This document shows positions 1 to 64,000 of a stretch of 64,000 bases of DNA, piece after piece; positions within the stretch are counted from its first letter, which is position 1; each line of letters opens with the position of its first letter. A model generated the notes under the pieces. That model worked only from the letters and a program-made list of their open reading frames with translations, ran no database searches and was not told where the DNA came from. This DNA is from Dictyostelium discoideum (Eukaryota): NCBI GenBank assembly GCA_000004695.1, contig CM000152.2, positions 4,032,001-4,096,000 of the forward strand, given 5' to 3'. The position numbers and the translations under genes are program-made.

Positions 1-256
1 TTTTCAAAAAAAAAAATACCAAAAACAAATCCAAATACATATTATCATTGCGCCATATAATTGGATTATTATTTTTTTTATTAAAACAAATAAAAAATTA
101 TTTTTGGTACCAAACACTCTATAGAGTGGTTTTTATTGTTTATTAAAAAAACAATTAAAATTAATATTTATTATTTTTTTTTTTATTTCTATTATTGTTT
201 TTTCTTTTTCTTCTTATTTACACTAGTTTACAAATTTATTTTTAATTTAATTTATA

Positions 257-615
257 TTAATCAAATATTGAATCATCAGGTCTAAAAGATTGTTTTTTAC
301 CAAGTAAATTTTTAAGATTTTGTTTTTCTCTATTATTTTTCAATTTCTCTTCGTTTGCAATGGTTCTTGTTGCTTTTGATGGTAAAACTTTTGTATTATT
401 ATTTTTTTTATGAACCAATTCAATATGTCTGAATAAACTCTTTTTGGTTGTAAACGTTTGACCACAAATTTCATGATCATTTTCTTTATTATTTTCATTT
501 GCTTGATTTTCTTGGTTTTGTTTATTTTCTTTATTTTCATCTTTTTCATTTAATTCAACACTATCATTTTTAGGTGATGAAGAACTTGATTCCATATTTA
601 ATGGTTCTATATTAT

Positions 616-685
<70 letters not shown>

Positions 686-1987
686 GGTTGTTATTGTGGC
701 CATACCCGAGGTAGTATCAGAAATATCTGCAGTTGTTGCAGTTGTATTATTTTTATTATCAATTTCTTGTTGTTGATTTGTATTATCTTTATTTGCTGTT
801 GTTGATGATTTCGATTTTTTAATCTTTTTTCTAGTTCCAATTTTAATTTTAGATGGTTCAGGTTCAATAATAATATTTAATTTTGGTAATTCACAAGTGA
901 ATGATTGTTTAAGATGAATTGATTTTATATGAGAATCTAAACCAGATTTTGTAAGATAAACTTTATCACAACCTTCGTGTGTACAATGAAAAGCTTTACG
1001 TTTTTCAATATCGATATGGACTTTTTTATGTTCAGATAATTTTGAAGAGGATTTAAAAACTGATGAACATTGATCACAATTGTATGTTATTGTATGACTT
1101 GTTTTACGATGTTTTTGTAATTCCAATAATGTGACAAACTTTTCTTTACAACCTGGAAACATACAAATATTGGTTGCGACACCATCATGTTTACGGGCAG
1201 CATGTTTTTTCAAATAGCTTGGATATTCGAATCTCATACCACAATCTTTACATTCATAAGGTAATTGATTTAAATGAGCGGTTGCTAAATGACGTTTTAA
1301 TTGGTTATGTTTACTGAATGATAATTGACAATTGGTTGGATCGTGGTTACATTTATATGGTTTTTCAGTATCATGTTTTGATTTTATATGAGTTTGAAGA
1401 TGATGTTTAAAAACGAATGTATTTGTACATCCTACTATTGGACATGGTATCTTTTCTTGTGGTGGAGAATGTGTCTTTTCATGGTATGACAAATGATGAG
1501 ATCTTGAGAATGATTTACCACATCCTTCAAATTTACAATGATATGGTTTTTCACCTGTATGTGTCCTTATATGATATTCCAATTTTGATGCTCTTGGAAA
1601 TACTTTACCACAATATGAACATGTTAAATCAAATACTGATATTGGTTTTCTTGGTTCTCCCTTTAATTTTCTTTTCTTTAAAATTTCTTTTAAATTTTTA
1701 GTTTCCAAATCATCACCTGAATATTCATCTAATTCTTTATTTATTTCTTCATCATCATCATTATTTCCTTGTTCTTCATCTTCATCTTCATCATCTTCTT
1801 CTTCTTCTTCGTCATTTGTTAAATTATCCTCTTCATCACTATAATCTTCATCCTCTTCTCCAATTTCAGAGTCTCCATTTTCAGATTCAATTAAATCCTC
1901 TTTTTTTTTTTTATTAAAATTATCACTATCTTTAGTTATTTGTAAATTTTCTTCGTCTCTTGTTCTTTTCCTAAGGGCTATTACCAT
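257..1987 (-). CDS. C2H2 zinc-finger protein with acidic N-terminal region, 8 tandem C2H2 fingers, a poly-Thr/Asn linker and a ninth C-terminal finger
   Basis: A single 576-aa ORF with ATG at 1985-1987 (minus strand). The C-x2-4-C-x12-H-x3-5-H pattern repeats (CSYCGKVF..HIRTH; YHCKFEGCGKSF..HEKTH; YECKDCGMRF..HAARKH; and others). The Thr run is encoded by (GTT)n at about 600-690 on the plus strand. No intron is evident. Confidence 0.7.
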
Positions 1988-2042
1988 TTTTTTTTTTTTG
2001 GTTTTTTTTTTTTTTTTTTTTTGAAAAAACGAAATTGATTAT

Positions 2043-2076
<34 letters not shown>

Positions 2077-2090
2077 GTGCTTAAAGTAAG

Positions 2091-2128
<38 letters not shown>

Positions 2129-2275
2129 ATTTTATCGTTTTTTTTGAAATTAGATTTTTTAATCCGTTGGATAATTATTTTAAAACAATAAAAATACGTG
2201 TTTATTTTAACTTTTTTTTATTTTTTATATTTTATTTTTTCAATACGAAAAATAGAAATAAACAATAATTAATTA

Positions 2276-2309
<34 letters not shown>

Positions 2310-2403
2310 TTTTTTTTTTATTAAAAAAAAATAATAAAAATAAATAATTATAATTAATTTTTAAAAAAATAAAAAAATAAATAAAAATAACAATTTAAAT
2401 ATA

Positions 2404-2766
2404 TTATTTTTCAATTGGTTTTTCATCATCTATTTTGTTTAAAAGATTAATAATTTCAATTCTAAACAATAATTGTTCATTGATTGATTTTTCCAATTTG
2501 AAAATTTTTTGTCCACAACGATTGCAAACTCTAATTTTATTATTTTCAATTACACTCCATCTCCAATATGGAGTATTATTAGTTAAACAAATTTGACAAC
2601 ATAATGGCTTTGGTTTTGGTGGTCTTCCTCTTTTTGGTTTTTCATCAATACTAAACATATGATTATGTGATAAATTTGTCATTGGTTGTGGTAATGGTGA
2701 TGTTTTTAATTTTTTAGCTCCACAATTTTTTCTTGGATTTGAACATTTTGTTTTTTGTTCAATCAT
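2404..2766 (-). CDS. Small GATA-type zinc-finger protein (120 aa) with a basic AT-hook-like KRGRPPKPKP segment
   Basis: The ORF has a true ATG at 2764-2766 (minus strand). The motif CQICLTNNTPYWRWSVIENNKIRVCNRCG resembles the GATA finger (C-x2-C...TP.WR...C-x2-C). The inter-cysteine spacing of 20 residues is longer than the canonical 17-18. Confidence 0.55.
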   Translation of the reverse strand: MIEQKTKCSNPRKNCGAKKLKTSPLPQPMTNLSHNHMFSIDEKPKRGRPPKPKPLCCQICLTNNTPYWRWSVIENNKIRVCNRCGQKIFKLEKSINEQLLFRIEIINLLNKIDDEKPIEK

Positions 2767-2857
2767 TTTCCTTTTTTTACTTGAATCCTATTTATTATTA
2801 ATTATTGATAAAAAAAAAAAAAAAAATTAATTTCAATTTTATTACTTTAAAAAAAAA

Positions 2858-2889
<32 letters not shown>

Positions 2890-3803
2890 TAAATAATTAC
2901 ACATGAATTTGAATTTGATAAAAATTTTAAATTGGTAATCATTTTATCTATAAAAATTTCAGCATTTTTAGCAACTCTATGATCCTCCTCTGACAATAAA
3001 AGGATATTTGGAGGTTCATTTAAATTTGAAACTTGATCAAAAACAAGGATATTATTATTCTTTTTTTTAAAAAAAATAAATATTAAATTAATATTCAAAA
3101 ATTTAGTTAAAAATAAAAATAAAAATAAAAATAAAGATTTATTTTTTAAAATTGTAAATATTAAAATAAAAAAATAAAAAAAAATAAAAAAAATTAAAAA
3201 TAAAATATAAAAATAGAAAAAAAAAAAAAAATTAAAATAATTAATATTTTGTAATTAAATAAATTAATTTTTAGATTAAATTAAAAGTAAAAAAAAAAAA
3301 TCTAGCCAAATTATTACCATTTGATTATAAATGTAAATTTGATTTATTTTTTATTTTTTTAAAAAAAAAATATATATATATATATATAATTGTAAATGTA
3401 ATTTTTATTTTCAATTTTTTGAATTGGTAATTTTTTAAGAATATTTTTCAATTGTTTGATGTTGAATTTATAAACACAAAAAAAAAAAAAAAAAATAATA
3501 AAAAGAAAAAATTAAATTAAAAAAAAATAAAAAATAAAAAAAAATTAAATTTTTTCCATTTGTTGATATGATTTAAAAAATTAATATAAAAAAAAAAAAA
3601 CTTACAACCAATAATTATTCCTTTTTTTTTCAAAAAAAAAATTAAATTTAATTTTTTTTTTTTTTTTTTTTTTATTGTTTGTGTTTTTTTAAGAAATGAA
3701 TTCATTTCTATCTAGATTGACCAAAAATAAACTTAATTTTATAAATTTTGCGGTTAAATCAATGGAAAATTGAATAAATGTAGGGGTATAATTGATTATA
3801 TTA

Positions 3804-3836
<33 letters not shown>

Positions 3837-4568
3837 CAATTTTTTGAAAGGCTTGTTTGTGGGCCTTTAAAATTTTTTAAAGGCCCACAACCACTGTACA
3901 GTCAGCAAATTGTGTGTGGGGATTTTTTAATTTCTTTGTCCCATTTGTACTTATAATTCCATATTTTATTGGAAATTTTTTAAAGTATTTTTATTTTTTT
4001 GTTTTTTTTATATCCATAATAAAAAAACACCAAATCTAACTTTTTTTATATAAATTTAGAATAATTAAATTAAAAAAATTATTTTTTTGCTTGATTAAAT
4101 CTAACAAAATGTTCCATATTTACTCTCTATCATACACAAAGCAAATAAACAAAAACACACACACACACAATTTTTTTTTAAGGTTGGCTATAAAAAATAT
4201 AAATAGATAAACCTATTCTTTGAATGTTTTTTAAATATTTAAAAAATTAAAATAAATATAAATTAATACATTAAAAAAAAAAAAGAATAAAATAAAAAAG
4301 CTAATAATAATATTTTTTTATTAACTCCTTTTTTCATTTTCATAAATATTTTTTTTTTTTTTTTTTTAAAGATCTGTTTCTTAAAATATTAAGACATGTG
4401 TTTAAAATTGTATATTTTTTTTTTTTTTTATTAAAAAAAAAAAGTTTTTTTTTCTGTGAAATAATTATTTATAAACCATTGTGGAAGTGATGGGTTTATT
4501 ATATTTTATTTTTTTTTTTATATTTTTTTTTTTTTTTTTTTTTTAATAAAGTTAAATTGATATTGTGT

Positions 4569-4599
<31 letters not shown>

Positions 4600-4962
4600 T
4601 TTATTTATTATAATATAATTTTAACAAACACTCTTGTTCTTATAATAACCTTTTATTTCCACAAGTGGAATCTACTCTGTGTATAATTTTAACTTATACT
4701 CTTGTTCTTATAATAACCCTTTATTTCCATATGTAGAATCTACTTTGTGTAGCCTTCCATTCTTAGGTAATCCGATCGAAACAAAAATCGATAAACTGAC
4801 AAACCATCCCTTAATTTTCTTTCCAATTTTTTTTTATAATATTTAAAAAATAAAAAAAAAATAAAAAAAAAAAAATAAAAAAAAAAAAAAAAAAGGAAAT
4901 ATATAATAAAGTATGGGATTTAGATCTAATTTTTTTAAAGTAAAATTAATAAAAAAATTATT

Positions 4963-5011
<49 letters not shown>

Positions 5012-5371
5012 TTACATAAACCATACCATTATCACATCTAAAAATAAAAAAAATAAAAAAACTATTGTAACAAATATTATTTACTGTGGGTGGTAATAAA
5101 AATAAAATAAAAATAAAATAAAAATAAAAATAAAAATAAATTCCAACTACTTTTTATTATATATATACAATTAATTTTTATTTTTTATTATTTTTTTTTT
5201 TAGGTCTTTTTCTTAATATTATTTTTAAAATTATTTAAATTAAATTATTATTACTACTATTAACAGATGGAGGGTATGATTGCCAATTATATAATATTGT
5301 TATTATTATTATTATTATTATCATATTATTATTATTATTATTTCATTATTTCTTTTTTTTTTTTTTTTTTT

Positions 5372-6716
<1,345 letters not shown>

Positions 6717-6881
6717 TTTGTTTTACTTTATTTTTTTTAAAAAAAAAAAAAAAAAAAATAAGAATTGTGTATATATATATATGTGTGTGAATGTATGTAT
6801 GTATGAGTGAGTGGTGAAAATTATCTATTTATTTATTTTTTTTTTAAAAAAAATTTGTTTTATTTTATTTTGTTTTATTAT

Positions 6882-6914
<33 letters not shown>

Positions 6915-7276
6915 CTCTATTTGTATGAATTTATTGTGGATGTGTGTGGTTATTTAAATAAGTGTGTTGATTGTTTTGTGGAGAAGTGAGTATGATTTTT
7001 TTTTTTTGTTTTTTTTTTTTTATAGTTGATTTGAAAGATAAAATAAATAAATAAAAAAAAATAAAAAAAAAATAAAAAAAAAACAATGGAAATATTGGTT
7101 AATGTGATGGTTAGTGAGGAATTAAACAAATTGAGCAAAAAGTGTCAACAAGAAACCTTCTTCGCTTTGCAAAAATTGAAAATTAAAAAATTAAAAAATA
7201 AAAAAAAAAAAATAAAAAAAATTCAATTTAAAAAAATCTTTTTTTTTTTTTGTCTCATAAAAATCAAAATAAAAAC

Positions 7277-7325
<49 letters not shown>

Positions 7326-7804
7326 ATTTTATGGAAATAAAATAAAATAAATAAAATAATAATAATAAAGATTAATAATTAAAAGAAATTTAATTAAACT
7401 CAAAACATATTAAAAAGGTATAATTTGAAAAAAAAAATAAAAAAAAAAAATAAAAAAAAATAAAAAAAAAATTCCCTTTTTTTTCATTTTTTTCATTTTT
7501 TTTTTTTTTTTTTTTTTTACCTCACCACCAATCAATATTTAAATATTTATTTAAATATTAATTAAATAAAAAAAAAAACAATAGCAACAACAATATTAAA
7601 ATATTAAATAAGTTTAATATTATTTTAAAACCATTAATAAACATTTAATTGTAATTAAATATATATTAAATTAAATAATAATAATACTTTTTTTTCCTTT
7701 TTTAATATTAATTACTAACATTAAAAAATATTTTATAATAACAAATAAAAAAATATATATAAAAACAAAAAACCAAACCAAATTTAATTAATCATTTCAT
7801 TGTA

Positions 7805-7852
<48 letters not shown>

Positions 7853-7946
7853 TTTCAAAATTTTTCATTGACAAAAAAAAATAAAAATAATATAAAAACA
7901 TTAATAGGGATAGGGAAGTGAATTCAAACTAAAAAAAAAAAAAAAC

Positions 7947-7987
<41 letters not shown>

Positions 7988-7993
7988 TACTCC

Positions 7994-10224
<2,231 letters not shown>

Positions 10225-10322
10225 AAAAAAAAAAAAAAAATTAAATAAAGAAAAAAAAAACAATAATAATAATTAACAATTAAAAAAAAAAAAAAACTAG
10301 AAAACTTGTAAAGAACAATAAA

Positions 10323-10407
<85 letters not shown>

Positions 10408-10691
10408 TAAATTTAAACTAAATATATTTTTAAACATTTATTTAATGATTGCATACAATTACAATTTGGTTTGATTTTTTTATTTTTCTTTTTTTTTTTT
10501 TTTTTAAATTCTTTTTTTTTTTTCTTTTTTTTTTGTTTTTTATTTCTTTTTCTTCTTTTTTTTTTTTTATTTTCTTTATTTTATTTTTCTATTTTTATTT
10601 TCTATTTTTATTTTTTTTTTTTTTTTTTATTTTCTTTATTTTATTTTTCTATTTTTATTTTTATTTTTATTTTTTTCTATTTTTATTTGTT

Positions 10692-12602
10692 TTAAATTAA
10701 AATATCAATTGATTCTTGAGCAACAATAGCGAAAATAGTAGCAGAGATAACTTTAAGATCTTCAACAGCATTCAAAGTACTAGTATGAACAGTTGTATGA
10801 GTATTGATACCATTTAATGGTACAAATAATTGTTTAATGTATTCAAAGATTGCAATGACATCTCTTTGACCACCTTTGTATTCTGGAAAGTATTGTTTGA
10901 AATCTGCACCTTTTTTAATCTTTTCAACGAATAAATCTCTATCTGTAAAGAAAAGAATAGCAGGTCTCTTTATAAAACGAGTAAAATATCTAAACAATTC
11001 TACTGATCTAACTAAATTATTATTTGATAAGGTTTCTGTGAAAACATCTACAGAAACATTTGAATCATCATTGTATGATGATAATGATGTATTACTATTA
11101 CTATTAATTAATTGATTACTATTATTTAAAAAACCACCACCTCCACTTCCACCTAATGATACATTGTTGTTGTTGTTGTTGTTAAAATTATTACTATTAC
11201 TATTATTACTATTTAAATTATTACTACTTCCATTCCCATTTAAACCAGGGGATGAAATTGATCCATTACTATTACTACTTGTTAAATTTACATTACTACC
11301 ACCTTTACTCTTTATGGTGGATAATGATTTAGTTCTTGGTAAAATACGTGTTGATTTAATATTATGTGTTTGTTTCTTTATAATCTCTTCAATTGAATCA
11401 AATGATGCTAATGAACAAACCCATACAAATGATTTTGTATCTGTAAAATCATGAATCCAATTTTCAATATTTTCAACTTTTAATGGTGATATATTTAAAA
11501 TTCTATAAATATATATGTATGAAAATTATTAATAATTTACTTTTTTTTTTTTAATAAAAATTTAATAAATTATGTAATTAAAATTTTACCTTAAATCTGA
11601 TAATGCATATTCTGGTAAAGAATTTTCTAAAGGTTGATGAATTAATTGTAAAATTTCATTTTCATCTAAACGTTTTGGACGTTCACCAAAAACACGATTA
11701 CAAACATTGAATTGATTAATTGATTGAATTAAATAGAGTGGTAATAATTGTTCACGATGATGACAATAGGTTGAAACGATTGAAGGATCATTCCAAAATG
11801 ATTTCAACTCATTGAATGCTGCAGCAGCTAAAGGACGTTTATTGAATGTGTCATCTTTTACCTTTAGAATTCTATGTGCATTTTCAATAGAATTGGATTT
11901 ATTTTGAAATGGTATAGCATTGATAATATTATATTTTATGATGATTCTTAATGTTGATATTGCTAAATCTATGAAATAGTTTTGGTAGTATACTCTCTCA
12001 ACATCTGTAATCTTTTCACTCTGTTTCAAATTCTTTAATAGTTCGTCACATTTCGATCCTGGTAATCCAAATGCTATAACACTACTAAGCTCCGTCTTAT
12101 ATTCACTATATGTTTTACTATTATTGGTTCTTTGTGTACTTTGTTGTAATAAACTAGTTGGTGCTGATTTCTTCCATGGATTAGTTTGTTCTGATCCAAA
12201 TGGTTCATCTACACTATAACAATATTCATATAAACTTTAAAAAAAAATTTTAAAAATTAAATTAATAAATATTATAAATTATGTATGAATTAATTTAATA
12301 ATATATACATACTCTTTACAAATACGTGATATTGGTGATCTTGATAATTTTATTTGTGTTAATTCAATTGAAGTTCTTGTTCTTTGCATTAATGCTTGTT
12401 TTAACTCTAATAATTGACTATCTGATGCATTACCTCCATGAGTTGCTGTGGTAGTTGCCACTTTAGTTGTTTCATTATTATTATTATTACTACTACTACT
12501 ATTATTATTATTATTATTATTACTACTACTACTATTATTATTATTGTTATTATTACTTGTGTTGGTCGGTGTTGATGTATCACTCTTATCACCAACAATC
12601 AT
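10692..12602 (-). CDS. G-protein alpha-subunit-like protein with degenerate nucleotide-binding motifs (candidate pseudo-GTPase), 3 exons, about 581 aa
   Basis: Exons on the minus strand are 12313-12602, 11590-12234 and 10692-11502. Donors are GTATGT and GTAAAA; acceptors are aaag and tatag. Clear G-alpha landmarks are ENWIHDF...FVWVCSLASFDSIEE (compare [23 protein letters not shown]), ILFFTDRDLFVEKIKK (compare ILFLNKKDLFEEKIKK), YFPEY (compare CYPEY) and HTTVHTSTLNAVEDL (compare THFTCATDTKNVQFVFDAV). Every GTP-contact motif is altered: the P-loop GAGESGKST reads GLPGSKCDE, DVGGQ reads SPLKV, NKKD reads TDRD, and TCAT reads VHTS. There is no N-terminal MGC lipidation site. A long Asn/Ser-rich insert follows the switch II region. 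Confidence 0.7.
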
Positions 12603-12736
12603 TTCTTTTGTGTTTTATCTTTATGACTTTTATTGTTGTTATTTTAAACTATATCTGCTGTTTTATTGTCAAGGCGGATCCTTACGGTTATTTTTTTTTA
12701 TGATTTTTTTTTTTTTTTTTATTATTTTTTTTTAAT

Positions 12737-12781
<45 letters not shown>

Positions 12782-13952
12782 TAAAATATTTGTAGTAAGA
12801 CACAACTGTAATTACAATTGATATAAAAAATTAATTAAAAAAAAAAAATTAAAATTTTTTTTTTTTTTTTTAATTTTTAAATTTTTTTTTTAAAAAAAAA
12901 AAAGAAAAAAAAAAAAAAAAATTAAAAAAAGAATCAAATTTGGTGCACAATAGCAAAATGAAATTTTTATTTTTTAAAAAATTCCCTTGATAAATAAAAA
13001 AACCTAATTTTAGAATATTACTCATTTTTTTTTTATTTTTTTTATTTTTTTTATTTTTTTTTTATCGTGTTTGGAAAAACGACAATGAGGATGGTTTGTA
13101 ATCATACAAAATTCATTTTGGAGTTTCTTTGATTTCCCAATATATTGCCATAACCAACAGGAGTTTTCAAACATATAATATATTTTTTTTTTTTTTTTCC
13201 TAATCATTGTCTAATTAAAAAAAATAAAAATTCAATATTTATTTTTTTAATTTTTTTTTTTTTTGTTTGTTTTAAAATATAAATAAAAAAAAAAAAAACA
13301 AAAAAATTAAAAATTAAAAATTAAAAAATAAAAAAAAATAAATAAAATACCCAACAATTACCAAATAAAATTGGGTTTATTGTTGTTTATGCCAAAATTT
13401 TCTTTGTTGGGTATTTTATTTATTTTTTTTTATTTTTTTTTATTTTTTAATTTTTAATTTTTAATTTTTTTTTTTTATTTTTTTTTATTTATATTTTAAA
13501 ACAATTTGAAATCAAAATTTCTTGGTTATGTTTACCTTTGTGACAACAAAGTAAATTTCCCAATTATTTTTTATTTTTTATTTTTATATATTAAAACTAA
13601 CCTATAAAATAATTATTATTACAAATTTAGAGTTTTATTTTATAATTTAATAAAAAAATAATAATAATATAATAAAACAAAATAAAATTTTTAATATTTT
13701 TAGAATGTTTAAGTACTAATACGATCAATAAATTAAAGCCGTCATTTGTCTTTAAGAAAAAAAAAATTGAAAAAAAAAAAAAAATTGAAAAAAAATTTTT
13801 TTTGAGCCAATATAACGTTGAAAAAATATGCCAAAAAAAAAGTAGCTCACAAGAAAATTAAAAAAAAAAAAAAAAAAAAAAATTGGGAGCGGCCAAGTGA
13901 AAATTTTTGAAAATTTTTTTGTGTTCGTTTATTTCTCACAGTTTCATACACA

Positions 13953-14558
13953 ATGGTACGTTCTATCTAATTTTATATTATATTACAGTCTCTCTGTCTC
14001 TCTCTCTCTATCTATATTGTGTGTTATTAATTAGCAATCAATAGCAAGAATATAAATGGATATAAAAGATTGATATAACAGAGAGAAAGCTATGATTGAT
14101 GATTAAAGGATTAGTTATCAGTGATAGAGGATTGAAGATTGAAAATATAATATAGTAAATATAATATAAAAGAAAGAAAGAAGAGATTATTAATTCAACA
14201 TTTTATATAGGCCAAAAGAACAAAGAAAGTCGGAGTTGTCGGTAAATACGGTACCAGATATGGTGCTTCTTTAAGAAAGCAAGTTAAAAAGATGGAAATC
14301 ACCCAACACGGTACCTACACCTGTTCATTCTGTGGTAAAGTAAGTATCAACTAACGGTTTTTTGGGTCTATGAATCATAAAACTAATATAATATAATTTT
14401 TTTTTAAAAAATAGGATGCCGTCAGACGTTCATCCGTTGGTATCTGGAAATGTAACGGTTGCCGTAAAGTTTTAGCTGGTGGTGCTTGGACTATGTCAAC
14501 TGCCGCTGGTGCCACTGTTAGATCAACTATCAGACGTCTCAGAGAGTTAAATAACTAA
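13953..14558 (+). CDS. rpl37A: 60S ribosomal protein L37a (eL43), 3 exons with an ATG-only first exon
   Basis: Exon 1 is ATG alone (13953-13955) followed by GTACGT. Exon 2 (14211-14339) encodes [43 protein letters not shown]. Exon 3 (14415-14558) encodes [47 protein letters not shown], ending in a TAA stop. The zinc-ribbon CxxC...CxxC and near-identity to eukaryotic eL43 are clear. The coding exons are GC-richer than their surroundings. Confidence 0.9.
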
Positions 14559-14833
14559 ACCATTTATATATGAAATAAAATAAATCAGGACCAATATACA
14601 CTGGTTTTAAAAAATAAATATATTTAAAATACTTGTATTACAGTTTATTATTTTTTAATTTTCATTTGTTGTCATGAAGCAATGTTAAAAAATAAGATAT
14701 TAAAATATATATAATGTTAAATTATCCCCATTATTATATTTATTTTTTAATTATTTTTATGGGTTATATAAAACAATTCCCAAAATATTCAAAAACCTGA
14801 TGTTTTTGTTTATTTATTTTTATTATTTTATTT

Positions 14834-18127
<3,294 letters not shown>

Positions 18128-18299
18128 CTTTTTTTTTTTTTTAAAATAAATAAATAAATAAAATAAAAAATTATAAAAAATAAACTATTAAAAAGAGTTT
18201 GGGTAAATAAAAAAAACAAAAAAAAAAAAATTGTGAATTATTATAATGCAAAAACAAAATTTGCAAAAAAAAAAAAAAAATTGTTTTTTTTGTTGGAAA

Positions 18300-18870
18300 T
18301 GGATCTTTTTGTGAATAATTGAATTAATTCTGAAAAAAAAAAGTTATTTTGAAAAAGATCGAGTATTCCCGGAAAAGATCAATCTTTTCGCGAAAAATTT
18401 TTCATTGGCCATATTATTTTTTTAATTTTAATTTTTTTCATTTATTCACAATTAAAATAAAAAATATAATAAATAAATAAATAAAATAAATAGTATGATT
18501 GACAAAAAAAAATCAAAAATACCGGGGCTCAAATAAAGGATTTATTTTTTATATGTAGTTTTTTTTTTTTTGAAGTTCCTTTTTTTTTTTGAAGTTCATT
18601 TTTTTTTATATTTTCTTTATTTCTCTATAAATACAACCAAATTTAATTCTACGATAGGCCTTAACAAATATTGTTTAATATTATTTAAAATTTTTGTTTT
18701 AAATAATGTGTTTTATTGAAAAAAAAAAAAAAAAAACATATGAAAAGTGAAAAATTTTTCAAAAAAAAATAAACTTTTTTCGAAATAACTGAATTTATTC
18801 CGGGACAACTCGATCTTTTTCAAAATAACTTTATTTATTCAGAATTAATTCAATTATCCACTGATAGGTC
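18300..18870. mobile_element. MITE-like non-autonomous DNA element (about 560 bp) with terminal inverted repeats of about 65 bp
   Basis: Left arm 18311-18377: GTGAATAATTGAATTAATTCTGAAAAAAAAAAGTTATTTTGAAAAAGATCGAGTATTCCCGGAA. The reverse complement of the right arm 18789-18861 reads GTGGATAATTGAATTAATTCTGAATAAATAAAGTTATTTTGAAAAAGATCGAGTTGTCCCGGAA, about 90% identical. The interior is AT-rich and non-coding, with internal TTCGCGAAAAATTTTT / GAAAAATTTTTC...TTTCGAAA sub-repeats. The element is absent from the equivalent spacer between SAP copies 2 and 3. Confidence 0.5.
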
Positions 18871-19225
18871 CATTGTAAAACAAAAAAAAAAATTTAACAA
18901 AAAAAAACAAAAATTTTTTTTTTTTTTTTCTTTGTTTTTTTTTTTTGCGGAAATTTATGACAGCAACACCCCTTTCCAAATTAAAAAAACAATAAAAATT
19001 TAAATAATTAAAAAAAAAAAAAAAAAATAAATTTAATCTGAAAAGTGTGATGGGTTTGAGGAGCTGCTTAGAAAATTTTCTTTTTAAATCCAGAAACAAG
19101 TTTCACAAGAATGTTAAAAAATCAGCATATAAATATATAAAATTAAATATAATAAATTTTATCCCCATTTTTTTTATTTTATTTACTTATTTTATTTTAT
19201 TTATTTATTTTTATTTATTTTTATT

Positions 19226-22087
19226 TTATTTATTATTAGAGGATTTAAATATTTTTGATCTTAAAACCTTTTCATTTTTTGGTGAAAAATCAATAAAATC
19301 AATTAGTAAATTTGATAATTGAAAATTTGAAGAGTTTATTGAATTTACAACCATATCACATAATAAATTCGATTGAAATAATGATGATTGATTTGTTTTT
19401 GTTCTCACTTTTAATAAATATTGACTATTTTTATTAGAAGATAATATATCTTGAAAAATTTGAATGAATCCTTTTCTAGAGGCCACACAAAGACAAGTAT
19501 AAAGATGATTGATTGTATTATCATTTAAATTTTCAATAAAATAATTAATAAATAACCCAAGATAATAACTTGAACATATGTTATATAAATAAGATTCTTG
19601 AGTGAAATTGGAGAAATATCCTGAATTAAAAATTTCAGGTATTTTATCAAAAAGATAAAAAATATCATCAACCCTATCTAAATAATAAAGACAAACAAAT
19701 AAAATTCTAGGTGAAATTGTAAAATCGAATGATTTTGTTTCACCAATAATAAATTGTCCAACTTCTTCACTATTCGTTGTTGTTGTTGTAGTTGTTGTTG
19801 ATATTGTTGAGGTGAGTGGAATAAAATCATCATAATAATATCCGTGTACATATGAAAAATTGAATTTAACTTTAACTTGATATAACTTTGATTCAATTGA
19901 TTCTTTTGAAATATTATTAAAAATTAATTTGACAGAGTTTGACATTTTATTTGGTGGTAGTACACTATCAATAATTTCAGAAAATCTAAATGGTTGTTTA
20001 AATTGTTCATTTGATAAAATGTTATTGATTAAAAACTCATTACCATTTTCTAAAGACCAACCAAATATTATTAACAATTTGTTATAATAATAACCACTAT
20101 CATTAAAAAATGAATATAATAAAGGTTTTGAAATTGCTCTTTTTAATTGATCCAATAATATATTTATATTATATTTTTTTTCATTAATTTTATTTACATT
20201 TGTAAACCAATCATAATAATATACTATATTTAATCTTAACCTTTTCTCAATACTTTCCATTAATTTTTCATAATGATCAATAATATTAACATGACCATTA
20301 TACCAATTTTGATTTTGATCATCAAATAAAGTAGTTTCATTTCTATAATTTTCAAAAAAAAAGTCAACAATTTCATTTTTATTAATATATTGAAAATTGG
20401 TTGATATAATTTCAGAGATACTTGGAAATTTTGTTTTTGAATCATAAACAAGTTGTAACTTTTTTATTGTTTTAATTAGATGATCAATTAATTCTGTATC
20501 GTTAATTGAAAATACAACTTTACAAAATGAATTAAAACTTCTTAAATTAAAATTATATATACACCCAATATTTTGAAATGGAACTCCATTTTCAATATCT
20601 AAAATATTTGATACTAATTCTAATATTTGATTTTTTTCAAGATTTTGATCCATTAAAATACTTTTAAAAAATATTAAATAATGAGTATAATTCTTACCGC
20701 AAAATATTTCATATAATTGAATAAGACTCTTTTCTTTTTTAAAATATAAATAATAATGAATTGGTTTCATTAAATTTCTATTATAAAGATTTCCTTCTTT
20801 AATAATTTTAAAAAATAAATAAATTGATTTATAATATTTTTTAATAATATCTTTTATATCACCGCTATTATTATTGTTTGTTATTAATATTGGAGTGGTG
20901 GTGGTGGTGGTAGTGGTTGTTGTTGTTGTTGTTGTTGTTGTTTGATTCAATAGATTTTTAATTGTTGAATTTAATTGGTCATTTGTAAAATGAATTGATT
21001 CAATTTCGCTTAATTCCAATATTAATTGATTTAATTTTTCAATATAATCTTTATCTGAATTCAATTTTTGTTGTTTTTGTTCTTCCTCTTCTTGTTGATG
21101 TATTTCTTGTATTTTTTTAAAGTTTGTAGGATCGACTAATAATTTATATGATTTTATAAGTCTTTTCAATTTACAATCAAACGATAGACTATCTGATAAA
21201 TCAATATTAGAAAATCGTTGTTTAATATGTGATGTTGGAATAGCATTAATTGATTTTAAATAATTGTAAATCTTTAAATTATTATATGTAACTACATTAA
21301 AGAATGATGGATTAATATGCATTTCTATACTTTTTTTTAAAACATCTGAATTTATTTTAAAAAATTTAATAAATTGATCTAATGCTACTAAATTTTCATT
21401 TAAAATCATTCTTTGAATCCATAGATCAATATTTTCATCAAATTGGAAAATTAATGATTTTATTGATTGTGTTGTTGTTGATGAGAATGCAGAAAATAAT
21501 GTATTATAAAATGAAATTGTTTCATTATCTTTTTTTTTTAATGTTTTAATAATATTTAAAATATCATTTACACTTCTGATAATTTGATGATTAATATTTC
21601 CTTTAATATTATCTTTTATTATTTCTAATGAATTACTATAACTTTTTAAAAAGTTTTCATTTATACCAATTAAATCATGATAACCAAATTGTTTACTTTT
21701 AAAATTTGAAAATATATTTTTAAAAATGATCATATTTCTAAAAGCTTTCCAAAAATAAATTTCAAGTTGATCAACATCTTTAATTAGTAATACATATCGT
21801 TGCTGTTGAGGTTGTTGAGGTTGTTGTTGAAGTTGATTGGTTGTACTATTTATTAAATCAGATTTAACTTTTTTTGATAAAAAATAACCTTCAATTCTTT
21901 TATAAATTTCTTGTTTTTTTCCAATAATTGGTAAACCTAATGATTTTGCAATTGTTTGTAATTCTTTGCTTCTTATTGAATCATAATTAATATCTTCTTT
22001 AAACTTTTTGTATGTTAATAAACCATCATTATCATCATTATTATCATTTTCTTGATTTTCAATTTCTTTTCTTTTATTATTAACCAT
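19226..22087 (-). CDS. SAP-domain protein, tandem-family copy 2 (953 aa), without the poly-Gln expansion
   Basis: An intronless ORF collinear with copy 1. Where copy 1 carries its roughly 165-codon Q tract, this copy has only QQEEEEQKQQK. The 3' flank is also duplicated (TTATCCCCATT...; compare 19140-19225, 22440-22497 and 14720-14833). Confidence 0.7.
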   Translation of the reverse strand: MVNNKRKEIENQENDNNDDNDGLLTYKKFKEDINYDSIRSKELQTIAKSLGLPIIGKKQEIYKRIEGYFLSKKVKSDLINSTTNQLQQQPQQPQQQRYVLLIKDVDQLEIYFWKAFRNMIIFKNIFSNFKSKQFGYHDLIGINENFLKSYSNSLEIIKDNIKGNINHQIIRSVNDILNIIKTLKKKDNETISFYNTLFSAFSSTTTQSIKSLIFQFDENIDLWIQRMILNENLVALDQFIKFFKINSDVLKKSIEMHINPSFFNVVTYNNLKIYNYLKSINAIPTSHIKQRFSNIDLSDSLSFDCKLKRLIKSYKLLVDPTNFKKIQEIHQQEEEEQKQQKLNSDKDYIEKLNQLILELSEIESIHFTNDQLNSTIKNLLNQTTTTTTTTTTTTTTTTPILITNNNNSGDIKDIIKKYYKSIYLFFKIIKEGNLYNRNLMKPIHYYLYFKKEKSLIQLYEIFCGKNYTHYLIFFKSILMDQNLEKNQILELVSNILDIENGVPFQNIGCIYNFNLRSFNSFCKVVFSINDTELIDHLIKTIKKLQLVYDSKTKFPSISEIISTNFQYINKNEIVDFFFENYRNETTLFDDQNQNWYNGHVNIIDHYEKLMESIEKRLRLNIVYYYDWFTNVNKINEKKYNINILLDQLKRAISKPLLYSFFNDSGYYYNKLLIIFGWSLENGNEFLINNILSNEQFKQPFRFSEIIDSVLPPNKMSNSVKLIFNNISKESIESKLYQVKVKFNFSYVHGYYYDDFIPLTSTISTTTTTTTTNSEEVGQFIIGETKSFDFTISPRILFVCLYYLDRVDDIFYLFDKIPEIFNSGYFSNFTQESYLYNICSSYYLGLFINYFIENLNDNTINHLYTCLCVASRKGFIQIFQDILSSNKNSQYLLKVRTKTNQSSLFQSNLLCDMVVNSINSSNFQLSNLLIDFIDFSPKNEKVLRSKIFKSSNNK

Positions 22088-22497
22088 CTTTTTTTTTTAA
22101 AATAAATAAATAAATAAACTATTAAAAAGTATGTAAAAAAAAGAATAAAAAAAAAAAAAAAAAAAAAAATCATGAAAATTAATTATTTTTAATAATAATT
22201 TTTTTTTTTTATTTTTTTTTTTATTTTTTTTTTTTTTATAAATCCCAACCAAATGTTTAGAATTTTTTGAAATACGACAACACCCTTTCCAAATTAAAAA
22301 AACAATAAAAGTAATATCTCAAAAAAAAAAAATATAATCTGAAAAGTGTGATGCGTTTGAGGGAGCCGTACAAAATTAAGCATAAAATTACTACACTTTA
22401 TTTTTAATTTTCATATCCAGAAACAAGTACACATGAACGTTAAACAATCAGCATATAAATAAATATTATAAATATTATCCCCATTATATTATTTATT

Positions 22498-25419
22498 TTA
22501 TTTATTTTTATTTATTTTTATTTTATTTATTAGATGAATTATTTTTGATTTTAAAACTTTTTCATTTTTTGGTGAAAAATCAATAAAATCAATTAGTAAA
22601 TTTGATAGTTGAAAATTTGAAGAATCTATTGAATTTACAACGATATCATGTAGTAATTTCGATTGGAATAATGATGATTGATTTGTTTTTGTTCTCACTT
22701 TTAATAAATATTGACTATTTTGATTAGATGATAGAATGTTTTTGAAAATTTGAGTGAATCCTTTTTTAGATGCTACACAAAGACAAGTATAAAGATGATT
22801 GATTGTATTATCATTTAAATTTTCAATAAAATAATTAATAAATAATTCAAGATAATAACTTGAACATATATTATATAAATAAGATTCTTTAGTAAAATTT
22901 ATGAAATATCCTGAATTAAAAATTTCAGGTATTTTATCAAAAAGATAAAAAATATCATCAACCCTATCTAAATAATAAAGACAAACAAATAAAATTCTAG
23001 GTGAAATTATAAAATCAAATGATTCTGTTTTACCAATAATAAATTGTCCAACTTCTTCACTATTTGTTGTTGTTGTTGTTGTTGTTGTTGTTGGTAAATG
23101 AGTAAATGTTGAGGTGAGTTGAATAGAATTATCACCGTAATATCCATGAGAATAATTGAAATTACCTTTAACTTGATATAACTTTGATTCAATTGATTCT
23201 TTTGAAATATTATTAAAAATCAATTTAACAAGGTTTGGTATCTTATTTAATGGTTCACCACTTATAATTAGAGAAAATCTAAATGGTTGTTTAAATTGTT
23301 GATTTGATAAAAAGTAATTGATTAAAACTTCATTACCATTTTCTAAAGACCAACCAAATATTTTTATCAAAAAATTATAACTATAATTAGTATTAAAAAA
23401 AAAAGAATAAAATAAAGGTTTTGAAATTGCTCTTTTTAGTAGATCCAAAAATATATTTATATTATTTTTTTCATTATTTTCATCATTTCTGAACCAATTA
23501 TAATAATATATTAAACATAATCTTAACCTTCTACCAATACTCTCCATTATTTTTTCATAATGATCAATAATATTAATATTATTCCAATTTTGATTGTAGT
23601 CATCGAATAAAGTAGTTTCATTTCTATAATTTTCAAAAAAAAGGTCAATTATTTCATTTTTATTAATATATCGAAAATTGGTTGATATAATTTCAGAGAT
23701 TCTTGGGAATTGTGTTTTTGAATATTTAACAAGTTGTAATTTTTGCATTGTTTTAAATAGATGGTCAATTAATTCTGTATCGTTAATTGAAAATACAACT
23801 TTACAAAATGAATTAAAACTTTCAATATTATATCCATACCCGTTCTTTTGAAATGAAATTCCATTTTAAATATCCAAAATATTTGATACTAATTCTAATC
23901 TTTGATTTTTTTCAAGATTTTGATCCACTAAAATACCTTTAAAAAATATTAAATAATCATTATTCTTTTTATGAAAGTTACAAAATATTTCATATAATTG
24001 ACTAACACCCTTTTCTTTTTTAAAATATAAATAATAATGAATTGGTTTCATTAAATTTCCATTACAAAGATTTCCAACTCTAATAATTTTAAAAAATAAA
24101 TAAATTGATTTATAATATTTTTTAATAATATCTTTTATATCACCGCTATTATTATTGTTTGTTATTAATATTGGAGTGTTGGTAGTAGTATTAGTGGTGG
24201 TGGTAGTGGTAGTGGTGGTGGTTGTTTGATTTAATAGATTTTTAATTGTTGAATTTAATTGATCATTTGTAAAATGACTTAGTTCAATTTCATTTAATTC
24301 CAATGTTAATTGATTTAATTTTTCAATGTGTTCTTTTTTATTTGAGTGTAGATTCAATTTTTGTTCTTGTTGTTCTTGTTTATGTTGTTGTAGTTGTTTT
24401 TGATGTATTTCTTGTATTTCTTTTAAGTTTGTAGGATCGACTAATAATTTATATGATTTTATAAGTCTTTTAAATTTATAATCAAATGATAGACTATCTG
24501 ATAAATCAATATTAGAAAATCGTTGTTTAATATGTGATGTTGGAATAGCATTAATTGATTTTAAATAATTGTAAATCTTTAAATTATTATATGTAACTAC
24601 ATTAAAGAATGATGGATTAATATGCATTTCTATACTTTTTTTTAAAACATCTGAATTTATTTTAAAAAATTTAATAAATTGATCTAATGCTACTAAATTT
24701 TCATTTAAAATCATTCTTTGAATCCATAGATCAATATTTTCATCAAATTGAAAAAGTAATGATTTTATTGGTTGTATGATTGTTGTTGTTGAGTTGGATA
24801 TTGATGATGAATATGCTGAGAATAATGTAGTATAAAATGAAATTGTTTCATTATCTTTTTTTTTTAATGTTTTAATAATATTTACAATATCATTTGTATT
24901 TCTAATTATTTGATGATTAATATTTCCTTTAATATTATCTTTTATTATTTCTAATGAATTACTATAACTTTTTAAAAAGTTTTCATTTATACCAATTAAA
25001 TCATGATAACCAAATTGTTTACTTTTAAAATTTGAAAATATATTTTTAAATATTATCATATTTCTAAAAGCTTTCCAAAAATAAATTTCAAGTTGATCAA
25101 CATCTTTAATTAGTAATACATATTGTTTTTGTTGAGGTTGTTGTTGAGGTTGTTGTTAAGGTTGATTGGTTGTACTATTTGTTAAATCATTTTTAAATTT
25201 TTTTGATAAAAAATAACCTTCAACTCTTTTATAAATTTCTTGTTTTTTCCCAATAATTGGTAAACCTAATGAGTTTGCAATTGTTTGTAATTCTTTGCTT
25301 CTTATTGAATCATAATTAATATCTTCTTTAAACTTTTTGTATGTTAATAAACCATCATTATCATCATCATTATCATTTTCTTGATTTTCAATCTCTTTTC
25401 TTTTATTATTATTAACCAT
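22498..25419 (-). pseudogene. SAP-domain family copy 3, disrupted by in-frame stop codons
   Basis: The unit is collinear with copies 1 and 2 and starts at ATG 25417-25419. Its reading frame is split into three ORFs (25156-25518, 23866-25059, 22498-23748). A TAA (plus TTA at about 25167-25169) replaces a copy-2 GAA in the QQ-rich linker. A second TAA (plus TTA around 23870-23878) lies at the position that reads GGAACTCCATTTTCAATATC in copy 2. Confidence 0.6.
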
Positions 25420-25464
25420 CTTTTTTTTTTTTAAACTGTAAAAAAGTGTGCAGGAGCAAAAAAA

Positions 25465-25500
<36 letters not shown>

Positions 25501-25792
25501 TAAAAAATAAAAAGGCAAATTATTTTTTTTTTTTTGAAAAATATGACGTCAACATGCTCGGTAAACTAGAAAAAAAAGAAAAAAAAAAAACAATTGACCA
25601 AATATAGTATCTTGGACCATTTTCAAAAATCTTTTTTTAGAATTCCACCTACCTAAAAATTCAAGATAATATAATATAAAATAAAATAAAATATAATAAA
25701 ACAAAATAAAATAATATAAAACAATCTTTTTTTTTTTTTTTTTTTTTTCTTCTCCCCCAATACATATGTTTTGTTATAAAATTTATAGTTTA

Positions 25793-27529
25793 TCAATTTA
25801 TTTTCTCTTCAACTTCTTTAATTTCAGAAATTATTGTTGTTGTTGTTGTATTTATATTTTGATTTGTGGTTTCAGTTGATGTTTCATTTGAAGCTTCAAA
25901 TGAAGGTTTAGCCCAATTTGGTAAATCAGTTTTATAAGACCAATCATTTGAGGAATATGATAAGGCATGTAAATAAATACCAAATGAAAATTGAGTACTA
26001 TCAGACCAAACTATTGAACAATCATTACAATGAATTGGTGAAACGCCATCGTCAATAAAATCTTCTTCTTCTTTTGTAACTTTGTTTATTATTTTTTGTG
26101 ATAAACTATTATTATTATTATTATTGATTTTTTCATCTTTTTCATTATTCTCACCACCACCATCATCATCATCGAAAATATAAGATGTTTTACCATCACT
26201 TGTTAAAGCTTTAAATGATTCTTTAAATTCATTATTATATAATGGATCATTTGCAATTGGAAATCCTAACCATTTTAAATGAACCCTTATTTGATGAGTT
26301 CTACCAGTTTTTGGTGTACATAATACAATGGATGTATTGGTTGATTGGTCATAACTAAATAGTTTAATATGAGTTATTGATGGTTTACCACCAACACCAA
26401 CATGATTAATACCAAGACGCATACTTTGAATTACAATTGGCTGATCAATTATAAATGTACCATCTTCTAAATGTTTACATAATTTTATTTGTTCATTAAA
26501 TGATGATGATGATGAATTAATTGTATCACTACCTGGAAATTTACCAATAACTTTTGCTAAATATTGTTTTGAAACTAAACCAGATTGAATTTGATTTGCT
26601 TTTTTATTTGCAGAATCAGGAGTACGTGCTAATAATAAAAGACCAGAAGTTAAACGATCTAAACGATGTACACCATATAATTGATTGATTCCATGTTCAG
26701 ATGCTAATATATACATTAATGAATTATGACGAAATCTACCACATGGATGAACTGGGATTGAGGATGGTTTATCTACAACCACAACATTCTCATCCAATGA
26801 CACTATTTTAATGGACTCACCAGTAACGGGTGGTTCATGTCTATGCACGGTATGAATGATGGTATCATTTAATTTGATTTTATATGATGGTGATACTAAT
26901 TGATCGTTGACTTTAATTAAACCCCTTTTAATTTTCTTTAAATAGACATCACGTGAATTGGTTGAGAATTCTTGTGAAAACATGTCCAATATCGATTGAC
27001 CGAACCAACGCTCCTTTGCAAACACTTTGAATGTATATTGATAAGGTTCGATATGTCTTAGATTATCCTTATAATGAAAACTAGTTTCAGCTAGGATTTG
27101 TTTAGTAATATTACCCTCCTCATCATTCTTTTTATGAGTTTCTGCTCTTTTCTTTTGTTTTCTTGATTGTCTATTATCAATTTTCTTTTGTTTATTAAAT
27201 TGTTCAATCTTTTTCTTATATTGTTGTTTTGATAAAATACTACCATCCTCTTGAATATACTTTTTATTAATTATAAATGATTTTTCATTATTATCTGGAT
27301 CTTCAACTGTAACTAAATTACTTTCATCACCATCATGATAACTTAAAATAACTCTTTTCTTTGGTTGTTCTTTATTTTCATCATCATGTAATATACTATA
27401 AACTCTTTTTTTATAATTTTTAATTGATGATTGTGTTGGTGGTGGTGGTATTTCTTTTTCTAAATCTTCATTATTATTATTACTATTACTATTATTACTA
27501 TTTGATATTTCTATTTTATTTTCTTCCAT
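25793..27529 (-). CDS. RluA-family pseudouridine synthase (RPUSD2-like) with S4-like RNA-binding domain, 578 aa
   Basis: An intronless ORF. The catalytic motif HRLDRLTSGLLLLARTP (HRLD..TSG) is followed by QIRVHLKWLGFPIANDPLY. An S4-like segment (VYLKKIKRGLIKVNDQLVSPSYKIKLNDTIIH) lies upstream. The N-terminus is Asn/Ser-rich. Confidence 0.8.
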   Translation of the reverse strand: MEENKIEISNSNNSNSNNNNEDLEKEIPPPPTQSSIKNYKKRVYSILHDDENKEQPKKRVILSYHDGDESNLVTVEDPDNNEKSFIINKKYIQEDGSILSKQQYKKKIEQFNKQKKIDNRQSRKQKKRAETHKKNDEEGNITKQILAETSFHYKDNLRHIEPYQYTFKVFAKERWFGQSILDMFSQEFSTNSRDVYLKKIKRGLIKVNDQLVSPSYKIKLNDTIIHTVHRHEPPVTGESIKIVSLDENVVVVDKPSSIPVHPCGRFRHNSLMYILASEHGINQLYGVHRLDRLTSGLLLLARTPDSANKKANQIQSGLVSKQYLAKVIGKFPGSDTINSSSSSFNEQIKLCKHLEDGTFIIDQPIVIQSMRLGINHVGVGGKPSITHIKLFSYDQSTNTSIVLCTPKTGRTHQIRVHLKWLGFPIANDPLYNNEFKESFKALTSDGKTSYIFDDDDGGGENNEKDEKINNNNNNSLSQKIINKVTKEEEDFIDDGVSPIHCNDCSIVWSDSTQFSFGIYLHALSYSSNDWSYKTDLPNWAKPSFEASNETSTETTNQNINTTTTTIISEIKEVEEKIN

Positions 27530-28001
27530 CTATAATAAACTTTGTTTCAAAAAAAAATATTAAAAAAAAAAAATTAAAAAAATTAAAAAGCGAAAACTCG
27601 AAAATAAAAAATAAAAAATGAAAATAAAAAAAAAAATTTTTCCATACTTTTACTTTTTATTTTTTTATTATTTTTTTTTTTTTTTTTTATACAATTAAAG
27701 CTAAAATAAAAATAACTATTTATTTATTATTTTAAAATCATTGACAAGAAAGATTAAATTAATTTAATAAAAATATATGTTTTTTGAACTAAAATAAAAC
27801 AAAAATAAAATAAAATAAAATCTTTTACAACTTTCTCAGAATTTTGTTAACAACTCAAATTTTTAATTTTTTTTTTTTTATTTTTTTTTTTTTTTATTTT
27901 TTTTTTTTAATTTTTTTTTTTTTTTTTTTCTTTTTTGTTAAAAAATATATTGGATAACACATAAAATAAATATTTATATATATATATATATTATTTAGAA
28001 A

Positions 28002-28339
28002 ATGCAATCTTTTATGACCGGTGCACCAGGTAAATAATATTTATAATAATAAATAAAAAGAATTTAATTTAATTATTATTATTTTTTTTTTTTTTTATTA
28101 ACAAAAACTAAATTAATTTTATTTATTTTTATTTATTATTAATATTATTTAGGTCATCATATACAATCAATTAAAAAATCAACATCAACTAGACTTGTAT
28201 ATGTAGTTTTCTTTTTATTAGTATCAATTGTAGCATATATACTTAGTTATTGGACTTTTTCATGGTTTAATAATTTAGATGGTAAATAAGTAATTTTTTT
28301 TAAAAAAAAAAAAAAAATTTTATTATTTAAAATAACTAA

Positions 28340-28402
<63 letters not shown>

Positions 28403-29515
28403 ATATAAATATTTTTAGTATTAAAAATTTGTAGTAAAGGTGATAATGAATGTAAAGGAGCATTAGTAGTTTATAGACTTACATTTGGATTAGCATTATA
28501 TCATATTTTATTAGGATTAGTAATGATAAATGTAAAGAGTGCAGGTGATTCAAGAGCAAAACTTCAAGATGGTTATTGGCCTTTAAAAATCCTATTATTA
28601 GGTGTTTTAATATTTGTATCATTTTTCATACCAAATTCATTTTTTAGAGTATACACTTGGATATCGATTTTCAGTGCAGCAATATTCATTTTCATTCAAT
28701 TGGTATTATTGATAGAATGTGCCTACTCTTTGAACGAGAGTTGTGTTAGAAAGATTGAAGATGAGGGACACAGTGGAAAGAAATGGTATGTATTGTTGTG
28801 TGTACTTAGTTTTGGAAGTATTGCACTTGCAGTCGCCGGTACAGTATTGATGTTGGTATTCTATGGTAGAGGCAGTTGTTCGATCAATCAATTCTACATT
28901 GTTTTCAATTTGGGTATTTGTTTAATCGTTGGTGTACTTTCAATTAGTGAAAAAGTTAGAGAATATAGACCATCAAGTGGTTTATTCCAAAGTGGTGTGG
29001 TTATGTTGTATTGTACCTATTTGATTTATTCAGCAATCAATAGTGAACCACCAGGAACTTGTTCATCAAATAATACCTCATCACCAAAAGAGTCAACTAT
29101 TATCATTGGTGCTGTATTTACAATCATTTCAGTTTGTTACTCTGCATTTAGATCAAGTGATTCAACAGAACTATTGGGAAATCATAATCATTATTCAAGT
29201 ATTCCAACCGATCCAAATGCTGAAACAACTGGTGTTGCTGATGATGAATGTGAATGTACTGCTTATAATTATTCTTTCTTTCATTTCACTTTTGCATGTG
29301 GTGCAATGTATCTATCTGCTCTCTTAACAAATTGGGCAACTATGACAAGTACCGATATCACCTCCTCTTCCACTTCCTCTTCAAATTCTACAATTAGTGT
29401 TGATTCTGGTATGGTTTCTGTTTGGGTTAAAGTTGTTAGTTCTTGGGTTGTAGTTTTATTATATCTTTGGACTTTAATTGGACCAATATTATTAAGAAAT
29501 AGAGTTTGGGATTAA
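28002..29515 (+). CDS. Serine incorporator (Serinc/TMS1/TDE1 family) multipass membrane protein, 3 exons
   Basis: Exons are 28002-28029, 28153-28281 and 28419-29515. Donors are GTAAAT at 28030 and 28282; acceptors are tttag at 28151-52 and ttttag at 28417-18. The splices join in frame to give MQSFMTGAPGHHIQSIKKSTSTRLVYVVFFLLVSIVAYILSY...CSKGDNECKGALVVYRLTFGLALYHILLGLVMINVKSAGDSRAKLQDGYWPLKILLLGV.... This matches the Serinc N-terminus (STVTRLIYAFILLL...CEGGF...AVYRISFAMA...). Multiple hydrophobic transmembrane segments are present. Confidence 0.85.
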
Positions 29516-29671
29516 AAAAAAAATTTAAAATAAAATAAAATAATAATATTTGTATATAAAAAAAAATAAAAAAAGAAATAATAATAATAAATAAATAAAT
29601 AAATAATAAATAAAAAATAGATTTAATTTTTTTATTTTTTTTTATTTTTAATTATTTTTTTTTTTTTTAAT

Positions 29672-30828
29672 TTATTGTGTTGGTTGTGATGAAATTGGAT
29701 TATTAACTAAATTTGATTTTTTAATTTGATTTGATCTAAAATCAACGAAATTTTGAAGTGAAGTACCACAGATACAAGAAATGGCTTCTTTAGTGTACCA
29801 TGCTTGATGGGAAGTGATCATAACATTTGGATAAGAGATTAATAAAGAGAGATTATCATCTTTAATGATTGAACCATTGTGATCTTGATAAAAGTAATCG
29901 GTTTCATTTTCATAGACATCCATACCAAGTGAACTGATTTTACCAGATTTTAAACCAACAATTGCATCAGAAGCATTAACTAAAGCACCTCTTGAAACGT
30001 TGATAATCATAACACCATCTCTCATCTTTTCGATGGATTCAGAGTTTACCATATATTTAGTTTGAGAATTCAATGGAGTGTGTAATGAGATGACATCACA
30101 TTGTTTCCAAATTTCGTCTAAAGTCTTTACGTACTCGATACCGATATCAGTGACTGCTTTATTTTCAATGATATCATATGCGATCACTTTTGCACCAAAA
30201 CCTAATTTTAATACACGACATAATTGTTCACCAATGTTACCAGTACCAACGATACCATAAACTTTGCTAACCATATTGAAACCTTCCATACCATTGATTT
30301 CGAAATTTGCATCTCTAACACGGTCGTGGGCCTTATGGGTCTTTCTATTCAATGCCATAATTAATGAAAGTGCATACTCTGATACTGCATTTGGTGAATA
30401 GGCTGGTACTCTTAATACTGGGATTCCTAATTTATTGGCAGTATCCAAATCGACCTTATTAAAACCTGCACATCTCATTAAAATAACCTTAGTACCATTT
30501 GAATGTAATGTTTCAATAACTTCTTTTGAAAGATCATCATTTACAAAACAACAAACTGCTTCTGATCCTTTTGCTTCATTAACCTATATTTTGAAAAAAT
30601 AAAAAATAAAAAAAAAAAATAAAAAAATAATAATTTGTTAAAATTTATTTTGTTTTTTTTAATTTTATTTTATAATAATTATTAAATTATTATTTGAAAA
30701 AGTGTTTTAAAACTTACTGATTTAATATCACATGCACTGGTAACATAATTAATTTCATATGAAAATTTATTTAATTCATTGAACCATTTTACCCAATATG
30801 GTTTACTTGAGAATAATGTAATTTTCAT
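29672..30828 (-). CDS. ldhA: D-lactate dehydrogenase (fermentative D-isomer-specific 2-hydroxyacid dehydrogenase, LdhA type), 2 exons, 341 aa
   Basis: Exon 1 is 30718-30828 (MKITLFSSKPYWVKWFNELNKFSYEINYVTSACDIKS; donor GTAAGT at 30712-17, reverse-complemented). Exon 2 is 29672-30583 (VNEAKGSEAVCCFVNDDLSKEVIETLHSNGTKVILMRCAGFNKVDLDTANKLGIPVLRVPAYSPNAVSEYA...GIVGTGNIGEQL...SLGMDVYENE...). The protein is collinear with E. coli LdhA (MKLAVYSTKQYDKKYL...GCEAVCIFVNDD...[37 protein letters not shown]...GVIGTGKIG...SLGMDVYENE). The NAD-binding motif GxGxxG is present. Confidence 0.85.
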
Positions 30829-32324
30829 GTTTTTTTTTTTTTTTATTACTATTAGCTGTGAATAAGTAATGATGTGTGTGTGAAGTGGTAGTGTTTTTAA
30901 AATTAATTAATGAAAAAAAAAAAAATAAAAAATAAATCGCCTTTTTAATTAAAAAAAAAAAAAAATTTTAAAAAAAAAAAAAAAAAAAAATAAAAATAAT
31001 AAAAATCAAAACAAAAAATTGATAATTAATTGAATTTTCAATCAAAAATGATAAAAAGGTAATTTTCACCAGCCCGAATATTTGTCGATTGGAATTATTT
31101 TCATAATATCTACGGGAAACCAGTTTTTAATATGAACGAAACAATCTTTTACGTAATTTTTTTAAAAAAAAAAAAAAAAAAAAAATTTTTGATTATGATT
31201 TTCTATTAATAATTTATTGAATATTACAATAATTGATTAGTGTTTTGACAAAAAAAGTTTGAAATCCAATTTTATTTTTTTTTATTTTTTTTTATTTTTT
31301 TTTATTATTATTTATTTTTTTTTTTTTTTTTATAATAACGATAAGTGTATTTTTATTAAGGACATAATAAATATTTTTTAATTTTTGAAATTAGATGATG
31401 AATATCAATAAATAATTGAGGAAAAATAAAAATAAAAATAAAAATTATAATAAAAAATTTATTTAAAAAATGCAATAATTTGACCCATATTTATTTTTTC
31501 ACACACATCAGATTACTTTTTTTTTCCTTTTTTTTTTTTTTTTTTCTTTTTTTTTTCATACATCAACTTTTGTGTAATGTGTGTTAAAGTGGTTTGGTAA
31601 CATATTAATTTTTTACCTTTATTATTTTTTTTACTTTTTTTTTTTTTTTTAATAATACAATTTTATTTTAATTTTTTTTTTTTTATATCATTACTTTTTT
31701 TTATTATCATTATTTTATTTTGTTTTTTATTTTTTTTTTTTTTTTTGTTTTATAATAATTTACATTTATTGTTAATCCAATTTTTTTTTTTTATTATTTT
31801 TATTTTATTTTATTTATTGACGTTACAAATATCCAAGTCGTTTCATAGATAAACTTTTGACAAGAAAATTCAGTTCTAAAAAAAAAAAAAAAAAAATAAA
31901 AAATAAATAAAAAAAATAAAAAAAAAACAAATTAAATTTTTTATTTTTAAATTTTTTTTTAGTTTTTTTTTTATTTTTTTTTTTTTTAATCCATTTTAAA
32001 CGTTGTCTTCAGAGATCTAAAAAATAAAAAAAAAGAAATAATAATTGGTTTCTAAGAAAGAAAAAAAAAAGATATAATAGTAATAATAATAATTTTTTTC
32101 TTTTTTTTTTACGACATAAAATTAATCAATATTTACTTCTCCAATAAAAAAAAAAAATAAAAAAAAAAACAACAAAAAAAAAAAAATAAAAAAATAAAAA
32201 AATAATTCAAAAACACCACTAAATACATTCACGTATATACGTATATATATAATATTTATAAAAAACAACAAACAAATCATAAATACACACACACAAACAC
32301 ACACAGATATCATATAAATATAAA

Positions 32325-33641
32325 ATGAAGCGTATACATTTTGTGTTTGTTATACTTGGTTTACTTTGGATATCTGGTATTGCACTTTATATGTCAAGTC
32401 GTCAAAAAGTTGAACAAAGTATTCAAGAGGAGCAAACTAAACCAATACAAGGTACAAGAACAGATAAAAAGAAATTACATTGCGACTACATTGATATGGT
32501 TTATACATGGGTAAATGGTTCCGATCCAAAACATATTGATTCAAGAACAATGAGATCAGGGTATGAATTATTATATATTATTTATTATATATATTATTAT
32601 TGTTTTATTTGTTTCATTGCTAAATTTATTATAACCAACACTAACTTTCAACTCTTCCCTCATTTTTATTTTTATTTCTTTTTTTTCACAGTAATACAAG
32701 ACATTCATCACCAGGTAATAATAGATATAGAGATTTAATGGGTTTAAAATATTCATTAAGAAGTATTAAAAAATTTGCACCATGGATTAAAAATGTTTGG
32801 GTTGTTTCAGCTTCACAATATCCAACTTGGTTCGATCCATCTTCTGATGAAGTTAAATTCATTTTCCATGAAGATTATTATTCAAATCAGTAAGTTATAA
32901 TTCAATTAATTTATTTATTATTATTTTAAAAATTATACTAATTATTTATTATATATATATATTATATATTAAAATAGAGATGATTTACCAACATTTAATT
33001 CAAATTCAATTGAAAGTAATTTTTATTCATTACCAAAAGAAGTTTCAGATTGTTTTATTTATTTTAATGATGATATTTTCTTTGGAGCACCAGTGTCGGT
33101 GTCAGATTTTTGGGATTCAGATGCAGGTCAAGCAATTTATAAGAGTAGTTGGACAGCACCACAAAGTAAAGAGAAACAATCGAATATCTGGCATGCATGT
33201 ATTGCCTATACCAATGATTTATTGAACAATATTTGGGAGGTTGATAATAAGAATCGTCATTATGCATCACATGGTCATCAATTCTTTACTCGTGAGATCT
33301 TTGATCGTATGTATCAAGATTTGGAACCAGAGTTTAAGAAAACCTCTGCCAATCCATTCCGTACAGCTCACGACCTTCAAATTCCTTTCCTTTATTTGGC
33401 TTATGTAACTCGTTTCTATGCTACTTATGAACCAACTCCAATCAATTATTACGCTTTGATCATGGATGATCACGAGAAAATGAAAAAAGAATTTGCAAAG
33501 ATTTTAGCAAAGAAACCAAAGACTGTTTGTTTAAATGATGGTCTCTCTCCTGATAAACCAAATACTAAGGTCGTTGATGAATTAGAGAAATTCTTTGAAA
33601 CTTATCTTCCAGAACGTGGTTCATGGGAAAAATCAAATTAA
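32325..33641 (+). CDS. Stealth-family protein (GlcNAc-1-phosphotransferase / capsule phosphotransferase-like), type II membrane topology, 3 exons, 366 aa
   Basis: Exons are 32325-32560, 32692-32889 and 32978-33641. Donors are GTATGA and GTAAGT; acceptors are cacag and aatag. There is an N-terminal transmembrane segment (FVFVILGLLWISGIALYM). Stealth conserved regions: CR1 DMVYTWVNGSDP; CR2 YRDLMGLKYSLRSIKKFAPWIKNVWVVSASQYPTWF; CR3 DCFIYFNDDIFFGAPVSVSDFW; CR4 ASHGHQFFTREIF...AHDLQIPFLYLAYV. Confidence 0.75.
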
Positions 33642-34213
33642 TTAATACTACTCTCTCATCTCTCACTCAATAACACTCAAATTATTTAAATATTTAATAA
33701 TTATTATTATTAAAAAAAAAACAAAAAAAAAAAACAAAAAAAAAAAGAAAAAAACAAAAAAAAACAGTGTTTGGTAGTAATATTATTATTATTTATTAAT
33801 ATATACAACCTTTGACAGTAATATTAAAAGGTAAAATTAAAAAAAATAAAAAAAAAATAAAAATAAAAAAAAAATAAAAATAAAATAAAAAAAAACATAT
33901 AAAAAAAAAGAAACAAATTTAAAATAACATATGCAAATATTTGTTCATTTTTTTATTTGTTTTTTTTTTTATTACTTTCACACATTTTTAATTGGATCAT
34001 TGTTTAAAGTAAGTTAGTTAATGAGAAATTTATAAGATTGTTGGTTTTTTTTTTTTTTTTTTTATTTTTTTTTTTTTATTTTTTTTTTTTTTTTTCATAA
34101 ACCTTTAATAATTTTTTTTTTGTTTTTATATTATTATCTTAAATATATATACATATAAATTTTTATCTCTATAATTTTTAAAATATTTTAGGTCATTTAA
34201 ATACAAACTAAAA

Positions 34214-34923
34214 ATGAAATTTATTTATTTATTCAAAAAAGAATCAACACTCCAAAATTGTATTAACGAGTTAAAATTAAAAAATCCAGGTAAAGAAATT
34301 AAAATTCATTGTTATTTCGATTTTAGAGTAAATGGAGAAGATAAAAAAACAACTTTTTGTTTATTAAAATTAGAATCAAATATTGAAATTCCTTATGAAA
34401 CTTTTGAAATATTGAGTATGTTTTTTGGGAAAATAAAAATTTATTTCTTTTTTTTTTTTTTTTTTTTTTCTAAACAAAAAAAAAAAAAATACTAATTTTT
34501 ATTTTGGCCAAAAACAATACAGATAGAAAACAATTTGAAAAAAAATTTAATGGTTTAGAAAATAAATTAGAAATAAAAAATATTCCATCAACATCATCAT
34601 CACCATCATCGTCACAATTATTTTTAACATTACCAGCTACATCACAATCATCACAACCTAAATCAACAAATTCATCAACCGAGTCATCTTCAATAGGTCA
34701 ATTCAAAAATCAAGTTGATGAAAATGAAATCAACCTTAATAAAAATAAAATTGATGAATTTCAAAAAGATGTAATATCACTTCAACAAAAAGTATCATCT
34801 CTCTTTCAACAGTATAACAAAGAAAATGAAAAAAATAAAACATTAAATCAAATATTTGATATTCAAAATAAAATTCAAAAAATGCAACAACAAATACATT
34901 TTATACAAAATAATCAAGAGTAA
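34214..34923 (+). CDS. Hypothetical protein, probably 2 exons, with a Ser-rich and coiled-coil-like C-terminal part
   Basis: ATG at 34214. Exon 1 is open to a GTATGT donor after ...FEIL (about 34428). A plausible acceptor, caatacag at about 34518, restores the frame into ORF 34504-34923 (RKQFEKKFNGLENKLEIKN...QQQIHFIQNNQE). I recognise no homology, and the splice is inferred only. Confidence 0.3.
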
Positions 34924-35201
34924 TTTTTAAATTAAAAATTCTTTGTAAATAATTTCATAATTTTATATAATTAAAATAAATAAAAATAAAAATATAAATA
35001 ATTAGAAGTTTTATTACTTTGTTCATTAACTATAAAGTGAAAATTGGCTCTGCCTTTATAATTTATATTTTTTATAATGTTTTATTTTTTATAATGTTTT
35101 AATAAAAATATATAATTTTTAATATTATTTTAGTGTCCGATTTAATTCTTTTTTTTTTTTTTAATAACATCACTCAATTTGAGTGTGTTCTAGGAGAGTT
35201 T

Positions 35202-35256
<55 letters not shown>

Positions 35257-35349
35257 CTGGTAACTCTTATTTTTTTTATTATTATTATTATTATTATATT
35301 ATTATTATTATTAAATTATTATTATTAAATTATTATTATTATTATTATG

Positions 35350-35354
35350 GTGGT

Positions 35355-35400
<46 letters not shown>

Positions 35401-35940
35401 AGTAGTTGGTGTTATATGAGCAGTATGGTATGAAGTGTTCCGGGATGTTAATGGTCATGAGTTTCGAGTTCCAGTTGTGACTGAATTTTTCGAGTCTTCT
35501 TTTTATTGATGCGGTCCGATTGATTGACTCTCGGTTATCAGTGCATCTTAGTTCTTGACGTAGTTGTTTTTCTACTATCTTTCTTGTTCTATCCCATTCG
35601 GCATCTCTCGCTTTTTTGATTTTATGAATTATTTGGTTCTCTGTTATTATTGTAGTGTTATCGTTGAATTTTATTTGATTTCTTCTGTACCATATCGATT
35701 CCATAATGGCTCCTATCAGATTTGATGAGAATGGTGTGAGTAGTTTTCCGAGAACTTTTTCGCTCCATGGACCGTGGTAAGTGTTGTTGGAGTCTTTACA
35801 GACCTTTTGATAGATTGAGTCGATATTCTGTTTTATTGATTTGCATTCGAAGAAGATGTGCATAGACGATTCTTCTTCTTTACATGAGTGGCAATTCTCC
35901 CCATGGTGTTTTGGGCGATTTAATTCAAAATTTCGCTATT
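35350..35940 (-). mobile_element. 5'-truncated non-LTR (TRE-type, tRNA-gene-targeted) retrotransposon fragment upstream of the tRNA, with its oligo(A) tail distal to the tRNA
   Basis: The minus-strand ORF 35396-35863 encodes a LINE ORF2 C-terminal region (HIFFECKS...LIGAIMESIWYRRNQIKFND). A 3'UTR follows, then about 45 T on the plus strand (35353-35397), which is an A45 tail on the element strand. The proximal end lies a few tens of bp 5' of tRNA-Ala (35961). Its C-terminal motif is homologous to that of the downstream element (HLFIDC...LIGIIIHQLWRIICHKLFNQD). Confidence 0.5.
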
Positions 35941-35960
35941 ATTTATTTAAAATCATAAAA

Positions 35961-36033
35961 GGGGATGTAGCTCAGATGGTAGAGCGCTCGCTTAGCATGC
36001 GAGAGGTAAAGGGATCGATACCCTTCTTCTCCA
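35961..36033 (+). tRNA. tRNA-Ala (anticodon AGC)
   Basis: The sequence GGGGATGTAGCTCAGATGGTAGAGCGCTCGCTTAGCATGCGAGAGGTAAAGGGATCGATACCCTTCTTCTCCA folds as a cloverleaf: acceptor GGGGATG/CTTCTCC with the G3:U70 alanine identity pair, D-arm GCTC-AGATGGTA-GAGC, anticodon stem CTCGC/GCGAG with loop TTAGCAT (anticodon AGC), and T-arm AAGGG-ATCGATA-CCCTT. It is near-identical to metazoan tRNA-Ala-AGC through position 43. The T-loop ATCGATA and a U6:U67 mismatch are atypical, but both recur in the second tRNA-Ala at 58199-58294. Confidence 0.8.
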
Positions 36034-36109
36034 TTTTTAATAAGGCTTTTTCAAAAGATCGCAGGTTCGACTCTTATTTATTTGTAAGAAAAAATATTAC
36101 CTAGGTTTA

Positions 36110-36765
36110 ATTCTGTTTGTAATAACAGATGGACAAAAAAATCTAATTTCAATAAATAACATCAACATACCATCCATCTTCCAACATATCAACCACATAT
36201 CACATCAAAAAGGTAGAAATACACTATTCAGATTTTTCTCAAGGTCACTTCCTGGAATCAACTATGAACGTAACGTACCATGCAAAATCTGTAACAATAT
36301 AATCCGTGACCCATACACTCACCTTTTTATAGACTGTATGCAAGTAAAAGAAATAGAAAACATAATAATTTCAACATTCAACAATCTCTCATTCTTCAAG
36401 ATCAGAAATTGGGATCTCAATTCACTAAATATTAGCAAAACAAATAAAAAAGAAAGAATCTACCCAAATTTAATCGGCATAATTATACATCAACTATGGA
36501 GAATCATTTGTCACAAACTATTCAATCAAGACGAATCTAAAACTCCACCCTCATTTGATCCAACATTAATTGAAAAAGAACTAACCAACTTAATTAAAAT
36601 AGAGAAATTCATTTTAATAAAGAAGATGGAAAGGAATGAAACAATATACAAATTAAATAACAGAGACCAATTAATAATCAACTTCAACACATCATGGCAT
36701 AACCCGAACACTCCAAACCCAATTGCATTATAATAAAAAAAAAAAAAAAAAAAAAAAAAAAACAA
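36110..36765 (+). mobile_element. 5'-truncated non-LTR (TRE-type) retrotransposon 3' fragment downstream of the tRNA, ending in an oligo(A) tail
   Basis: The plus-strand ORF region ends at 36733 (CKICNNIIRDPYTHLFIDC...NLIGIIIHQLWRIICHKLFNQD...NPIAL*). It is followed immediately by about A30 (36735-36765). The proximal end is roughly 80-100 bp 3' of the tRNA, the placement reported for TRE3-class elements. The start coordinate is approximate. Confidence 0.5.
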
Positions 36766-37176
36766 GTAGTAGTAATCATAATATAACCAAAAATATCAAC
36801 ATATGACAATATAAAAATTTAAAAATTTAAAAATCTAAAAATTTAAAAATGTAATAAAATATAACAATACACGCTTTTAGGTAAAAAAAAAAAAAAAATT
36901 CTGTTTGTAATTTTATTGTTGGATCTATATAAAAATCCATTTTAAAACCTGTGGAAATTCCATAGGTATAAACTTTCTTCCAAATTAATCAACTATTGTT
37001 TGAATAGTAATACTTTTACTACTATCGAATTGTCTCATATATTTTTAAAAATAAATAAAAAATAAATAAAAAGATGTAACATTTAAATATTTTAATTTTT
37101 TAATTTCTTTTTTTTTTTTTAAAGTTTATTATTTTTTTTTTTTTTTTTATATTTTGGGAGGAAAAAAAAAAAAGAT

Positions 37177-38741
37177 TTATAAATTTTTTAATTCTTCTTC
37201 TGGGATACTATTGTAATAATAAACTGGTGGTGGACAGAAACCATTGAAAGAAGAAGATGAAGCGATAGTGTAAGCACCCATATCTTGGAAGTAAAGCCAG
37301 TCACCAATTTTAAGTTCTGGAATTTGGGTATCTTTAAGAACCACATCGATTGAATCACAAGTTGGACCAAAGAGAGTGCATGGAGTTGGTTGTTTAGTTG
37401 AAGGTTTCAATAATAAAGGTTCAACTTTAGCATAATCGAATTTAGTGTTATTGAATGAACCATAAACACCGTCGGCCAAATAGTAATTGTATTGTCTCAT
37501 ATTATTTGAGGTACGACGTGGATGTTGTCTGTTATCTTCTTGTTTGATTGAACGTTTTGAAATAACAGTGACGGCGAGTGTATGGGATTGAGCTGCAAAG
37601 TAACGACCTGGCTCGGCGATAATTTTAACATTTGGTGAGAAGAGTTCAGCGGTTTTCTCACGAATAACCTTTGTGAATGCATTGAATTTCTCGTCATCTG
37701 AACCAGTGAAACCACCACCAACATCGACCAATGTTAATTCCATATTTAATTTCTTTGCCATATCAAAGACACTCTTTACCATAATGAGAGCATCAGCGTA
37801 TGAATCACCACTTTGACATCCACTACCAACATGGAAACTAACACCAACAACCTTGAGGTTCATTTCCTTTGCCATCTCTAACAAATCGTTACAATCATCA
37901 ATATGAACACCAAATTTAGAACCAAATCTCATAACAGATTTTGAATCATCTGGTGCAATTCTTAATACTAATTCTGCTTCTGGGAAAAACTTTTCAATTT
38001 TTTCTAATTCACTAAGATTATCAAATGTCATTAATTTAACATTATGTGCTCTTGCAAACTAAAAAAAAAAAAAAAAAAAAAAAATAAGAATTAGTATAAA
38101 TAAAATTATTTTTTTTCTTTTAAAAAAATAAAATAAATTAATAAATACTTTAAGAGCAGAGATTTGTTTACATGGATTAGCATAAATAATACGACTTGGA
38201 TCAACACCTAAATTTAAAACTGATTCAATTTCAGTTCTACTTGCGCAATCATAATTTGTACCTAAAGCATCTAAAACTCTTAAAACACCAACGGTTGGAT
38301 TACATTTAACTGCATAATATGGTTTAACATTTGGTAAATTTTTAACCCATTTTTGCCATTGTTTAATAATAACACCGACATCTATTTTTTTATTGTAAAA
38401 ATAATAAAATAAAATTAATATTTTATAAAATTTAATTTATAAACTATAATAATTAAATATTTATATTTACCAGCAACAAAGAATGCATCTCTATCAGTTT
38501 TATCAAGTAAAGAAGTGATTAATTCTTGAATTGTAACTTTTCCTTGATCCCATGGTTTAACATCTAATTCCTTTCTAACGATATCTAATTTTTCACATCT
38601 TGATAATAATGAACAACTGGTAGATTCAGTGGTTTCAGTTGAAGATTCGTCAACTTTAGCTTTTTTGTTGGTTTCTTCTGCAACGTTGTTGTTGTTGTTT
38701 TCATTTACAACTTCTTCACCATTTCTTTTTGTACCTGTCAT
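37177..38741 (-). CDS. odc: Ornithine decarboxylase (PLP-dependent, Orn/DAP/Arg decarboxylase fold III), 3 exons, 461 aa
   Basis: Exons on the minus strand are 38471-38741, 38149-38381 and 37177-38058. Donors are GTAAAT and GTATTT; acceptors are atag and tttag. Exon 2 encodes DVGVIIKQWQKWVKNLPNVKPYYAVKCNPTVGVLRVLDALGTNYDCASRTEIESVLNLGVDPSRIIYANPCKQISALK. Exon 3 encodes FARAHNVKLMTFDNLSELEKI...VVGVSFHVGSGCQSGDSYADALIMVKSVFD...VDVGGGFTGSDDEKF...IIAEPGRYFAAQSHTLAVTVISKR. These include the PLP-lysine motif YAVKCN and the GGG loop, and the protein is collinear with human ODC1. The CDS is 1386 nt and in frame. Confidence 0.9.
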
Positions 38742-39576
38742 CTTTATATATATTTATATATATTTATATTAATTTAAATTTAATTAAAGGAAGAAAAAAA
38801 AAAAAAAAAATTATTTATAGTATAAAGGTGGTATTTGTATTAAATTTAAACAACAAGAAAAAAAAAAAAAAAAAAGTGAAATGTTCAACAACACGAAAAA
38901 AAAAAAAAAAAATAAAAAAAAAATAATAAAAATAAAAATAAAAAAAAAAAATTAAAAATAAAAAAATAAAAAAAAAATAAAAAAATAAAAAAAAATTAAA
39001 AAAATAAAAAATTAATCTTAGTGGTTAAAAAAAACCGAGTGTCGACAAAAATGATTTTTTAATTTATCTTAAGATTAAAAAATAATTAATTAATAATTAA
39101 TTTTTCTTTTTTGTAATAAACAAAAAACAGAAAATAAAAAAAACAGAAAAAAAAAAACAGAAAATAAAAAACAGAAAATAAAAAATTCTACTTTTTAAAC
39201 AAATTTTTTTAAAATTCTTTATTTATGATATTTCTTAATTATGAATATCGTTTATTCCTTTTTTATTTTTCCTATTTTATTTTTTTATTTTATTTTTTAT
39301 TTTATTTTTTATTTTATTTTAGCATTAACTTTTATTAAATTGAATAAACCATTTCCTAGCACACATTGACCAAAACATTAAAATCTCCATATCTTTTTCG
39401 AAATGATGACAATTTATAATATTTAAAAAACTAAATAATCTCTTATCTTTTTCATTCTCAATAATAGTTTTAATTGAATAAAATGATTTTGATTTACTAT
39501 ATAGTTTTAATAAAAAGTTGAAAAATAGTTATTATTAATAAATAAATAAATAAATAAAATTTAAATAAATAAATAA

Positions 39577-41057
39577 TTACTTTATCCATTCTTCTTTAAT
39601 TGATTTTAATTGAATATTTTCTAAAGTTATTGTACAATATTGTTTATAAATTGATTCGATTGCAATACCTAAAGTTGAAGGGAATTTTGAACCTGAACAA
39701 GTGATTTCAATGGTTGATCTATTTGGATGATCAATATCATCGGGTTCTTTTGATAGATCATAATAGTCTATATCAACAATACAACAAATATCCTTATCAA
39801 TATGTAATGGTATAACAGCGGATGTATTCAAACCTAGAATATTACATTCCCACAACTCTTTGAAAGTATTTGAAAAGTTACATACATTAACACACTCCTT
39901 TGGTAGTATCTCCTTTACAACTGATACCATTGATGTCACCAATCTTTCATTTTGACCTCTAATAATAACTTGATTACCAATGATTATATTATAAACTAAT
40001 ATTGAAAACGCATCTTCACCCATTATCCTATTAACTTGACTTAACGATAATATCAATTCCTCTTGTCTTGGAAAAAAGCTATTCTCTAATAATATAATAT
40101 TACTATCATTTAACATATTTAAATTTAAACTAAATCCACTTATATTACTATTATTATTATTATTATTGTTTGATTGATTATTATTATTATTTGATTTTTT
40201 AATATTATTATTATTATTATTATTATTATCAAAATTATTTAAATTTTTTAAATTATCTTTAAAATATTGAATTATTTCATATTGTTCTGATAATAATGAT
40301 TGATTTCCTTTTAAAAGGTGATATTTGAATTGACAATTTGAGAGAATACTACAAAAACTTTTATGTAATCTTGTAAAGAATAATGGATCTTCGATTAATT
40401 CAGAGAGTAGTTTTAAGGGTACAGATCTAGTGCCCCTTCTATAGATATTTGAAATCATTGAACTATTATGAGACTGTTGTGATTTTTCACGTTCAAATAC
40501 AACGTTTGTTTTCCTTTTCATCTCTTCCGCTAATGATTTGAAACAGTCGATTAACCAACTATAATAATTGACTAAACAGGATGGATCCTTAAGTAGACAT
40601 AGAAATCCATACCATCTTGCGCTACCCCTTGCACGACTATCATTGATTTTAAACATATACGATAACCAATGACCATCGCCACTACTAATTAAAACGGGTC
40701 CTTCTCTACCCACTACTGCTTCACAACTTAAACTTCTAACACATGCATTTCTAATAACACTATAATAACTTTGATTCGATGTTTGATGTGTACTAACATA
40801 ATAAACATTCTTATTACTATTATCTTGTGATACTAATGCATTACCTAATGGTATTGATGAACATGTTGGACAATTTGGTTTAGTTGTTGTCGTCGTCGTA
40901 GTGGTAGTAGTAGTATTAGATGATTCATTATTCCTATTTGATAATAATACTGAATATGTTTTAAATTCTTCATCTTCATTATTATTATTATATTTTGAAA
41001 ATAAATTAGGTAATGATACTGGTGATATATCAATTGGTGGTTGTGGTGGTTGGTCTA

Positions 41058-41118
<61 letters not shown>

Positions 41119-41379
41119 GATTTCTAAAATTCTTTCAGTATGTGTTGTAAATACAACGGATGGTCCATGTGTTTCACAAAAATGTGTAAGAACAATTGAT
41201 GCTGGCATCATGTTACCATTGATTGATGTTGTACTTGTATGATTTTCATTTGATTTTAATATTGATGGTGATGATGATATTGTCGAATTTAATTTACTAC
41301 TTGATGACGATACAAAATCATTATCATCATCATTTTCAATTGAATCTGAGCAATATGATGGTATTTTTACTTTAATCAT
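39577..41379 (-). CDS. Folliculin (FLCN/BHD) homologue with N-terminal longin-like region, Cys/His zinc cluster and C-terminal DENN-like region; 600 aa
   Basis: A single ORF. THFCETHGPSVVFTTH matches the folliculin N-terminus (CHFCELHGPRTLFCTE). [74 protein letters not shown] aligns with human FLCN ([72 protein letters not shown]). Asn and Thr homopolymer inserts are present. Confidence 0.8.
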
Positions 41380-41657
41380 TTTCTATATATATGAATGTGT
41401 GTGTGTGTGTGTATATGTATATATGCGTTTTTTATTCTTTTTTATTTTTTTTATTTTTTTTATTTTTTATTTCTTATTTCTTTTTATAAATAATAAAAAG
41501 AGTTGACTAAATGTACAATTTTTTTTTTTTTTTTTATTCCTTTTTTTAAAATTAAAAAAAAAGTGAATATTAGATATTATTTAAATTAATAGTATATAAA
41601 CGATGATTTTTCACATAAAAAATTAAAAAATTATAAAAAAAAAAATAAATTTATTTC

Positions 41658-41697
<40 letters not shown>

Positions 41698-41756
41698 AAA
41701 AAAAAAAAAAAAAATTATTTCATTGTTTTATTTTTAAAAATAAATATCAGACAAGT

Positions 41757-42677
41757 ATGGGTTTATTAACAGTTTTAAAAAAATTAAAACAAAAAGAAAA
41801 GGAATTAAGAATTTTAATGCTTGGTTTAGATAATGCTGGTATGTTATAAATATAAACTCATTTTTATTTATTATTTTTTTTAATTTTTTATTTTATTTTC
41901 ATCTCTCTGATTAACTAACTTTATTTATTCTACAAATATTTAAAAAACCATATATAACTTTTAGGTAAAACAACTATATTAAAAAAATTTAATGGGGAGG
42001 ATATTTCAACTATTAGTCCAACATTAGGTTTCAATATTCAAACTTTAATGTATAAAGAGTTTGTATTTTTTTTTTTATTTTTTTTTATTATTTTTATTTT
42101 ATAATATTAATATAATTTCAAAAACTTTATTTATATTTTTAGATATAAATTAAATATTTGGGATATAGGTGGTCAAAAGACTCTTAGATCTTATTGGAGA
42201 AATTATTATGAAGAGAATGATGCAGTAATTTGGGTTATTGATAGTTCTGATATAAGAAGAATTGATGATTGTAAATTTGAATTAAAAAAATTATTAGAAG
42301 AAGAGGTAAATAAATGAAATATATAATTATCCTTATACAAAAGATTGAATATATATATATACTTACTCTCAATAATAAATAAATTATAGAAATTTGCAGG
42401 TGCATCATTTTTAGTTTTTGCAAATAAACAAGATTTAGATGGTGCAATGACATCAGAAGAGATTTCAAAAGTAATTTGTTTTTTTTTTTTTTTTTATAAA
42501 AAAAAAAACATCTACTAATATTAATAATATTTTAAATTATAGTATTTAGATTTAGAACAATTAAATACTCATCATTGGGAGATCATGAGTTGTAGTGCTG
42601 TTACAGGTTTAGGTTTAGAAGAAGGTATAGATTGGGTTGTAAAAGATATCGTATCACGTTGTTTTGTTTTAGATTAA
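41757..42677 (+). CDS. ADP-ribosylation factor-like protein 2 (ARL2), 5 exons, 184 aa
   Basis: Exons are 41757-41838, 41965-42058, 42143-42305, 42390-42470 and 42543-42677. Donors are GTATGT, GTTTGT, GTAAAT and GTAATT; all acceptors are AT-rich ...ag. The spliced product is [184 protein letters not shown]. It is collinear with human ARL2 at about 60% identity and carries the P-loop GLDNAGKT, DIGGQ and NKQD motifs. Confidence 0.9.
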
Positions 42678-42834
42678 AATCATCAAAGAAAAAAAGAAAT
42701 AGAAAAAAAAAAAAATCATGATAGCATGGGTGAAAAGAGATATTTCACTTTGTGGATATTAACAAAAAAGAAAAATAAATTAAAATAATTATATTTATAA
42801 ATATATGGGAGGGGGGGAGTGAGAAGATACTTTT

Positions 42835-45522
<2,688 letters not shown>

Positions 45523-46244
45523 TTTAATTTTAATTTTTTTTTTTTTTTTGGTTGTGATTAAAAAAAAAAAAAAAAAAAAAAAATGGTCAGTAAAAAAAAA
45601 AAAAAAAAAATGACCAGTAAAAAATTTCAAATAAAACCCAGAAATTAATTCAAATAATTGAATACTTTGTTAATTAAATTTTAATTTAAAAATAAAAAGT
45701 CTGATAATTAAAAAAAAAGAAATTTAAATAATAAAAAAAAAAAAAAAGTTTGGTAAATTTTTTTATAAAAATAAATACTAGTAATATAATATATTTATAT
45801 ATTATTTATTTAATCGAACGATCGTACCCCAAAAAAAAAAAAAAAAAAAAAAAAAAAATGAAAAAAAAAATAGTTTAAAATGGTGCCATTATAAAAATAA
45901 TTTTTACATATAATAATCAAACACATTCAATGAAATTTCCAATTTTTTTTAAAAATAAAAAAAATAAAAAAAAAAAAAAAAAAAAAAAATTAAAAAAACA
46001 AAATTTGTCATATTCCGGAACTATTAATATCTTTTATTTTTTTTTATTTTTTTTTCTGACTAACAATACCAGAACACATAAAGAATTAATGAATTCTTGA
46101 ATAAAAAAAAATGGTTTTTTTATAAAAGACTCATTTTAATTTTAATTTTTTTTTCATTCATTTTAAAATAATAAAAAACAAATATAAAAACAAATAAAAA
46201 AACAAATATAAAAATAAATATAAAAACAAATAAAAACAAATAAA

Positions 46245-46571
46245 ATGTCAAGTGTTTCAAGAAAAGTTTCAAATGTTGCAAAAGGTTATAAAACTAAAGA
46301 TGGTGCAGGTGTATCACTTTTACGTGTTATTGGTGGACCTATCCCATCAAAATCAGTTGATCCATTCTTAATGTTAGATGCATTTAAATCAGAGAATCCA
46401 AATGATTATATTGCAGGTTTCCCATCACATCCACATAGAGGTCAACAAACTTTAACCTATATGATAGATGGTATAATGGAGCACAAAGATAACAAAGGAA
46501 ATAAAGGATTACTAAAACCTGGTATGGTTCAAGTTATGAATGCTGCAAGAGGGTATGTTTTTAAATATTAT

Positions 46572-46610
<39 letters not shown>

Positions 46611-47227
46611 AATACTAATAATTCAAAATAATAATATATATATAAAGTATTATTCACTCAGAAATGCCAAAACAAGTTGAAGGTAAAATGTTTGGATTTC
46701 AATTTTGGTTAAATTTAGCAGCAGTCGATAAAATGTCAGATCCATGGTACAAAGATATTCCAGCAGAAGAGATTCCAGAAGTTATTACGAATGATAAAAA
46801 GGTTAGAGTTGTTGCAGGTCATTATGAAGGTGTTGAAGGTATTGTTAAAGGTTTACGTGTTAATCCAATCTTTTTAGATGTTACATTATCACCAAACACT
46901 AAATTCTCTGTAGATATACCAAATTTCGATCATAATTCATTTGTTTATGTTTTCGAAGGTGAAGGTAAATTCGGTCCAGAAGGATATGAAAAAGTTGTAG
47001 CTGATCAACATATTGGTGTTTTAGAGAATAAAGACAGAGTTACAATTAATGATAATGAAATTACACCAAATAAATTAGATGCAATCGCAGGTGAAAATGG
47101 TGTTAGATTCTTATTTTTATCAGCAAAACCATTACGTGAACCAATTGTCCAACATGGTCCATTCGTTATGAATACACAAAAAGAAATTCAACAGGCTTTT
47201 TTTGATTACCAAATGGGTAGATTTTAA
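46245..47227 (+). CDS. Pirin (bicupin, Fe-binding) homologue, 2 exons, 295 aa
   Basis: Exon 1 is 46245-46552 and exon 2 is 46648-47227. The donor is GTATGT at 46553 and the acceptor ataaag at 46646-47. The splice joins AARG|IIHSEMP. Cupin metal-ligand motifs are present: FPSHPHRGQQTLTYMIDG...H (N-cupin) and MPKQVEGKMFGFQFWLNL. The protein is collinear with human PIR (HPHRGFETVTYVL...GDVQWMTAGRGILHAEMP...LQLWVNL). Confidence 0.85.
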
Positions 47228-47564
47228 TTAATCACCTTTTTTATAAAAAAAAAAAATAATAATAAAGATTAAAAAAAAAAAAATTGTACTATAATTAATG
47301 TAAAGTGGTTATTAAATTAACCCCCCAATTAAACATTTATACTGTTGAATTAGAAAAAAAAATAATAAAATAAAATAAATAATAAAATCTTTTAAATTCA
47401 ATGAAATTAAAACATAAAAAGCAATAATATGATTGTTATATTATTGTATATATATATGGTTATTAAAAAAAAAAAGTTTTATTTTTATTTTAATATTGTT
47501 TTTTATGTTTAAAAAAAAAATGTTAAGTGAATCTTTTTTTGATCGATCGAGAAAAAAAAATTAA

Positions 47565-48314
47565 TTAAAATGGTAAGTTACCAAGAACTTTTGGTAATTG
47601 GACTGATGATTTTAATTTTAATTGTTTAGAATTTGGTTGATTTAAACAAATACTTGGTAATTGGAAGTATGCTGAGTCAGCAGATGGATTGTAATAGTAA
47701 TAGTTTGTTAATGTATATCCACTTGGTGTATTGTTGATATTTTCGGTTGAGCCAGAGATTAATGAACAATCTGATTTATCTACAAGGAGACCGACATTTG
47801 AAGAGTTACCTAAATCACCTGGATTTACTGAAAACATATCACATTGAACAGTACCTAATTCGAAATCACCAACATACTTTAATCCTTCAAGTGATGGAGT
47901 AGAGTATGATAATGGTTGTTGGAAACAATAATCAGTACCATTTACATTAACACTAACGTATTGTGTACTATTACTACCGAAACCCCAGAGATTACCTTTT
48001 GTTTTTGTATTACCATTATCGAATAAAAAGTCAACATACAATTGTTCACCAGCCAAATCAATATTCATAAAACCAGATTCAAGGAAAGATGATTGTTGGA
48101 TACCACTTGGAGTTGGATAATTTCCATTAAAACTTAACATAACATAAGAACTTGAATAACCTGTTGGAAGTTGGCCACTTGAAGTAAAACATTGTTGTTG
48201 ACCTACTTGATTTTCAATTTTTGAGTAATCAATTTTATTTGTACCCATACTAAATGATTTACAACAATTTAATGCAACTGTCATTACTAAAATTAAAGAT
48301 AATAATAATTTCAT
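47565..48314 (-). CDS. Secreted Cys-containing protein of unknown function, array copy A (249 aa)
   Basis: An intronless ORF with a signal peptide MKLLLSLILVMTVALNCC, several N-x-S/T sequons and six Cys in the mature part. It is 95-99% identical to copies at 50329-51078 and 53896-54645 and about 85% identical to 56225-56974. Confidence 0.6.
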   Translation of the reverse strand: MKLLLSLILVMTVALNCCKSFSMGTNKIDYSKIENQVGQQQCFTSSGQLPTGYSSSYVMLSFNGNYPTPSGIQQSSFLESGFMNIDLAGEQLYVDFLFDNGNTKTKGNLWGFGSNSTQYVSVNVNGTDYCFQQPLSYSTPSLEGLKYVGDFELGTVQCDMFSVNPGDLGNSSNVGLLVDKSDCSLISGSTENINNTPSGYTLTNYYYYNPSADSAYFQLPSICLNQPNSKQLKLKSSVQLPKVLGNLPF

Positions 48315-49405
48315 TCTTTAATTTTTTTATTTATTTATTTTATTTAATTTTTAAAATTTTTTATTTGTTTTATTTATTTATTTTAAATTATTTGTTTAAT
48401 AAAAAAAAAAAAAAAAAAAAATTATTTATACTAATTTTTTTTTATGGGTATCCGATAATATTTTAAAAAATATATTCGAAAATATTTACCTATAAATTAT
48501 CCTGGAAAATGATATATTTTATTGCCTGGTCATGATGTCAAGAGGACTTGCAAAAATTGATTTATTTGAATTATCTCATTTATTTACAAAATATCGGATC
48601 AAAAGTTTTTTCGAAAATTTAAATAAAAACCGTAATAGAATTATTTTTATATATCAAAGGAATATTTTTATGGTAAATAAAAAAAATTAAAAAGGAATGT
48701 CAGAGAACCTATCTCAGAAAAATGATTTTTTTATTTGGATATTTTATAAAAAAAAAAAAATATCTCAAAATATTTTTTTAAAAAAAAAACCCAGGCAGTG
48801 ATATCATAATCTTAACAAAAGATTGTTAGCCTGGTACTAAATTTATTGAAAAATAAATAAATAAAAAAAAATAGAATTTTAAATGTTTACAATTATTTAT
48901 TTGTAGTTCGAGAAAAAAAAAAAAAAAAAAAAATTAATTTAAATCATCAAAAAGTGTTTGTAACTCTAAAAAAATAATTAAATAAAAATAAATAAAGTAA
49001 AATATAAAAAAAATAAAAAAAAAATTAAAACACCTTCCAAAAAAATTAAAGTTAAAACACCTTCAGTTAATTAATTTTAATAATAATAATTAAAAAAAAA
49101 AAAAAGACGAAAAAGACAAAAAAAAAAAAAAAAAAAAAAATGAAAACATTTGGGTAAAAAAAAAAATATCCCAAAAATAAATTGGAATTCTGGAATAAGA
49201 TTTTTTTTTATTTTTTATTTTTTATTTTTTTTATTTTTTTTTATAATTAGCAATACCAGAACGTACAGGGAATTCATGAATAAGATAATGATTTTTTATA
49301 AAGACTCATTTTTATTTTTTTTATTCATTTTAAAAAAAAAATAAAAAAAAACAAAACAAATATAAACAAATATAAAACTAATAAAAATAACTAATATTAA
49401 ATAAA

Positions 49406-49981
49406 ATGTCAAGCATTTCAAGAAAAGTTTAAAATGTTGCAAAAGGTTATAAAACTAAAGATGGCGCAGGTGTATCACTTTTACGTGTTATTGGTGGACC
49501 TATCCCATCAAAATCAGTTGATCCATTCTTAATGTTAGATGCATTTAAATCAGAGAATCCAAATGATTATATTGCAGGTTTCCCATCACATCCACATAGA
49601 GGTCAACAAACTTTAACCTATATGATAGATGGTATAATGGAGCACAAAGATAACAAAGGAAATAAAGGATTACTAAAACCTGGTATGGTTCAAGTTATGA
49701 ATGCTGCAAGAGGTGAAGGTAAATTCGGTCCAGAAGGTTATGAAAAAGTTGTAGCTGATCAACATATTGGTGTTTTAGAGAATAAAGATAGGGTCACAAT
49801 TAATGATAATGAAATTACACCAAATAAATTAGATGGAATCGCAGGTGAAAATGGTGTTAGATTCCTCTTTTTATCAGCAAAACCATTACGTGAACCAATC
49901 GTTCAACATGGTCCATTCGTTATGAATACACAAAAAGAAATTCAACAAGCTTTTTTTGACTACGAAATGGGTAGATTTTAA
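49406..49981 (+). pseudogene. Pirin pseudogene (array unit 2): early nonsense codon plus internal deletion
   Basis: ATG at 49406. Codon 9 is TAA (AAAGTTTAAAATG here, against AAAGTTTCAAATG in copy 1). The exon-1 end is fused directly to the middle of exon 2 (…NAARG|EGKFGPEGYEK…). This removes the intron and about 115 codons, including the MPKQVEG..FWLNL cupin segment. Confidence 0.65.
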
Positions 49982-50328
49982 TTAATCACCTTTTTTATAA
50001 AAAAAAAAATAATAATAATAAAGATTAAAAAAAAAAATTGTATTATAATTAATGTAATATGGTTATTAGATTATTAACCACCCAATCAAACAGACATTAT
50101 ACTGTCGAATTAAAAAATTATAAAAATAAAAATAATAAAATAAAATAAATAAAATCTTTTAAATTCAATGAAATTAAAACATAAAAAGCAATAATATGAT
50201 TGTTATATTTTTGTATATATGGTTATTAAAAAAAAAGTTTTATATTTTTATTTTAATATTGTTTTTTATGTTTAAAAAAAAAAGTTAAGTGAATCTTTTT
50301 TTGATCGATCGAGAAAAAAAAAATTTAA

Positions 50329-51078
50329 TTAAAATGGTAAGTTACCAAGAACTTTTGGTAATTGGACTGATGATTTTAATTTTAATTGTTTTGAATTTGG
50401 TGGATTTAAACAAATACTTGGTAATTGGAAGTATGCTGAATCTGCAGATGGATTGTAATAGTAATAGTTTGTTAATGTATATCCACTTGGTGTATTGTTG
50501 ATATTTTCGGTTGAGCCAGAGATTAATGAACAATCTGATTTATCTACAAGGAGACCGACATTTGAAGAGTTACCTAAATCACCTGGATTTACTGAAAACA
50601 TATCACATTGAACAGTACCTAATTCGAAATCACCGACATACTTTAATACTTCAAGTGATGGAGTAGAGTATGATAATGGTTGTTGGAAACAATAATCAGT
50701 ACCATTTACATTAACACTAACGTATTGTGTACTATTACTACCGAAACCCCAGAGATTACCTTTTGTTTTTGTATTACCATTATCGAATAAAAAGTCAACA
50801 TACAATTGTCCACCGGCCAAATCGATATTCATAAAACCAGATTCAAGGAAAGATGATTGTTGAATACCACTTGGAGTTGGATAATTTCCATTAAAACTTA
50901 ACATAACATATGAACTTGAATAACCTGTTGGGAGTTGGCCACTTGAAGTAAAACATTGTTGTTGACCTACTTGATTTTCAATTTTTGAGTAATCAATTTT
51001 ATTTGTACCCATACTAAATGATTTACAACAATTTAATGCAATTGTCATTACTAAAATTAAAGAAAATAATAATTTCAT
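50329..51078 (-). CDS. Secreted Cys-containing protein, array copy B (249 aa)
   Basis: An intact paralogue of 47565-48314, with a few substitutions. Confidence 0.6.
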   Translation of the reverse strand: MKLLFSLILVMTIALNCCKSFSMGTNKIDYSKIENQVGQQQCFTSSGQLPTGYSSSYVMLSFNGNYPTPSGIQQSSFLESGFMNIDLAGGQLYVDFLFDNGNTKTKGNLWGFGSNSTQYVSVNVNGTDYCFQQPLSYSTPSLEVLKYVGDFELGTVQCDMFSVNPGDLGNSSNVGLLVDKSDCSLISGSTENINNTPSGYTLTNYYYYNPSADSAYFQLPSICLNPPNSKQLKLKSSVQLPKVLGNLPF

Positions 51079-51975
51079 TTTTTTTTTTTTTTTTTTATTT
51101 ATTAATTTTTATTACTTTAAATTTGTTTATTTTAAATTATATAATTAAAAAAAAAAAAAAGAAAAAAATTATTTATACTAATTTTTTTTATAATTATCCT
51201 ATAACATTTTAAAAAATAAATTCAAAAATATTAACCAATAAATTATCCTGGAAAATAATATTTTTTGGCCTGGTTATGATGTAAATTGAAGTTTCTAAAA
51301 TTGATTTATTTGAATTATCTCATTTATTTAAAAATGTCGGACTCAAATTTTCCCAAATTAAATAAAAAACCGTAAATTATTTTTTTTTATTAAAGAATTT
51401 TTTTAGGGTAATTAAAAAGATTAAAATAGAAGGTCAGAGAATCTATCTCAGAAAAATAATCTCGATAAAAGAGTGTTGACCTGGTATTAAATTAATTTTA
51501 ATAATTAAAAAAAAAAAAAAAAAACAGAATTACAAATGATTTTTTATTTTTAGTGATTTATTCCTAATTTTAGTTTTTGCGGTAAAAAAAAAAAAATTAA
51601 TTTAAATTATCACCTGAAAAAAATTAAAATAAAATATAAAAAAATATAAAAATTAAAAATAAAGATAAAACCCCTTATGTTTTTATTCAAACTAATAATA
51701 GATTAAAAAAAAAAAAAAAATTATAACATCCAAACCAACATAAAAATAAATTGAAATTCTGTATCAAGATTTTTTTTTTTTTTTTTTAATTTTTTATTTT
51801 TTTTTTATTTTTTTTTTTTTTTATGATTAGCAATACCAGAATGTACAGAGAATTCTTGAATAAGAAAATGATTTTTTATAAAGACTCATTTTAATTTTTT
51901 TTTTTTCATTTTAAAAAAAATAATAATAAAAACAAAACAAATATAAAACAAATAAACTAACTAATATTAAATAAA

Positions 51976-52613
51976 ATGTCGAGTGTTTCAAGAAAAGTTT
52001 CAAACGTCGCTAATGGTTATAAAACTAAAGATGGTGCAGGTGTATCACTATTACGTGTTATTGGTGAACCTATCCATCAAAATCAGTGGATCCATTCTTA
52101 ATGTTAGATGCATTTAAATCAGAGAATCTAAATGATTATATTGCAGGTTTCCCATCACATCCACATAGAGGTCAACAAACTTTAATCTATATGATTGATG
52201 GTATAATGGAACACAAGATAACAAAGGAAATAAAGGATTACTAAAACCTGGTATGGTTCAAGTTATGAATGCTGCAAGAGGGTATGTTTTAATTATTATT
52301 AAAAAATATAAAAAAAAAAAAAAATAAAATAAAATAAATCTAATAAATACTAATAATAATTCAAAATAAAAATATATAGTATTATTCATTCAGAAATGCC
52401 AAAACAAGTTGAAGGTAAAATGTTTGGATCAATTTTGGTTAAATTTAGCAGCAGTCGATAAAATGTTAGATCCATGGTTGAAAATGGCGTTAGATTCTTA
52501 TTTTTATCAGCAAAACTATTACATGAACCTATTGTTCAACATGGTCCATTCGTTATGAATACACAAAAAGAAATTCAACAAGCTTTTTATGATTACCAAA
52601 TGAGTAGATTTTA
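51976..52613 (+). pseudogene. Pirin pseudogene (array unit 3): frameshifts and large deletions
   Basis: ATG at 51976. There are single-base deletions relative to copy 1 (CCTATCCATCAAAATCAGTGGATCC; CACAAGATAAC). A large deletion joins …AAVDKM(L)DPW directly to ENGVRFLFLSAK. Confidence 0.65.
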
Positions 52614-53049
52614 ATTAATCACCTTTTTTATAAAAAAAAAAAAAATAAATAAATAAAAAAAAAAAAAAAATAAGAAACATAAAAAAAAAAAAATGGTAAT
52701 TATATTATAGTTAAAAAATTAAAAAAAAAATATAGTAACAAAATATTAGTTTAAAAAAAAAAAAAGTTTTGTTTATTTCTTTGTTTGAAATTTGGTTTAA
52801 TATTATTTTCCAAATATTTTTGACAAATAAAAAAAATAAAAGGTAATAGATATTTTTTGGAATCTATATTTATGTATGTTTTTTTAGTTTTTAGAAAAAT
52901 AAGATACATTTTATTTATTGATAATATATTGAATACTAATTTTTCGTGTGTATTAATATTAAATTATATTAAAATAAAAATTTTAAATCATTAAAAAAAA
53001 GTGAAAAAAGATAATACAAAAACAGAAACCCTAAGATTTAATTGTTTTG

Positions 53050-53754
53050 GGTATATAGTCTGGTGAATCAGGATTTAAAAATAAATCAATCTCAGAAATA
53101 GTTAAAGAAATTTATGAAAATATCGATGGAATGACAATGAGTGGTAAAAAAGATGGAAATTCAAACATTGGTGGTTTCATTGCAACAAGACATAAGGAAT
53201 GGTATGATAAAGCAAGTATTGTTAATATCATTTATGAAGGATATGTAACATATGGTGGTATGACAGGTAGAGATATGGGTGCAATGGCTCAAGGTTTAAA
53301 TGAATCAATGGATTTTGAATATTTAAAATCAAGATGTAAACAAGTTGAATATCTTGCAAATAAACTTGATAAATATGGTGTTCCATTTCAAAGACCATTT
53401 GGAGAACATGCGTTATTCATTGATGCAAAGAAAATACTTGGTCATATTCCAATTGATGATTTAATTGCTCAAACATTAGCTATTGAAATTTATTTAGAAG
53501 GAGGTGTAGGAAGTGTTGAAATTGGCACCCTTTTAGCCGATAGAGATCCAATTACTCAAGAAAACTGATATCCTCAATTAGAGTTTGTAAGACTAGCAAT
53601 TCCAAGAAGATCATATACAAATAATCATATGAAAGTAGTAGCTGTAACACTTAAAAATGTTTATGATAAAAGATTAAAAGTTAAAAGTGGTTATAAAATT
53701 ATTCATGAAGCACCAATTCTCAGACATTTTACTGTTGAATTAGAAAAGTTATAA
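53050..53754 (+). pseudogene. Relic C-terminal fragment of a tryptophanase / tyrosine phenol-lyase family (beta-eliminating lyase) gene, with an internal TGA
   Basis: The translation GESGFKNKSISEIVKEIYENIDGMTMSGKKDGNSNIGGFIATRHKEW...[166 protein letters not shown] is collinear with the C-terminal about 230 aa of bacterial TnaA (…AMSAKKDAMVPMGG...[21 protein letters not shown]...QYL...[50 protein letters not shown]...LLRLTIPRATYTQTHMDFI...YEPKVLRHFTAKL). The PLP-lysine (SAKKD, compare SGKKD) is retained. An in-frame TGA (53566-53568) is AGA in the unit-4 copy. The fragment begins at an intron-acceptor-like tatatag with no upstream exons found. Confidence 0.6.
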
Positions 53755-53895
53755 ATAAAAAATTTATCAAATAAAATAAATAAATAAAATCTATGAAATT
53801 AAAACATATCTATGATTTTTTATAATTATTTTTTTATTTTATTTTAATTAATATGTCTTTTTTTTTTTTTCAATTTGAAAAAAAAAAAAAAAAAA

Positions 53896-54645
53896 TTAAA
53901 AAGGTAAGTTTCCAAGAACTTTTGGTAATTGGACTGATGATTTTAATTTTAATTGTTTAGAATTTGGTGGATTTAAACAAATACTTGGTAATTGGAAGTA
54001 TGCTGAATCAGCATATGGATTGTAATAGTAATAGTTTGTTAGTGTATATCCACTTGGTGTATTGTTGATATTTTCAGTTGAGCCAGAGATTAATGAACAA
54101 TCTGATTTATCTACAAGGAGACCGACATTTGAAGAGTTACCTAAATCACCTGGATTTACTGAAAACATATCACATTGAACAGTACCTAATTCGAAATCAC
54201 CAACATACTTTAATCCTTCAAGTGATGGAGTAGAGTATGATAATGGTTGTTGGAAACAATAATCAGTACCATTTACATTAACACTAACGTATTGTGTACT
54301 ATTACTACCGAAACCCCAGAGATTACCTTTTGTTTTTGTATTACCATTATCGAATAAAAAGTCAACATACAATTGTTGACCAACCAAATCGATATTCATA
54401 AAACCAGATTCAAGGAAAGATGATTGTTGAATACCACTTGGAGTTGGATAATTTCCATTAAAACTTAACATAACATATGAACTTGAATAACCTGTTGGGA
54501 GTTGGCCACTTGAAGTAAAACATTGTTGTTGACCTACTTGATTTTCAATTTTTGAGTAATCAATTTTATTTGTACCCATACTAAATGATTTACAACAATT
54601 TAATGCAATTGTCATTACTAAAATTAAAGAAAATAATAATTTCAT
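53896..54645 (-). CDS. Secreted Cys-containing protein, array copy C (249 aa)
   Basis: An intact paralogue. Confidence 0.6.
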   Translation of the reverse strand: MKLLFSLILVMTIALNCCKSFSMGTNKIDYSKIENQVGQQQCFTSSGQLPTGYSSSYVMLSFNGNYPTPSGIQQSSFLESGFMNIDLVGQQLYVDFLFDNGNTKTKGNLWGFGSNSTQYVSVNVNGTDYCFQQPLSYSTPSLEGLKYVGDFELGTVQCDMFSVNPGDLGNSSNVGLLVDKSDCSLISGSTENINNTPSGYTLTNYYYYNPYADSAYFQLPSICLNPPNSKQLKLKSSVQLPKVLGNLPF

Positions 54646-54676
54646 TTTTTATTTTTTTATTTATTTATTTATTTTT

Positions 54677-54723
<47 letters not shown>

Positions 54724-55323
54724 TTAATTTATTTATTTATTTAATTATTTATTTATTTATTTTAAATTATTAAAATTATAAAAAAAAAAAAAAAAAAAAA
54801 TTATTTATACTTTTTTTTTTTTTAAGTATCCGATAATATTTTAAAAAATAAATTCAAAAATATTAAGCAATTGATTATCCTGAAAATATTTTTTTTGCCT
54901 GGTTATGATGTCATGTGGTTTCAAAAATTGATTTATTTGAAATATCATATTTATTTATGAAATTTCAAATTTTCTAGAGAAATTAAAAAAAAAACCGTAA
55001 AGTATTTATTTTTTTTTCTTATTAGACGAATATTTTTATAGTAAATAAAAAAAAGATTAAAAAAGAATGTTAAAGAATCTCAGAAAAAACATTTTTTTAT
55101 TTGGATATTTTTTAAAAATAATATCTGAAAATATTTTTAAAAAAAAAAAAACCCAGGCAGTGATATCATAATCTCAATAAAAGATTGTTAACCTGGTACT
55201 AAATTTATTTTTATTTTATTAAATTTTTTATTTTATAATAAAAAATAAAAAAAATAGGATTTTAAATGGTTTTTGTTATTGTTATTTTAGTGGTTTATTT
55301 GTAATTTGAGTTTTTGAGGGGAT

Positions 55324-55362
<39 letters not shown>

Positions 55363-55716
55363 ATCACAAAGTGAGTAATCCAAACTCTGAAAAATAAAAT
55401 GAATATAAAAAAAAATAAAAAATTAAAGATAAAACCCCACAGGTCAAAAAAAAAAAAAAAGAAAATATTTAAATAAATATAAAAATTAAGGGTGGTTGGA
55501 TGTAAAAATTTCAGCATTAAAGTGGTGAAAAGTAATTTTGTGGGTTTGTCGCCTTTTTATTTTTTTATTTTATATGCGACTTAATAAAAATAAAAAATGA
55601 AATTTAAAATGATTTGTTTTTATTTTTTTTATTTTTTTTATTTTTTTTTTTTTTTTAATTTTTAATTTTTAATTTTTTATTTTTTTAATTTTTTTTTTTA
55701 TAATTAGCAATACCAG

Positions 55717-56069
55717 TTGGAGAACATGCGTTATTCATTGATGCAAAGAAAATACTTGGTCATATTCCAATTGATGATTTAATTGCTCAAACATTAGCTA
55801 TTGAAATTTATTTAGAAGGAGGTGTAAGAGGTGTTGAAATAGGTACCCTTTTAGCTGATAGAGATCCAATTACTCACGAAAATAGATATCCTCAATTAGA
55901 GTTTGTAAGACTAGCAATTCCAAGAAGATCATATACAAATAATCATATGAAAGCCGTAGCTGTAACACTTAAAAATGTATATGATAAAAGATTTGAAATT
56001 AAAAGTGGTTATAAAATTATTCATGAAGCACCAATTCTAAGACATTTTATGTTGAATTAGAAAAGTTAT
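55717..56069 (+). pseudogene. Shorter relic of the same tryptophanase-like gene (array unit 4), fused directly to the conserved pirin-upstream block
   Basis: The junction reads TAATTAGCAATACCAG|TTGGAGAACATGCG. The fragment encodes [112 protein letters not shown]. It has no start codon and no pirin. Confidence 0.55.
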
Positions 56070-56224
56070 AACTAATAATAAAATAAAATAAAAAACAAAA
56101 GAAAATAAAATTAAACTAAATCAATGAAATTAAAATATGAATAAGATTGTTTTTTATTTTATTTTAATATTAATTAATTTGAGAATCTTTTTTTTTTTTT
56201 CAATTTAAAAAAAAAAAAAATTAA

Positions 56225-56974
56225 TTAAAATGGTAAGTTTCCAAGAACTTTTGGTAATTGGACTGATGATTTTAATTTTAATTGTTTAGAATTTGGTGGA
56301 TTTAAACAAATACTTGGTAATTGGAAGTATGCTGAATCAGCAGATGGGTTGTAATAGTAATAGTTTGTTAATGAATATCCACTTGGTGTGTTGTTAATAT
56401 TTTCAGTTGAAGCAGAGATTAATGAACAATCTGATTTATCTACAAGGAGGACAAGATTTGTAGAGTTAGCTAAACTACTTGGACTACCTGCAAACATATC
56501 ACATTGAACAGTACCTAATTCGAAATCAGTAATATAGTTTAATCCTTCGATTGCTGGAACTGAGTATGATAATGGTTGTTGGAAACAATAATCAGTACCA
56601 TTTACATTAACACTAACGTATTGTGTACTATTACTACCGAAACCCCAGAGATTACCTTTTGTTTTTGTATTACCATTATCGAATAAAAAGTCAACATACA
56701 ATTGTTGACCAACCAAATCGATATTCATAAAACCAGATTCAAGGAAAGATGATTGTTGAATACCACTTGGAGTTGGATGGTTTCCATTAAAACTTATCAT
56801 AACATAAGAACTTGAATAACCTGTTGGGAGTTGGCCACTTGAAGTAAAACATTGTTGTTGACCTACTTGATTTTCAATTTTTGAGTAATCAATTTTATTT
56901 GTACCCATATTAAATGATTTACAACAATTTAATGCAATTGTCATTACTAAAATTAAAGAAAATAATAATTTCAT
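56225..56974 (-). CDS. Secreted Cys-containing protein, array copy D (249 aa), the most divergent copy
   Basis: The ORF is intact and the signal peptide conserved. There are about 30 amino-acid substitutions clustered around positions 140-200. Confidence 0.6.
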   Translation of the reverse strand: MKLLFSLILVMTIALNCCKSFNMGTNKIDYSKIENQVGQQQCFTSSGQLPTGYSSSYVMISFNGNHPTPSGIQQSSFLESGFMNIDLVGQQLYVDFLFDNGNTKTKGNLWGFGSNSTQYVSVNVNGTDYCFQQPLSYSVPAIEGLNYITDFELGTVQCDMFAGSPSSLANSTNLVLLVDKSDCSLISASTENINNTPSGYSLTNYYYYNPSADSAYFQLPSICLNPPNSKQLKLKSSVQLPKVLGNLPF

Positions 56975-58198
56975 TTTTTTTTTATTTTTTTTTTTTTATT
57001 TATTTATTTATTTATTTATTTATTTGTTTATTTATTTTTATTTAAACACTGAAATTATTTGCTTAAAATATATTATATTTGTTTATTAATGAGATTAAAA
57101 AAAAAAAAAAAAAAAACCTTTTTATACTTAATTTATAAAAAAAAGAGGATTCACTTAAAAAAATGATATTTTAAAAAAAAAAATTTGTTATGGTTATTAT
57201 TTTTTTTTTTTACCTGGTGATGATGTCAAACGAACTTGTCATAAATGATTTATTTGAATCGGTGCATTCTGTAATTATAATATTAAAAAAAAATTAATAG
57301 GATTTTTGATTGATTTTTTGCGATAGGGTCAAAAAAAAATTTTCAATTTAAAAAAAATAAAAAAAAAAAATTTTATCGTAAAAAATCAAAAAAAATATCC
57401 AAAAAAATATCCTAATATCCTAAAATTAAAAAATGCCAGGCCATTACCCCATAAAAAAAAAATAAAATAAAAAATACCTCTTATCTTACTTGTCCCTGGT
57501 AATACTAAAATAATATTTATAATATATGATATTCATTTAATAATTGGTTATATATTCTTTATATTAAATGAAAATAATTAAATTATTTGAATGATTAGAT
57601 TAAAATTTAAAAATAATCAAGTATGGATTAATAAATTTTTTTTTTTTTACCCATGTTATCACACCTTCAAGGAATTTCTTTGTGTAATCTTGTCTGTATT
57701 AGGTAAATTTATATTATTTAGTTAGATTTTAAATTGGTTCTTTTAAAAATTTTTTTTTTTTTATATTGATCAGTTTTTTTTCATTAAAAATTTAAATTAA
57801 AAAAATTTTAATTAAATTCTTCTTTTTTTAATTTAAATTATTTAATAAATAATTTTTATTATTAAAATTATAATTATCCCGTTTTATTATGTTGTTTAAT
57901 GGAAGTTTTTTAGTAATAGTTAATCATGGTATATAAAACTAAGTAAACTAAAATCAAAAAAAAATTAATGGAAGTTTTTTTTTAAAAATAAAAATTGATT
58001 GGTTAGACTGTCTAACCAATAAAAACTGGAAATTTCGACTTTTTTAAACTTCAATTTCTATCCAATTAGACCTTTCCAATCGCGAATTTATTATGGACGA
58101 TGTTAATTATGGAAGATTTTGTAATTACAATTATTTTTTAAAATAGTAGACCAAAAGGGAATCGAACATGTGACCATATATAAAAAGGTACAAAATAT

Positions 58199-58294
58199 TG
58201 GAGAAGAAGGGTATCGATCCCTTTACCTTATGGAACTCTGATTCTCGTTGCTGTTTATGCAAACCATACGCTCTACCATATGAGCTACATCCCC
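58199..58294 (-). tRNA. tRNA-Ala (anticodon UGC) with a roughly 23-nt intron 3' of the anticodon
   Basis: The minus-strand sequence is GGGGATGTAGCTCATATGGTAGAGCG-TATGG-TTTGCAT/AAACAGCAACGAGAATCAGAGTT-CCATA-AGGTA-AAGGGATCGATACCCTT-CTTCTCC-A. The acceptor stem (with G3:U70), D-arm, variable loop and T-arm are identical to the tRNA-Ala(AGC) at 35961. The anticodon stem TATGG/CCATA carries the loop TTTGCAT (UGC). The extra 23 nt sit in the canonical 37/38 intron position. Confidence 0.6.
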
Positions 58295-59324
58295 ATTGAT
58301 ATTTAAAATATTTTATACTAGTTGTAATCAAAACACATCATTCCATTCAAAAAAAAAAAATCAAAAAACATCATGGCATCTGGCCATTCAAAAGATACGT
58401 ATTGGAATTCGTAACTGAACATTTAACCTATTACTGCTCTTTCAATACTAATTTTATAAACTCAAATATATATAATACTTAAATAAAATTAAATAAAACT
58501 AGGACACATCTCAACTTGGGATGAGGTCATTAAAAAAAAAAAAAAAATCAAACACAATCGCCTTCATTACAAATTTGAGTAAGATAAATTATAAAATATT
58601 AAAACAAATAAAATTTTATTATTAAAATTACAATTGACCATTTACGTTTCATCATTTCCGTTAATTCATTTTTATTACATCATTTCTGTTTCATCAACTC
58701 TTGTTACAATTACTTTGTTACTTAGAGTGCTTCCCAAAAAAAAAAAAAAATAATAAAATGTTAGAAATTTTTTTTTTTTTTAAATTATTCAAAATTTTTT
58801 TTAAAAACTATTTGTTTATTTCTGTTTTTAAACAACTGTTACTCATCATTTTTTAAACAGAAATATAAACAACGTGGCCATGAGTAACAGTTGTTTTTGA
58901 AATAGAAATTAAAAAAAAAAAAAAATAATTATTGTTCTTAAAAAAAAGCAAACTCGAAAATTTATTTTAAAAAATATTATTTTATAAAAAAAAAAAAAAT
59001 TAAAAAATAAAAATAAAAATTTTTTTAAAAAAAAAAAAATTAATTAAAAATAAAAATAAAAATAAAAAAAATTCAAAACACCTATTTTTTTTTTTTTTTT
59101 ACAAATACATACACATTGCTTTTGTTTTATATAACAATAACACTATTTAAAAATTTATTAAAAAAAAAAATAAAAAATAAAAAATAAAAAATAAAAAATA
59201 AAAAATAAAAAATAAAAAATAAAAAATAAAAAAATAAAAATAAAATAAAAAAAATAAACAAATTTTAAAACCAATAAAATAAAATTTTTATATAGGCAGT
59301 AACAATAATAATAATACTTTAATT

Positions 59325-61522
<2,198 letters not shown>

Positions 61523-61646
61523 ATAATTAAAATAATAATAATAAAAAATTAATAAAAAATTAATAAAAAATAAAGAAAAAAAAAAAAAAATTAAAAAATT
61601 GTGTATTAAACTAATTAAATTTTATTTATTATTATTTTTATTATTT

Positions 61647-62262
61647 TTATTGTTTTAAAACTTCACAATACGAAATTGAATGTTTAGAGTGAAAGTAACC
61701 TGCGGCACTGGTGAAACCAAAATATGCTTTTTTTAAACCAACTAAATCAGGAACATGAATATTATTTAATAATTGAACGGAATCAACTGAAATTGATAAA
61801 CTTGTTTCATTATGATTAAAACTAATTTCTACATTATGTTGGAATCCATCTTTCATTGAAAATGATGGTACTGCTGAAGCTATGGAAAATTGATTTGATG
61901 ATGAAAGATTTCCTCTTTTGTTGTTGGTACCTTGAATTGAAATATGATTATCATTTTGTTCATCTTCATTTCTATATGTGTCAAATTCAACTGCAACACA
62001 TCCATCACCTTTTGCAATATCATGATATCCAAGTGTTGTACCACCAGAATAACGAGTTGAACATTGTGTATCACTTATACTTTGAATTACAAATGCAAAT
62101 CCATCTGCACCTACATTATCTCCTTGTGGTTTTGATATTTTGAATGTAAATTTAATCAATAAATCTGAATCCATTGGTAATTTAATTTTTGAAAATACTG
62201 ATCCAACTTGATTATGACTATCATTTGTTAAAACAAATTTATTTGATATAATTTCTTTTTCT

Positions 62263-62335
<73 letters not shown>

Positions 62336-62606
62336 CATTATTATTATTATTTAAAGATAAATGTTGTAATGATGGATTAACTCTCATTTTATTTCTTCTA
62401 TAAGGTGAAGGTTTGTCTTGTTTAAATTCTTTTTGAATTTTATGACCTTCGTCATCTTCAAAGAATGCATCTACATTGGTACTACTATTTTTATTATTAA
62501 ATACAAAAAATGAATTATCTATTTTATTTTTTAAGAAAACATTTCTATATACTTTAAAGAATAAATCTTGACTATTATCTTTATTACTGTTGTTATTGTC
62601 GGACAT
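61647..62606 (-). CDS. L-type (legume-like, concanavalin-A fold) lectin-domain protein, copy 1; no signal peptide
   Basis: A 319-aa ORF. Lectin_legB-like motifs are GADGFAFVIQ (ADGLAFFL), GGTTLGY (GGYLGL), VAVEFDTYRNEDEQNDNHISIQ (VAVEFDTF.N..WDP...HIGIDVNS), VEISFNHNETSLSISV and AYFGFTSAAG...HSISYCEV (VRVGFSAATG...HDVLSWSF). A coding (AAT)n poly-Asn tract lies at 62265-62345. The N-terminus DLFFKVYRNVFLKNKI has no hydrophobic signal sequence. Confidence 0.7.
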
Positions 62607-62897
62607 TGTGTTAATTTAAAAAGAGAATAAAAAATGAAAAAAAAAAATTTAATTATAAAAAAATAAAAGATTTCATGAAAAATTTAATTATAAAAAAAAA
62701 AAAGAAAATAATAAAAAAAATTTAATTCCCTAAATTTCCAAGATTTTAATTTTTTTTTTTTTTATTTTTTTTTTCTTTTTTTATATTTTTATTTTTAATT
62801 TTTAATTTTTATTTTTAATTTTTATTTTTATTTTTTTTATTTTTATTTTTTTTATTTTTATTTAATTTTTATTTTTATTTTTTATTTTTATTTTTTA

Positions 62898-64000
62898 TTA
62901 TTCTTGTTTAAAAACCTCACAAATTAAAATTGAATGTTTTGAATAACTTGAACCAGTGGAAGCAGTGAAACCAATATATGCTTGTTTTAAACCAATTAAA
63001 TCTGGAACATGGGTATCATTTATTAATTTTACAGAATCAAGGGTAACAGATAAAGTTGTATTCTTTTGATTAAATTGAATATCAACCTTATGTGCTAATC
63101 CATCTTTCATTGTAAATGATGGATCAGCACAAGCCAAAGAGTATCTATGAAAAGATGAAAGTGTTCTATTTTCTTCACATTTTTGAATTGAAATATGGTT
63201 ATTATTTGGATCACCAAGATTATTTTCATCATTCTTATGAGTATCGAATTCGATTGCAACTGCACCATCCTTCTTAGGAATAGTACTATACCCAATACTT
63301 CCACCACAACCACCAATTGCATCATTGGAATTACTTTGAATTACAAATGCAAATCCATCAGCACCTGTATTACTTGTTTTTGAAATTTGAAATTCAAATT
63401 TAATTAATAAATTAGTTTCCAATGATAATTTAACCACTGAAAATACCGATCCAACTTTTAAAGCAACTTCATCAGTTAATACAAATTTAGTAGATTCATT
63501 AGCTTCATTATTAATTATTTTCTTACCATCCCTATCTTCAAAAAATGCATCACCATTTACTTTAGTATTTTTAATATTAAATAAAAATGGTTTTGGTAAA
63601 ACTTTAAATGAAGATTTTATTCTAATTCTGTCAATGAAAAAGTCTAAAAATACATTTGATTTTTCTATCATTTTTTTTTGAAGTTCATCATCAGCATTAT
63701 TGTTTGCAGTATTTACACCAAGTAATTTTATTATTCCTGGAGTATCAACTTCATCAGATTCTTTAAATTTATTTAATGAATGTTGTGACCTAGGTATAAA
63801 TAATTTAAATTAGTTTTTAAAAAGAATATTTATATAATTAATAATAATTAATAATTACCATGGATTATCCATAAAAAATGCAGGTTTTTCTTTTATACTA
63901 TTATTTGTTTCATTTCTAATTTGAGTTGCTAAATTTTGATCATTACAAAATGGAATTATTGTTGAAAAGCAATCAATTGATTCATTTGGTAGAATTGATA
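62898..64000 (-). CDS. L-type lectin-domain protein, copy 2 (tandem paralogue); multi-exon, 5' exons run past the window end
   Basis: The lectin exon is 62898-63789. It has the same motifs as copy 1: ADGFAFVIQSNS, GGSIGY, AVAIEFDTHKNDENNLGDPNNNHISIQ and AYIGFTASTG. An acceptor cctag at 63790-91 precedes SQHSLNKFKESDEVDTPGIIKLLGVNTANNNADDELQKKMIEKSN. A further upstream exon (…DQNLATQIRNETNNSIKEKPAFFMDNPW, then GTAATT at about 63856) continues beyond 64000. The gene is therefore partial. Confidence 0.65.

Follow-up and report, generated by a model that had tools for sequence, protein, structure and literature searches.

Several described classes of mobile DNA resemble the inverted-repeat block that we report here, which sits between copies 1 and 2 of a tandem array of SAP-domain genes in a 64-kb window of the Dictyostelium discoideum genome (the whole stretch of DNA that was analysed; all positions are given in the numbering of this window). 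MITEs such as Stowaway and Tourist share with the block a size below 0.8 kb, an AT-rich and non-coding sequence and terminal inverted repeats (TIRs), as well as a location next to a gene, here near a TATA-like box, and absence from related empty sites. Foldback elements share arms of more than 100 nt, short internal palindromes, A/T-rich outer parts and the inclusion of the whole element in a single predicted hairpin; our search of the literature returned no description of a foldback-type family in Dictyostelium. The putative DNA transposons DDT-A, DDT-B, DDT-S, thug-S and thug-T (Glockner et al. 2001) have their host in common with the block. Among them, DDT-S is short and non-autonomous, with a size similar to that of the block. 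To our knowledge, DDT and thug are the only non-Tdd DNA-transposon classes that have been described in Dictyostelium. We set these elements beside the block by description only, and the literature searched on Dictyostelium MITEs, thug and DDT-S yielded no structural description. The D. discoideum elements Tdd-4 and Tdd-5 (Ginger2/TDD) have TIRs of 260 and 297 bp, TGTNR termini and a 5-bp target-site duplication, and Ginger2 elements favour AT-rich RTATAY targets (PMC2836005). An intron of thug-S hosts miRNAs (PMC4894637), and since an intron means a gene model, thug-S is apparently not a simple MITE devoid of ORFs.

The block lies in the spacer that separates SAP copy 1 (14834–18127, minus strand; an ORF of 1097 aa with a long polyQ tract and with Pfam SAP, PF02037, and PF18953 above the cut-off) from SAP copy 2 (19226–22087, minus strand; an ORF of 953 aa with Pfam SAP above the curated cut-off). 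This spacer (18128–19225) measures 1098 bp, whereas the one between copies 2 and 3 (22088–22497) measures 410 bp. A TATA-like box on the minus strand (18238–18247, ATTATAATAA, followed by a T run) is conserved in the corresponding spacer of a divergent isolate (locus L004, see below), where 32 of the 33 positions of 18216–18248 are identical, and is presumed from its sequence to be the core promoter of copy 1. The insertion starts immediately distal to this box, with the copy 1 start codon 121 bp from the point at which homology to related spacers breaks off and 151 bp from the nearer inverted-repeat arm; on the other side, about 280–330 bp separate the block's right end from the stop codon of copy 2. 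In UniRef, one paralogue of this SAP-domain family is named UPF0746 protein, and a protein search with a segment free of low complexity returned one protein only. The exact copy 1 protein is present in GCA_054883475.1 (CM142509.1), where the block falls by arithmetic at approximately 4,124,654–4,125,271, and the neighbouring pseudouridine synthase, identical to AX4 XP_640817, is found in CM142509.1 as well. These identities, together with that of a copy 3 ORF to an AX4 protein (see below), place the window on chromosome 3 of an AX2/AX4-type (NC4-derived) strain of D. discoideum.

Annotation of the SAP family at this locus is inconsistent. Copy 3 (22498–25518) is split into three ORFs (22498–23748, 23866–25059 and 25156–25518), the middle one of which (397 aa) is identical to AX4 DDB_G0281303 and is annotated there as a separate protein, whereas the gene model of GCA_054883475.1 fuses copies 3 and 2 into a product of 1854 aa.

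The core arms of the block, 18311–18374 and the reverse complement of 18798–18861, agree at 59 of 64 positions (92%, ungapped), close to the approximately 90% identity given by the sequence-only reading. That reading had paired the blocks 18311–18377 and 18789–18861, which do match in inverted orientation but not ungapped to their full length, two 3-nt gaps being needed past CCCGG, and had placed the ends of the element at 18311 and 18861. Self-BLAST instead delimits a left arm at 18278–18400 and a right arm at 18771–18895 (82.4% identity over 125 nt, E = 2.5e-29), the inverted similarity thus running outward to at least 18278 and 18895, with exact termini undefined. A repeat search recovered the same pair as the longest inverted repeat of the window (125 nt, 78% identity ungapped, 369 nt apart). 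Two perfect blocks, ATAATTGAATTAATTCTGAA and AAAGTTATTTTGAAAAAGATCGAGT, are common to both arms. Counts of k-mers also single out these arms: the 22-mer GTTATTTTGAAAAAGATCGAGT has exactly two perfect occurrences in the 64 kb, one per arm, where none is expected from 100 shuffles, and it remains restricted to the two arms when up to three mismatches are allowed (0.00 expected), as does the 21-mer GATAATTGAATTAATTCTGAA (0.08 expected). When the window was scanned exhaustively for 64-mers that recur in inverted orientation within 1.7 kb and match at 56 or more of 64 positions, four loci emerged; apart from the present one, they have a G+C content of 0–3%. With the low-complexity filter on, the arm pair far outscores any other close inverted pair, and it is the only close inverted repeat of the window that is not of low complexity.

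The nested inverted sub-repeats noticed earlier are indeed present (TTCGCGAAAAATTTTTC at 18387–18403, GAAAAATTTTTC at 18749–18760 and TTTCGAAA at about 18778–18785) and form a degenerate inner continuation of the arms, with indels. The description of a GC-containing TIR core likewise holds, with a G+C content of 25–28% in the core arms compared to 15% for the interior and 17% for either spacer; the window as a whole has about 20% throughout. When 18270–18900 (631 nt) was folded as single-stranded DNA, a single long hairpin of −117.9 kcal/mol was predicted, compared to −67.7 ± 5.4 kcal/mol for shuffled sequences (z = −9.3). It is extremely unlikely that this inverted repeat is a fold-back chimera created in a long-read assembly, such as the recent one from which the window was taken to come (bioRxiv 10.1101/2025.08.01.668227), because such artefacts are near-perfect palindromes, whereas the arms seen here show 18% divergence with indels and enclose a unique interior, and because the neighbouring genes are unbroken and encode proteins identical to those of AX4.

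The left arm also contains the perfect palindrome TTCCCGGAA (18366–18374), which is of the TTCN3GAA form and has a degenerate counterpart, GTCCCGGAA, in the right arm. We take this form to match the vertebrate STAT (GAS) site.

Between the arms lies a unique AT-rich interior of 370 bp (18401–18770), delimited from the sequence, the repeat search and the ORF list. As the sequence-only reading had stated, it is non-coding: the longest ORF in the block has 49 aa, every listed ORF has a non-ATG start, and the block as a whole, at 0.6–0.7 kb, has no coding capacity. Five ORF translations from the spacer had no match in the protein collection, a BLASTN search of PLSDB in distant mode gave no plasmid or vector similarity, and a tRNA search found none in the block, the only tRNA of the window being at 35961. 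The interior carries a directly repeated element, a T run and then GAAGTTC, in two copies (18559–18599) and a motif resembling a TATA box, TATAAATA, at 18626–18633; the repeats sit approximately 30–60 bp upstream of this motif.

We considered whether the interior could be native spacer left between two separate small insertions, a notion prompted by the likeness of TATAAATACAACCAAAT to TATAAATCCCAACCAAAT of the copy 2–3 spacer. It was rejected, since the best local alignments of the interior to five empty spacers, including this lead, are equalled by 64–81% of random AT-rich segments. With the interior not being native spacer, arms and interior together make up one foreign block of approximately 620–700 bp.

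Comparison loci were obtained through a protein search. Two of them, L004 (GCA_054859355.1) and L005 (GCA_054859385.1), are the orthologous 23-kb loci of two divergent D. discoideum isolates; L015 (GCA_054859235.1) is the orthologous locus of the sister species 'D. cf. discoideum', and L014 is a paralogous array on the same chromosome as the window, 300 kb off. A preprint reports ten Dictyostelium isolates assembled from long reads; the strains described comprise the laboratory strain AX2-214, the diverged discoideum-clade isolates CR116C and OT3A and the possible sister species M4B and S6B (bioRxiv 10.1101/2025.08.01.668227). Flanking single-copy genes are approximately 93% identical to those of the window in L004 and L005, and 83–89% identical in L015. 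The gene copies C, B and A of L004 and L005 correspond to copies 3, 2 and 1 of the window, and their A–B spacer, orthologous to the one that holds the block, measures only about 326 bp compared to 1098 bp.

When the window spacer was compared with these loci by BLAST, the native stretch 18956–19057 alone was recovered, the alignable part of the spacer being 83–86% identical between lineages. The arm cores matched nothing above the low-complexity background in L004, L005, L014 and L015, and neither arms nor interior were found in the A–B and B–C spacers of L004 and L005, in the L015 spacer or in the copy 2–3 spacer of the window. For the last of these, self-BLAST and k-mer counts agree with the earlier observation that it lacks the element. 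On the copy-1 side, sequence homologous to the empty sites reaches up to 18248/18249, and on the copy-2 side it breaks off at about 18893–18950, as judged by eye and from alignments; the empty alleles come from lineages 7–15% diverged and give no base-by-base comparison or precise empty site.

Two histories could produce this difference between orthologous and paralogous spacers. At a divergence of 7–15%, the block might be ancestral spacer that was deleted in the other lineages and in the paralogous spacers, and inverted repeats are unstable, long hairpin-forming ones being prone to deletion. This history would need several independent and complete losses, given that the block is missing from every one of the spacers just listed, and we consider it very unlikely. 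With absence from two isolates, the sister species and the paralogous spacers, parsimony favours a single gain by the NC4 lineage, and the sequence comparison supports the block being a lineage-specific insertion with TIR architecture. Whichever way it originated, the block accounts for the unequal spacers of the tandem array; the earlier proposal that it explains the length of this spacer stands in that the insertion makes up most of the excess over 410 bp, but it does not make up all of it.

Other differences between these loci were seen. A 136-nt stretch just past the copy 2 stop codon (19062–19197), common to the copy 2–3 spacer, is missing from the A–B spacers of L004 and L005, meaning that the spacers differ beyond the inverted-repeat block. 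The window has three SAP copies and L015 has two; in L004 and L005, three complete copies are accompanied by fragments. L014 is a second array of the family, with four genes and spacers of 0.39, 0.74 and 1.1 kb. Copy 1 has 1097 aa, with a very long polyQ tract, in the window compared to 941–975 aa elsewhere. In L015, a 102-nt inverted repeat (17703–17804 and 21846–21947, 92% identity) has arms 4 kb apart that enclose called genes, one of them AMPK beta-subunit-like.

The ends of the block are blurred, the inverted similarity fading into A/T runs. Because both ends lie in such runs, no target-site duplication can be called: a boundary scan returned 405 boundary pairs that are flanked by direct repeats of 5 nt or more, none of them distinguishable from chance. 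Among these candidates, the exact 11-nt repeat AAAAAAAAAAT (A10T; 18271–18281, plus strand, with its partner at 18883–18893) carries no statistical weight; it would bound an element at 18282–18882 with 5'-TG...CA-3' ends (TGTTTT...AAAACA). When the arms are aligned, these two ends do not fall in register. On the copy-1 side, an uncertain outer extension at 18249–18277 (GCAAAAACAAAATTTGC followed by A16) is extra compared to the empty alleles and may, from its sequence, be an inverted copy of the opposite flank. On the copy-2 side, an uncertain outer zone at 18896–18950 (AACA9CA5 followed by T16CTTTGT13GC, delimited by eye and from alignments) is in part similar to native flanking sequence in the empty alleles (TTTGT8GTTTT) and in part pairs in inverted orientation with 18249–18295. 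The outer inverted similarity has p values of approximately 0.0005–0.05 against random AT-rich segments, varying with the side that is randomised.

This similarity, if real, would point to an inverted duplication that includes native sequence, which is not predicted for a clean MITE insertion, and blurred ends, perhaps with a copy of the native flank, are not expected of a clean cut-and-paste insertion. The main rival reading is a one-off event, in which foreign DNA would have been caught at a break in the spacer and duplicated in inverted orientation through template switching or fold-back repair. The outer flanks (A16 and TTGT8GTT), inverted at both ends and also like the native flank of the empty allele, are in its favour, as is the outcome of the boundary scan. 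We regard such an event as possible but doubtful, and we hold the same view of its further steps, namely that some native flank was taken along and that the arms decayed afterwards. A foreign donor would still be needed, as neither arm has a homologue in the empty alleles, and the outer similarity is of borderline significance and lies in low-complexity DNA. Moreover, the 18% divergence of the arms equals the whole neutral divergence of the lineages, so that a perfect inverted duplication would have had to arise at about the time when the other isolates split off in order to gather this divergence and its indels. For a block gained after a split of 7–15% divergence, we infer that TIRs which were imperfect from the start fit arms of 82% identity with indels better than a young perfect duplication does.

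The number of copies bears on the same question. Neither 86.8 kb of the same genome (window and L014) nor 67.8 kb from the three related genomes contained a further copy of the block, which again favours a one-off event. Searches with 20- and 22-mers of the arms in collections without Dictyostelium DNA gave one match in metagenomes, located in a bacterial coding region, eight chance 20-mer matches in prokaryote genomes and no match in viral contigs. No transposase ORF was seen among those window ORFs of at least 150 aa that were scanned, and we know of no autonomous partner. The block is solitary and lies in gene-dense DNA. Transposons of Dictyostelium reportedly prefer to insert where elements of the same kind are already clustered, and the solitary block therefore counts against a transposon reading; in this it differs from the thug and DDT families, which are said to cluster in this way.

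Set against the described families, the block departs from MITEs in that its inverted repeats are far longer and less sharply bounded than typical TIRs of 10–40 nt and in that a target-site duplication is undemonstrable in ends made of A/T runs, and from foldback elements in that its arms have no clear tandem subrepeat organisation. Like Tdd-4 and Tdd-5 it has long TIRs; it sits beside TTATAAT, and one candidate pair of its ends reads 5'-TG...CA-3', but it carries no integrase and its in-register ends are not both TGTNR: the arms end in TGTTG (18291) and TGTTT (reverse complement from 18882), flanked by TTTTT and AAAAA. No 5-bp direct repeat was present at any in-register end pair, and membership of Ginger2/TDD was rejected on the termini and the 5-bp target-site duplication.

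From these features, the block is probably a low-copy MITE- or foldback-like element, and it is a candidate for mobility only. We give an even chance to the more definite reading in which approximately 18278–18895 (with limits at 18249 and 18950) would be a small, non-coding, non-autonomous DNA element of the MITE or foldback type. For the original proposal of a non-autonomous transposon, this means that insertion, a size below 0.7 kb, absence of coding sequence and inverted repeats were all borne out, but neither a target-site duplication nor a second copy was found in the DNA searched. Such an element would have inserted into the A/T-rich spacer between SAP copies 2 and 1 in the lineage of the NC4-derived laboratory strains, at a point directly upstream of the copy 1 TATA-like box. 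Transposition would have brought it there, through a transposase provided in trans that would bind the conserved G+C-containing blocks of the arms, and it would now be a passive passenger. Its possible effects would include separation of the copy 1 core promoter from upstream sequence, formation of a hairpin or cruciform and, if transcribed, of dsRNA.

A functional role would be compatible with an origin as a transposon and equally with a one-off event. The block could be a hairpin-RNA locus, that is, a small-RNA precursor, or a cis-regulatory module of copy 1, a reading that draws on structure and motifs only (the palindrome TTCCCGGAA, the T-run and GAAGTTC repeats and the TATA box) and that we judge unlikely. 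The long and stable predicted hairpin, the perfectly conserved arm blocks of 20 and 25 nt, the CpG-containing palindromes TTCCCGGAA, TTCGCGAA and GAATTAATTC in the arms, and the interior T-run+G motifs with the TATA box are consistent with it. In Dictyostelium, pri-miRNA start sites are a G after T-rich sequence (Liao et al., PMC6161686), and multicopy miRNA loci occur within thug-S repeats (PMC6161686; PMC4894637). The criterion for a miRNA locus in this organism is the presence of small RNAs on both arms, with defined 5' ends and dependent on DrnB (PMC6161686). Against a functional unit, a stem of 125 bp with a loop of 370 nt is unlike the short miRNA hairpins of Dictyostelium, the block is not conserved in relatives, and an Rfam search of it gave no credible family, the best match (MIR1514) reaching 22 bits compared to a gathering threshold of 90 and lying outside the arms.

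A bolder reading joins these ideas: the block might be the first recognised copy of a recently active, uncatalogued MITE or foldback family, or a young hairpin-RNA gene by the SAP array, either of which, inserted directly upstream of the TATA box, would have rewired the expression of copy 1 in the laboratory lineage. We think this rather unlikely on the features described.

If the MITE- or foldback-like element is mobile, it would extend the short and old list of transposons known from Dictyostelium by one small non-autonomous DNA element and would mark a structural difference between NC4-derived strains and other isolates, right where the promoter of a fast-evolving SAP-domain (UPF0746) gene lies; should it stem from a one-off rearrangement, it is only a local curiosity. 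The 125-bp hairpin stem may disturb PCR, cloning and recombination, which matters for promoter constructs and knock-outs at this locus.

Two further features of the window were observed. A second intergenic inverted repeat that resembles a hairpin, at 13254–13517, has arms (13254–13347 and 13424–13517) that are 90% complementary over 94 nt; in addition, a perfect inner 18-mer pair, AAATAAAATACCCAACAA and TTGTTGGGTATTTTATTT, encloses a loop of approximately 48 nt. Its arms have a G+C content of about 3%, and its sequence is unrelated to the block at 18.3–18.9 kb. Conservation of the loop region, TACCAAATAAAATTGGGTTTATTGTT, at the corresponding position in L004 and L005 identifies this repeat as a native feature and not an insertion. 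Finally, the stretch 47565–56974 holds a tandem array of four ORFs of 249 aa, all on the minus strand; both of the two ORFs tested from this array contain the amoebozoan ependymin domain PF25544 (E about 1e-59).

Follow-up and report, generated by a model that had tools for sequence, protein, structure and literature searches.

Two 5'-truncated TRE retroelements of the non-LTR type flank a tRNA-Ala(AGC) gene of Dictyostelium discoideum

The tRNA-Ala(AGC) gene studied here is flanked by the remnants of two retroelements, a TRE5 element upstream, best assigned to TRE5-B, and a TRE3 element downstream, which with a probability of roughly 92% represent two independent insertions that were dead on arrival. 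The window, i.e., the whole stretch of DNA analysed, comprises 64 kb of chromosome 3 of D. discoideum AX4, and the feature with both elements and their target-site duplications occupies positions 35138-36911 of it. The original prediction had described a tRNA gene between two 5'-truncated TRE-type LINE fragments, both facing away from it, and ARAGORN, Rfam, the open reading frames and the element boundaries agree on this arrangement. The extent given there (35350-36765) was incorrect, because the tails of both elements had been misplaced.

Descriptions of the targeting of D. discoideum tRNA genes by TRE5 and TRE3 elements go back to 1989, and genome-wide catalogues exist. The core finding is already known: this condition is ordinary for many tRNA genes of the species and has been well documented. 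At least one TRE is present at 61% of the tRNA genes, and elements of both classes, TRE5 and TRE3, are found at 13% (Spaller et al. 2016, PMC5006619), so that their co-occurrence at one tRNA gene is not special. The useful yield consists of the exact boundaries, tails and target-site duplications at the tRNA-Ala(AGC) locus, which are of little importance beyond correct annotation.

The tRNA-Ala(AGC) gene and the downstream TRE3 element

The tRNA-Ala(AGC) gene is located on the plus strand at 35961-36033, as determined by ARAGORN, by Rfam (RF00005, 58.1 bits) and by inspection of the sequence, and agrees with the AlaAGC primer (Spaller et al. 2017). It contains an internal B box, GGATCGATAC, at 36012-36021, and is directly followed by a T5 terminator (36034-36038). 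A motif scan identified an external B box (ex-B), GGTTCGACTC, on the plus strand at 36064-36073, 31 bp beyond the tRNA gene. The published ex-B consensus reads GTCnnnnGTTCRAnYC (PMC3159450), with which ATCGCAGGTTCGACTC at 36058-36073 agrees except at the first position. The feature adjoins the gene for ornithine decarboxylase (ODC), whose spliced protein product (38741-37177) matches XP_640823.1 of D. discoideum AX4 exactly. With 21% G+C and 41 A/T runs of at least 20 nucleotides in the 64-kb window, long A/T runs are in themselves uninformative here.

The downstream element (36124-36896, plus strand) retains 773 bp and is bordered by an exact 15-bp direct repeat, AATTCTGTTTGTAAT, with a tRNA-proximal copy at 36109-36123 and a distal copy at 36897-36911. 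The length of this target-site duplication is best given as 13-15 bp, since its leading AA cannot be told apart from the tail. A 14-mer of the repeat is found in the window only at the two junctions (chance expectation 0.00). The element starts with the truncated C-terminus of a TRE3-type ORF2 (36124-36733, plus strand), which consists of 203 codons and a stop codon at 36731-36733; homology to related ORF2s begins with the codon at position 36125, one base beyond the duplication. This ORF is absent from the protein collection that was searched. Its homologues P0008-P0011 and P0054 share 50-65% sequence identity with it, and the closest D. discoideum representative found is P0054, which is 65% identical over the whole fragment and matches the first 43 residues of the fragment completely. 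The fragment is distinct (60-65% amino acid identity) from the subfamily that includes P0054 and the copy in locus L009. Reverse transcriptase (RT) domains are detected in P0054 (RVT_1, E 2e-14) and, together with Exo_endo_phos, in P0063.

The 3' UTR of the TRE3 element (36735-36882, plus strand) starts with A28 at 36735-36762, followed by CAAGTAGTAGTAA, an AT-rich stretch and the terminal ...TTTTAGGT. The poly(A) tail is A14 at 36883-36896 on the plus strand, and would be A16 with the addition of the two A's that it has in common with the duplication; it is directly followed by the distal copy of AATTCTGTTTGTAAT. An A run behind the ORF had been noted as A30 ending at 36765; the run exists, with the corrected length and coordinates given above, and it is an internal part of the 3' UTR and not the oligo(A) tail. 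Related copies from D. citrinum and D. dimigraforme (L003, L004 and L005) have the same succession of stop codon, AGTAGTA motif with a long A run, approx. 110 nt, ...AGGT and tail. The alignment of these foreign 3' ends to that of the window element is only a loose one, and the 3' boundary of the TRE3 element is mainly deduced from the target-site duplication.

The 5' end of the TRE3 element at 36124 is 90 bp away from the end of the tRNA gene (36033) and 50 bp beyond ex-B (36064-73), and the element has the same orientation as the tRNA. Relatives in L003, L004 and L009 are placed in the same way relative to tRNA genes. Published insertion distances for TRE3 are 40-150 bp downstream, with 14-305 bp for the individual subfamilies, and insertion takes place with the internal or external B box as the point of reference and in the orientation of the tRNA. 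The window element resembles the TRE3 family (TRE3-A/Tdd-3, TRE3-B, TRE3-C and TRE3-D) in its position past ex-B, in its orientation, and in possessing an ORF2 C-terminus with a CCHC motif, RT-bearing relatives, a tail and a duplication of 13-15 bp.

The upstream TRE5 element and its 3' end

The upstream element (35149-35915, minus strand) retains 767 bp and is enclosed by an exact 11-bp direct repeat, CGATTTAATTC, at 35138-35148 (tRNA-distal copy) and 35916-35926 (tRNA-proximal copy). This 11-mer occurs twice in the window, both times at the element junctions, compared to a chance expectation of 0.09. Its distal copy abuts the tail, and its proximal copy abuts the point where homology to the element ends. 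Target-site duplications, which the original prediction had suggested looking for, are thus present on both sides of the tRNA gene. Protein and DNA homology of the upstream element both begin at 35914, while the g at 35915 agrees neither with the element nor with its duplication. A DNA alignment with the independent copy in L009 gives approx. 97% identity between 35914 and the tail, and the sequences are unrelated outside both ends. The 5' end at 35914/35915 is separated by 45 bp from position +1 of the tRNA gene (35961), and the 5' end of this minus-strand element faces that of the plus-strand tRNA gene. The predicted placement of a TRE5 upstream and a TRE3 downstream is therefore confirmed, with the measured distances of 45 bp and 90 bp and both orientations falling within the published ranges.

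The 5'-truncated ORF2 C-terminus (35396-35914, minus strand) comprises 172 codons and a stop codon at 35396-35398. Its amino acid sequence shows 100% identity with the C-terminal 172 residues of P0031 (1056 aa) and 91% identity with P0039 (1144 aa). The Cys/His tail motif reported earlier for both fragments is found in each of them: the upstream ORF2 carries C-x2-C...H-x4-C (NCHSC...HIFFEC) and NLIGAIMESIW, and the downstream ORF2 carries CKIC...HLFIDC and NLIGIIIHQLW.

The 3' UTR of the TRE5 element has a length of 233 bp, in which A runs and (AAT)n precede a 46-nt block. On the minus strand, it begins with an A41 run (T41 on the plus strand, 35357-35397) that starts within the ORF2 stop codon. 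This is followed by a stretch at 35209-35356 that contains a (TAA)n/(TTA)n microsatellite and A48 (T48 on the plus strand, 35209-35256), and by a conserved 3'-terminal block at 35163-35208 with the hairpin CACTCA-AAT-TGAGTG, which is nearly identical in L001, L002 and L009. The poly(A) tail, A14 (T14 on the plus strand, 35149-35162), is attached to the end of this block, ...GTGATGTTATT, as in the same three copies, and similarity between copies of the family ends after this terminal A run. The (TTA)n tract between two T runs had been correctly noted, as had the existence of both runs; the coordinates were imprecise, the first run being T41 at 35357-35397 instead of T45 from 35353, and the second T48 at 35209-35256 instead of 35213-35258.

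At four other loci, members or relatives of the upstream family lie 43-50 bp upstream of tRNA genes and in opposite orientation to them, namely at tRNA-Glu in L002, tRNA-Leu in L006, tRNA-Phe in L008 and tRNA-Lys in L009. The 90% cluster of the window ORF contains 39 members, including ORF2s of 982-1144 aa. In P0039, the order of domains is endonuclease-like, RT (RVT_1, E 1e-36) and CCHC; the N-terminal 260 aa match Exo_endo_phos_2 (E 2e-4) and Exo_endo_phos (E 1e-3), both below the Pfam cut-offs. Matches to zf-RVT were weak (E 4e-4).

Number and class of the insertions

According to the original prediction, T41 and A28 are the oligo(A) tails of the two elements, and the T48 run at 35209-35256, separated from T41 by the (TTA)n tract, may be the tail of a third, older insertion. 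Such a scenario of three insertions draws on the long homopolymer runs that directly follow both stop codons and on the fact that tandem TREs at a single tRNA gene do occur (L008, L009; PMC5006619), and it is nevertheless very improbable. The same order of stop codon, A run, (AAT)n, A run, terminal block of 44-46 nt and tail is found in L001, L002 and L009; the copy in L009 has A31 at the position matching A41, followed by the same 3' UTR, and the lengths of the A runs differ among the three independent copies. A third insertion is excluded by this layout, as it is shared by three independent copies. In addition, the sole bracketing direct repeat encloses the entire 767 bp, and none of the sub-parts has a duplication of its own, whereas the true tandems in L008 and L009 display a copy of the duplication for each unit. 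On the downstream side, the duplication is located beyond a further 134 bp that end with AGGT and A(n), as in the relatives. T41, T48, the (TTA)n tract and A28 are consequently internal 3' UTR sequences of the two elements, whose true tails are at 35149-35162 and 36883-36896. Long A runs directly behind the stop codons of TRE ORF2s should therefore not be mistaken for tails.

Both fragments are supported as 5'-truncated C-terminal ends of ORF2s of the non-LTR (LINE-type) TRE group. Their proposed homology is recovered at the profile level (hhalign probability 97.3%, E 2.3e-11), while pairwise BLASTP between the upstream and the downstream fragment was not significant and Pfam searches with either fragment alone gave nothing above threshold; tblastn against another TRE5-B copy revealed homology at E 8e-5. 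Their proximity and the common Cys/His motif are all that would speak for parts of a single LTR or DIRS element placed around, or split by, the tRNA gene, and this can practically be dismissed. The fragments are only remotely related, and they have separate poly(A) tails as well as separate target-site duplications that differ from each other. The full-length relatives show the non-LTR order of endonuclease-like domain and RT with neither integrase nor LTRs, and a search of positions 35000-37000 detected no long direct or inverted terminal repeats. It is likewise hardly credible that host genes or chance ORFs account for the open frames, even though the downstream frame is open over 203 codons and the AX4 RefSeq annotation lists a 155-aa ORF at 35396-35863 as the hypothetical protein DDB_G0281107. 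This ORF is part of the upstream ORF2: its annotated start methionine falls within the CCHC motif, its sequence is that of the terminal part of a multicopy ORF2 of 1056 aa, and it is accompanied by a retroelement 3' UTR, a tail and a target-site duplication. The downstream ORF lacks an entry in the protein collection, and its relatives are RT-bearing ORF2s beside tRNA genes. The annotation of DDB_G0281107 is to be read with caution, as it corresponds to the remnant of a retroelement ORF2.

Subfamily, proposed insertion mechanism and a candidate 3' signal

The upstream element is best assigned to TRE5-B, a name reached by elimination and by published structural criteria applied to the sequence rather than by alignment to a deposited consensus. 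TRE5-B is characterized by the absence of a 3' B-module and of a C-module and by a full-length element of 5971 bp (PMC3159450, PMC5006619). A comparison of the upstream 3' UTR with the B and C modules identified in L009 revealed nothing alike, and the lack of these modules of TRE5-A and TRE5-C makes TRE5-B the best designation, in line with the long or full-length ORF2s (982-1144 aa) of the family. Further similarities to TRE5-B are the distance of 45 bp on the upstream side of the tRNA gene (34-82 bp in the literature; PMC5911963, PMC5006619) with the 5' end facing the tRNA 5' end, the ORF2 with endonuclease-like domain, RT and CCHC motif in long or full-length relatives, and the combination of poly(A) tail and target-site duplication, although the window copy differs in retaining only the last 767 bp. 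The assignment is weakened by the only near-full-length relative examined, in L008, which has a length of approx. 5.3 kb and is thus shorter than the published 5971 bp; its ORF2 is only approx. 80% identical to AX4-type copies.

An assignment to TRE5-A or TRE5-C instead is unlikely. It could be argued that TRE5-A is the most abundant family (102 copies, PMC5006619), that the window ORF belongs to a large 90% cluster, and that oligo(A) tracts and a terminal hairpin in the 3' UTR recall the described C-module (PMC3159450). TRE5-A (DRE) does share the target window, the orientation and the insertion mechanism with the window element and has a related ORF2 C-terminus, but it ends in a duplicated B-module and a 134-bp C-module (...GCGTTATCCAATTC), both absent from the window element, which ends in oligo(A)/(AAT)n tracts and a different hairpin block (...GAGTGATGTTATT). 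The TRE5-A end is seen in L009 in an element with the structure A,A,A'-B-ORF1(444 aa)-B-C; its 3' end has T15, C26, A35 and C38, counted from the end, which are the positions named for the C-module of TRE5-A.1 (Siol et al. 2011), and its ORF2 N-terminus differs from those of P0031 and P0039. In the related L008 element, a comparison of the 5' and 3' ends found no duplicated module in common. The published TRE5-A primers Rep-190 and Rep-109Q gave only a 12-nt core match in L007 among the retrieved loci, which is uninformative. TRE5-C is represented by a consensus of only 879 bp with a C-module 3' end, and no full-length copy is known (PMC3159450, PMC5006619), in contrast to the ORF2s of 982 to 1144 aa in the window family. 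Its C-module-type 3' end is 78% identical to that of TRE5-A and its known copies are all short and 5'-truncated; the window 3' end is unlike the variant C-module of TRE5-C type in a second L009 element (L009 3590-3700). TRE5-C had initially been considered on the basis of the missing B-module, a 3' end resembling the A/B/C-like element in L007 and annotated fragments that were all short, and was ruled out by the 982-1144-aa ORF2s in the same 90% cluster and by the real TRE5-A modules and the TRE5-C-type end in L009.

The positions and orientations of both elements fit those published for TREs (PMC5911963, PMC5006619, PMC3159450), including the rule that the 5' end of TRE5 points toward the tRNA 5' end, with opposite directions of transcription (PMC3159450). 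The sequence itself shows what the elements are, where they begin and end, how they are oriented and spaced, and which tails and duplications they have; the targeting proteins and the order of events can be proposed from the literature. The elements would recognise the transcription complex that RNA polymerase III forms on the tRNA gene; in the case of TRE5-A, this would involve the binding of ORF1 to TFIIIB and a need for the B box and TFIIIC, and TRE3 would be placed with reference to a B box, either internal or external. The ORF2 endonuclease would then nick the target, and the nick would prime reverse transcription on the poly(A) tail (target-primed reverse transcription). An early stop of reverse transcription could have left only the last 767 bp and 773 bp, and staggered cleavage of the second strand could have generated the duplications of 11 bp and 13-15 bp. 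The yeast elements Ty3 and Ty1 likewise use tRNA genes as safe landing sites via recognition of the Pol III machinery; unlike the TREs, they belong to the unrelated, integrase-mediated LTR class and insert at other distances from the tRNA gene.

The literature examined describes no 3' recognition signal for TRE5-B. A stem-loop in the terminal block of the upstream element may tentatively be considered as such a signal for the RT, with a chance just short of even, as a counterpart of the essential C-module stem-loop of TRE5-A; the strong variation in the internal A runs and (AAT)n could be due to slippage in the course of reverse transcription. This stem-loop, AACA-CACTCA-AAT-TGAGTG-A-TGTT, lies within the 46-nt block and shows compensatory changes among copies and among related TRE5-type families without the C-module of TRE5-A. 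The hairpin of the terminal block has a predicted folding energy of -9.2 kcal/mol (z = -3.3), a compensatory change from U-A to C-G is found in its stem in L001, and a consensus fold over related families displays double changes at six of the eight pairs.

The tRNA gene and its two insertions

The only tRNA gene called by ARAGORN in the window is a tRNA-Ala(AGC) at 35961–36033 on the plus strand (Rfam, 58 bits). [quoted passage not shown] The gene is flanked by a TRE5 remnant upstream (minus strand) and a TRE3 remnant downstream (plus strand), both located where two convergent genes face each other with their 3′ ends; the gap there is ~2.25 kb and was about 0.7 kb prior to both insertions. An ornithine decarboxylase gene is found at 38741–37177 (minus strand, three exons), and its spliced 461-aa product exactly matches the AX4 group IV (ornithine) decarboxylase XP_640823.1. 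Together with DDB_G0281107 (below), this match places the window on AX4 chromosome 3.

The 5′ end of the upstream element is located 45 bp from tRNA position +1, and the element is directed away from the gene. At four other loci, members of this family or of sister families are likewise placed 43–50 bp from a tRNA gene's 5′ end (tRNA-Glu in L002, tRNA-Leu in L006, tRNA-Phe in L008 and tRNA-Lys in L009), again in opposite orientation; this combination of spacing and orientation is the published TRE5 rule (PMC5911963, PMC3159450, PMC5006619). The downstream element begins 90 bp beyond the tRNA gene and 50 bp beyond the external B box, which is TRE3 behaviour (PMC5911963, PMC5006619). The original prediction had recognised both element classes and their orientation, in agreement with ORF2 homology, tRNA distances and strands, and the class distances it cited, ~50 bp upstream and ~100 bp downstream, are close to those measured. 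The arrangement is ordinary for this genome: a TRE is present at 61% of D. discoideum tRNA genes, and both classes are present at 13% (PMC5006619).

Extent and identity of the upstream element

The minus-strand open frame runs from ~35938 to a TAA at 35396–35398 and encodes ...PKHHGENCHSCKEEESSMHIFFECK...NLIGAIMESIWYRR... Starting at PKHH, the last 172 residues before the stop match the C-terminus of the related protein P0031 (1056 aa) at 100% identity and P0039 (1144 aa) at 91%; the 90% cluster comprises 39 members. The RVT_1 domain of P0039 is strong and its N-terminus weakly endonuclease-like, so that the fragment is assigned to a non-LTR ORF2. DDB_G0281107 (XP_640822.1; 35396–35863, minus strand), a 'hypothetical protein' in AX4 RefSeq, corresponds to the last 155 codons of this truncated TRE5 ORF2, its start being a methionine within the CCHC motif. 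The 90% cluster of DDB_G0281107 holds many further AX4 proteins annotated as 'hypothetical' or 'reverse transcriptase zinc-binding domain'.

Both protein homology and DNA alignment to an independent copy (L009 3725–4553) place the 5′ homology limit at 35914. The two copies are ~97% identical through the stop codon, after which their alignment takes in two A runs with an (AAT)n tract between them, then a 46-nt block ending in ...CTCCTAGAACACACTCAAATTGAGTGATGTTATT and a short poly(A). The same 3′ layout is present in two further copies from other strains (L001 and L002), and in every copy the similarity stops directly after the last poly(A). In the window, the conserved terminal block is located at 35163–35208 (minus strand) and is followed by the poly(A) tail, a T14 on the plus strand at 35149–35162. 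Target-site duplications had been suggested beforehand as something to look for, and each element is bracketed by one; for the upstream element it is the 11-mer CGATTTAATTC, immediately outside both ends (35138–35148 and 35916–35926). These are its only occurrences in the window, with 0.09 expected by chance. Because the shared layout, the tail and this duplication enclose the whole span, a single element at 35149–35915 is deduced.

The homopolymer runs of the original prediction exist, with coordinates slightly shifted (T41 at 35357–35397, T48 at 35209–35256 and A28 at 36735–36762). Runs of at least 20 are common in the window (41 in 64 kb, at a G+C content of 21%) and thus carry no weight alone. 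T41, taken as the upstream tail, is an internal run, and the T48 run and the microsatellite belong to the 3′ UTR of the upstream element, leaving no third, older insertion at this position.

Spaller et al. 2016 (PMC5006619) give a length of 5971 bp for TRE5-B, of which a full-length copy exists, and for TRE5-C an 879-bp consensus only. The window element contains neither the B- nor the C-module recognised in the L009 tandem (below), so that the module criteria (Siol et al. 2011, Schmith et al.) together with the listing of Spaller et al. 2016 point to TRE5-B, which it is best called by elimination, not by direct alignment.

The 3′-terminal block of TRE5-type elements lacking a C-module is predicted to form a small stem-loop (window 35163–35200, minus strand; L001 3461–3505; L002 3766–3813; L006 7545–7590; L007 9716–9760; L005 ~3950–3990). 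Between copies, a U-A pair is replaced by C-G in a compensatory manner, a C·A intermediate being present as well, and RNAalifold on six ends from several families predicts eight pairs, six of them with double changes. With six sequences, conservation by compensatory change is suggested, not proven.

The downstream element and its relation to TRE5

The plus-strand open frame extends from 36125 to a TAA at 36731–36733 and encodes ...CKICNNIIRDPYTHLFIDC...NLIGIIIHQLWRI... Its closest relatives are ORF2 fragments of D. dimigraforme, D. citrinum and Tieghemostelium lacteum, to which an exhaustive HMMER search adds P0054, a D. discoideum protein with an RVT_1 domain and 65% identity. Homology begins at the codon at 36125, directly preceded by one copy of the 15-mer AATTCTGTTTGTAAT (36109–36123); the other copy, at 36897–36911, is preceded by ...TTTTAGGT and A14–16, and no other site is found in the window. 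Relatives in L003, L004 and L005 are organised likewise. Their stop codon precedes an AGTAGTA motif accompanied by a long A run; ~110 nt then lead up to ...AGGT and the tail, and each copy has a target-site duplication of its own. Homology start, duplication, tail and common plan therefore delimit the element to 36124–36896. A28 had been proposed as its tail and is likewise internal; accordingly, the predicted extents of both elements had to be corrected. A subfamily shared with P0054 or with the L009 copy was rejected, the identity to these being only 60–65%.

The first 43 residues of the window fragment (36125–36733) are 100% identical to P0054 (ACTFIT_004581), followed by ~55% identity, and the last 27 residues of P0054 come close to the D. 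citrinum sequence of L003 (96%). The pattern resembles that of a mosaic generated by recombination or template switching between TRE3 subfamilies. An alignment of TRE3-type ORF2 C-termini gives a weak Pfam Forkhead match in four of five members (best E 5e-4), which is probably spurious, though consistent across members. In L005 (D. dimigraforme, ~3930–4000), where ARAGORN found no tRNA gene, a short stretch comes directly after the poly(A) tail of a TRE3-type copy and itself terminates in a TRE5-like hairpin and a poly(A) run (...CTAGAACATGGCATCAAATTGATGACCAAGGTTATT-A(n)).

Pairwise BLASTP between the upstream and downstream fragments was not significant. Profile–profile comparison of the two families gave a probability of 97.3% (E 2.3e-11, 220 columns), including the GR..L.R..L..LP stretch, the CCHC motif and NLIG..W, and a tblastn search with the TRE3 fragment as query gave an E of 8e-5 for another TRE5-B copy. 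These comparisons make the two fragments distant homologues, the relationship expected of TRE5 and TRE3. Each insertion has a poly(A) tail, is truncated at an arbitrary 5′ position and is bracketed by a duplication (11–15 bp), an anatomy that is the signature of target-primed reverse transcription. TRE5-A targeting involves binding of ORF1 to TFIIIB and needs the B box and TFIIIC, and TRE3 is positioned relative to the internal or external B box (PMC5911963, PMC5006619, PMC3159450). Going by this literature, a targeting step of this kind would underlie both insertions.

Related copies at other D. discoideum loci

The strain containing L006 and L007 (locus tags ACTFIR, GCA_054859385.1) encodes a TRE5-type ORF2 family (P0012, P0013) with only ~50% identity to the AX4-type TRE5-B end, and L007 9055–9775 is a non-coding element of ~720 bp that contains tandem repeats and ends in a hairpin of its own; neither was matched to any named AX4 family. 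L008 5118–13865 (GCA_054859355.1) holds a near-full-length relative of the upstream element with ~80% ORF2 identity to AX4-type copies. Its ORF1 start is unlike that of the L009 TRE5-A.2 copy, its 5′ UTR resembles the TRE5-A A/B modules, and its ORF2 is broken by an unrelated ~2-kb insertion. It adjoins a tRNA-Phe and is preceded by a TRE5-A B-C insertion, with the 11-mer TTCATTACAAA present in three copies.

In L009 690–4960 (GCA_054883475.1), a single tRNA-Lys(UUU) has a tandem array of four TRE5 insertions on its upstream side. The common duplication TTGATCGTTATAT follows every one of them, indicating that the same few bases were hit repeatedly. The first is a TRE5-A.2. Repeated A-modules lead into a B-module that includes the ORF1 start; ORF1 encodes 444 aa, ORF2 is deleted, and the 3′ part consists of another B-module followed by a C-module. 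The final bases of this insertion, ...GCAACTAATAATTGCGTTATCCAATTC, contain T15, C26, A35 and C38 counted from the 3′ end, exactly the positions mutated in the TRE5-A.1 C-module (Siol et al. 2011). The second, a TRE5-C-type fragment, has a variant C-module at its end, which fits the expectation for TRE5-C; the third is a TRE5-B-type fragment without B- or C-module, the relative aligned above with the window element; and the fourth is a TRE5-A piece of B- and C-module sequence only. A TRE3-type copy is located downstream of the same tRNA-Lys(UUU).

What the first reader, a model, noticed from the sequence alone, without database searches (positions are those of the whole stretch)
53050..53754. 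Relic of a tryptophanase-like (beta-eliminating lyase) gene embedded in the array, a possible dead horizontally acquired gene
Units 3 and 4 carry fragments whose translation is collinear with the C-terminal about 230 residues of bacterial tryptophanase or tyrosine phenol-lyase. The fragments include the PLP-lysine region (SGKKD), [8 protein letters not shown]-like [28 protein letters not shown]-like [32 protein letters not shown] and the C-terminal [10 protein letters not shown]. The unit-3 copy has an in-frame TGA. Both lack a start. The unit-4 copy is fused directly onto the pirin upstream block. Units 1 and 2 retain only the last about 20 bp (ATACTGTTGAATTAGAAAA at about 47345 and about 50100). 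So the ancestral unit was pirin, then a tnaA-like gene, then the secreted gene, and the tnaA-like gene has been erased progressively. The fragment begins at an intron-acceptor-like tatatag, which suggests it was once a spliced eukaryotic gene. Tryptophanase is a typically bacterial enzyme. An amoeba that preys on bacteria is a plausible recipient by horizontal transfer. Indole production by such a gene would matter for predator-prey signalling.
Basis: partly seen in the sequence, partly recalled or inferred. Interest (0 to 1): 0.7.

Follow-up and report, generated by a model that had tools for sequence, protein, structure and literature searches.

The report
Dead tryptophanase gene remnant in Dictyostelium
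This stretch of the Dictyostelium discoideum AX4 genome is the broken back half of a tryptophanase gene taken long ago from Bacteroidota-like bacteria; the gene and its bacterial origin were already published, but close relatives still carry intact copies at the same spot, so the lab strain's copy died recently.

Summary
Window 53059-53754 (+) encodes residues 227-457 of a tryptophanase (PDB 8sbg E=9.5e-89; Pfam PF01212), with one in-frame TGA (53566-53568) and no native start. A shorter copy (residues ~339-457, frameshifted) lies at 55709-56071. The window is D. discoideum AX4 chromosome 3. The fragment is annotated as DDB_G0281127 (UniProt Q54UE3) plus DDB_G0281129. DDB_G0281127 is the published "Beta_elim_lyase" horizontal-transfer candidate (Eichinger 2005; Sucgang 2011, Table 2), so the core idea is already known.

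New here:
- Intact, intronless 456-460-aa orthologues sit beside pirin in D. cf. discoideum (two tandem copies, syntenic) and D. dimigraforme. Another lies in an isolate labelled D. discoideum; its 4-kb contig holds no pirin gene. They evolve at dN/dS about 0.11.
- They form a clade (200/200) that groups with Bacteroidota-type TnaA (196/200).
- Other isolates carry differently broken copies.
- The AX4 junction shares its left breakpoint and a TAGTCT motif with a less-truncated allele, which argues for stepwise 5' erosion.

The "intron acceptor" tatatag is intergenic DNA at a deletion junction, not evidence of a spliced gene.

Verdict: a real pseudogene relic of a known transferred gene. Interest is modest.

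The parts
53059..53754 (+). Unit-3 relic of tnaA: codons 227-457 plus the stop codon. It lacks a promoter, a start codon and the N-terminal half. It is annotated as exon 2 of DDB_G0281127 (53059-53568) and as DDB_G0281129 (53629-53754).
53566..53568 (+). In-frame TGA replacing an Arg codon (AGA in unit 4 and in every relative). This Arg is invariant in the 119 bacterial and metagenomic homologues aligned.
53052..53061 (+). Deletion junction tatatagtct. The left side is pirin-tnaA spacer. TAGTCT is shared with the junction of the less-truncated allele of isolate ACTFIR. The coding sequence resumes at codon 228.
52615..53058 (+). Spacer homologous to the pirin-tnaA intergenic region of relatives. 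The annotated 'intron' of DDB_G0281127 (52696-53058) lies inside it. The one-codon ATG exon is at 52693-52695.
55709..56071 (+). Unit-4 relic of tnaA: codons ~339-457, with a 1-nt deletion in codon 451. It shares the G342E replacement with unit 3.
55217..55649 (+). Pirin-upstream spacer block of unit 4. The pirin gene itself is missing. A T-rich run (55650-55708) joins this block to the tnaA relic.
47279..47357 (+). Unit-1 tail: degenerate last ~30 codons of tnaA.
50033..50123 (+). Unit-2 tail: the same deletion junction as unit 1, so the deletion predates the unit 1/2 duplication.
46245..47227 (+). Unit-1 pirin gene: two ORFs around a short AT-rich gap read as an intron. It is the only pirin copy in the array without an obvious disruption.
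49216..49981 (+). Unit-2 pirin block (upstream spacer plus coding part) with an internal deletion.
51976..52614 (+). Unit-3 pirin pseudogene, broken into several short ORFs.
47565..48314 (-). Ependymin-like secreted gene, unit 1 (249 aa, intact).
50329..51078 (-). Ependymin-like gene, unit 2 (249 aa, intact).
53896..54645 (-). Ependymin-like gene, unit 3 (249 aa, intact).
56225..56974 (-). Ependymin-like gene, unit 4 (249 aa, intact).

Best explanation
The region is a non-functional remnant (unitary pseudogene) of a tryptophanase gene, tnaA. Tryptophanase converts tryptophan to indole, pyruvate and ammonia.

**Origin and working life.** An ancestor of the group-4 social amoebae acquired the gene from a Bacteroidota-type bacterium. 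It became a normal amoeba gene: intronless, with AT-rich codon usage, sitting next to pirin and held under purifying selection. It is still intact in some close relatives.

**Decay in AX4.** In the lineage leading to D. discoideum AX4, the pirin-tnaA-ependymin unit was tandemly amplified to four units and the tnaA copies were destroyed by deletions:
- Units 1 and 2 share one deletion that left only the last ~30 codons.
- Unit 3 lost the promoter and codons 1-227, most likely in two steps: first promoter to codon ~52, then codons 53-227. It then picked up a stop codon and replacements at invariant residues.
- Unit 4 lost everything from the pirin-upstream spacer to codon 338 and has a frameshift.

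No indole-producing enzyme can be made from this locus.

**Shown:** identity, truncations, stop codon and frameshift, synteny, intact orthologues, selection regime, phylogenetic position.

**Inferred:** the order of the deletions, the donor phylum, and the loss of activity.
For: **Identity**
- The fragment hits PF01212, NF053783 and PDB tryptophanase.
- It has the tryptophanase-type VEIG and LRHFT motifs rather than the phenol-lyase type.
- Intact Dictyostelium orthologues pass the NF053783 equivalog cut-off (787-808 bits against 750). They fail the tyrosine phenol-lyase cut-off (529-536 bits against 720.7).

**Pseudogene status**
- There is no start codon and residues 1-226 are missing.
- Unit 3 has a TGA and unit 4 a frameshift.
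- Unit 3 departs from positions at least 95% conserved in bacteria at 12.9% of covered sites, against 6.7-8.0% in intact orthologues. The departures include G342E, R377G and R396stop.
- AX4 and the SRR28564542 contig differ by 4 non-synonymous and 0 synonymous changes.

**Ancestral unit and intact orthologues**
- L001 and L005 have a single pirin-tnaA-ependymin(-) unit, collinear with the window flanks.
- Intact 456-460-aa ORFs exist in the two D. cf. discoideum ACTFIZ copies, in D. dimigraforme and in isolate ACTFIW.

**Selection**
- dN/dS between intact copies is 0.11-0.12 at dS up to 0.66. Between relics it is 0.25-0.38.
- The relic has GC3 = 0.10, which is fully amoeba-like.

**Bacterial origin**
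- In the NJ bootstrap, the Dictyostelium clade is recovered 200/200. Its grouping with the Bacteroidota-type TnaA clade is recovered 196/200.
- The best non-amoeba hits are 63-69% identical. All those that carry a name are from Bacteroidota, apart from one Chlorobiota genome assembled from a metagenome.

**Stepwise erosion**
- The ACTFIR junction reads GGTTATTAGTCT|TGGTTCAATGAG (codon 53).
- The AX4-type junction reads GGGTATATAGTCT|CGTGAACCAGG (codon 228).
- Both share the same left breakpoint and the motif TAGTCT, which the undeleted spacer lacks.

**Published context**
- DDB_G0281127 is the Beta_elim_lyase transfer candidate with a reported D. purpureum orthologue.
Against: - dN/dS between relics is well below 1, and differences still favour third codon positions (15/6/22). 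Decay is therefore recent, or the NG86 estimates are distorted by the extreme AT bias. I did not calibrate against a known neutral sequence.
- The two-step deletion rests on a shared breakpoint and a 6-nt motif.
- The gene distances give ACTFIW-ACTFIR dS of 0.065, against 0.15 for AX4-ACTFIR. This does not fit a simple history in which ACTFIR and AX4 share a deletion that ACTFIW lacks. It would fit only if the ACTFIW copy belongs to a different array unit or gene conversion has occurred.
- Absence of an intact copy elsewhere in AX4 is shown only for the annotated proteome and this 64-kb window, not by a whole-genome tblastn.
- I could not retrieve the D. purpureum orthologue myself.
- Transcription of the relic was not examined.
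Confidence: 0.9

Rival explanations
1. DDB_G0281127 is a genuine protein-coding gene, as annotated. It would make a 170-aa truncated lyase-like protein with a new, non-catalytic role, using the ATG-plus-intron model.
For: Gene models exist in two annotations. dN/dS against relatives is below 1.
Against: - The model's first exon is a single ATG inside spacer DNA that is intergenic in relatives.
- The ORF ends at a TGA that replaces an invariant Arg.
- Invariant residues are replaced (G342E, R377G).
- The two AX4-type strains differ only by non-synonymous changes.
- The N-terminal half is absent. From established knowledge of E. coli TnaA, that half carries the catalytic Tyr and the Asp that binds the PLP ring.
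- Other isolates break the gene in other places.
Confidence: 0.04
2. The AX4 truncation (to codon 227) and the ACTFIR truncation (to codon 52) arose independently, not as two steps on one allele. This would mean recurrent deletion at a fragile AT-rich site.
For: ACTFIR tnaA is closer to the intact ACTFIW copy (dS 0.065) than to AX4 (0.15). AT-rich spacers are prone to repeated slippage and deletion.
Against: The left breakpoints coincide to within a few nucleotides. Both junctions carry TAGTCT, which the undeleted spacer lacks. TAGTCT can be derived from codons 50-52 (GATAGTGGTACT) of the gene.
Confidence: 0.25
3. The similarity reflects a native, vertically inherited eukaryotic PLP enzyme, or a different fold-type I enzyme, rather than a bacterial acquisition.
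For: One paper suggests some protist tnaA genes may be inherited from a eukaryotic ancestor (PMC8537960 conclusions).
Against: - Full-length identity to Bacteroidota TnaA is 63-69%, and the intact proteins pass the NF053783 equivalog cut-off.
- The grouping with the Bacteroidota-type clade is recovered 196/200.
- All other family representatives are more than twice as distant (0.84 or more, against 0.39-0.42).
- The gene is intronless.
- It is listed as phylogenetically embedded in a bacterial clade.
Confidence: 0.03
4. The fragmentary state is an assembly error, or bacterial contamination in the AX4 reference.
For: Tandem arrays are hard to assemble. The intact ACTFIW copy sits on an isolated 4-kb contig.
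Against: An independent chromosome-scale assembly has the same four units. Contig L002, from an independent sequencing run, has the same junction and TGA. GC3 is 0.10 and amoeba genes flank the relic on both sides.
Confidence: 0.01

Closest known systems
DDB_G0281127 / UniProt Q54UE3 'Putative beta-eliminating lyase-like protein', the Beta_elim_lyase horizontal-transfer candidate of Eichinger 2005 and Sucgang 2011
   Same: It is this very sequence: 53059-53568 plus a one-codon exon. The bacterial origin and a D. purpureum orthologue are already published.
   Different: The papers list it as a gene of unknown function. Here it proves to be the C-terminal half of a dead gene, one of four decayed copies in an array, with intact orthologues in sister lineages.
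Bacteroidota-type tryptophanase TnaA (NCBIfam NF053783; closest solved structure 8sbg_A)
   Same: The match is collinear to the last residue. The PLP-lysine motif SxKKD, VEIG and LRHFT are present. Intact Dictyostelium orthologues pass the equivalog cut-off over 457/457 positions.
   Different: The AX4 copy has only positions 229-457, a stop codon and replaced invariant residues. The amoeba genes have AT-rich codon usage (GC3 0.10).
Tryptophanase genes laterally acquired by other protists (Entamoeba, Trichomonas, Mastigamoeba)
   Same: These are bacterial tnaA genes living in a bacterivorous or bacteria-associated protist (PMC4053834; PMC8537960).
   Different: Those are reported as working genes, and indole production is reported for several of these protists. 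Different donors are proposed (for example Fusobacterium for Entamoeba). Here the gene is being lost.
Tyrosine phenol-lyase
   Same: Same Pfam family and fold, about 47% identity.
   Different: TIGR02618 scores below its cut-off. The relic has His in LRHFT and Ile in VEIG, where phenol-lyase has Phe and Arg. The residue roles come from my knowledge of the C. freundii enzyme. The top phenol-lyase hit, 2ycp, is, from memory, the F448H mutant.

Membership tests
Beta-eliminating lyase family (Pfam PF01212) | Score above the Pfam gathering threshold | tested here: met
   88.8 bits against 27, E=5.2e-25
Tryptophanase TnaA, Bacteroidota type (NCBIfam NF053783 equivalog) | Whole-protein score above the curated cut-off (750 bits) | tested here: not met
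   The AX4 fragment scores 364.8 bits because only positions 229-457 exist. Intact orthologues P0397, P0398 and P0517 score 787-808 and pass. The ancestral gene was a member; the AX4 relic is only a remnant of one.
Tryptophanase TnaA | PLP-binding lysine in the S-x-K-K-D motif | tested here: met
   MSGKKD in the fragment aligns with MSAKKD of 8sbg
Tryptophanase TnaA (versus tyrosine phenol-lyase) | Substrate-specificity positions: His in LRHFT and Ile in VEIG, where phenol-lyase has Phe and Arg | tested here: met
   The sequence reads VEIG and ILRHFT. TIGR02618 scores below its cut-off in intact orthologues. The residue roles come from my own knowledge, not from a tool.
Tryptophanase TnaA | Complete ORF with the N-terminal and large PLP-binding domains | tested here: not met
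   Residues 1-226 are absent from the whole window. There is a TGA at 53566.
Tryptophanase TnaA | Catalysis of tryptophan to indole, pyruvate and ammonia | not testable with these tools
   This needs an enzyme assay on the intact orthologues.
Pseudogene | Disabling lesions plus relaxed constraint relative to intact orthologues | tested here: met
   Truncations, stop codon and frameshift. 12.9% departures at conserved sites against 6.7-8.0% in intact copies. dN/dS 0.25-0.38 against 0.11.
Bacterium-to-eukaryote horizontally transferred gene | Groups with a bacterial clade with support, and is physically integrated among host genes | tested here: met
   Grouping recovered 196/200 in the bootstrap. 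The gene is flanked by pirin and ependymin-like genes in six assemblies.
Bacterium-to-eukaryote horizontally transferred gene | Absence from other eukaryotic lineages, or patchy distribution | not tested
   This rests on the literature only.

The most novel reading that the evidence does not exclude
Tryptophanase may be a live-versus-dead polymorphism across the D. discoideum species complex. It has been inactivated at least twice independently: by an internal deletion in ACTFIY and by 5' deletions in ACTFIR and AX4. Open reading frames persist in ACTFIZ (two copies), ACTFIW and D. dimigraforme. On this reading, wild amoebae differ in whether they can make indole, a bacterial signalling molecule, and this affects how they prey on or carry bacteria.
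Probability: 0.3. Interest if true: 0.5.

Novelty: already known. Interest (0 to 1): 0.3.

Why it matters
It corrects how a textbook transfer candidate is read. The D. discoideum 'Beta_elim_lyase' gene, listed for twenty years as a bacterial acquisition of unknown function, is in the reference strain only a dead half-gene. The working enzyme survives in sister lineages.

This gives a dated example of a transferred gene being gained, domesticated and then lost. It also provides a natural allelic series (intact, lacking codons 1-52, lacking codons 1-227, lacking codons 107-232). That series could be used to test whether amoeba-made indole matters in amoeba-bacteria interactions.

It does not reveal a new kind of element or mechanism.

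Tried and rejected
1. **Short-query protein searches.** Searches with the C-terminal fragment alone and the N-terminal 104 aa alone returned only proteins shorter than about 1.75 times the query. They therefore missed every full-length homologue. I nearly concluded that no intact Dictyostelium gene exists. A 335-aa composite query found them.
2. **A TGG allele.** Protein P0123 from SRR28564542 appeared to read Trp at the stop position. The DNA shows the same TGA; the gene caller had used another genetic code.
3. **Finding the D. purpureum orthologue.** The representative-library search and cluster look-ups gave only unnamed metagenomic proteins, one crustacean entry and one archaeal entry. It was not found.
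4. **P0048 as a candidate amoeba protein.** It is K/N/I-rich and sits on a 346-kb contig, but its neighbours are bacterial.
5. **The Eichinger 2005 paper.** It could not be opened by PMC id or DOI. I used papers that cite it.
6. **Other paper searches.** Searches for 8SBG and for D. dimigraforme found nothing.
7. **tRNA scan.** A scan of 45-60 kb found no tRNA genes.
8. **Intron-acceptor reading.** Rejected after comparison with relatives.

Full report
**What the window is.** The DNA is very AT-rich. ORF 53629-53754 is an exact match to DDB_G0281129 of Dictyostelium discoideum AX4, on a 6.36-Mb contig. The 170-aa protein DDB_G0281127 (UniProt Q54UE3, 'Putative beta-eliminating lyase-like protein') is Met plus the translation of 53059-53565. 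The window is therefore AX4 chromosomal DNA.

**Checking the observation.** Translating 53059-53754 gives 231 codons with a single internal stop, TGA at 53566-53568.
- It scores 88.8 bits on Pfam PF01212 against a cut-off of 27.
- It aligns without gaps to residues 250-478 of the 479-residue tryptophanase 8sbg_A (E=9.5e-89). Tyrosine phenol-lyases are weaker (about 1e-60) and E. coli-type tryptophanases weaker still (about 1e-43).
- NCBIfam's Bacteroidota-type 'tryptophanase TnaA' equivalog NF053783 matches positions 229-457 of 457.
- A tblastn of a full-length bacterial homologue against the 64 kb finds only this fragment (residues 229-457) and a second one at 55713-56054 (residues 339-452). 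No N-terminal half exists anywhere in the window.
- The second copy has a 1-nt deletion in codon 451.
Both share the same junction.
- Upstream of the unit-4 copy, 55217-55649 is weakly homologous to the spacer that precedes pirin in unit 3, and more clearly to the equivalent spacer in another isolate. This supports 'fused onto the pirin upstream block'.

**Not an assembly artefact.** An independent chromosome-scale D. discoideum assembly (L003) has the same four units with the same two lyase fragments. A contig from sequencing run SRR28564542 (L002) is 98.8% identical across 52681-53885 and has the same junction and the same TGA. Its predicted protein shows Trp at that position only because the gene caller read TGA as a sense codon.

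**What is already published.** Sucgang et al. [quoted passage not shown] It is among the candidates retained from the 18 horizontal transfers proposed in the 2005 genome paper, and it has a D. purpureum orthologue, DPU_G0057350. A 2021 survey repeats this and lists a D. purpureum tnaA. The bacterial origin of this exact sequence is therefore not new. Those papers treat it as a gene.

**Relatives.** My first two protein searches returned only short proteins and no full-length homologue. A 335-aa composite query then found intact Dictyostelium proteins.

| Isolate or species (locus) | Labelled as | State of tnaA at the locus |
|---|---|---|
| ACTFIZ (L005) | D. cf. discoideum | Single pirin, two tandem intact 457-aa tnaA genes, then the ependymin-like gene on the opposite strand. 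Flanks are collinear with the window. |
| D. dimigraforme (L006) | D. dimigraforme | Intact 460-aa tnaA immediately upstream of pirin. |
| ACTFIW (L008) | D. discoideum | 456-aa open frame on a 4-kb contig. |
| ACTFIR (L007) | D. discoideum | Three-unit array whose last unit keeps codons 53-457. |
| ACTFIY (L001) | D. cf. discoideum | Single unit. tnaA keeps its ATG and codons 1-104, lacks codons ~107-232, has a 39-nt filler copied from downstream at the junction, and has a 1-nt deletion in codon 449. |

All intact genes are single uninterrupted ORFs. In this region these isolates are only about 85-94% identical to AX4, so species labels should be read with care.

**The 'intron acceptor'.** The AX4 sequence up to ...GGGTATATAG aligns with intergenic spacer that lies about 190 bp upstream of the true start codon in L001. 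The annotated model obtains its Met from a lone ATG at 52693-52695, followed by GT, and splices across this spacer. With intronless intact orthologues, this is a prediction artefact and not a trace of a spliced gene.

**Stepwise erosion.**
- The ACTFIR junction reads GGTTATTAGTCT|TGGTTCAATGAG, resuming near codon 53.
- The AX4-type junction reads GGGTATATAGTCT|CGTGAACCAGG in L002, resuming at codon 228.
- The undeleted spacer reads GGGTTATATGGAAAAAAA.
- Intact genes read GATAGTGGTACTGGT at codons 50-54 and AAAACTCGAGAACCA at codons 226-230.

Both junctions share the left breakpoint and TAGTCT, which can be derived from codons 50-52. I infer a first deletion (promoter to codon ~52) common to both, then a second deletion in the AX4 lineage between the two ACT codons. 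This is an inference. The gene distances do not fit it simply: ACTFIW-ACTFIR dS is 0.065, against 0.15 for AX4-ACTFIR. Independent deletions therefore remain possible. The deletion in units 1 and 2 is shared with ACTFIR, because the alignment runs contiguously through it. The array therefore predates that split. Units 3 and 4 are each other's closest relatives (dS 0.107) and share G342E.

**Selection.**
- Intact-versus-intact comparisons give dN/dS of 0.11-0.12 at dS up to 0.66. The gene was maintained as a working amoeba gene.
- Pairs of relics give 0.25-0.38.
- Relics depart from positions at least 95% conserved in 118 bacterial homologues about twice as often as intact copies (12.9-13.6% against 6.7-8.0%). 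Their private hits include G342E, R377G and R396stop in AX4, and R318K, R388K and A421V in ACTFIY.
- AX4-ACTFIY differences by codon position are 15/6/22. My hand chi-square is about 9 with 2 d.f., so evolution was not neutral over the whole divergence. This fits recent inactivation in each lineage after a functional common ancestor.
- The lesions in ACTFIY and AX4 are different. AX4 keeps six codons that ACTFIY lacks, so these two losses are independent.
- The relic's GC3 is 0.10, which indicates long residence in the amoeba genome.

**Origin.** In a neighbour-joining tree of 76 full-length sequences, the four Dictyostelium proteins are monophyletic (200/200). They group with the tight clade of best hits (196/200), whose named members are Bacteroidales, Dysgonamonadaceae, Tenuifilaceae, Plebeiibacterium, Labilibacter, Saccharicrinis, Sunxiuqinia and one Chlorobiota genome assembled from a metagenome. 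They branch as sister to that clade (149/200). All other family representatives are more than twice as distant. A Bacteroidota-type donor is therefore the best inference. Eukaryote sampling was thin and the method simple.

**Mechanism and verdict.** The ancestral product was a tryptophanase. The intact orthologues pass the curated equivalog cut-off and fail the phenol-lyase one. The AX4 copies cannot make it. They lack the N-terminal 226 or more residues. From established knowledge of E. coli TnaA, those residues include the catalytic tyrosine and the aspartate that pairs with the PLP ring. The copies also carry a stop codon or a frameshift.

Its interpretation is right on identity, death, bacterial origin and ancestral order, and wrong on the intron. 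The central idea was already in the literature. The additions are the pseudogene status of a long-listed 'gene', the intact syntenic orthologues and the allelic series. These are useful but ordinary.

Noticed in passing
window 47565-48314, 50329-51078, 53896-54645, 56225-56974 (all on the - strand): All four ependymin-like (PF25544) 249-aa genes of the array keep intact ORFs at 90-98% identity, while pirin and tnaA decay in the same units. This suggests the amplification was retained for the dosage of this secreted protein.
   Followed up: partly
window 46245-47227, 49216-49981, 51976-52614: The pirin copies form their own decay series. Unit 1 shows no obvious disruption, unit 2 has an internal deletion, unit 3 is shattered into short ORFs, and unit 4 has none.
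   Followed up: partly
L001 9886-9940: The internal tnaA deletion in D. cf. discoideum ACTFIY is bridged by a 39-nt filler copied from 10158-10196 of the same gene. The sequence GGAGCTG lies on both sides. This is a signature of templated, microhomology-mediated repair.
   Followed up: partly
L005 10001-11374 and 13564-14937: D. cf. discoideum ACTFIZ has two tandem intact tnaA genes (98.7% identical proteins) with unrelated upstream regions. The same locus is therefore expanding tnaA in one lineage while deleting it in others.
   Followed up: no
L006 10001-12960: In D. dimigraforme the order is tnaA then pirin, with no ependymin-like gene nearby. The tnaA-pirin linkage is older than the discoideum-type arrangement, but the order differs.
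   Followed up: no
window 52693-53058: The gene model DDB_G0281127 relies on a one-codon first exon (ATG) and a 363-nt 'intron' made of intergenic spacer. The model looks like a prediction artefact and could be retired or flagged as a pseudogene.
   Followed up: yes
(tool behaviour): With short queries, the search for homologous proteins listed only proteins up to about 1.75 times the query length. Full-length homologues, including the decisive Dictyostelium ones, were invisible until a longer query was used.
   Followed up: yes
window 42835-45630 (-): A long ORF rich in asparagine runs, orthologous to an 874-909-aa gene with no recorded Pfam hit in the relatives, flanks the array on the left.
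   Followed up: no
proteins P0246, P0248, P0250 and similar: Several ~850-930-aa proteins in the representative library contain two tryptophanase-like stretches, which suggests tandem-fused tryptophanases. Their origin is unknown.
   Followed up: no

Follow-up and report, generated by a model that had tools for sequence, protein, structure and literature searches.

Genes and gene models at the end of the window

The window analyzed here, a 64,000-nucleotide stretch of chromosome 3 of Dictyostelium discoideum AX4, carries near its end two adjacent genes, both on the minus strand, that encode lectin domains. Neighboring genes, through exact matches to AX4 proteins, identify this source. Open reading frames on that strand cover 61647..62606 for the first gene (copy 1, 319 aa) and 62898..63671 for the second (copy 2), the latter extending in frame upstream; an in-frame Met lies at 63671, within the last exon of copy 2. 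The initial annotation held that copy 2 has further 5′ exons outside the window, which proved correct: an intron (63790..63858) separates the last exon from exon 6, which runs to the window end at 64000, and the start codon lies 2445 bp past that end. The copy 2 gene model was rebuilt on L001, a sequence 99.99% identical to the window end (window position = 66975 - L001 position), and the resulting seven-exon model gives 994 aa, the annotated product length. The spacer between the two genes holds no minus-strand ORF of at least 20 aa, and so is without minus-strand coding potential. The features of the locus are as follows.

61647..62606, minus strand: copy 1, single-exon gene for a stand-alone L-type lectin of 319 aa (ORF, Pfam, AF2/Foldseek, orthologs, dN/dS)
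62520..62564, minus strand: copy 1 aa 15-29, LFFKVYRNVFLKNKI, basic amphipathic N-terminal helix motif (AF2 helix 12-26, pLDDT ~50)
62439..62516, minus strand: copy 1 aa 31-56, SFFVFNNKNSSTNVDAFFEDDEGHKI, where the lectin fold opens with its first beta-strands (AF2)
62247..62438, minus strand: copy 1 aa 57-120, disordered Asn-rich insertion within the lectin fold (AF2, TRF)
61650..62246, minus strand: copy 1 aa 121-319, lectin core (Pfam envelope, alignments to 7ELV and the Bowringia lectin 2FMD)
61647..61649, minus strand: copy 1 stop codon
62607..62897, no strand: A/T-rich intergenic spacer, 291 bp, from the copy 2 stop to the copy 1 start (sequence)
62898..63789, minus strand: copy 2 exon 7, the last, with the end of the GTPase-family module, the lectin domain and the stop codon (rebuilt gene model)
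62901..63587, minus strand: copy 2 lectin domain, aa 766-994 (Pfam, alignment to 2FMD and 1N3O)
63790..63858, minus strand: copy 2 intron 6, 69 nt, GTAATT...CCTAG (GT..AG)
63859..64000, minus strand: copy 2, 3′ portion of exon 6 (aa about 651-698), coding for a C-terminal stretch of the GTPase domain
Window-equivalent 64001..66445, minus strand: the rest of copy 2, exons 1-5 plus the larger part of exon 6, with the MACPF-like, MORN and P-loop regions (L001)

Copy 1 is a stand-alone L-type lectin

That both genes encode real L-type lectin domains, as had been proposed from short motifs (all of which were found in the sequence), was borne out by Pfam: both passed the threshold of PF18483 (Lectin_L-type_dom), and copy 2 also passed those of PF00139 and PF03388. 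Copy 1 scored 81.7 bits against PF18483 (cut-off 78.3), with an envelope at aa 121-312, and had no match to PF03388 in the same search. Its AF2 model has a mean pLDDT of 81, rising above 90 in the lectin core, and among solved structures searched with Foldseek it matched the legume-lectin domain of M. jannaschii (7ELV; E 1e-12, TM 0.75 normalised by target), as well as pea lectin and ERGIC-53.

The first strands of the fold (33-35, 41-45 and 48-50) are predicted at pLDDT 85-95 and are followed by the Asn-rich insertion, where pLDDT falls below 50 over residues 68-92. Part of this insertion is encoded by a repeat tract at 62265..62351, identified by TRF as (ATT)29 on the plus strand with a 97% match; it reads (AAT)29 in the coding direction, so that the coding tract noted earlier is present, with about 29 units instead of the 27 reported. 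The insertion occupies the same position in copy 1 orthologs, where its sequence is variable.

Residues corresponding to the canonical lectin site of copy 1 are D168 (in GADGFAFVIQ), E207, D209, N213 and H221, all within the lectin core. The second metal-binding Asp is ambiguous (D215 or D219), the loop being shorter. Orthologs from D. firmibasis (P0001) and D. citrinum (P0002) start at the same Met, and dN/dS against D. firmibasis is 0.20; with omega well below 1, copy 1 is under selective constraint.

The N-terminal motif of copy 1

Copy 1 begins with a motif that had been described as common to unrelated gene families of the window. Sharing was found, but the plural was too generous: apart from copy 1, a single gene of the window has a FFKVYRNVFLKNKI-like motif, namely the one holding ORF 42835..45630 (tblastn E 0.01), whose real N-terminus is MNNYKNNNGNGEILFWSIWRNIFLKRIIL and in which the motif lies equally far from the initiator Met. 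The helix motif of copy 1 is conserved in P0001-P0003. A 46-aa profile of the motif returned only 11 candidates and nothing useful. Many Dictyostelium FNIP-repeat proteins probably start with a FFKVYRNVFLKNKI-like motif; the FNIP-repeat literature we searched makes no mention of one.

One reading of the motif is that copy 1 could be an F-box-like adaptor, a sugar-recognizing ubiquitin-ligase subunit comparable to Fbs1/FBXO2, in which the FFKVYRN helix would contact Skp1. By eye, DLFFKVYRNV is presumably similar to helix 1 of the F-box consensus, and a comparable motif begins an unrelated protein in the window. An F-box, however, comprises about 45 residues in three helices, and the lectin fold starts its first strand roughly 16 residues after the polar N-terminus, too few for these; the helix is itself predicted at low confidence (pLDDT ~50), and three motif-bearing N-termini had no match to the Pfam F-box or F-box-like models (PF00646, PF12937) at E values up to 10. 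We consider the adaptor role highly improbable, and the lack of a Pfam match and the shortage of space ahead of the lectin fold led us to reject it as the main reading of FFKVYRNVFLKNKI.

Copy 2 is predicted to combine MACPF-like, GTPase and lectin domains

A reading of the locus as two tandem lectin proteins is not supported for copy 2, a 994-aa protein with the lectin at its C-terminus and, very probably, a multidomain architecture. Its parts, in order, are a MACPF/CDC-fold region (about aa 1-260), a helical stalk (265-340), a MORN repeat (about 404-425), a P-loop GTPase (about 520-700), a conserved linker helix, and the lectin (766-994). Exon 7 encodes aa 698-765 (with FFIDRIRIKSSFK among them), where the GTPase-family module ends, and also the lectin. 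For the two genes, orthologs of unchanged architecture were found in several strains of D. discoideum as well as in D. citrinum and D. firmibasis.

The lectin part scored 99.8-103.8 bits against PF18483, 70.9 bits against PF00139 (Lectin_legB; cut-off 26.3) and 25.7 bits against PF03388 (cut-off 24), and it aligns to 2FMD and 1N3O over VEFDT..N..GDPN..HIGI. Its key residues are D842, E878, D880, N884, D891 and H896. The residue check thus gave the same answer for both genes: the canonical metal and sugar residues are conserved in copy 1 and copy 2, and across 45 homologs there is almost no change at the Asp that binds sugar, at the Glu and Asp that ligate the metal, or at the Asn and His. The metal loop varies, the D. 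firmibasis copy 2 being without the GDP segment, and because the loops of orthologs differ, sugar binding may not be uniform. For the lectin part of copy 2, dN/dS is 0.47.

In the predicted structure, the N-terminal 260 residues form a bent central beta-sheet with two helical clusters (TMH1, TMH2), which is the MACPF/CDC fold. The model is moderately confident (pLDDT 68, pTM 0.61, with residues 1-35 and 64-92 below 50). The Pfam MACPF model did not match the 994-aa protein even at E values up to 10, whereas it matched 9 of 69 profile-linked relatives (best E 8.8e-13), and a further relative, P0158, scored 20.7 bits against a cut-off of 21.5. The MACPF signature Y/W-G-T/S-H-F/Y-x6-G-G is represented in copy 2 by YGLYYISKIEYGA, which fits Y-G-x-x-Y-x6-G-A: the spacing fits, and the His and the second Gly are changed. 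The consensus of the wider family is YGTxFIxxIxYG.

The GTPase region matched MMR_HSR1 in Pfam at 25.7 bits (cut-off 21.9), with Dynamin_N under its cut-off. The P-loop (G1, GLIGSGKTT, aa 529-537) and the G3 motif (DTPG, 596-599) are both invariant in the family alignment, and FCND in exon 6, read by eye, is a candidate G4. A profile of the family weakly matched septin Cdc3 (E 5.5e-4) and Toc GTPases. Four relatives matched AIG1 (best E 4e-49), a Pfam model to which copy 2 itself had no match, and the domain searched as a single sequence gave nothing meaningful in PDB or NCBIfam. These similarities weakly suggest a septin/Toc/AIG1-like GTPase, which would be a very divergent one.

Signal peptides and cellular location

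Signal peptides were assessed with a hydropathy heuristic, the maximum over 10 residues. Copy 1 reached 0.74 and copy 2 1.79, compared with 2.8 for the ependymin-like secreted proteins that the window also encodes and 2.9-3.3 for lectin homologs from bacteria. Copy 1 is without a classical signal peptide. The earlier statement that both proteins lack one is therefore clearly upheld for copy 1, while the value for copy 2 is borderline and no signal peptide was shown. The moderately hydrophobic N-terminus of copy 2 (MSLVLPIPAGV) is the conserved start of the MACPF-like domain, with its P and G positions kept even in distant relatives. No upstream exon was found that would supply a signal peptide to either gene: the gap before copy 1 is free of ORFs and its orthologs begin at the same Met, and the complete N-terminus of copy 2 was recovered. 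In both proteins the lectin domain forms the C-terminal end; no hydrophobic tail or transmembrane anchor comes after it. Members of a third Dictyostelium group (P0004-P0006) carry a Lys/Arg-rich N-terminus before the same lectin domain that resembles a nuclear localization signal.

Comparison with known systems

With legume lectins (7ELV being the nearest solved structure, then pea and peanut lectins) the two copies share the fold, the sugar-binding Asp of GADG, and the E-x-D...N...H metal motif. They differ in that no signal peptide was found, in the disordered Asn-rich loop of ~60 residues inside the fold of copy 1, and in the position of the copy 2 lectin as the C-terminal module of a large, presumably cytoplasmic protein. 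The fold is also that of ERGIC-53 and VIP36 (Foldseek E about 1e-11 for the copy 1 model), but sequence membership in PF03388 is marginal (25.7 bits for copy 2, no match for copy 1), and those proteins have a signal peptide and a C-terminal transmembrane anchor and keep their lectin domain in the lumen, none of which was found here. The initial annotation set the two proteins apart from the luminal or secreted L-type lectins of eukaryotes. This is less surprising than was stated, because the domains belong to the PF18483 branch rather than to the ERGIC-53/VIP36 branch, and PF18483 is elsewhere fused to PNGase-type transglutaminase domains, in the PNGase-like proteins of Mucoromycota (PF03835 + PF01841 + PF18483). 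PNGases are cytosolic enzymes, and these fungal proteins are another eukaryotic use of PF18483 outside the secretory L-type families; their partner domain is a deglycosylating enzyme, and they are not the sister group in our tree.

The predicted N-terminal fold of copy 2 is shared with MACPF/CDC proteins (stonustoxin, perforin-2/MPEG-1, TgPLP1, pleurotolysin B, GNIP1Aa and the cholesterol-dependent cytolysins). Stonustoxin likewise has its pore-forming domain first and its binding domain last, the order in copy 2, where pore formation is a prediction; copy 2 differs from these pore formers in placing a GTPase and a MORN repeat between the two. With the septin, Toc and AIG1 (GIMAP) GTPases it shares the P-loop, DTPG, and family-profile matches, but it is very divergent and is fused to MACPF-like and lectin domains. 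Dictyostelium discoidins, galectins and fungal fruiting-body lectins are cytoplasmic lectins without signal peptides that act in defense or damage sensing; their folds are unrelated. Literature searches on the two genes, on Dictyostelium L-type lectins, and on MACPF + AIG1/GIMAP architectures returned nothing relevant, and the MACPF-like/GTPase/lectin fusion is undescribed in the literature searched.

Proposed function

As copy 2 is a 994-aa multidomain protein, its lectin is better read as the targeting module of a pore-forming/GTPase effector than as a free cytosolic lectin. Taken as a whole, our reading is that these are paralogous tandem lectin-domain genes without signal peptides, of which copy 2 is multidomain and probably a defense or prey-killing effector (probability about 0.55). 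The narrower proposal that copy 2 is a cytoplasmically made, glycan-targeted, pore-forming defense effector has, in our estimation, slightly less than an even chance. Its lectin would direct the protein to a glycan-bearing target, either a bacterial surface or the luminal glycans of a damaged phagosome or vacuole; the GTPase would control assembly; and the MACPF-like domain would insert into the target membrane. Copy 2 would act in this way as a defense or prey-killing effector, and copy 1, born of the same domain lineage, may be a soluble partner, a competitor or an independent cytosolic lectin. A point against an effector is that a cytosolic lectin would meet glycans only once a membrane is damaged, bacteria escape or cell contents are released.

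A bolder version, which we regard as rather unlikely, makes copy 2 a cell-autonomous immune executioner. The lectin would sense bacterial glycans, or host glycans on ruptured vacuoles, a septin/GIMAP-like GTPase would drive assembly there, and the perforin-like domain would perforate the bacterial or vacuolar membrane, with copy 1 tuning or competing with the process. If true, one polypeptide would join jobs that in mammals are split among galectins, GBP-type GTPases, and perforin-2 or gasdermins. Work on how phagocytes and bacteria interact has in Dictyostelium one of its leading models, and copy 2 gives experimenters a concrete amoeban candidate for glycan-guided killing, or for the sensing of damage; since its function is inferred, the present value of these findings is as a generator of hypotheses.

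The closest competitor to the effector reading is that the proteins could be stored toxins against predators or competitors, held in the cytoplasm and acting after the amoeba or fruiting body is eaten or lysed, or released by unconventional secretion. Cytoplasmic lectins of fungal fruiting bodies, pleurotolysin, and stonustoxin, which has no signal peptide, work in this mode, but a regulatory GTPase and a MORN repeat would be atypical of it, and we judge it a minority possibility. The initial annotation favored plain soluble lectins, cytosolic or nuclear, that bind intracellular glycans. Copy 1 suits such a role, being a 319-aa protein under purifying selection with intact lectin residues and no signal peptide, and the nuclear-localization-like N-termini of P0004-P0006 point the same way; for both genes together it is nonetheless improbable, as the MACPF-like and GTPase domains ahead of the lectin in the 994-aa copy 2 argue against it.

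Use of the fold for something other than sugar binding, such as protein binding or oligomerization, also seems improbable to us. The loop past the Ca/sugar-binding Asn does vary in length among copy 1, copy 2 and their orthologs, and copy 1 is without the GDP motif, but both copies keep the sugar-binding Asp, the Glu/Asp metal ligands, and the Asn and His, positions that scarcely vary across the 45 homologs. That the genes are functionless, as decaying duplicates or annotation artifacts, is very unlikely: the exact AX4 sequences were absent from the protein collection searched, as were several other ORFs of the window, and the copy 2 lectin part evolves faster (omega 0.47), while the ORFs are intact, the architecture recurs in orthologs, and copy 1 has an omega well below 1.

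Family relationships and evolution

The scaffold of copy 2 belongs to an amoebozoan family, found in Dictyostelia and Pelomyxa, with varied C-terminal binding modules. Relatives carry Ricin_B, H_lectin, Jacalin or VOMI modules at this position, and WSC and C1q domains also occur among them; paralogs have other C-termini, or none. DDB_G0280583 is one of the paralogs. The L-type lectin fold, mostly tied to the secretory pathway in eukaryotes, appears here to serve a cytosolic scaffold as a targeting module that can be exchanged for others. The best non-dictyostelid matches to the lectin domain, at up to 41% identity, were associated with T9SS or CHU_C sorting domains. A neighbor-joining tree did not settle the sister group of the lectin domain, giving 4% support to the one candidate tried, and we make no claim of a bacterial origin by horizontal transfer. 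Signs of gene conversion between neighbors were also seen; together with the varied C-terminal modules, they make up a pattern seen in arms-race genes.

Lectin domains and gene structure

The two minus-strand open reading frames reported in the initial annotation were found in place, one encoding a 319-aa protein (copy 1) and the other the end of a 994-aa protein (copy 2). As anticipated, copy 2 has exons beyond the window, which holds only the following parts of it, placed by a gene model on a locus from a second D. discoideum assembly (L001).

61647..62606, minus strand, copy 1
62898..63789, minus strand, copy 2 exon 7
63790..63858, minus strand, copy 2 intron 6
63859..64000, minus strand, 3' end of copy 2 exon 6

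L001 matches the final 11 kb of the window at 99.99% identity (a window position equals 66975 minus the L001 position). On it the copy 2 gene is annotated at 530..4077, its product being 994 aa long, and exactly one model of that length was found, with seven exons, GTA..AG introns and frames kept open. Several open reading frames of the window, which has a G+C content of 15-29% and long coding (AAT)n tracts, are identical to the AX4 proteins DDB_G0281303, pseudouridine synthase XP_640817, and DDB_G0281117/DDB_G0281121, which places the window on chromosome 3 of AX4.

Pfam confirmed lectin domains in both proteins: PF18483 (Lectin_L-type_dom) scored 81.7 bits in copy 1 (cut-off 78.3) and 103.8 bits in the lectin part of copy 2, where PF00139 (Lectin_legB, 70.9) and PF03388 (25.7) also matched; in the full 994-aa protein the Pfam match to the lectin covers residues 792-985. 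Among solved structures, the legume-lectin domain of Methanocaldococcus jannaschii is nearest in sequence (7ELV, E about 1e-14), with classical legume lectins coming next. The GADGFAFVIQ segment aligns with the A-D-G sugar-binding Asp of solved lectins, and VEFDT..N..(GDP)..NHISI with the Glu/Asp/Asn/Asp/His metal and sugar motif of the Bowringia and Pterocarpus lectins. Copy 2 retains the full set (D842, E878, D880, N884, D891, H896); copy 1 retains D168, E207, D209, N213 and H221, but its second Asp is ambiguous because the loop is shorter. Both domains may bind sugars.

An AlphaFold2 model of copy 1 (45 homologues; mean pLDDT 81, lectin core >90) can be superposed on 7ELV, on pea lectin and on ERGIC-53. 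Residues 31-56 (SFFVFNNKNSSTNVDAFFEDDEGHKI, pLDDT 85-95) are predicted to form the initial strands of the fold, so the domain is longer than its Pfam envelope (121-312). A disordered insertion within the fold, which contains the poly-Asn run, is modeled at residues 57-120; orthologues from D. firmibasis and D. citrinum have an insertion at the equivalent place, with a different sequence. The coding AAT tract noted earlier is present, with 29 units rather than 27 ((ATT)29, 97% match, 62265..62351).

Neither protein had been thought to carry a signal peptide. By a crude hydropathy heuristic (maximum 10-residue Kyte-Doolittle mean, with internal controls), copy 1 is clearly negative (0.74) and lacks a classical leader, whereas copy 2 is borderline (1.79); the controls gave 2.8 for secreted ependymin-like proteins of the window and 2.9-3.3 for bacterial lectin homologues. 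An upstream leader exon for copy 1 is very unlikely, because the 291-bp A/T-rich spacer upstream has no minus-strand open reading frame of at least 20 aa and the orthologues share its start Met. The start of copy 2 (MSLVLPIPAG.NTLLITENDLGRGF) is highly conserved among paralogues, with Pro and Gly positions kept in distant relatives, a pattern to be expected of a stretch with a structural role in the domain rather than of a cleaved leader.

The N-terminal motif of copy 1 (FFKVYRNVFLKNKI) is conserved among small lectin orthologues and is predicted, with low confidence, as one helix (12-26) directly adjoining the first strand. It had been described as shared with unrelated gene families of the window; we found it in one other gene, 42835..45630 (EILFWSIWRNIFLKRIIL), and no further one, lying 12-14 residues past the Met in both. 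That minus-strand gene encodes about 895 aa (real Met near 45522; motif-bearing N-terminus MNNYKNNNGNGEILFWSIWRNIFLKRIIL) with no Pfam match. One guess would be an amphipathic helix that binds a membrane or a partner.

The copy 2 scaffold

The locus is of interest chiefly for copy 2, the greater part of which lay outside the view of the initial annotation. Pfam found no match in residues 1-390, a single MORN repeat at 404-425, and a P-loop GTPase at 526-646 (MMR_HSR1, 25.7 bits against 21.9; Dynamin_N under threshold). Residues 1-758 retrieved 20 dictyostelid paralogues and orthologues with the same scaffold, including DDB_G0280583 and DICPUDRAFT_98949. The GTPase P-loop (GLIGSGKTT) and DTPG are invariant throughout this family, whose profile matched septin Cdc3 (E 5.5e-4) and also Toc GTPases in the PDB; AIG1 matched in four relatives (best E 4e-49). 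Assignment to the septin/Toc/AIG1 class seems reasonable, if weak.

An AlphaFold2 model of residues 1-352 (17 sequences; pLDDT 68, pTM 0.61) has two very long strands (101-118, 144-163), helical clusters at 64-92 and 166-194, and a long helical hairpin at 265-338. A profile of this domain found 156 relatives in 1.84 billion representatives; Pfam MACPF matched 9 of the 69 scanned (best E 8.8e-13), and the copy 2 segment YGLYYISKIEYGA is spaced like the MACPF signature (family consensus YGTxFIxxIxYG). From the model and this independent sequence evidence we conclude that the predicted fold is MACPF/CDC; the domain may form pores.

The family is modular. Named relatives come from D. purpureum, Cavenderia fasciculata, Synstelium polycarpum and Pelomyxa schiedti, and the remainder are environmental sequences. 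Copy 2 orthologues end in the lectin, which in copy 2 is joined on directly behind SSFK, inside the last exon. Other paralogues end in a Cys-rich module or a second MORN-like segment with a coiled coil, lack any extension and stop directly after ...FFIDRIKLKSSFKP, or are truncated after the MORN region. Domains present in farther relatives are Ricin-B, H-type lectin, jacalin, WSC, C1q or VOMI. The lectin of copy 2 thus belongs to a set of binding modules that can replace one another.

Evolution of the lectin domains

A neighbour-joining tree built from 40 domains unites all Dictyostelium lectin domains in one clade (94%); support for the tandem cluster on chromosome 3 is 100%. The syntenic D. 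firmibasis site (L002, 11386..16494) holds three tandem lectin genes, encoding a 291-aa FFKVFRN-plus-lectin protein (P0003), a 1004-aa copy 2 orthologue and a 327-aa copy 1 orthologue; no P0003 equivalent was seen adjoining copy 2 in D. discoideum. In D. firmibasis, the copy 2 lectin shares 71% identity with the copy 1 orthologue beside it, against 61% with D. discoideum copy 2, and the tree places it in the copy 1 clade (80% bootstrap). This pattern suggests that gene conversion has occurred between these neighbours.

In the search with the lectin domain, dictyostelid matches were limited to D. discoideum, D. citrinum and D. firmibasis, and the scaffold members recovered from D. purpureum and other more distant dictyostelids had no lectin domain. 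In the best matches outside dictyostelids (up to 41% identity), bacterial sorting domains of the T9SS or CHU_C type are present. The tree gave no clear sister group for the Dictyostelium domains, and horizontal transfer is therefore not claimed. A third Dictyostelium group of L-type lectins (P0004-P0006; D. citrinum, D. discoideum; other chromosomes) also has no signal peptide; its Lys/Arg-rich N-terminus (MIGGEKRKRIEL...KRNVKKEK) resembles a nuclear localisation signal and precedes a Thr-rich linker. Mucoromycota PNGase-type proteins (P0036, P0042, P0054, P0066) combine Rad4/transglutaminase domains (PF03835, PF01841) with PF18483, which possibly replaces the mannose-binding PAW domain of animal PNGases.

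Proposed function

In the best-supported reading, the copy 2 lectin would bind a glycan on its presumed biological target, the GTPase would regulate assembly, and the MACPF-like domain would perforate the target membrane; copy 1 would be a free lectin of the same lineage. The main rival, that these are stored toxins against predators or competitors, freed on lysis or ingestion, differs only in the place of action. Stonustoxin, pleurotolysin and fungal cytoplasmic lectins offer a comparison for it, and lectins without signal peptides are common in Dictyostelium and fungi.

Other explanations are less likely. A non-lectin use of the fold would have to accommodate the retained metal and sugar residues. 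For copy 1 as an F-box adaptor, with the N-terminal motif read as an F-box, Pfam gave no F-box match, and there is no space for one. As to both genes being pseudogenes, copy 1 has a dN/dS of 0.20 against D. firmibasis and is thus under purifying selection. Literature searches found nothing on either gene or on an architecture of MACPF, septin/AIG1-like GTPase and lectin; every domain family here is already known.

Neighbouring genes

Convergent with copy 1, at 60407..61522 on the plus strand, lies the final exon of a RabGAP-TBC protein, with a coding (TAA/AAT)47 tract (60868..61007) and a C-terminal hydrophobic segment (LVLIMATLLLTSVVLLIVIITSTL) resembling a tail anchor. At 47565..56974 (L001 10001..19405), four tandem 249-aa genes with clear signal peptides match Ependymin_amoebozoa (PF25544) and alternate with fragments that match Pirin and Beta_elim_lyase; DNA identity among the repeat units is 81-97%, indicating recent segmental amplification. 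Two adjacent SAP-domain paralogues on the minus strand (14834..18127, 1097 aa; 19226..22087, 953 aa) are followed by minus-strand frames of 416 aa (22498..23748) and 397 aa (23866..25059) that have no Pfam match and share short segments with them, and thus represent another local duplication. A clear folliculin homologue lies at 39577..41379 on the minus strand (Folliculin, E 1e-44; Folliculin_C, E 4e-64).
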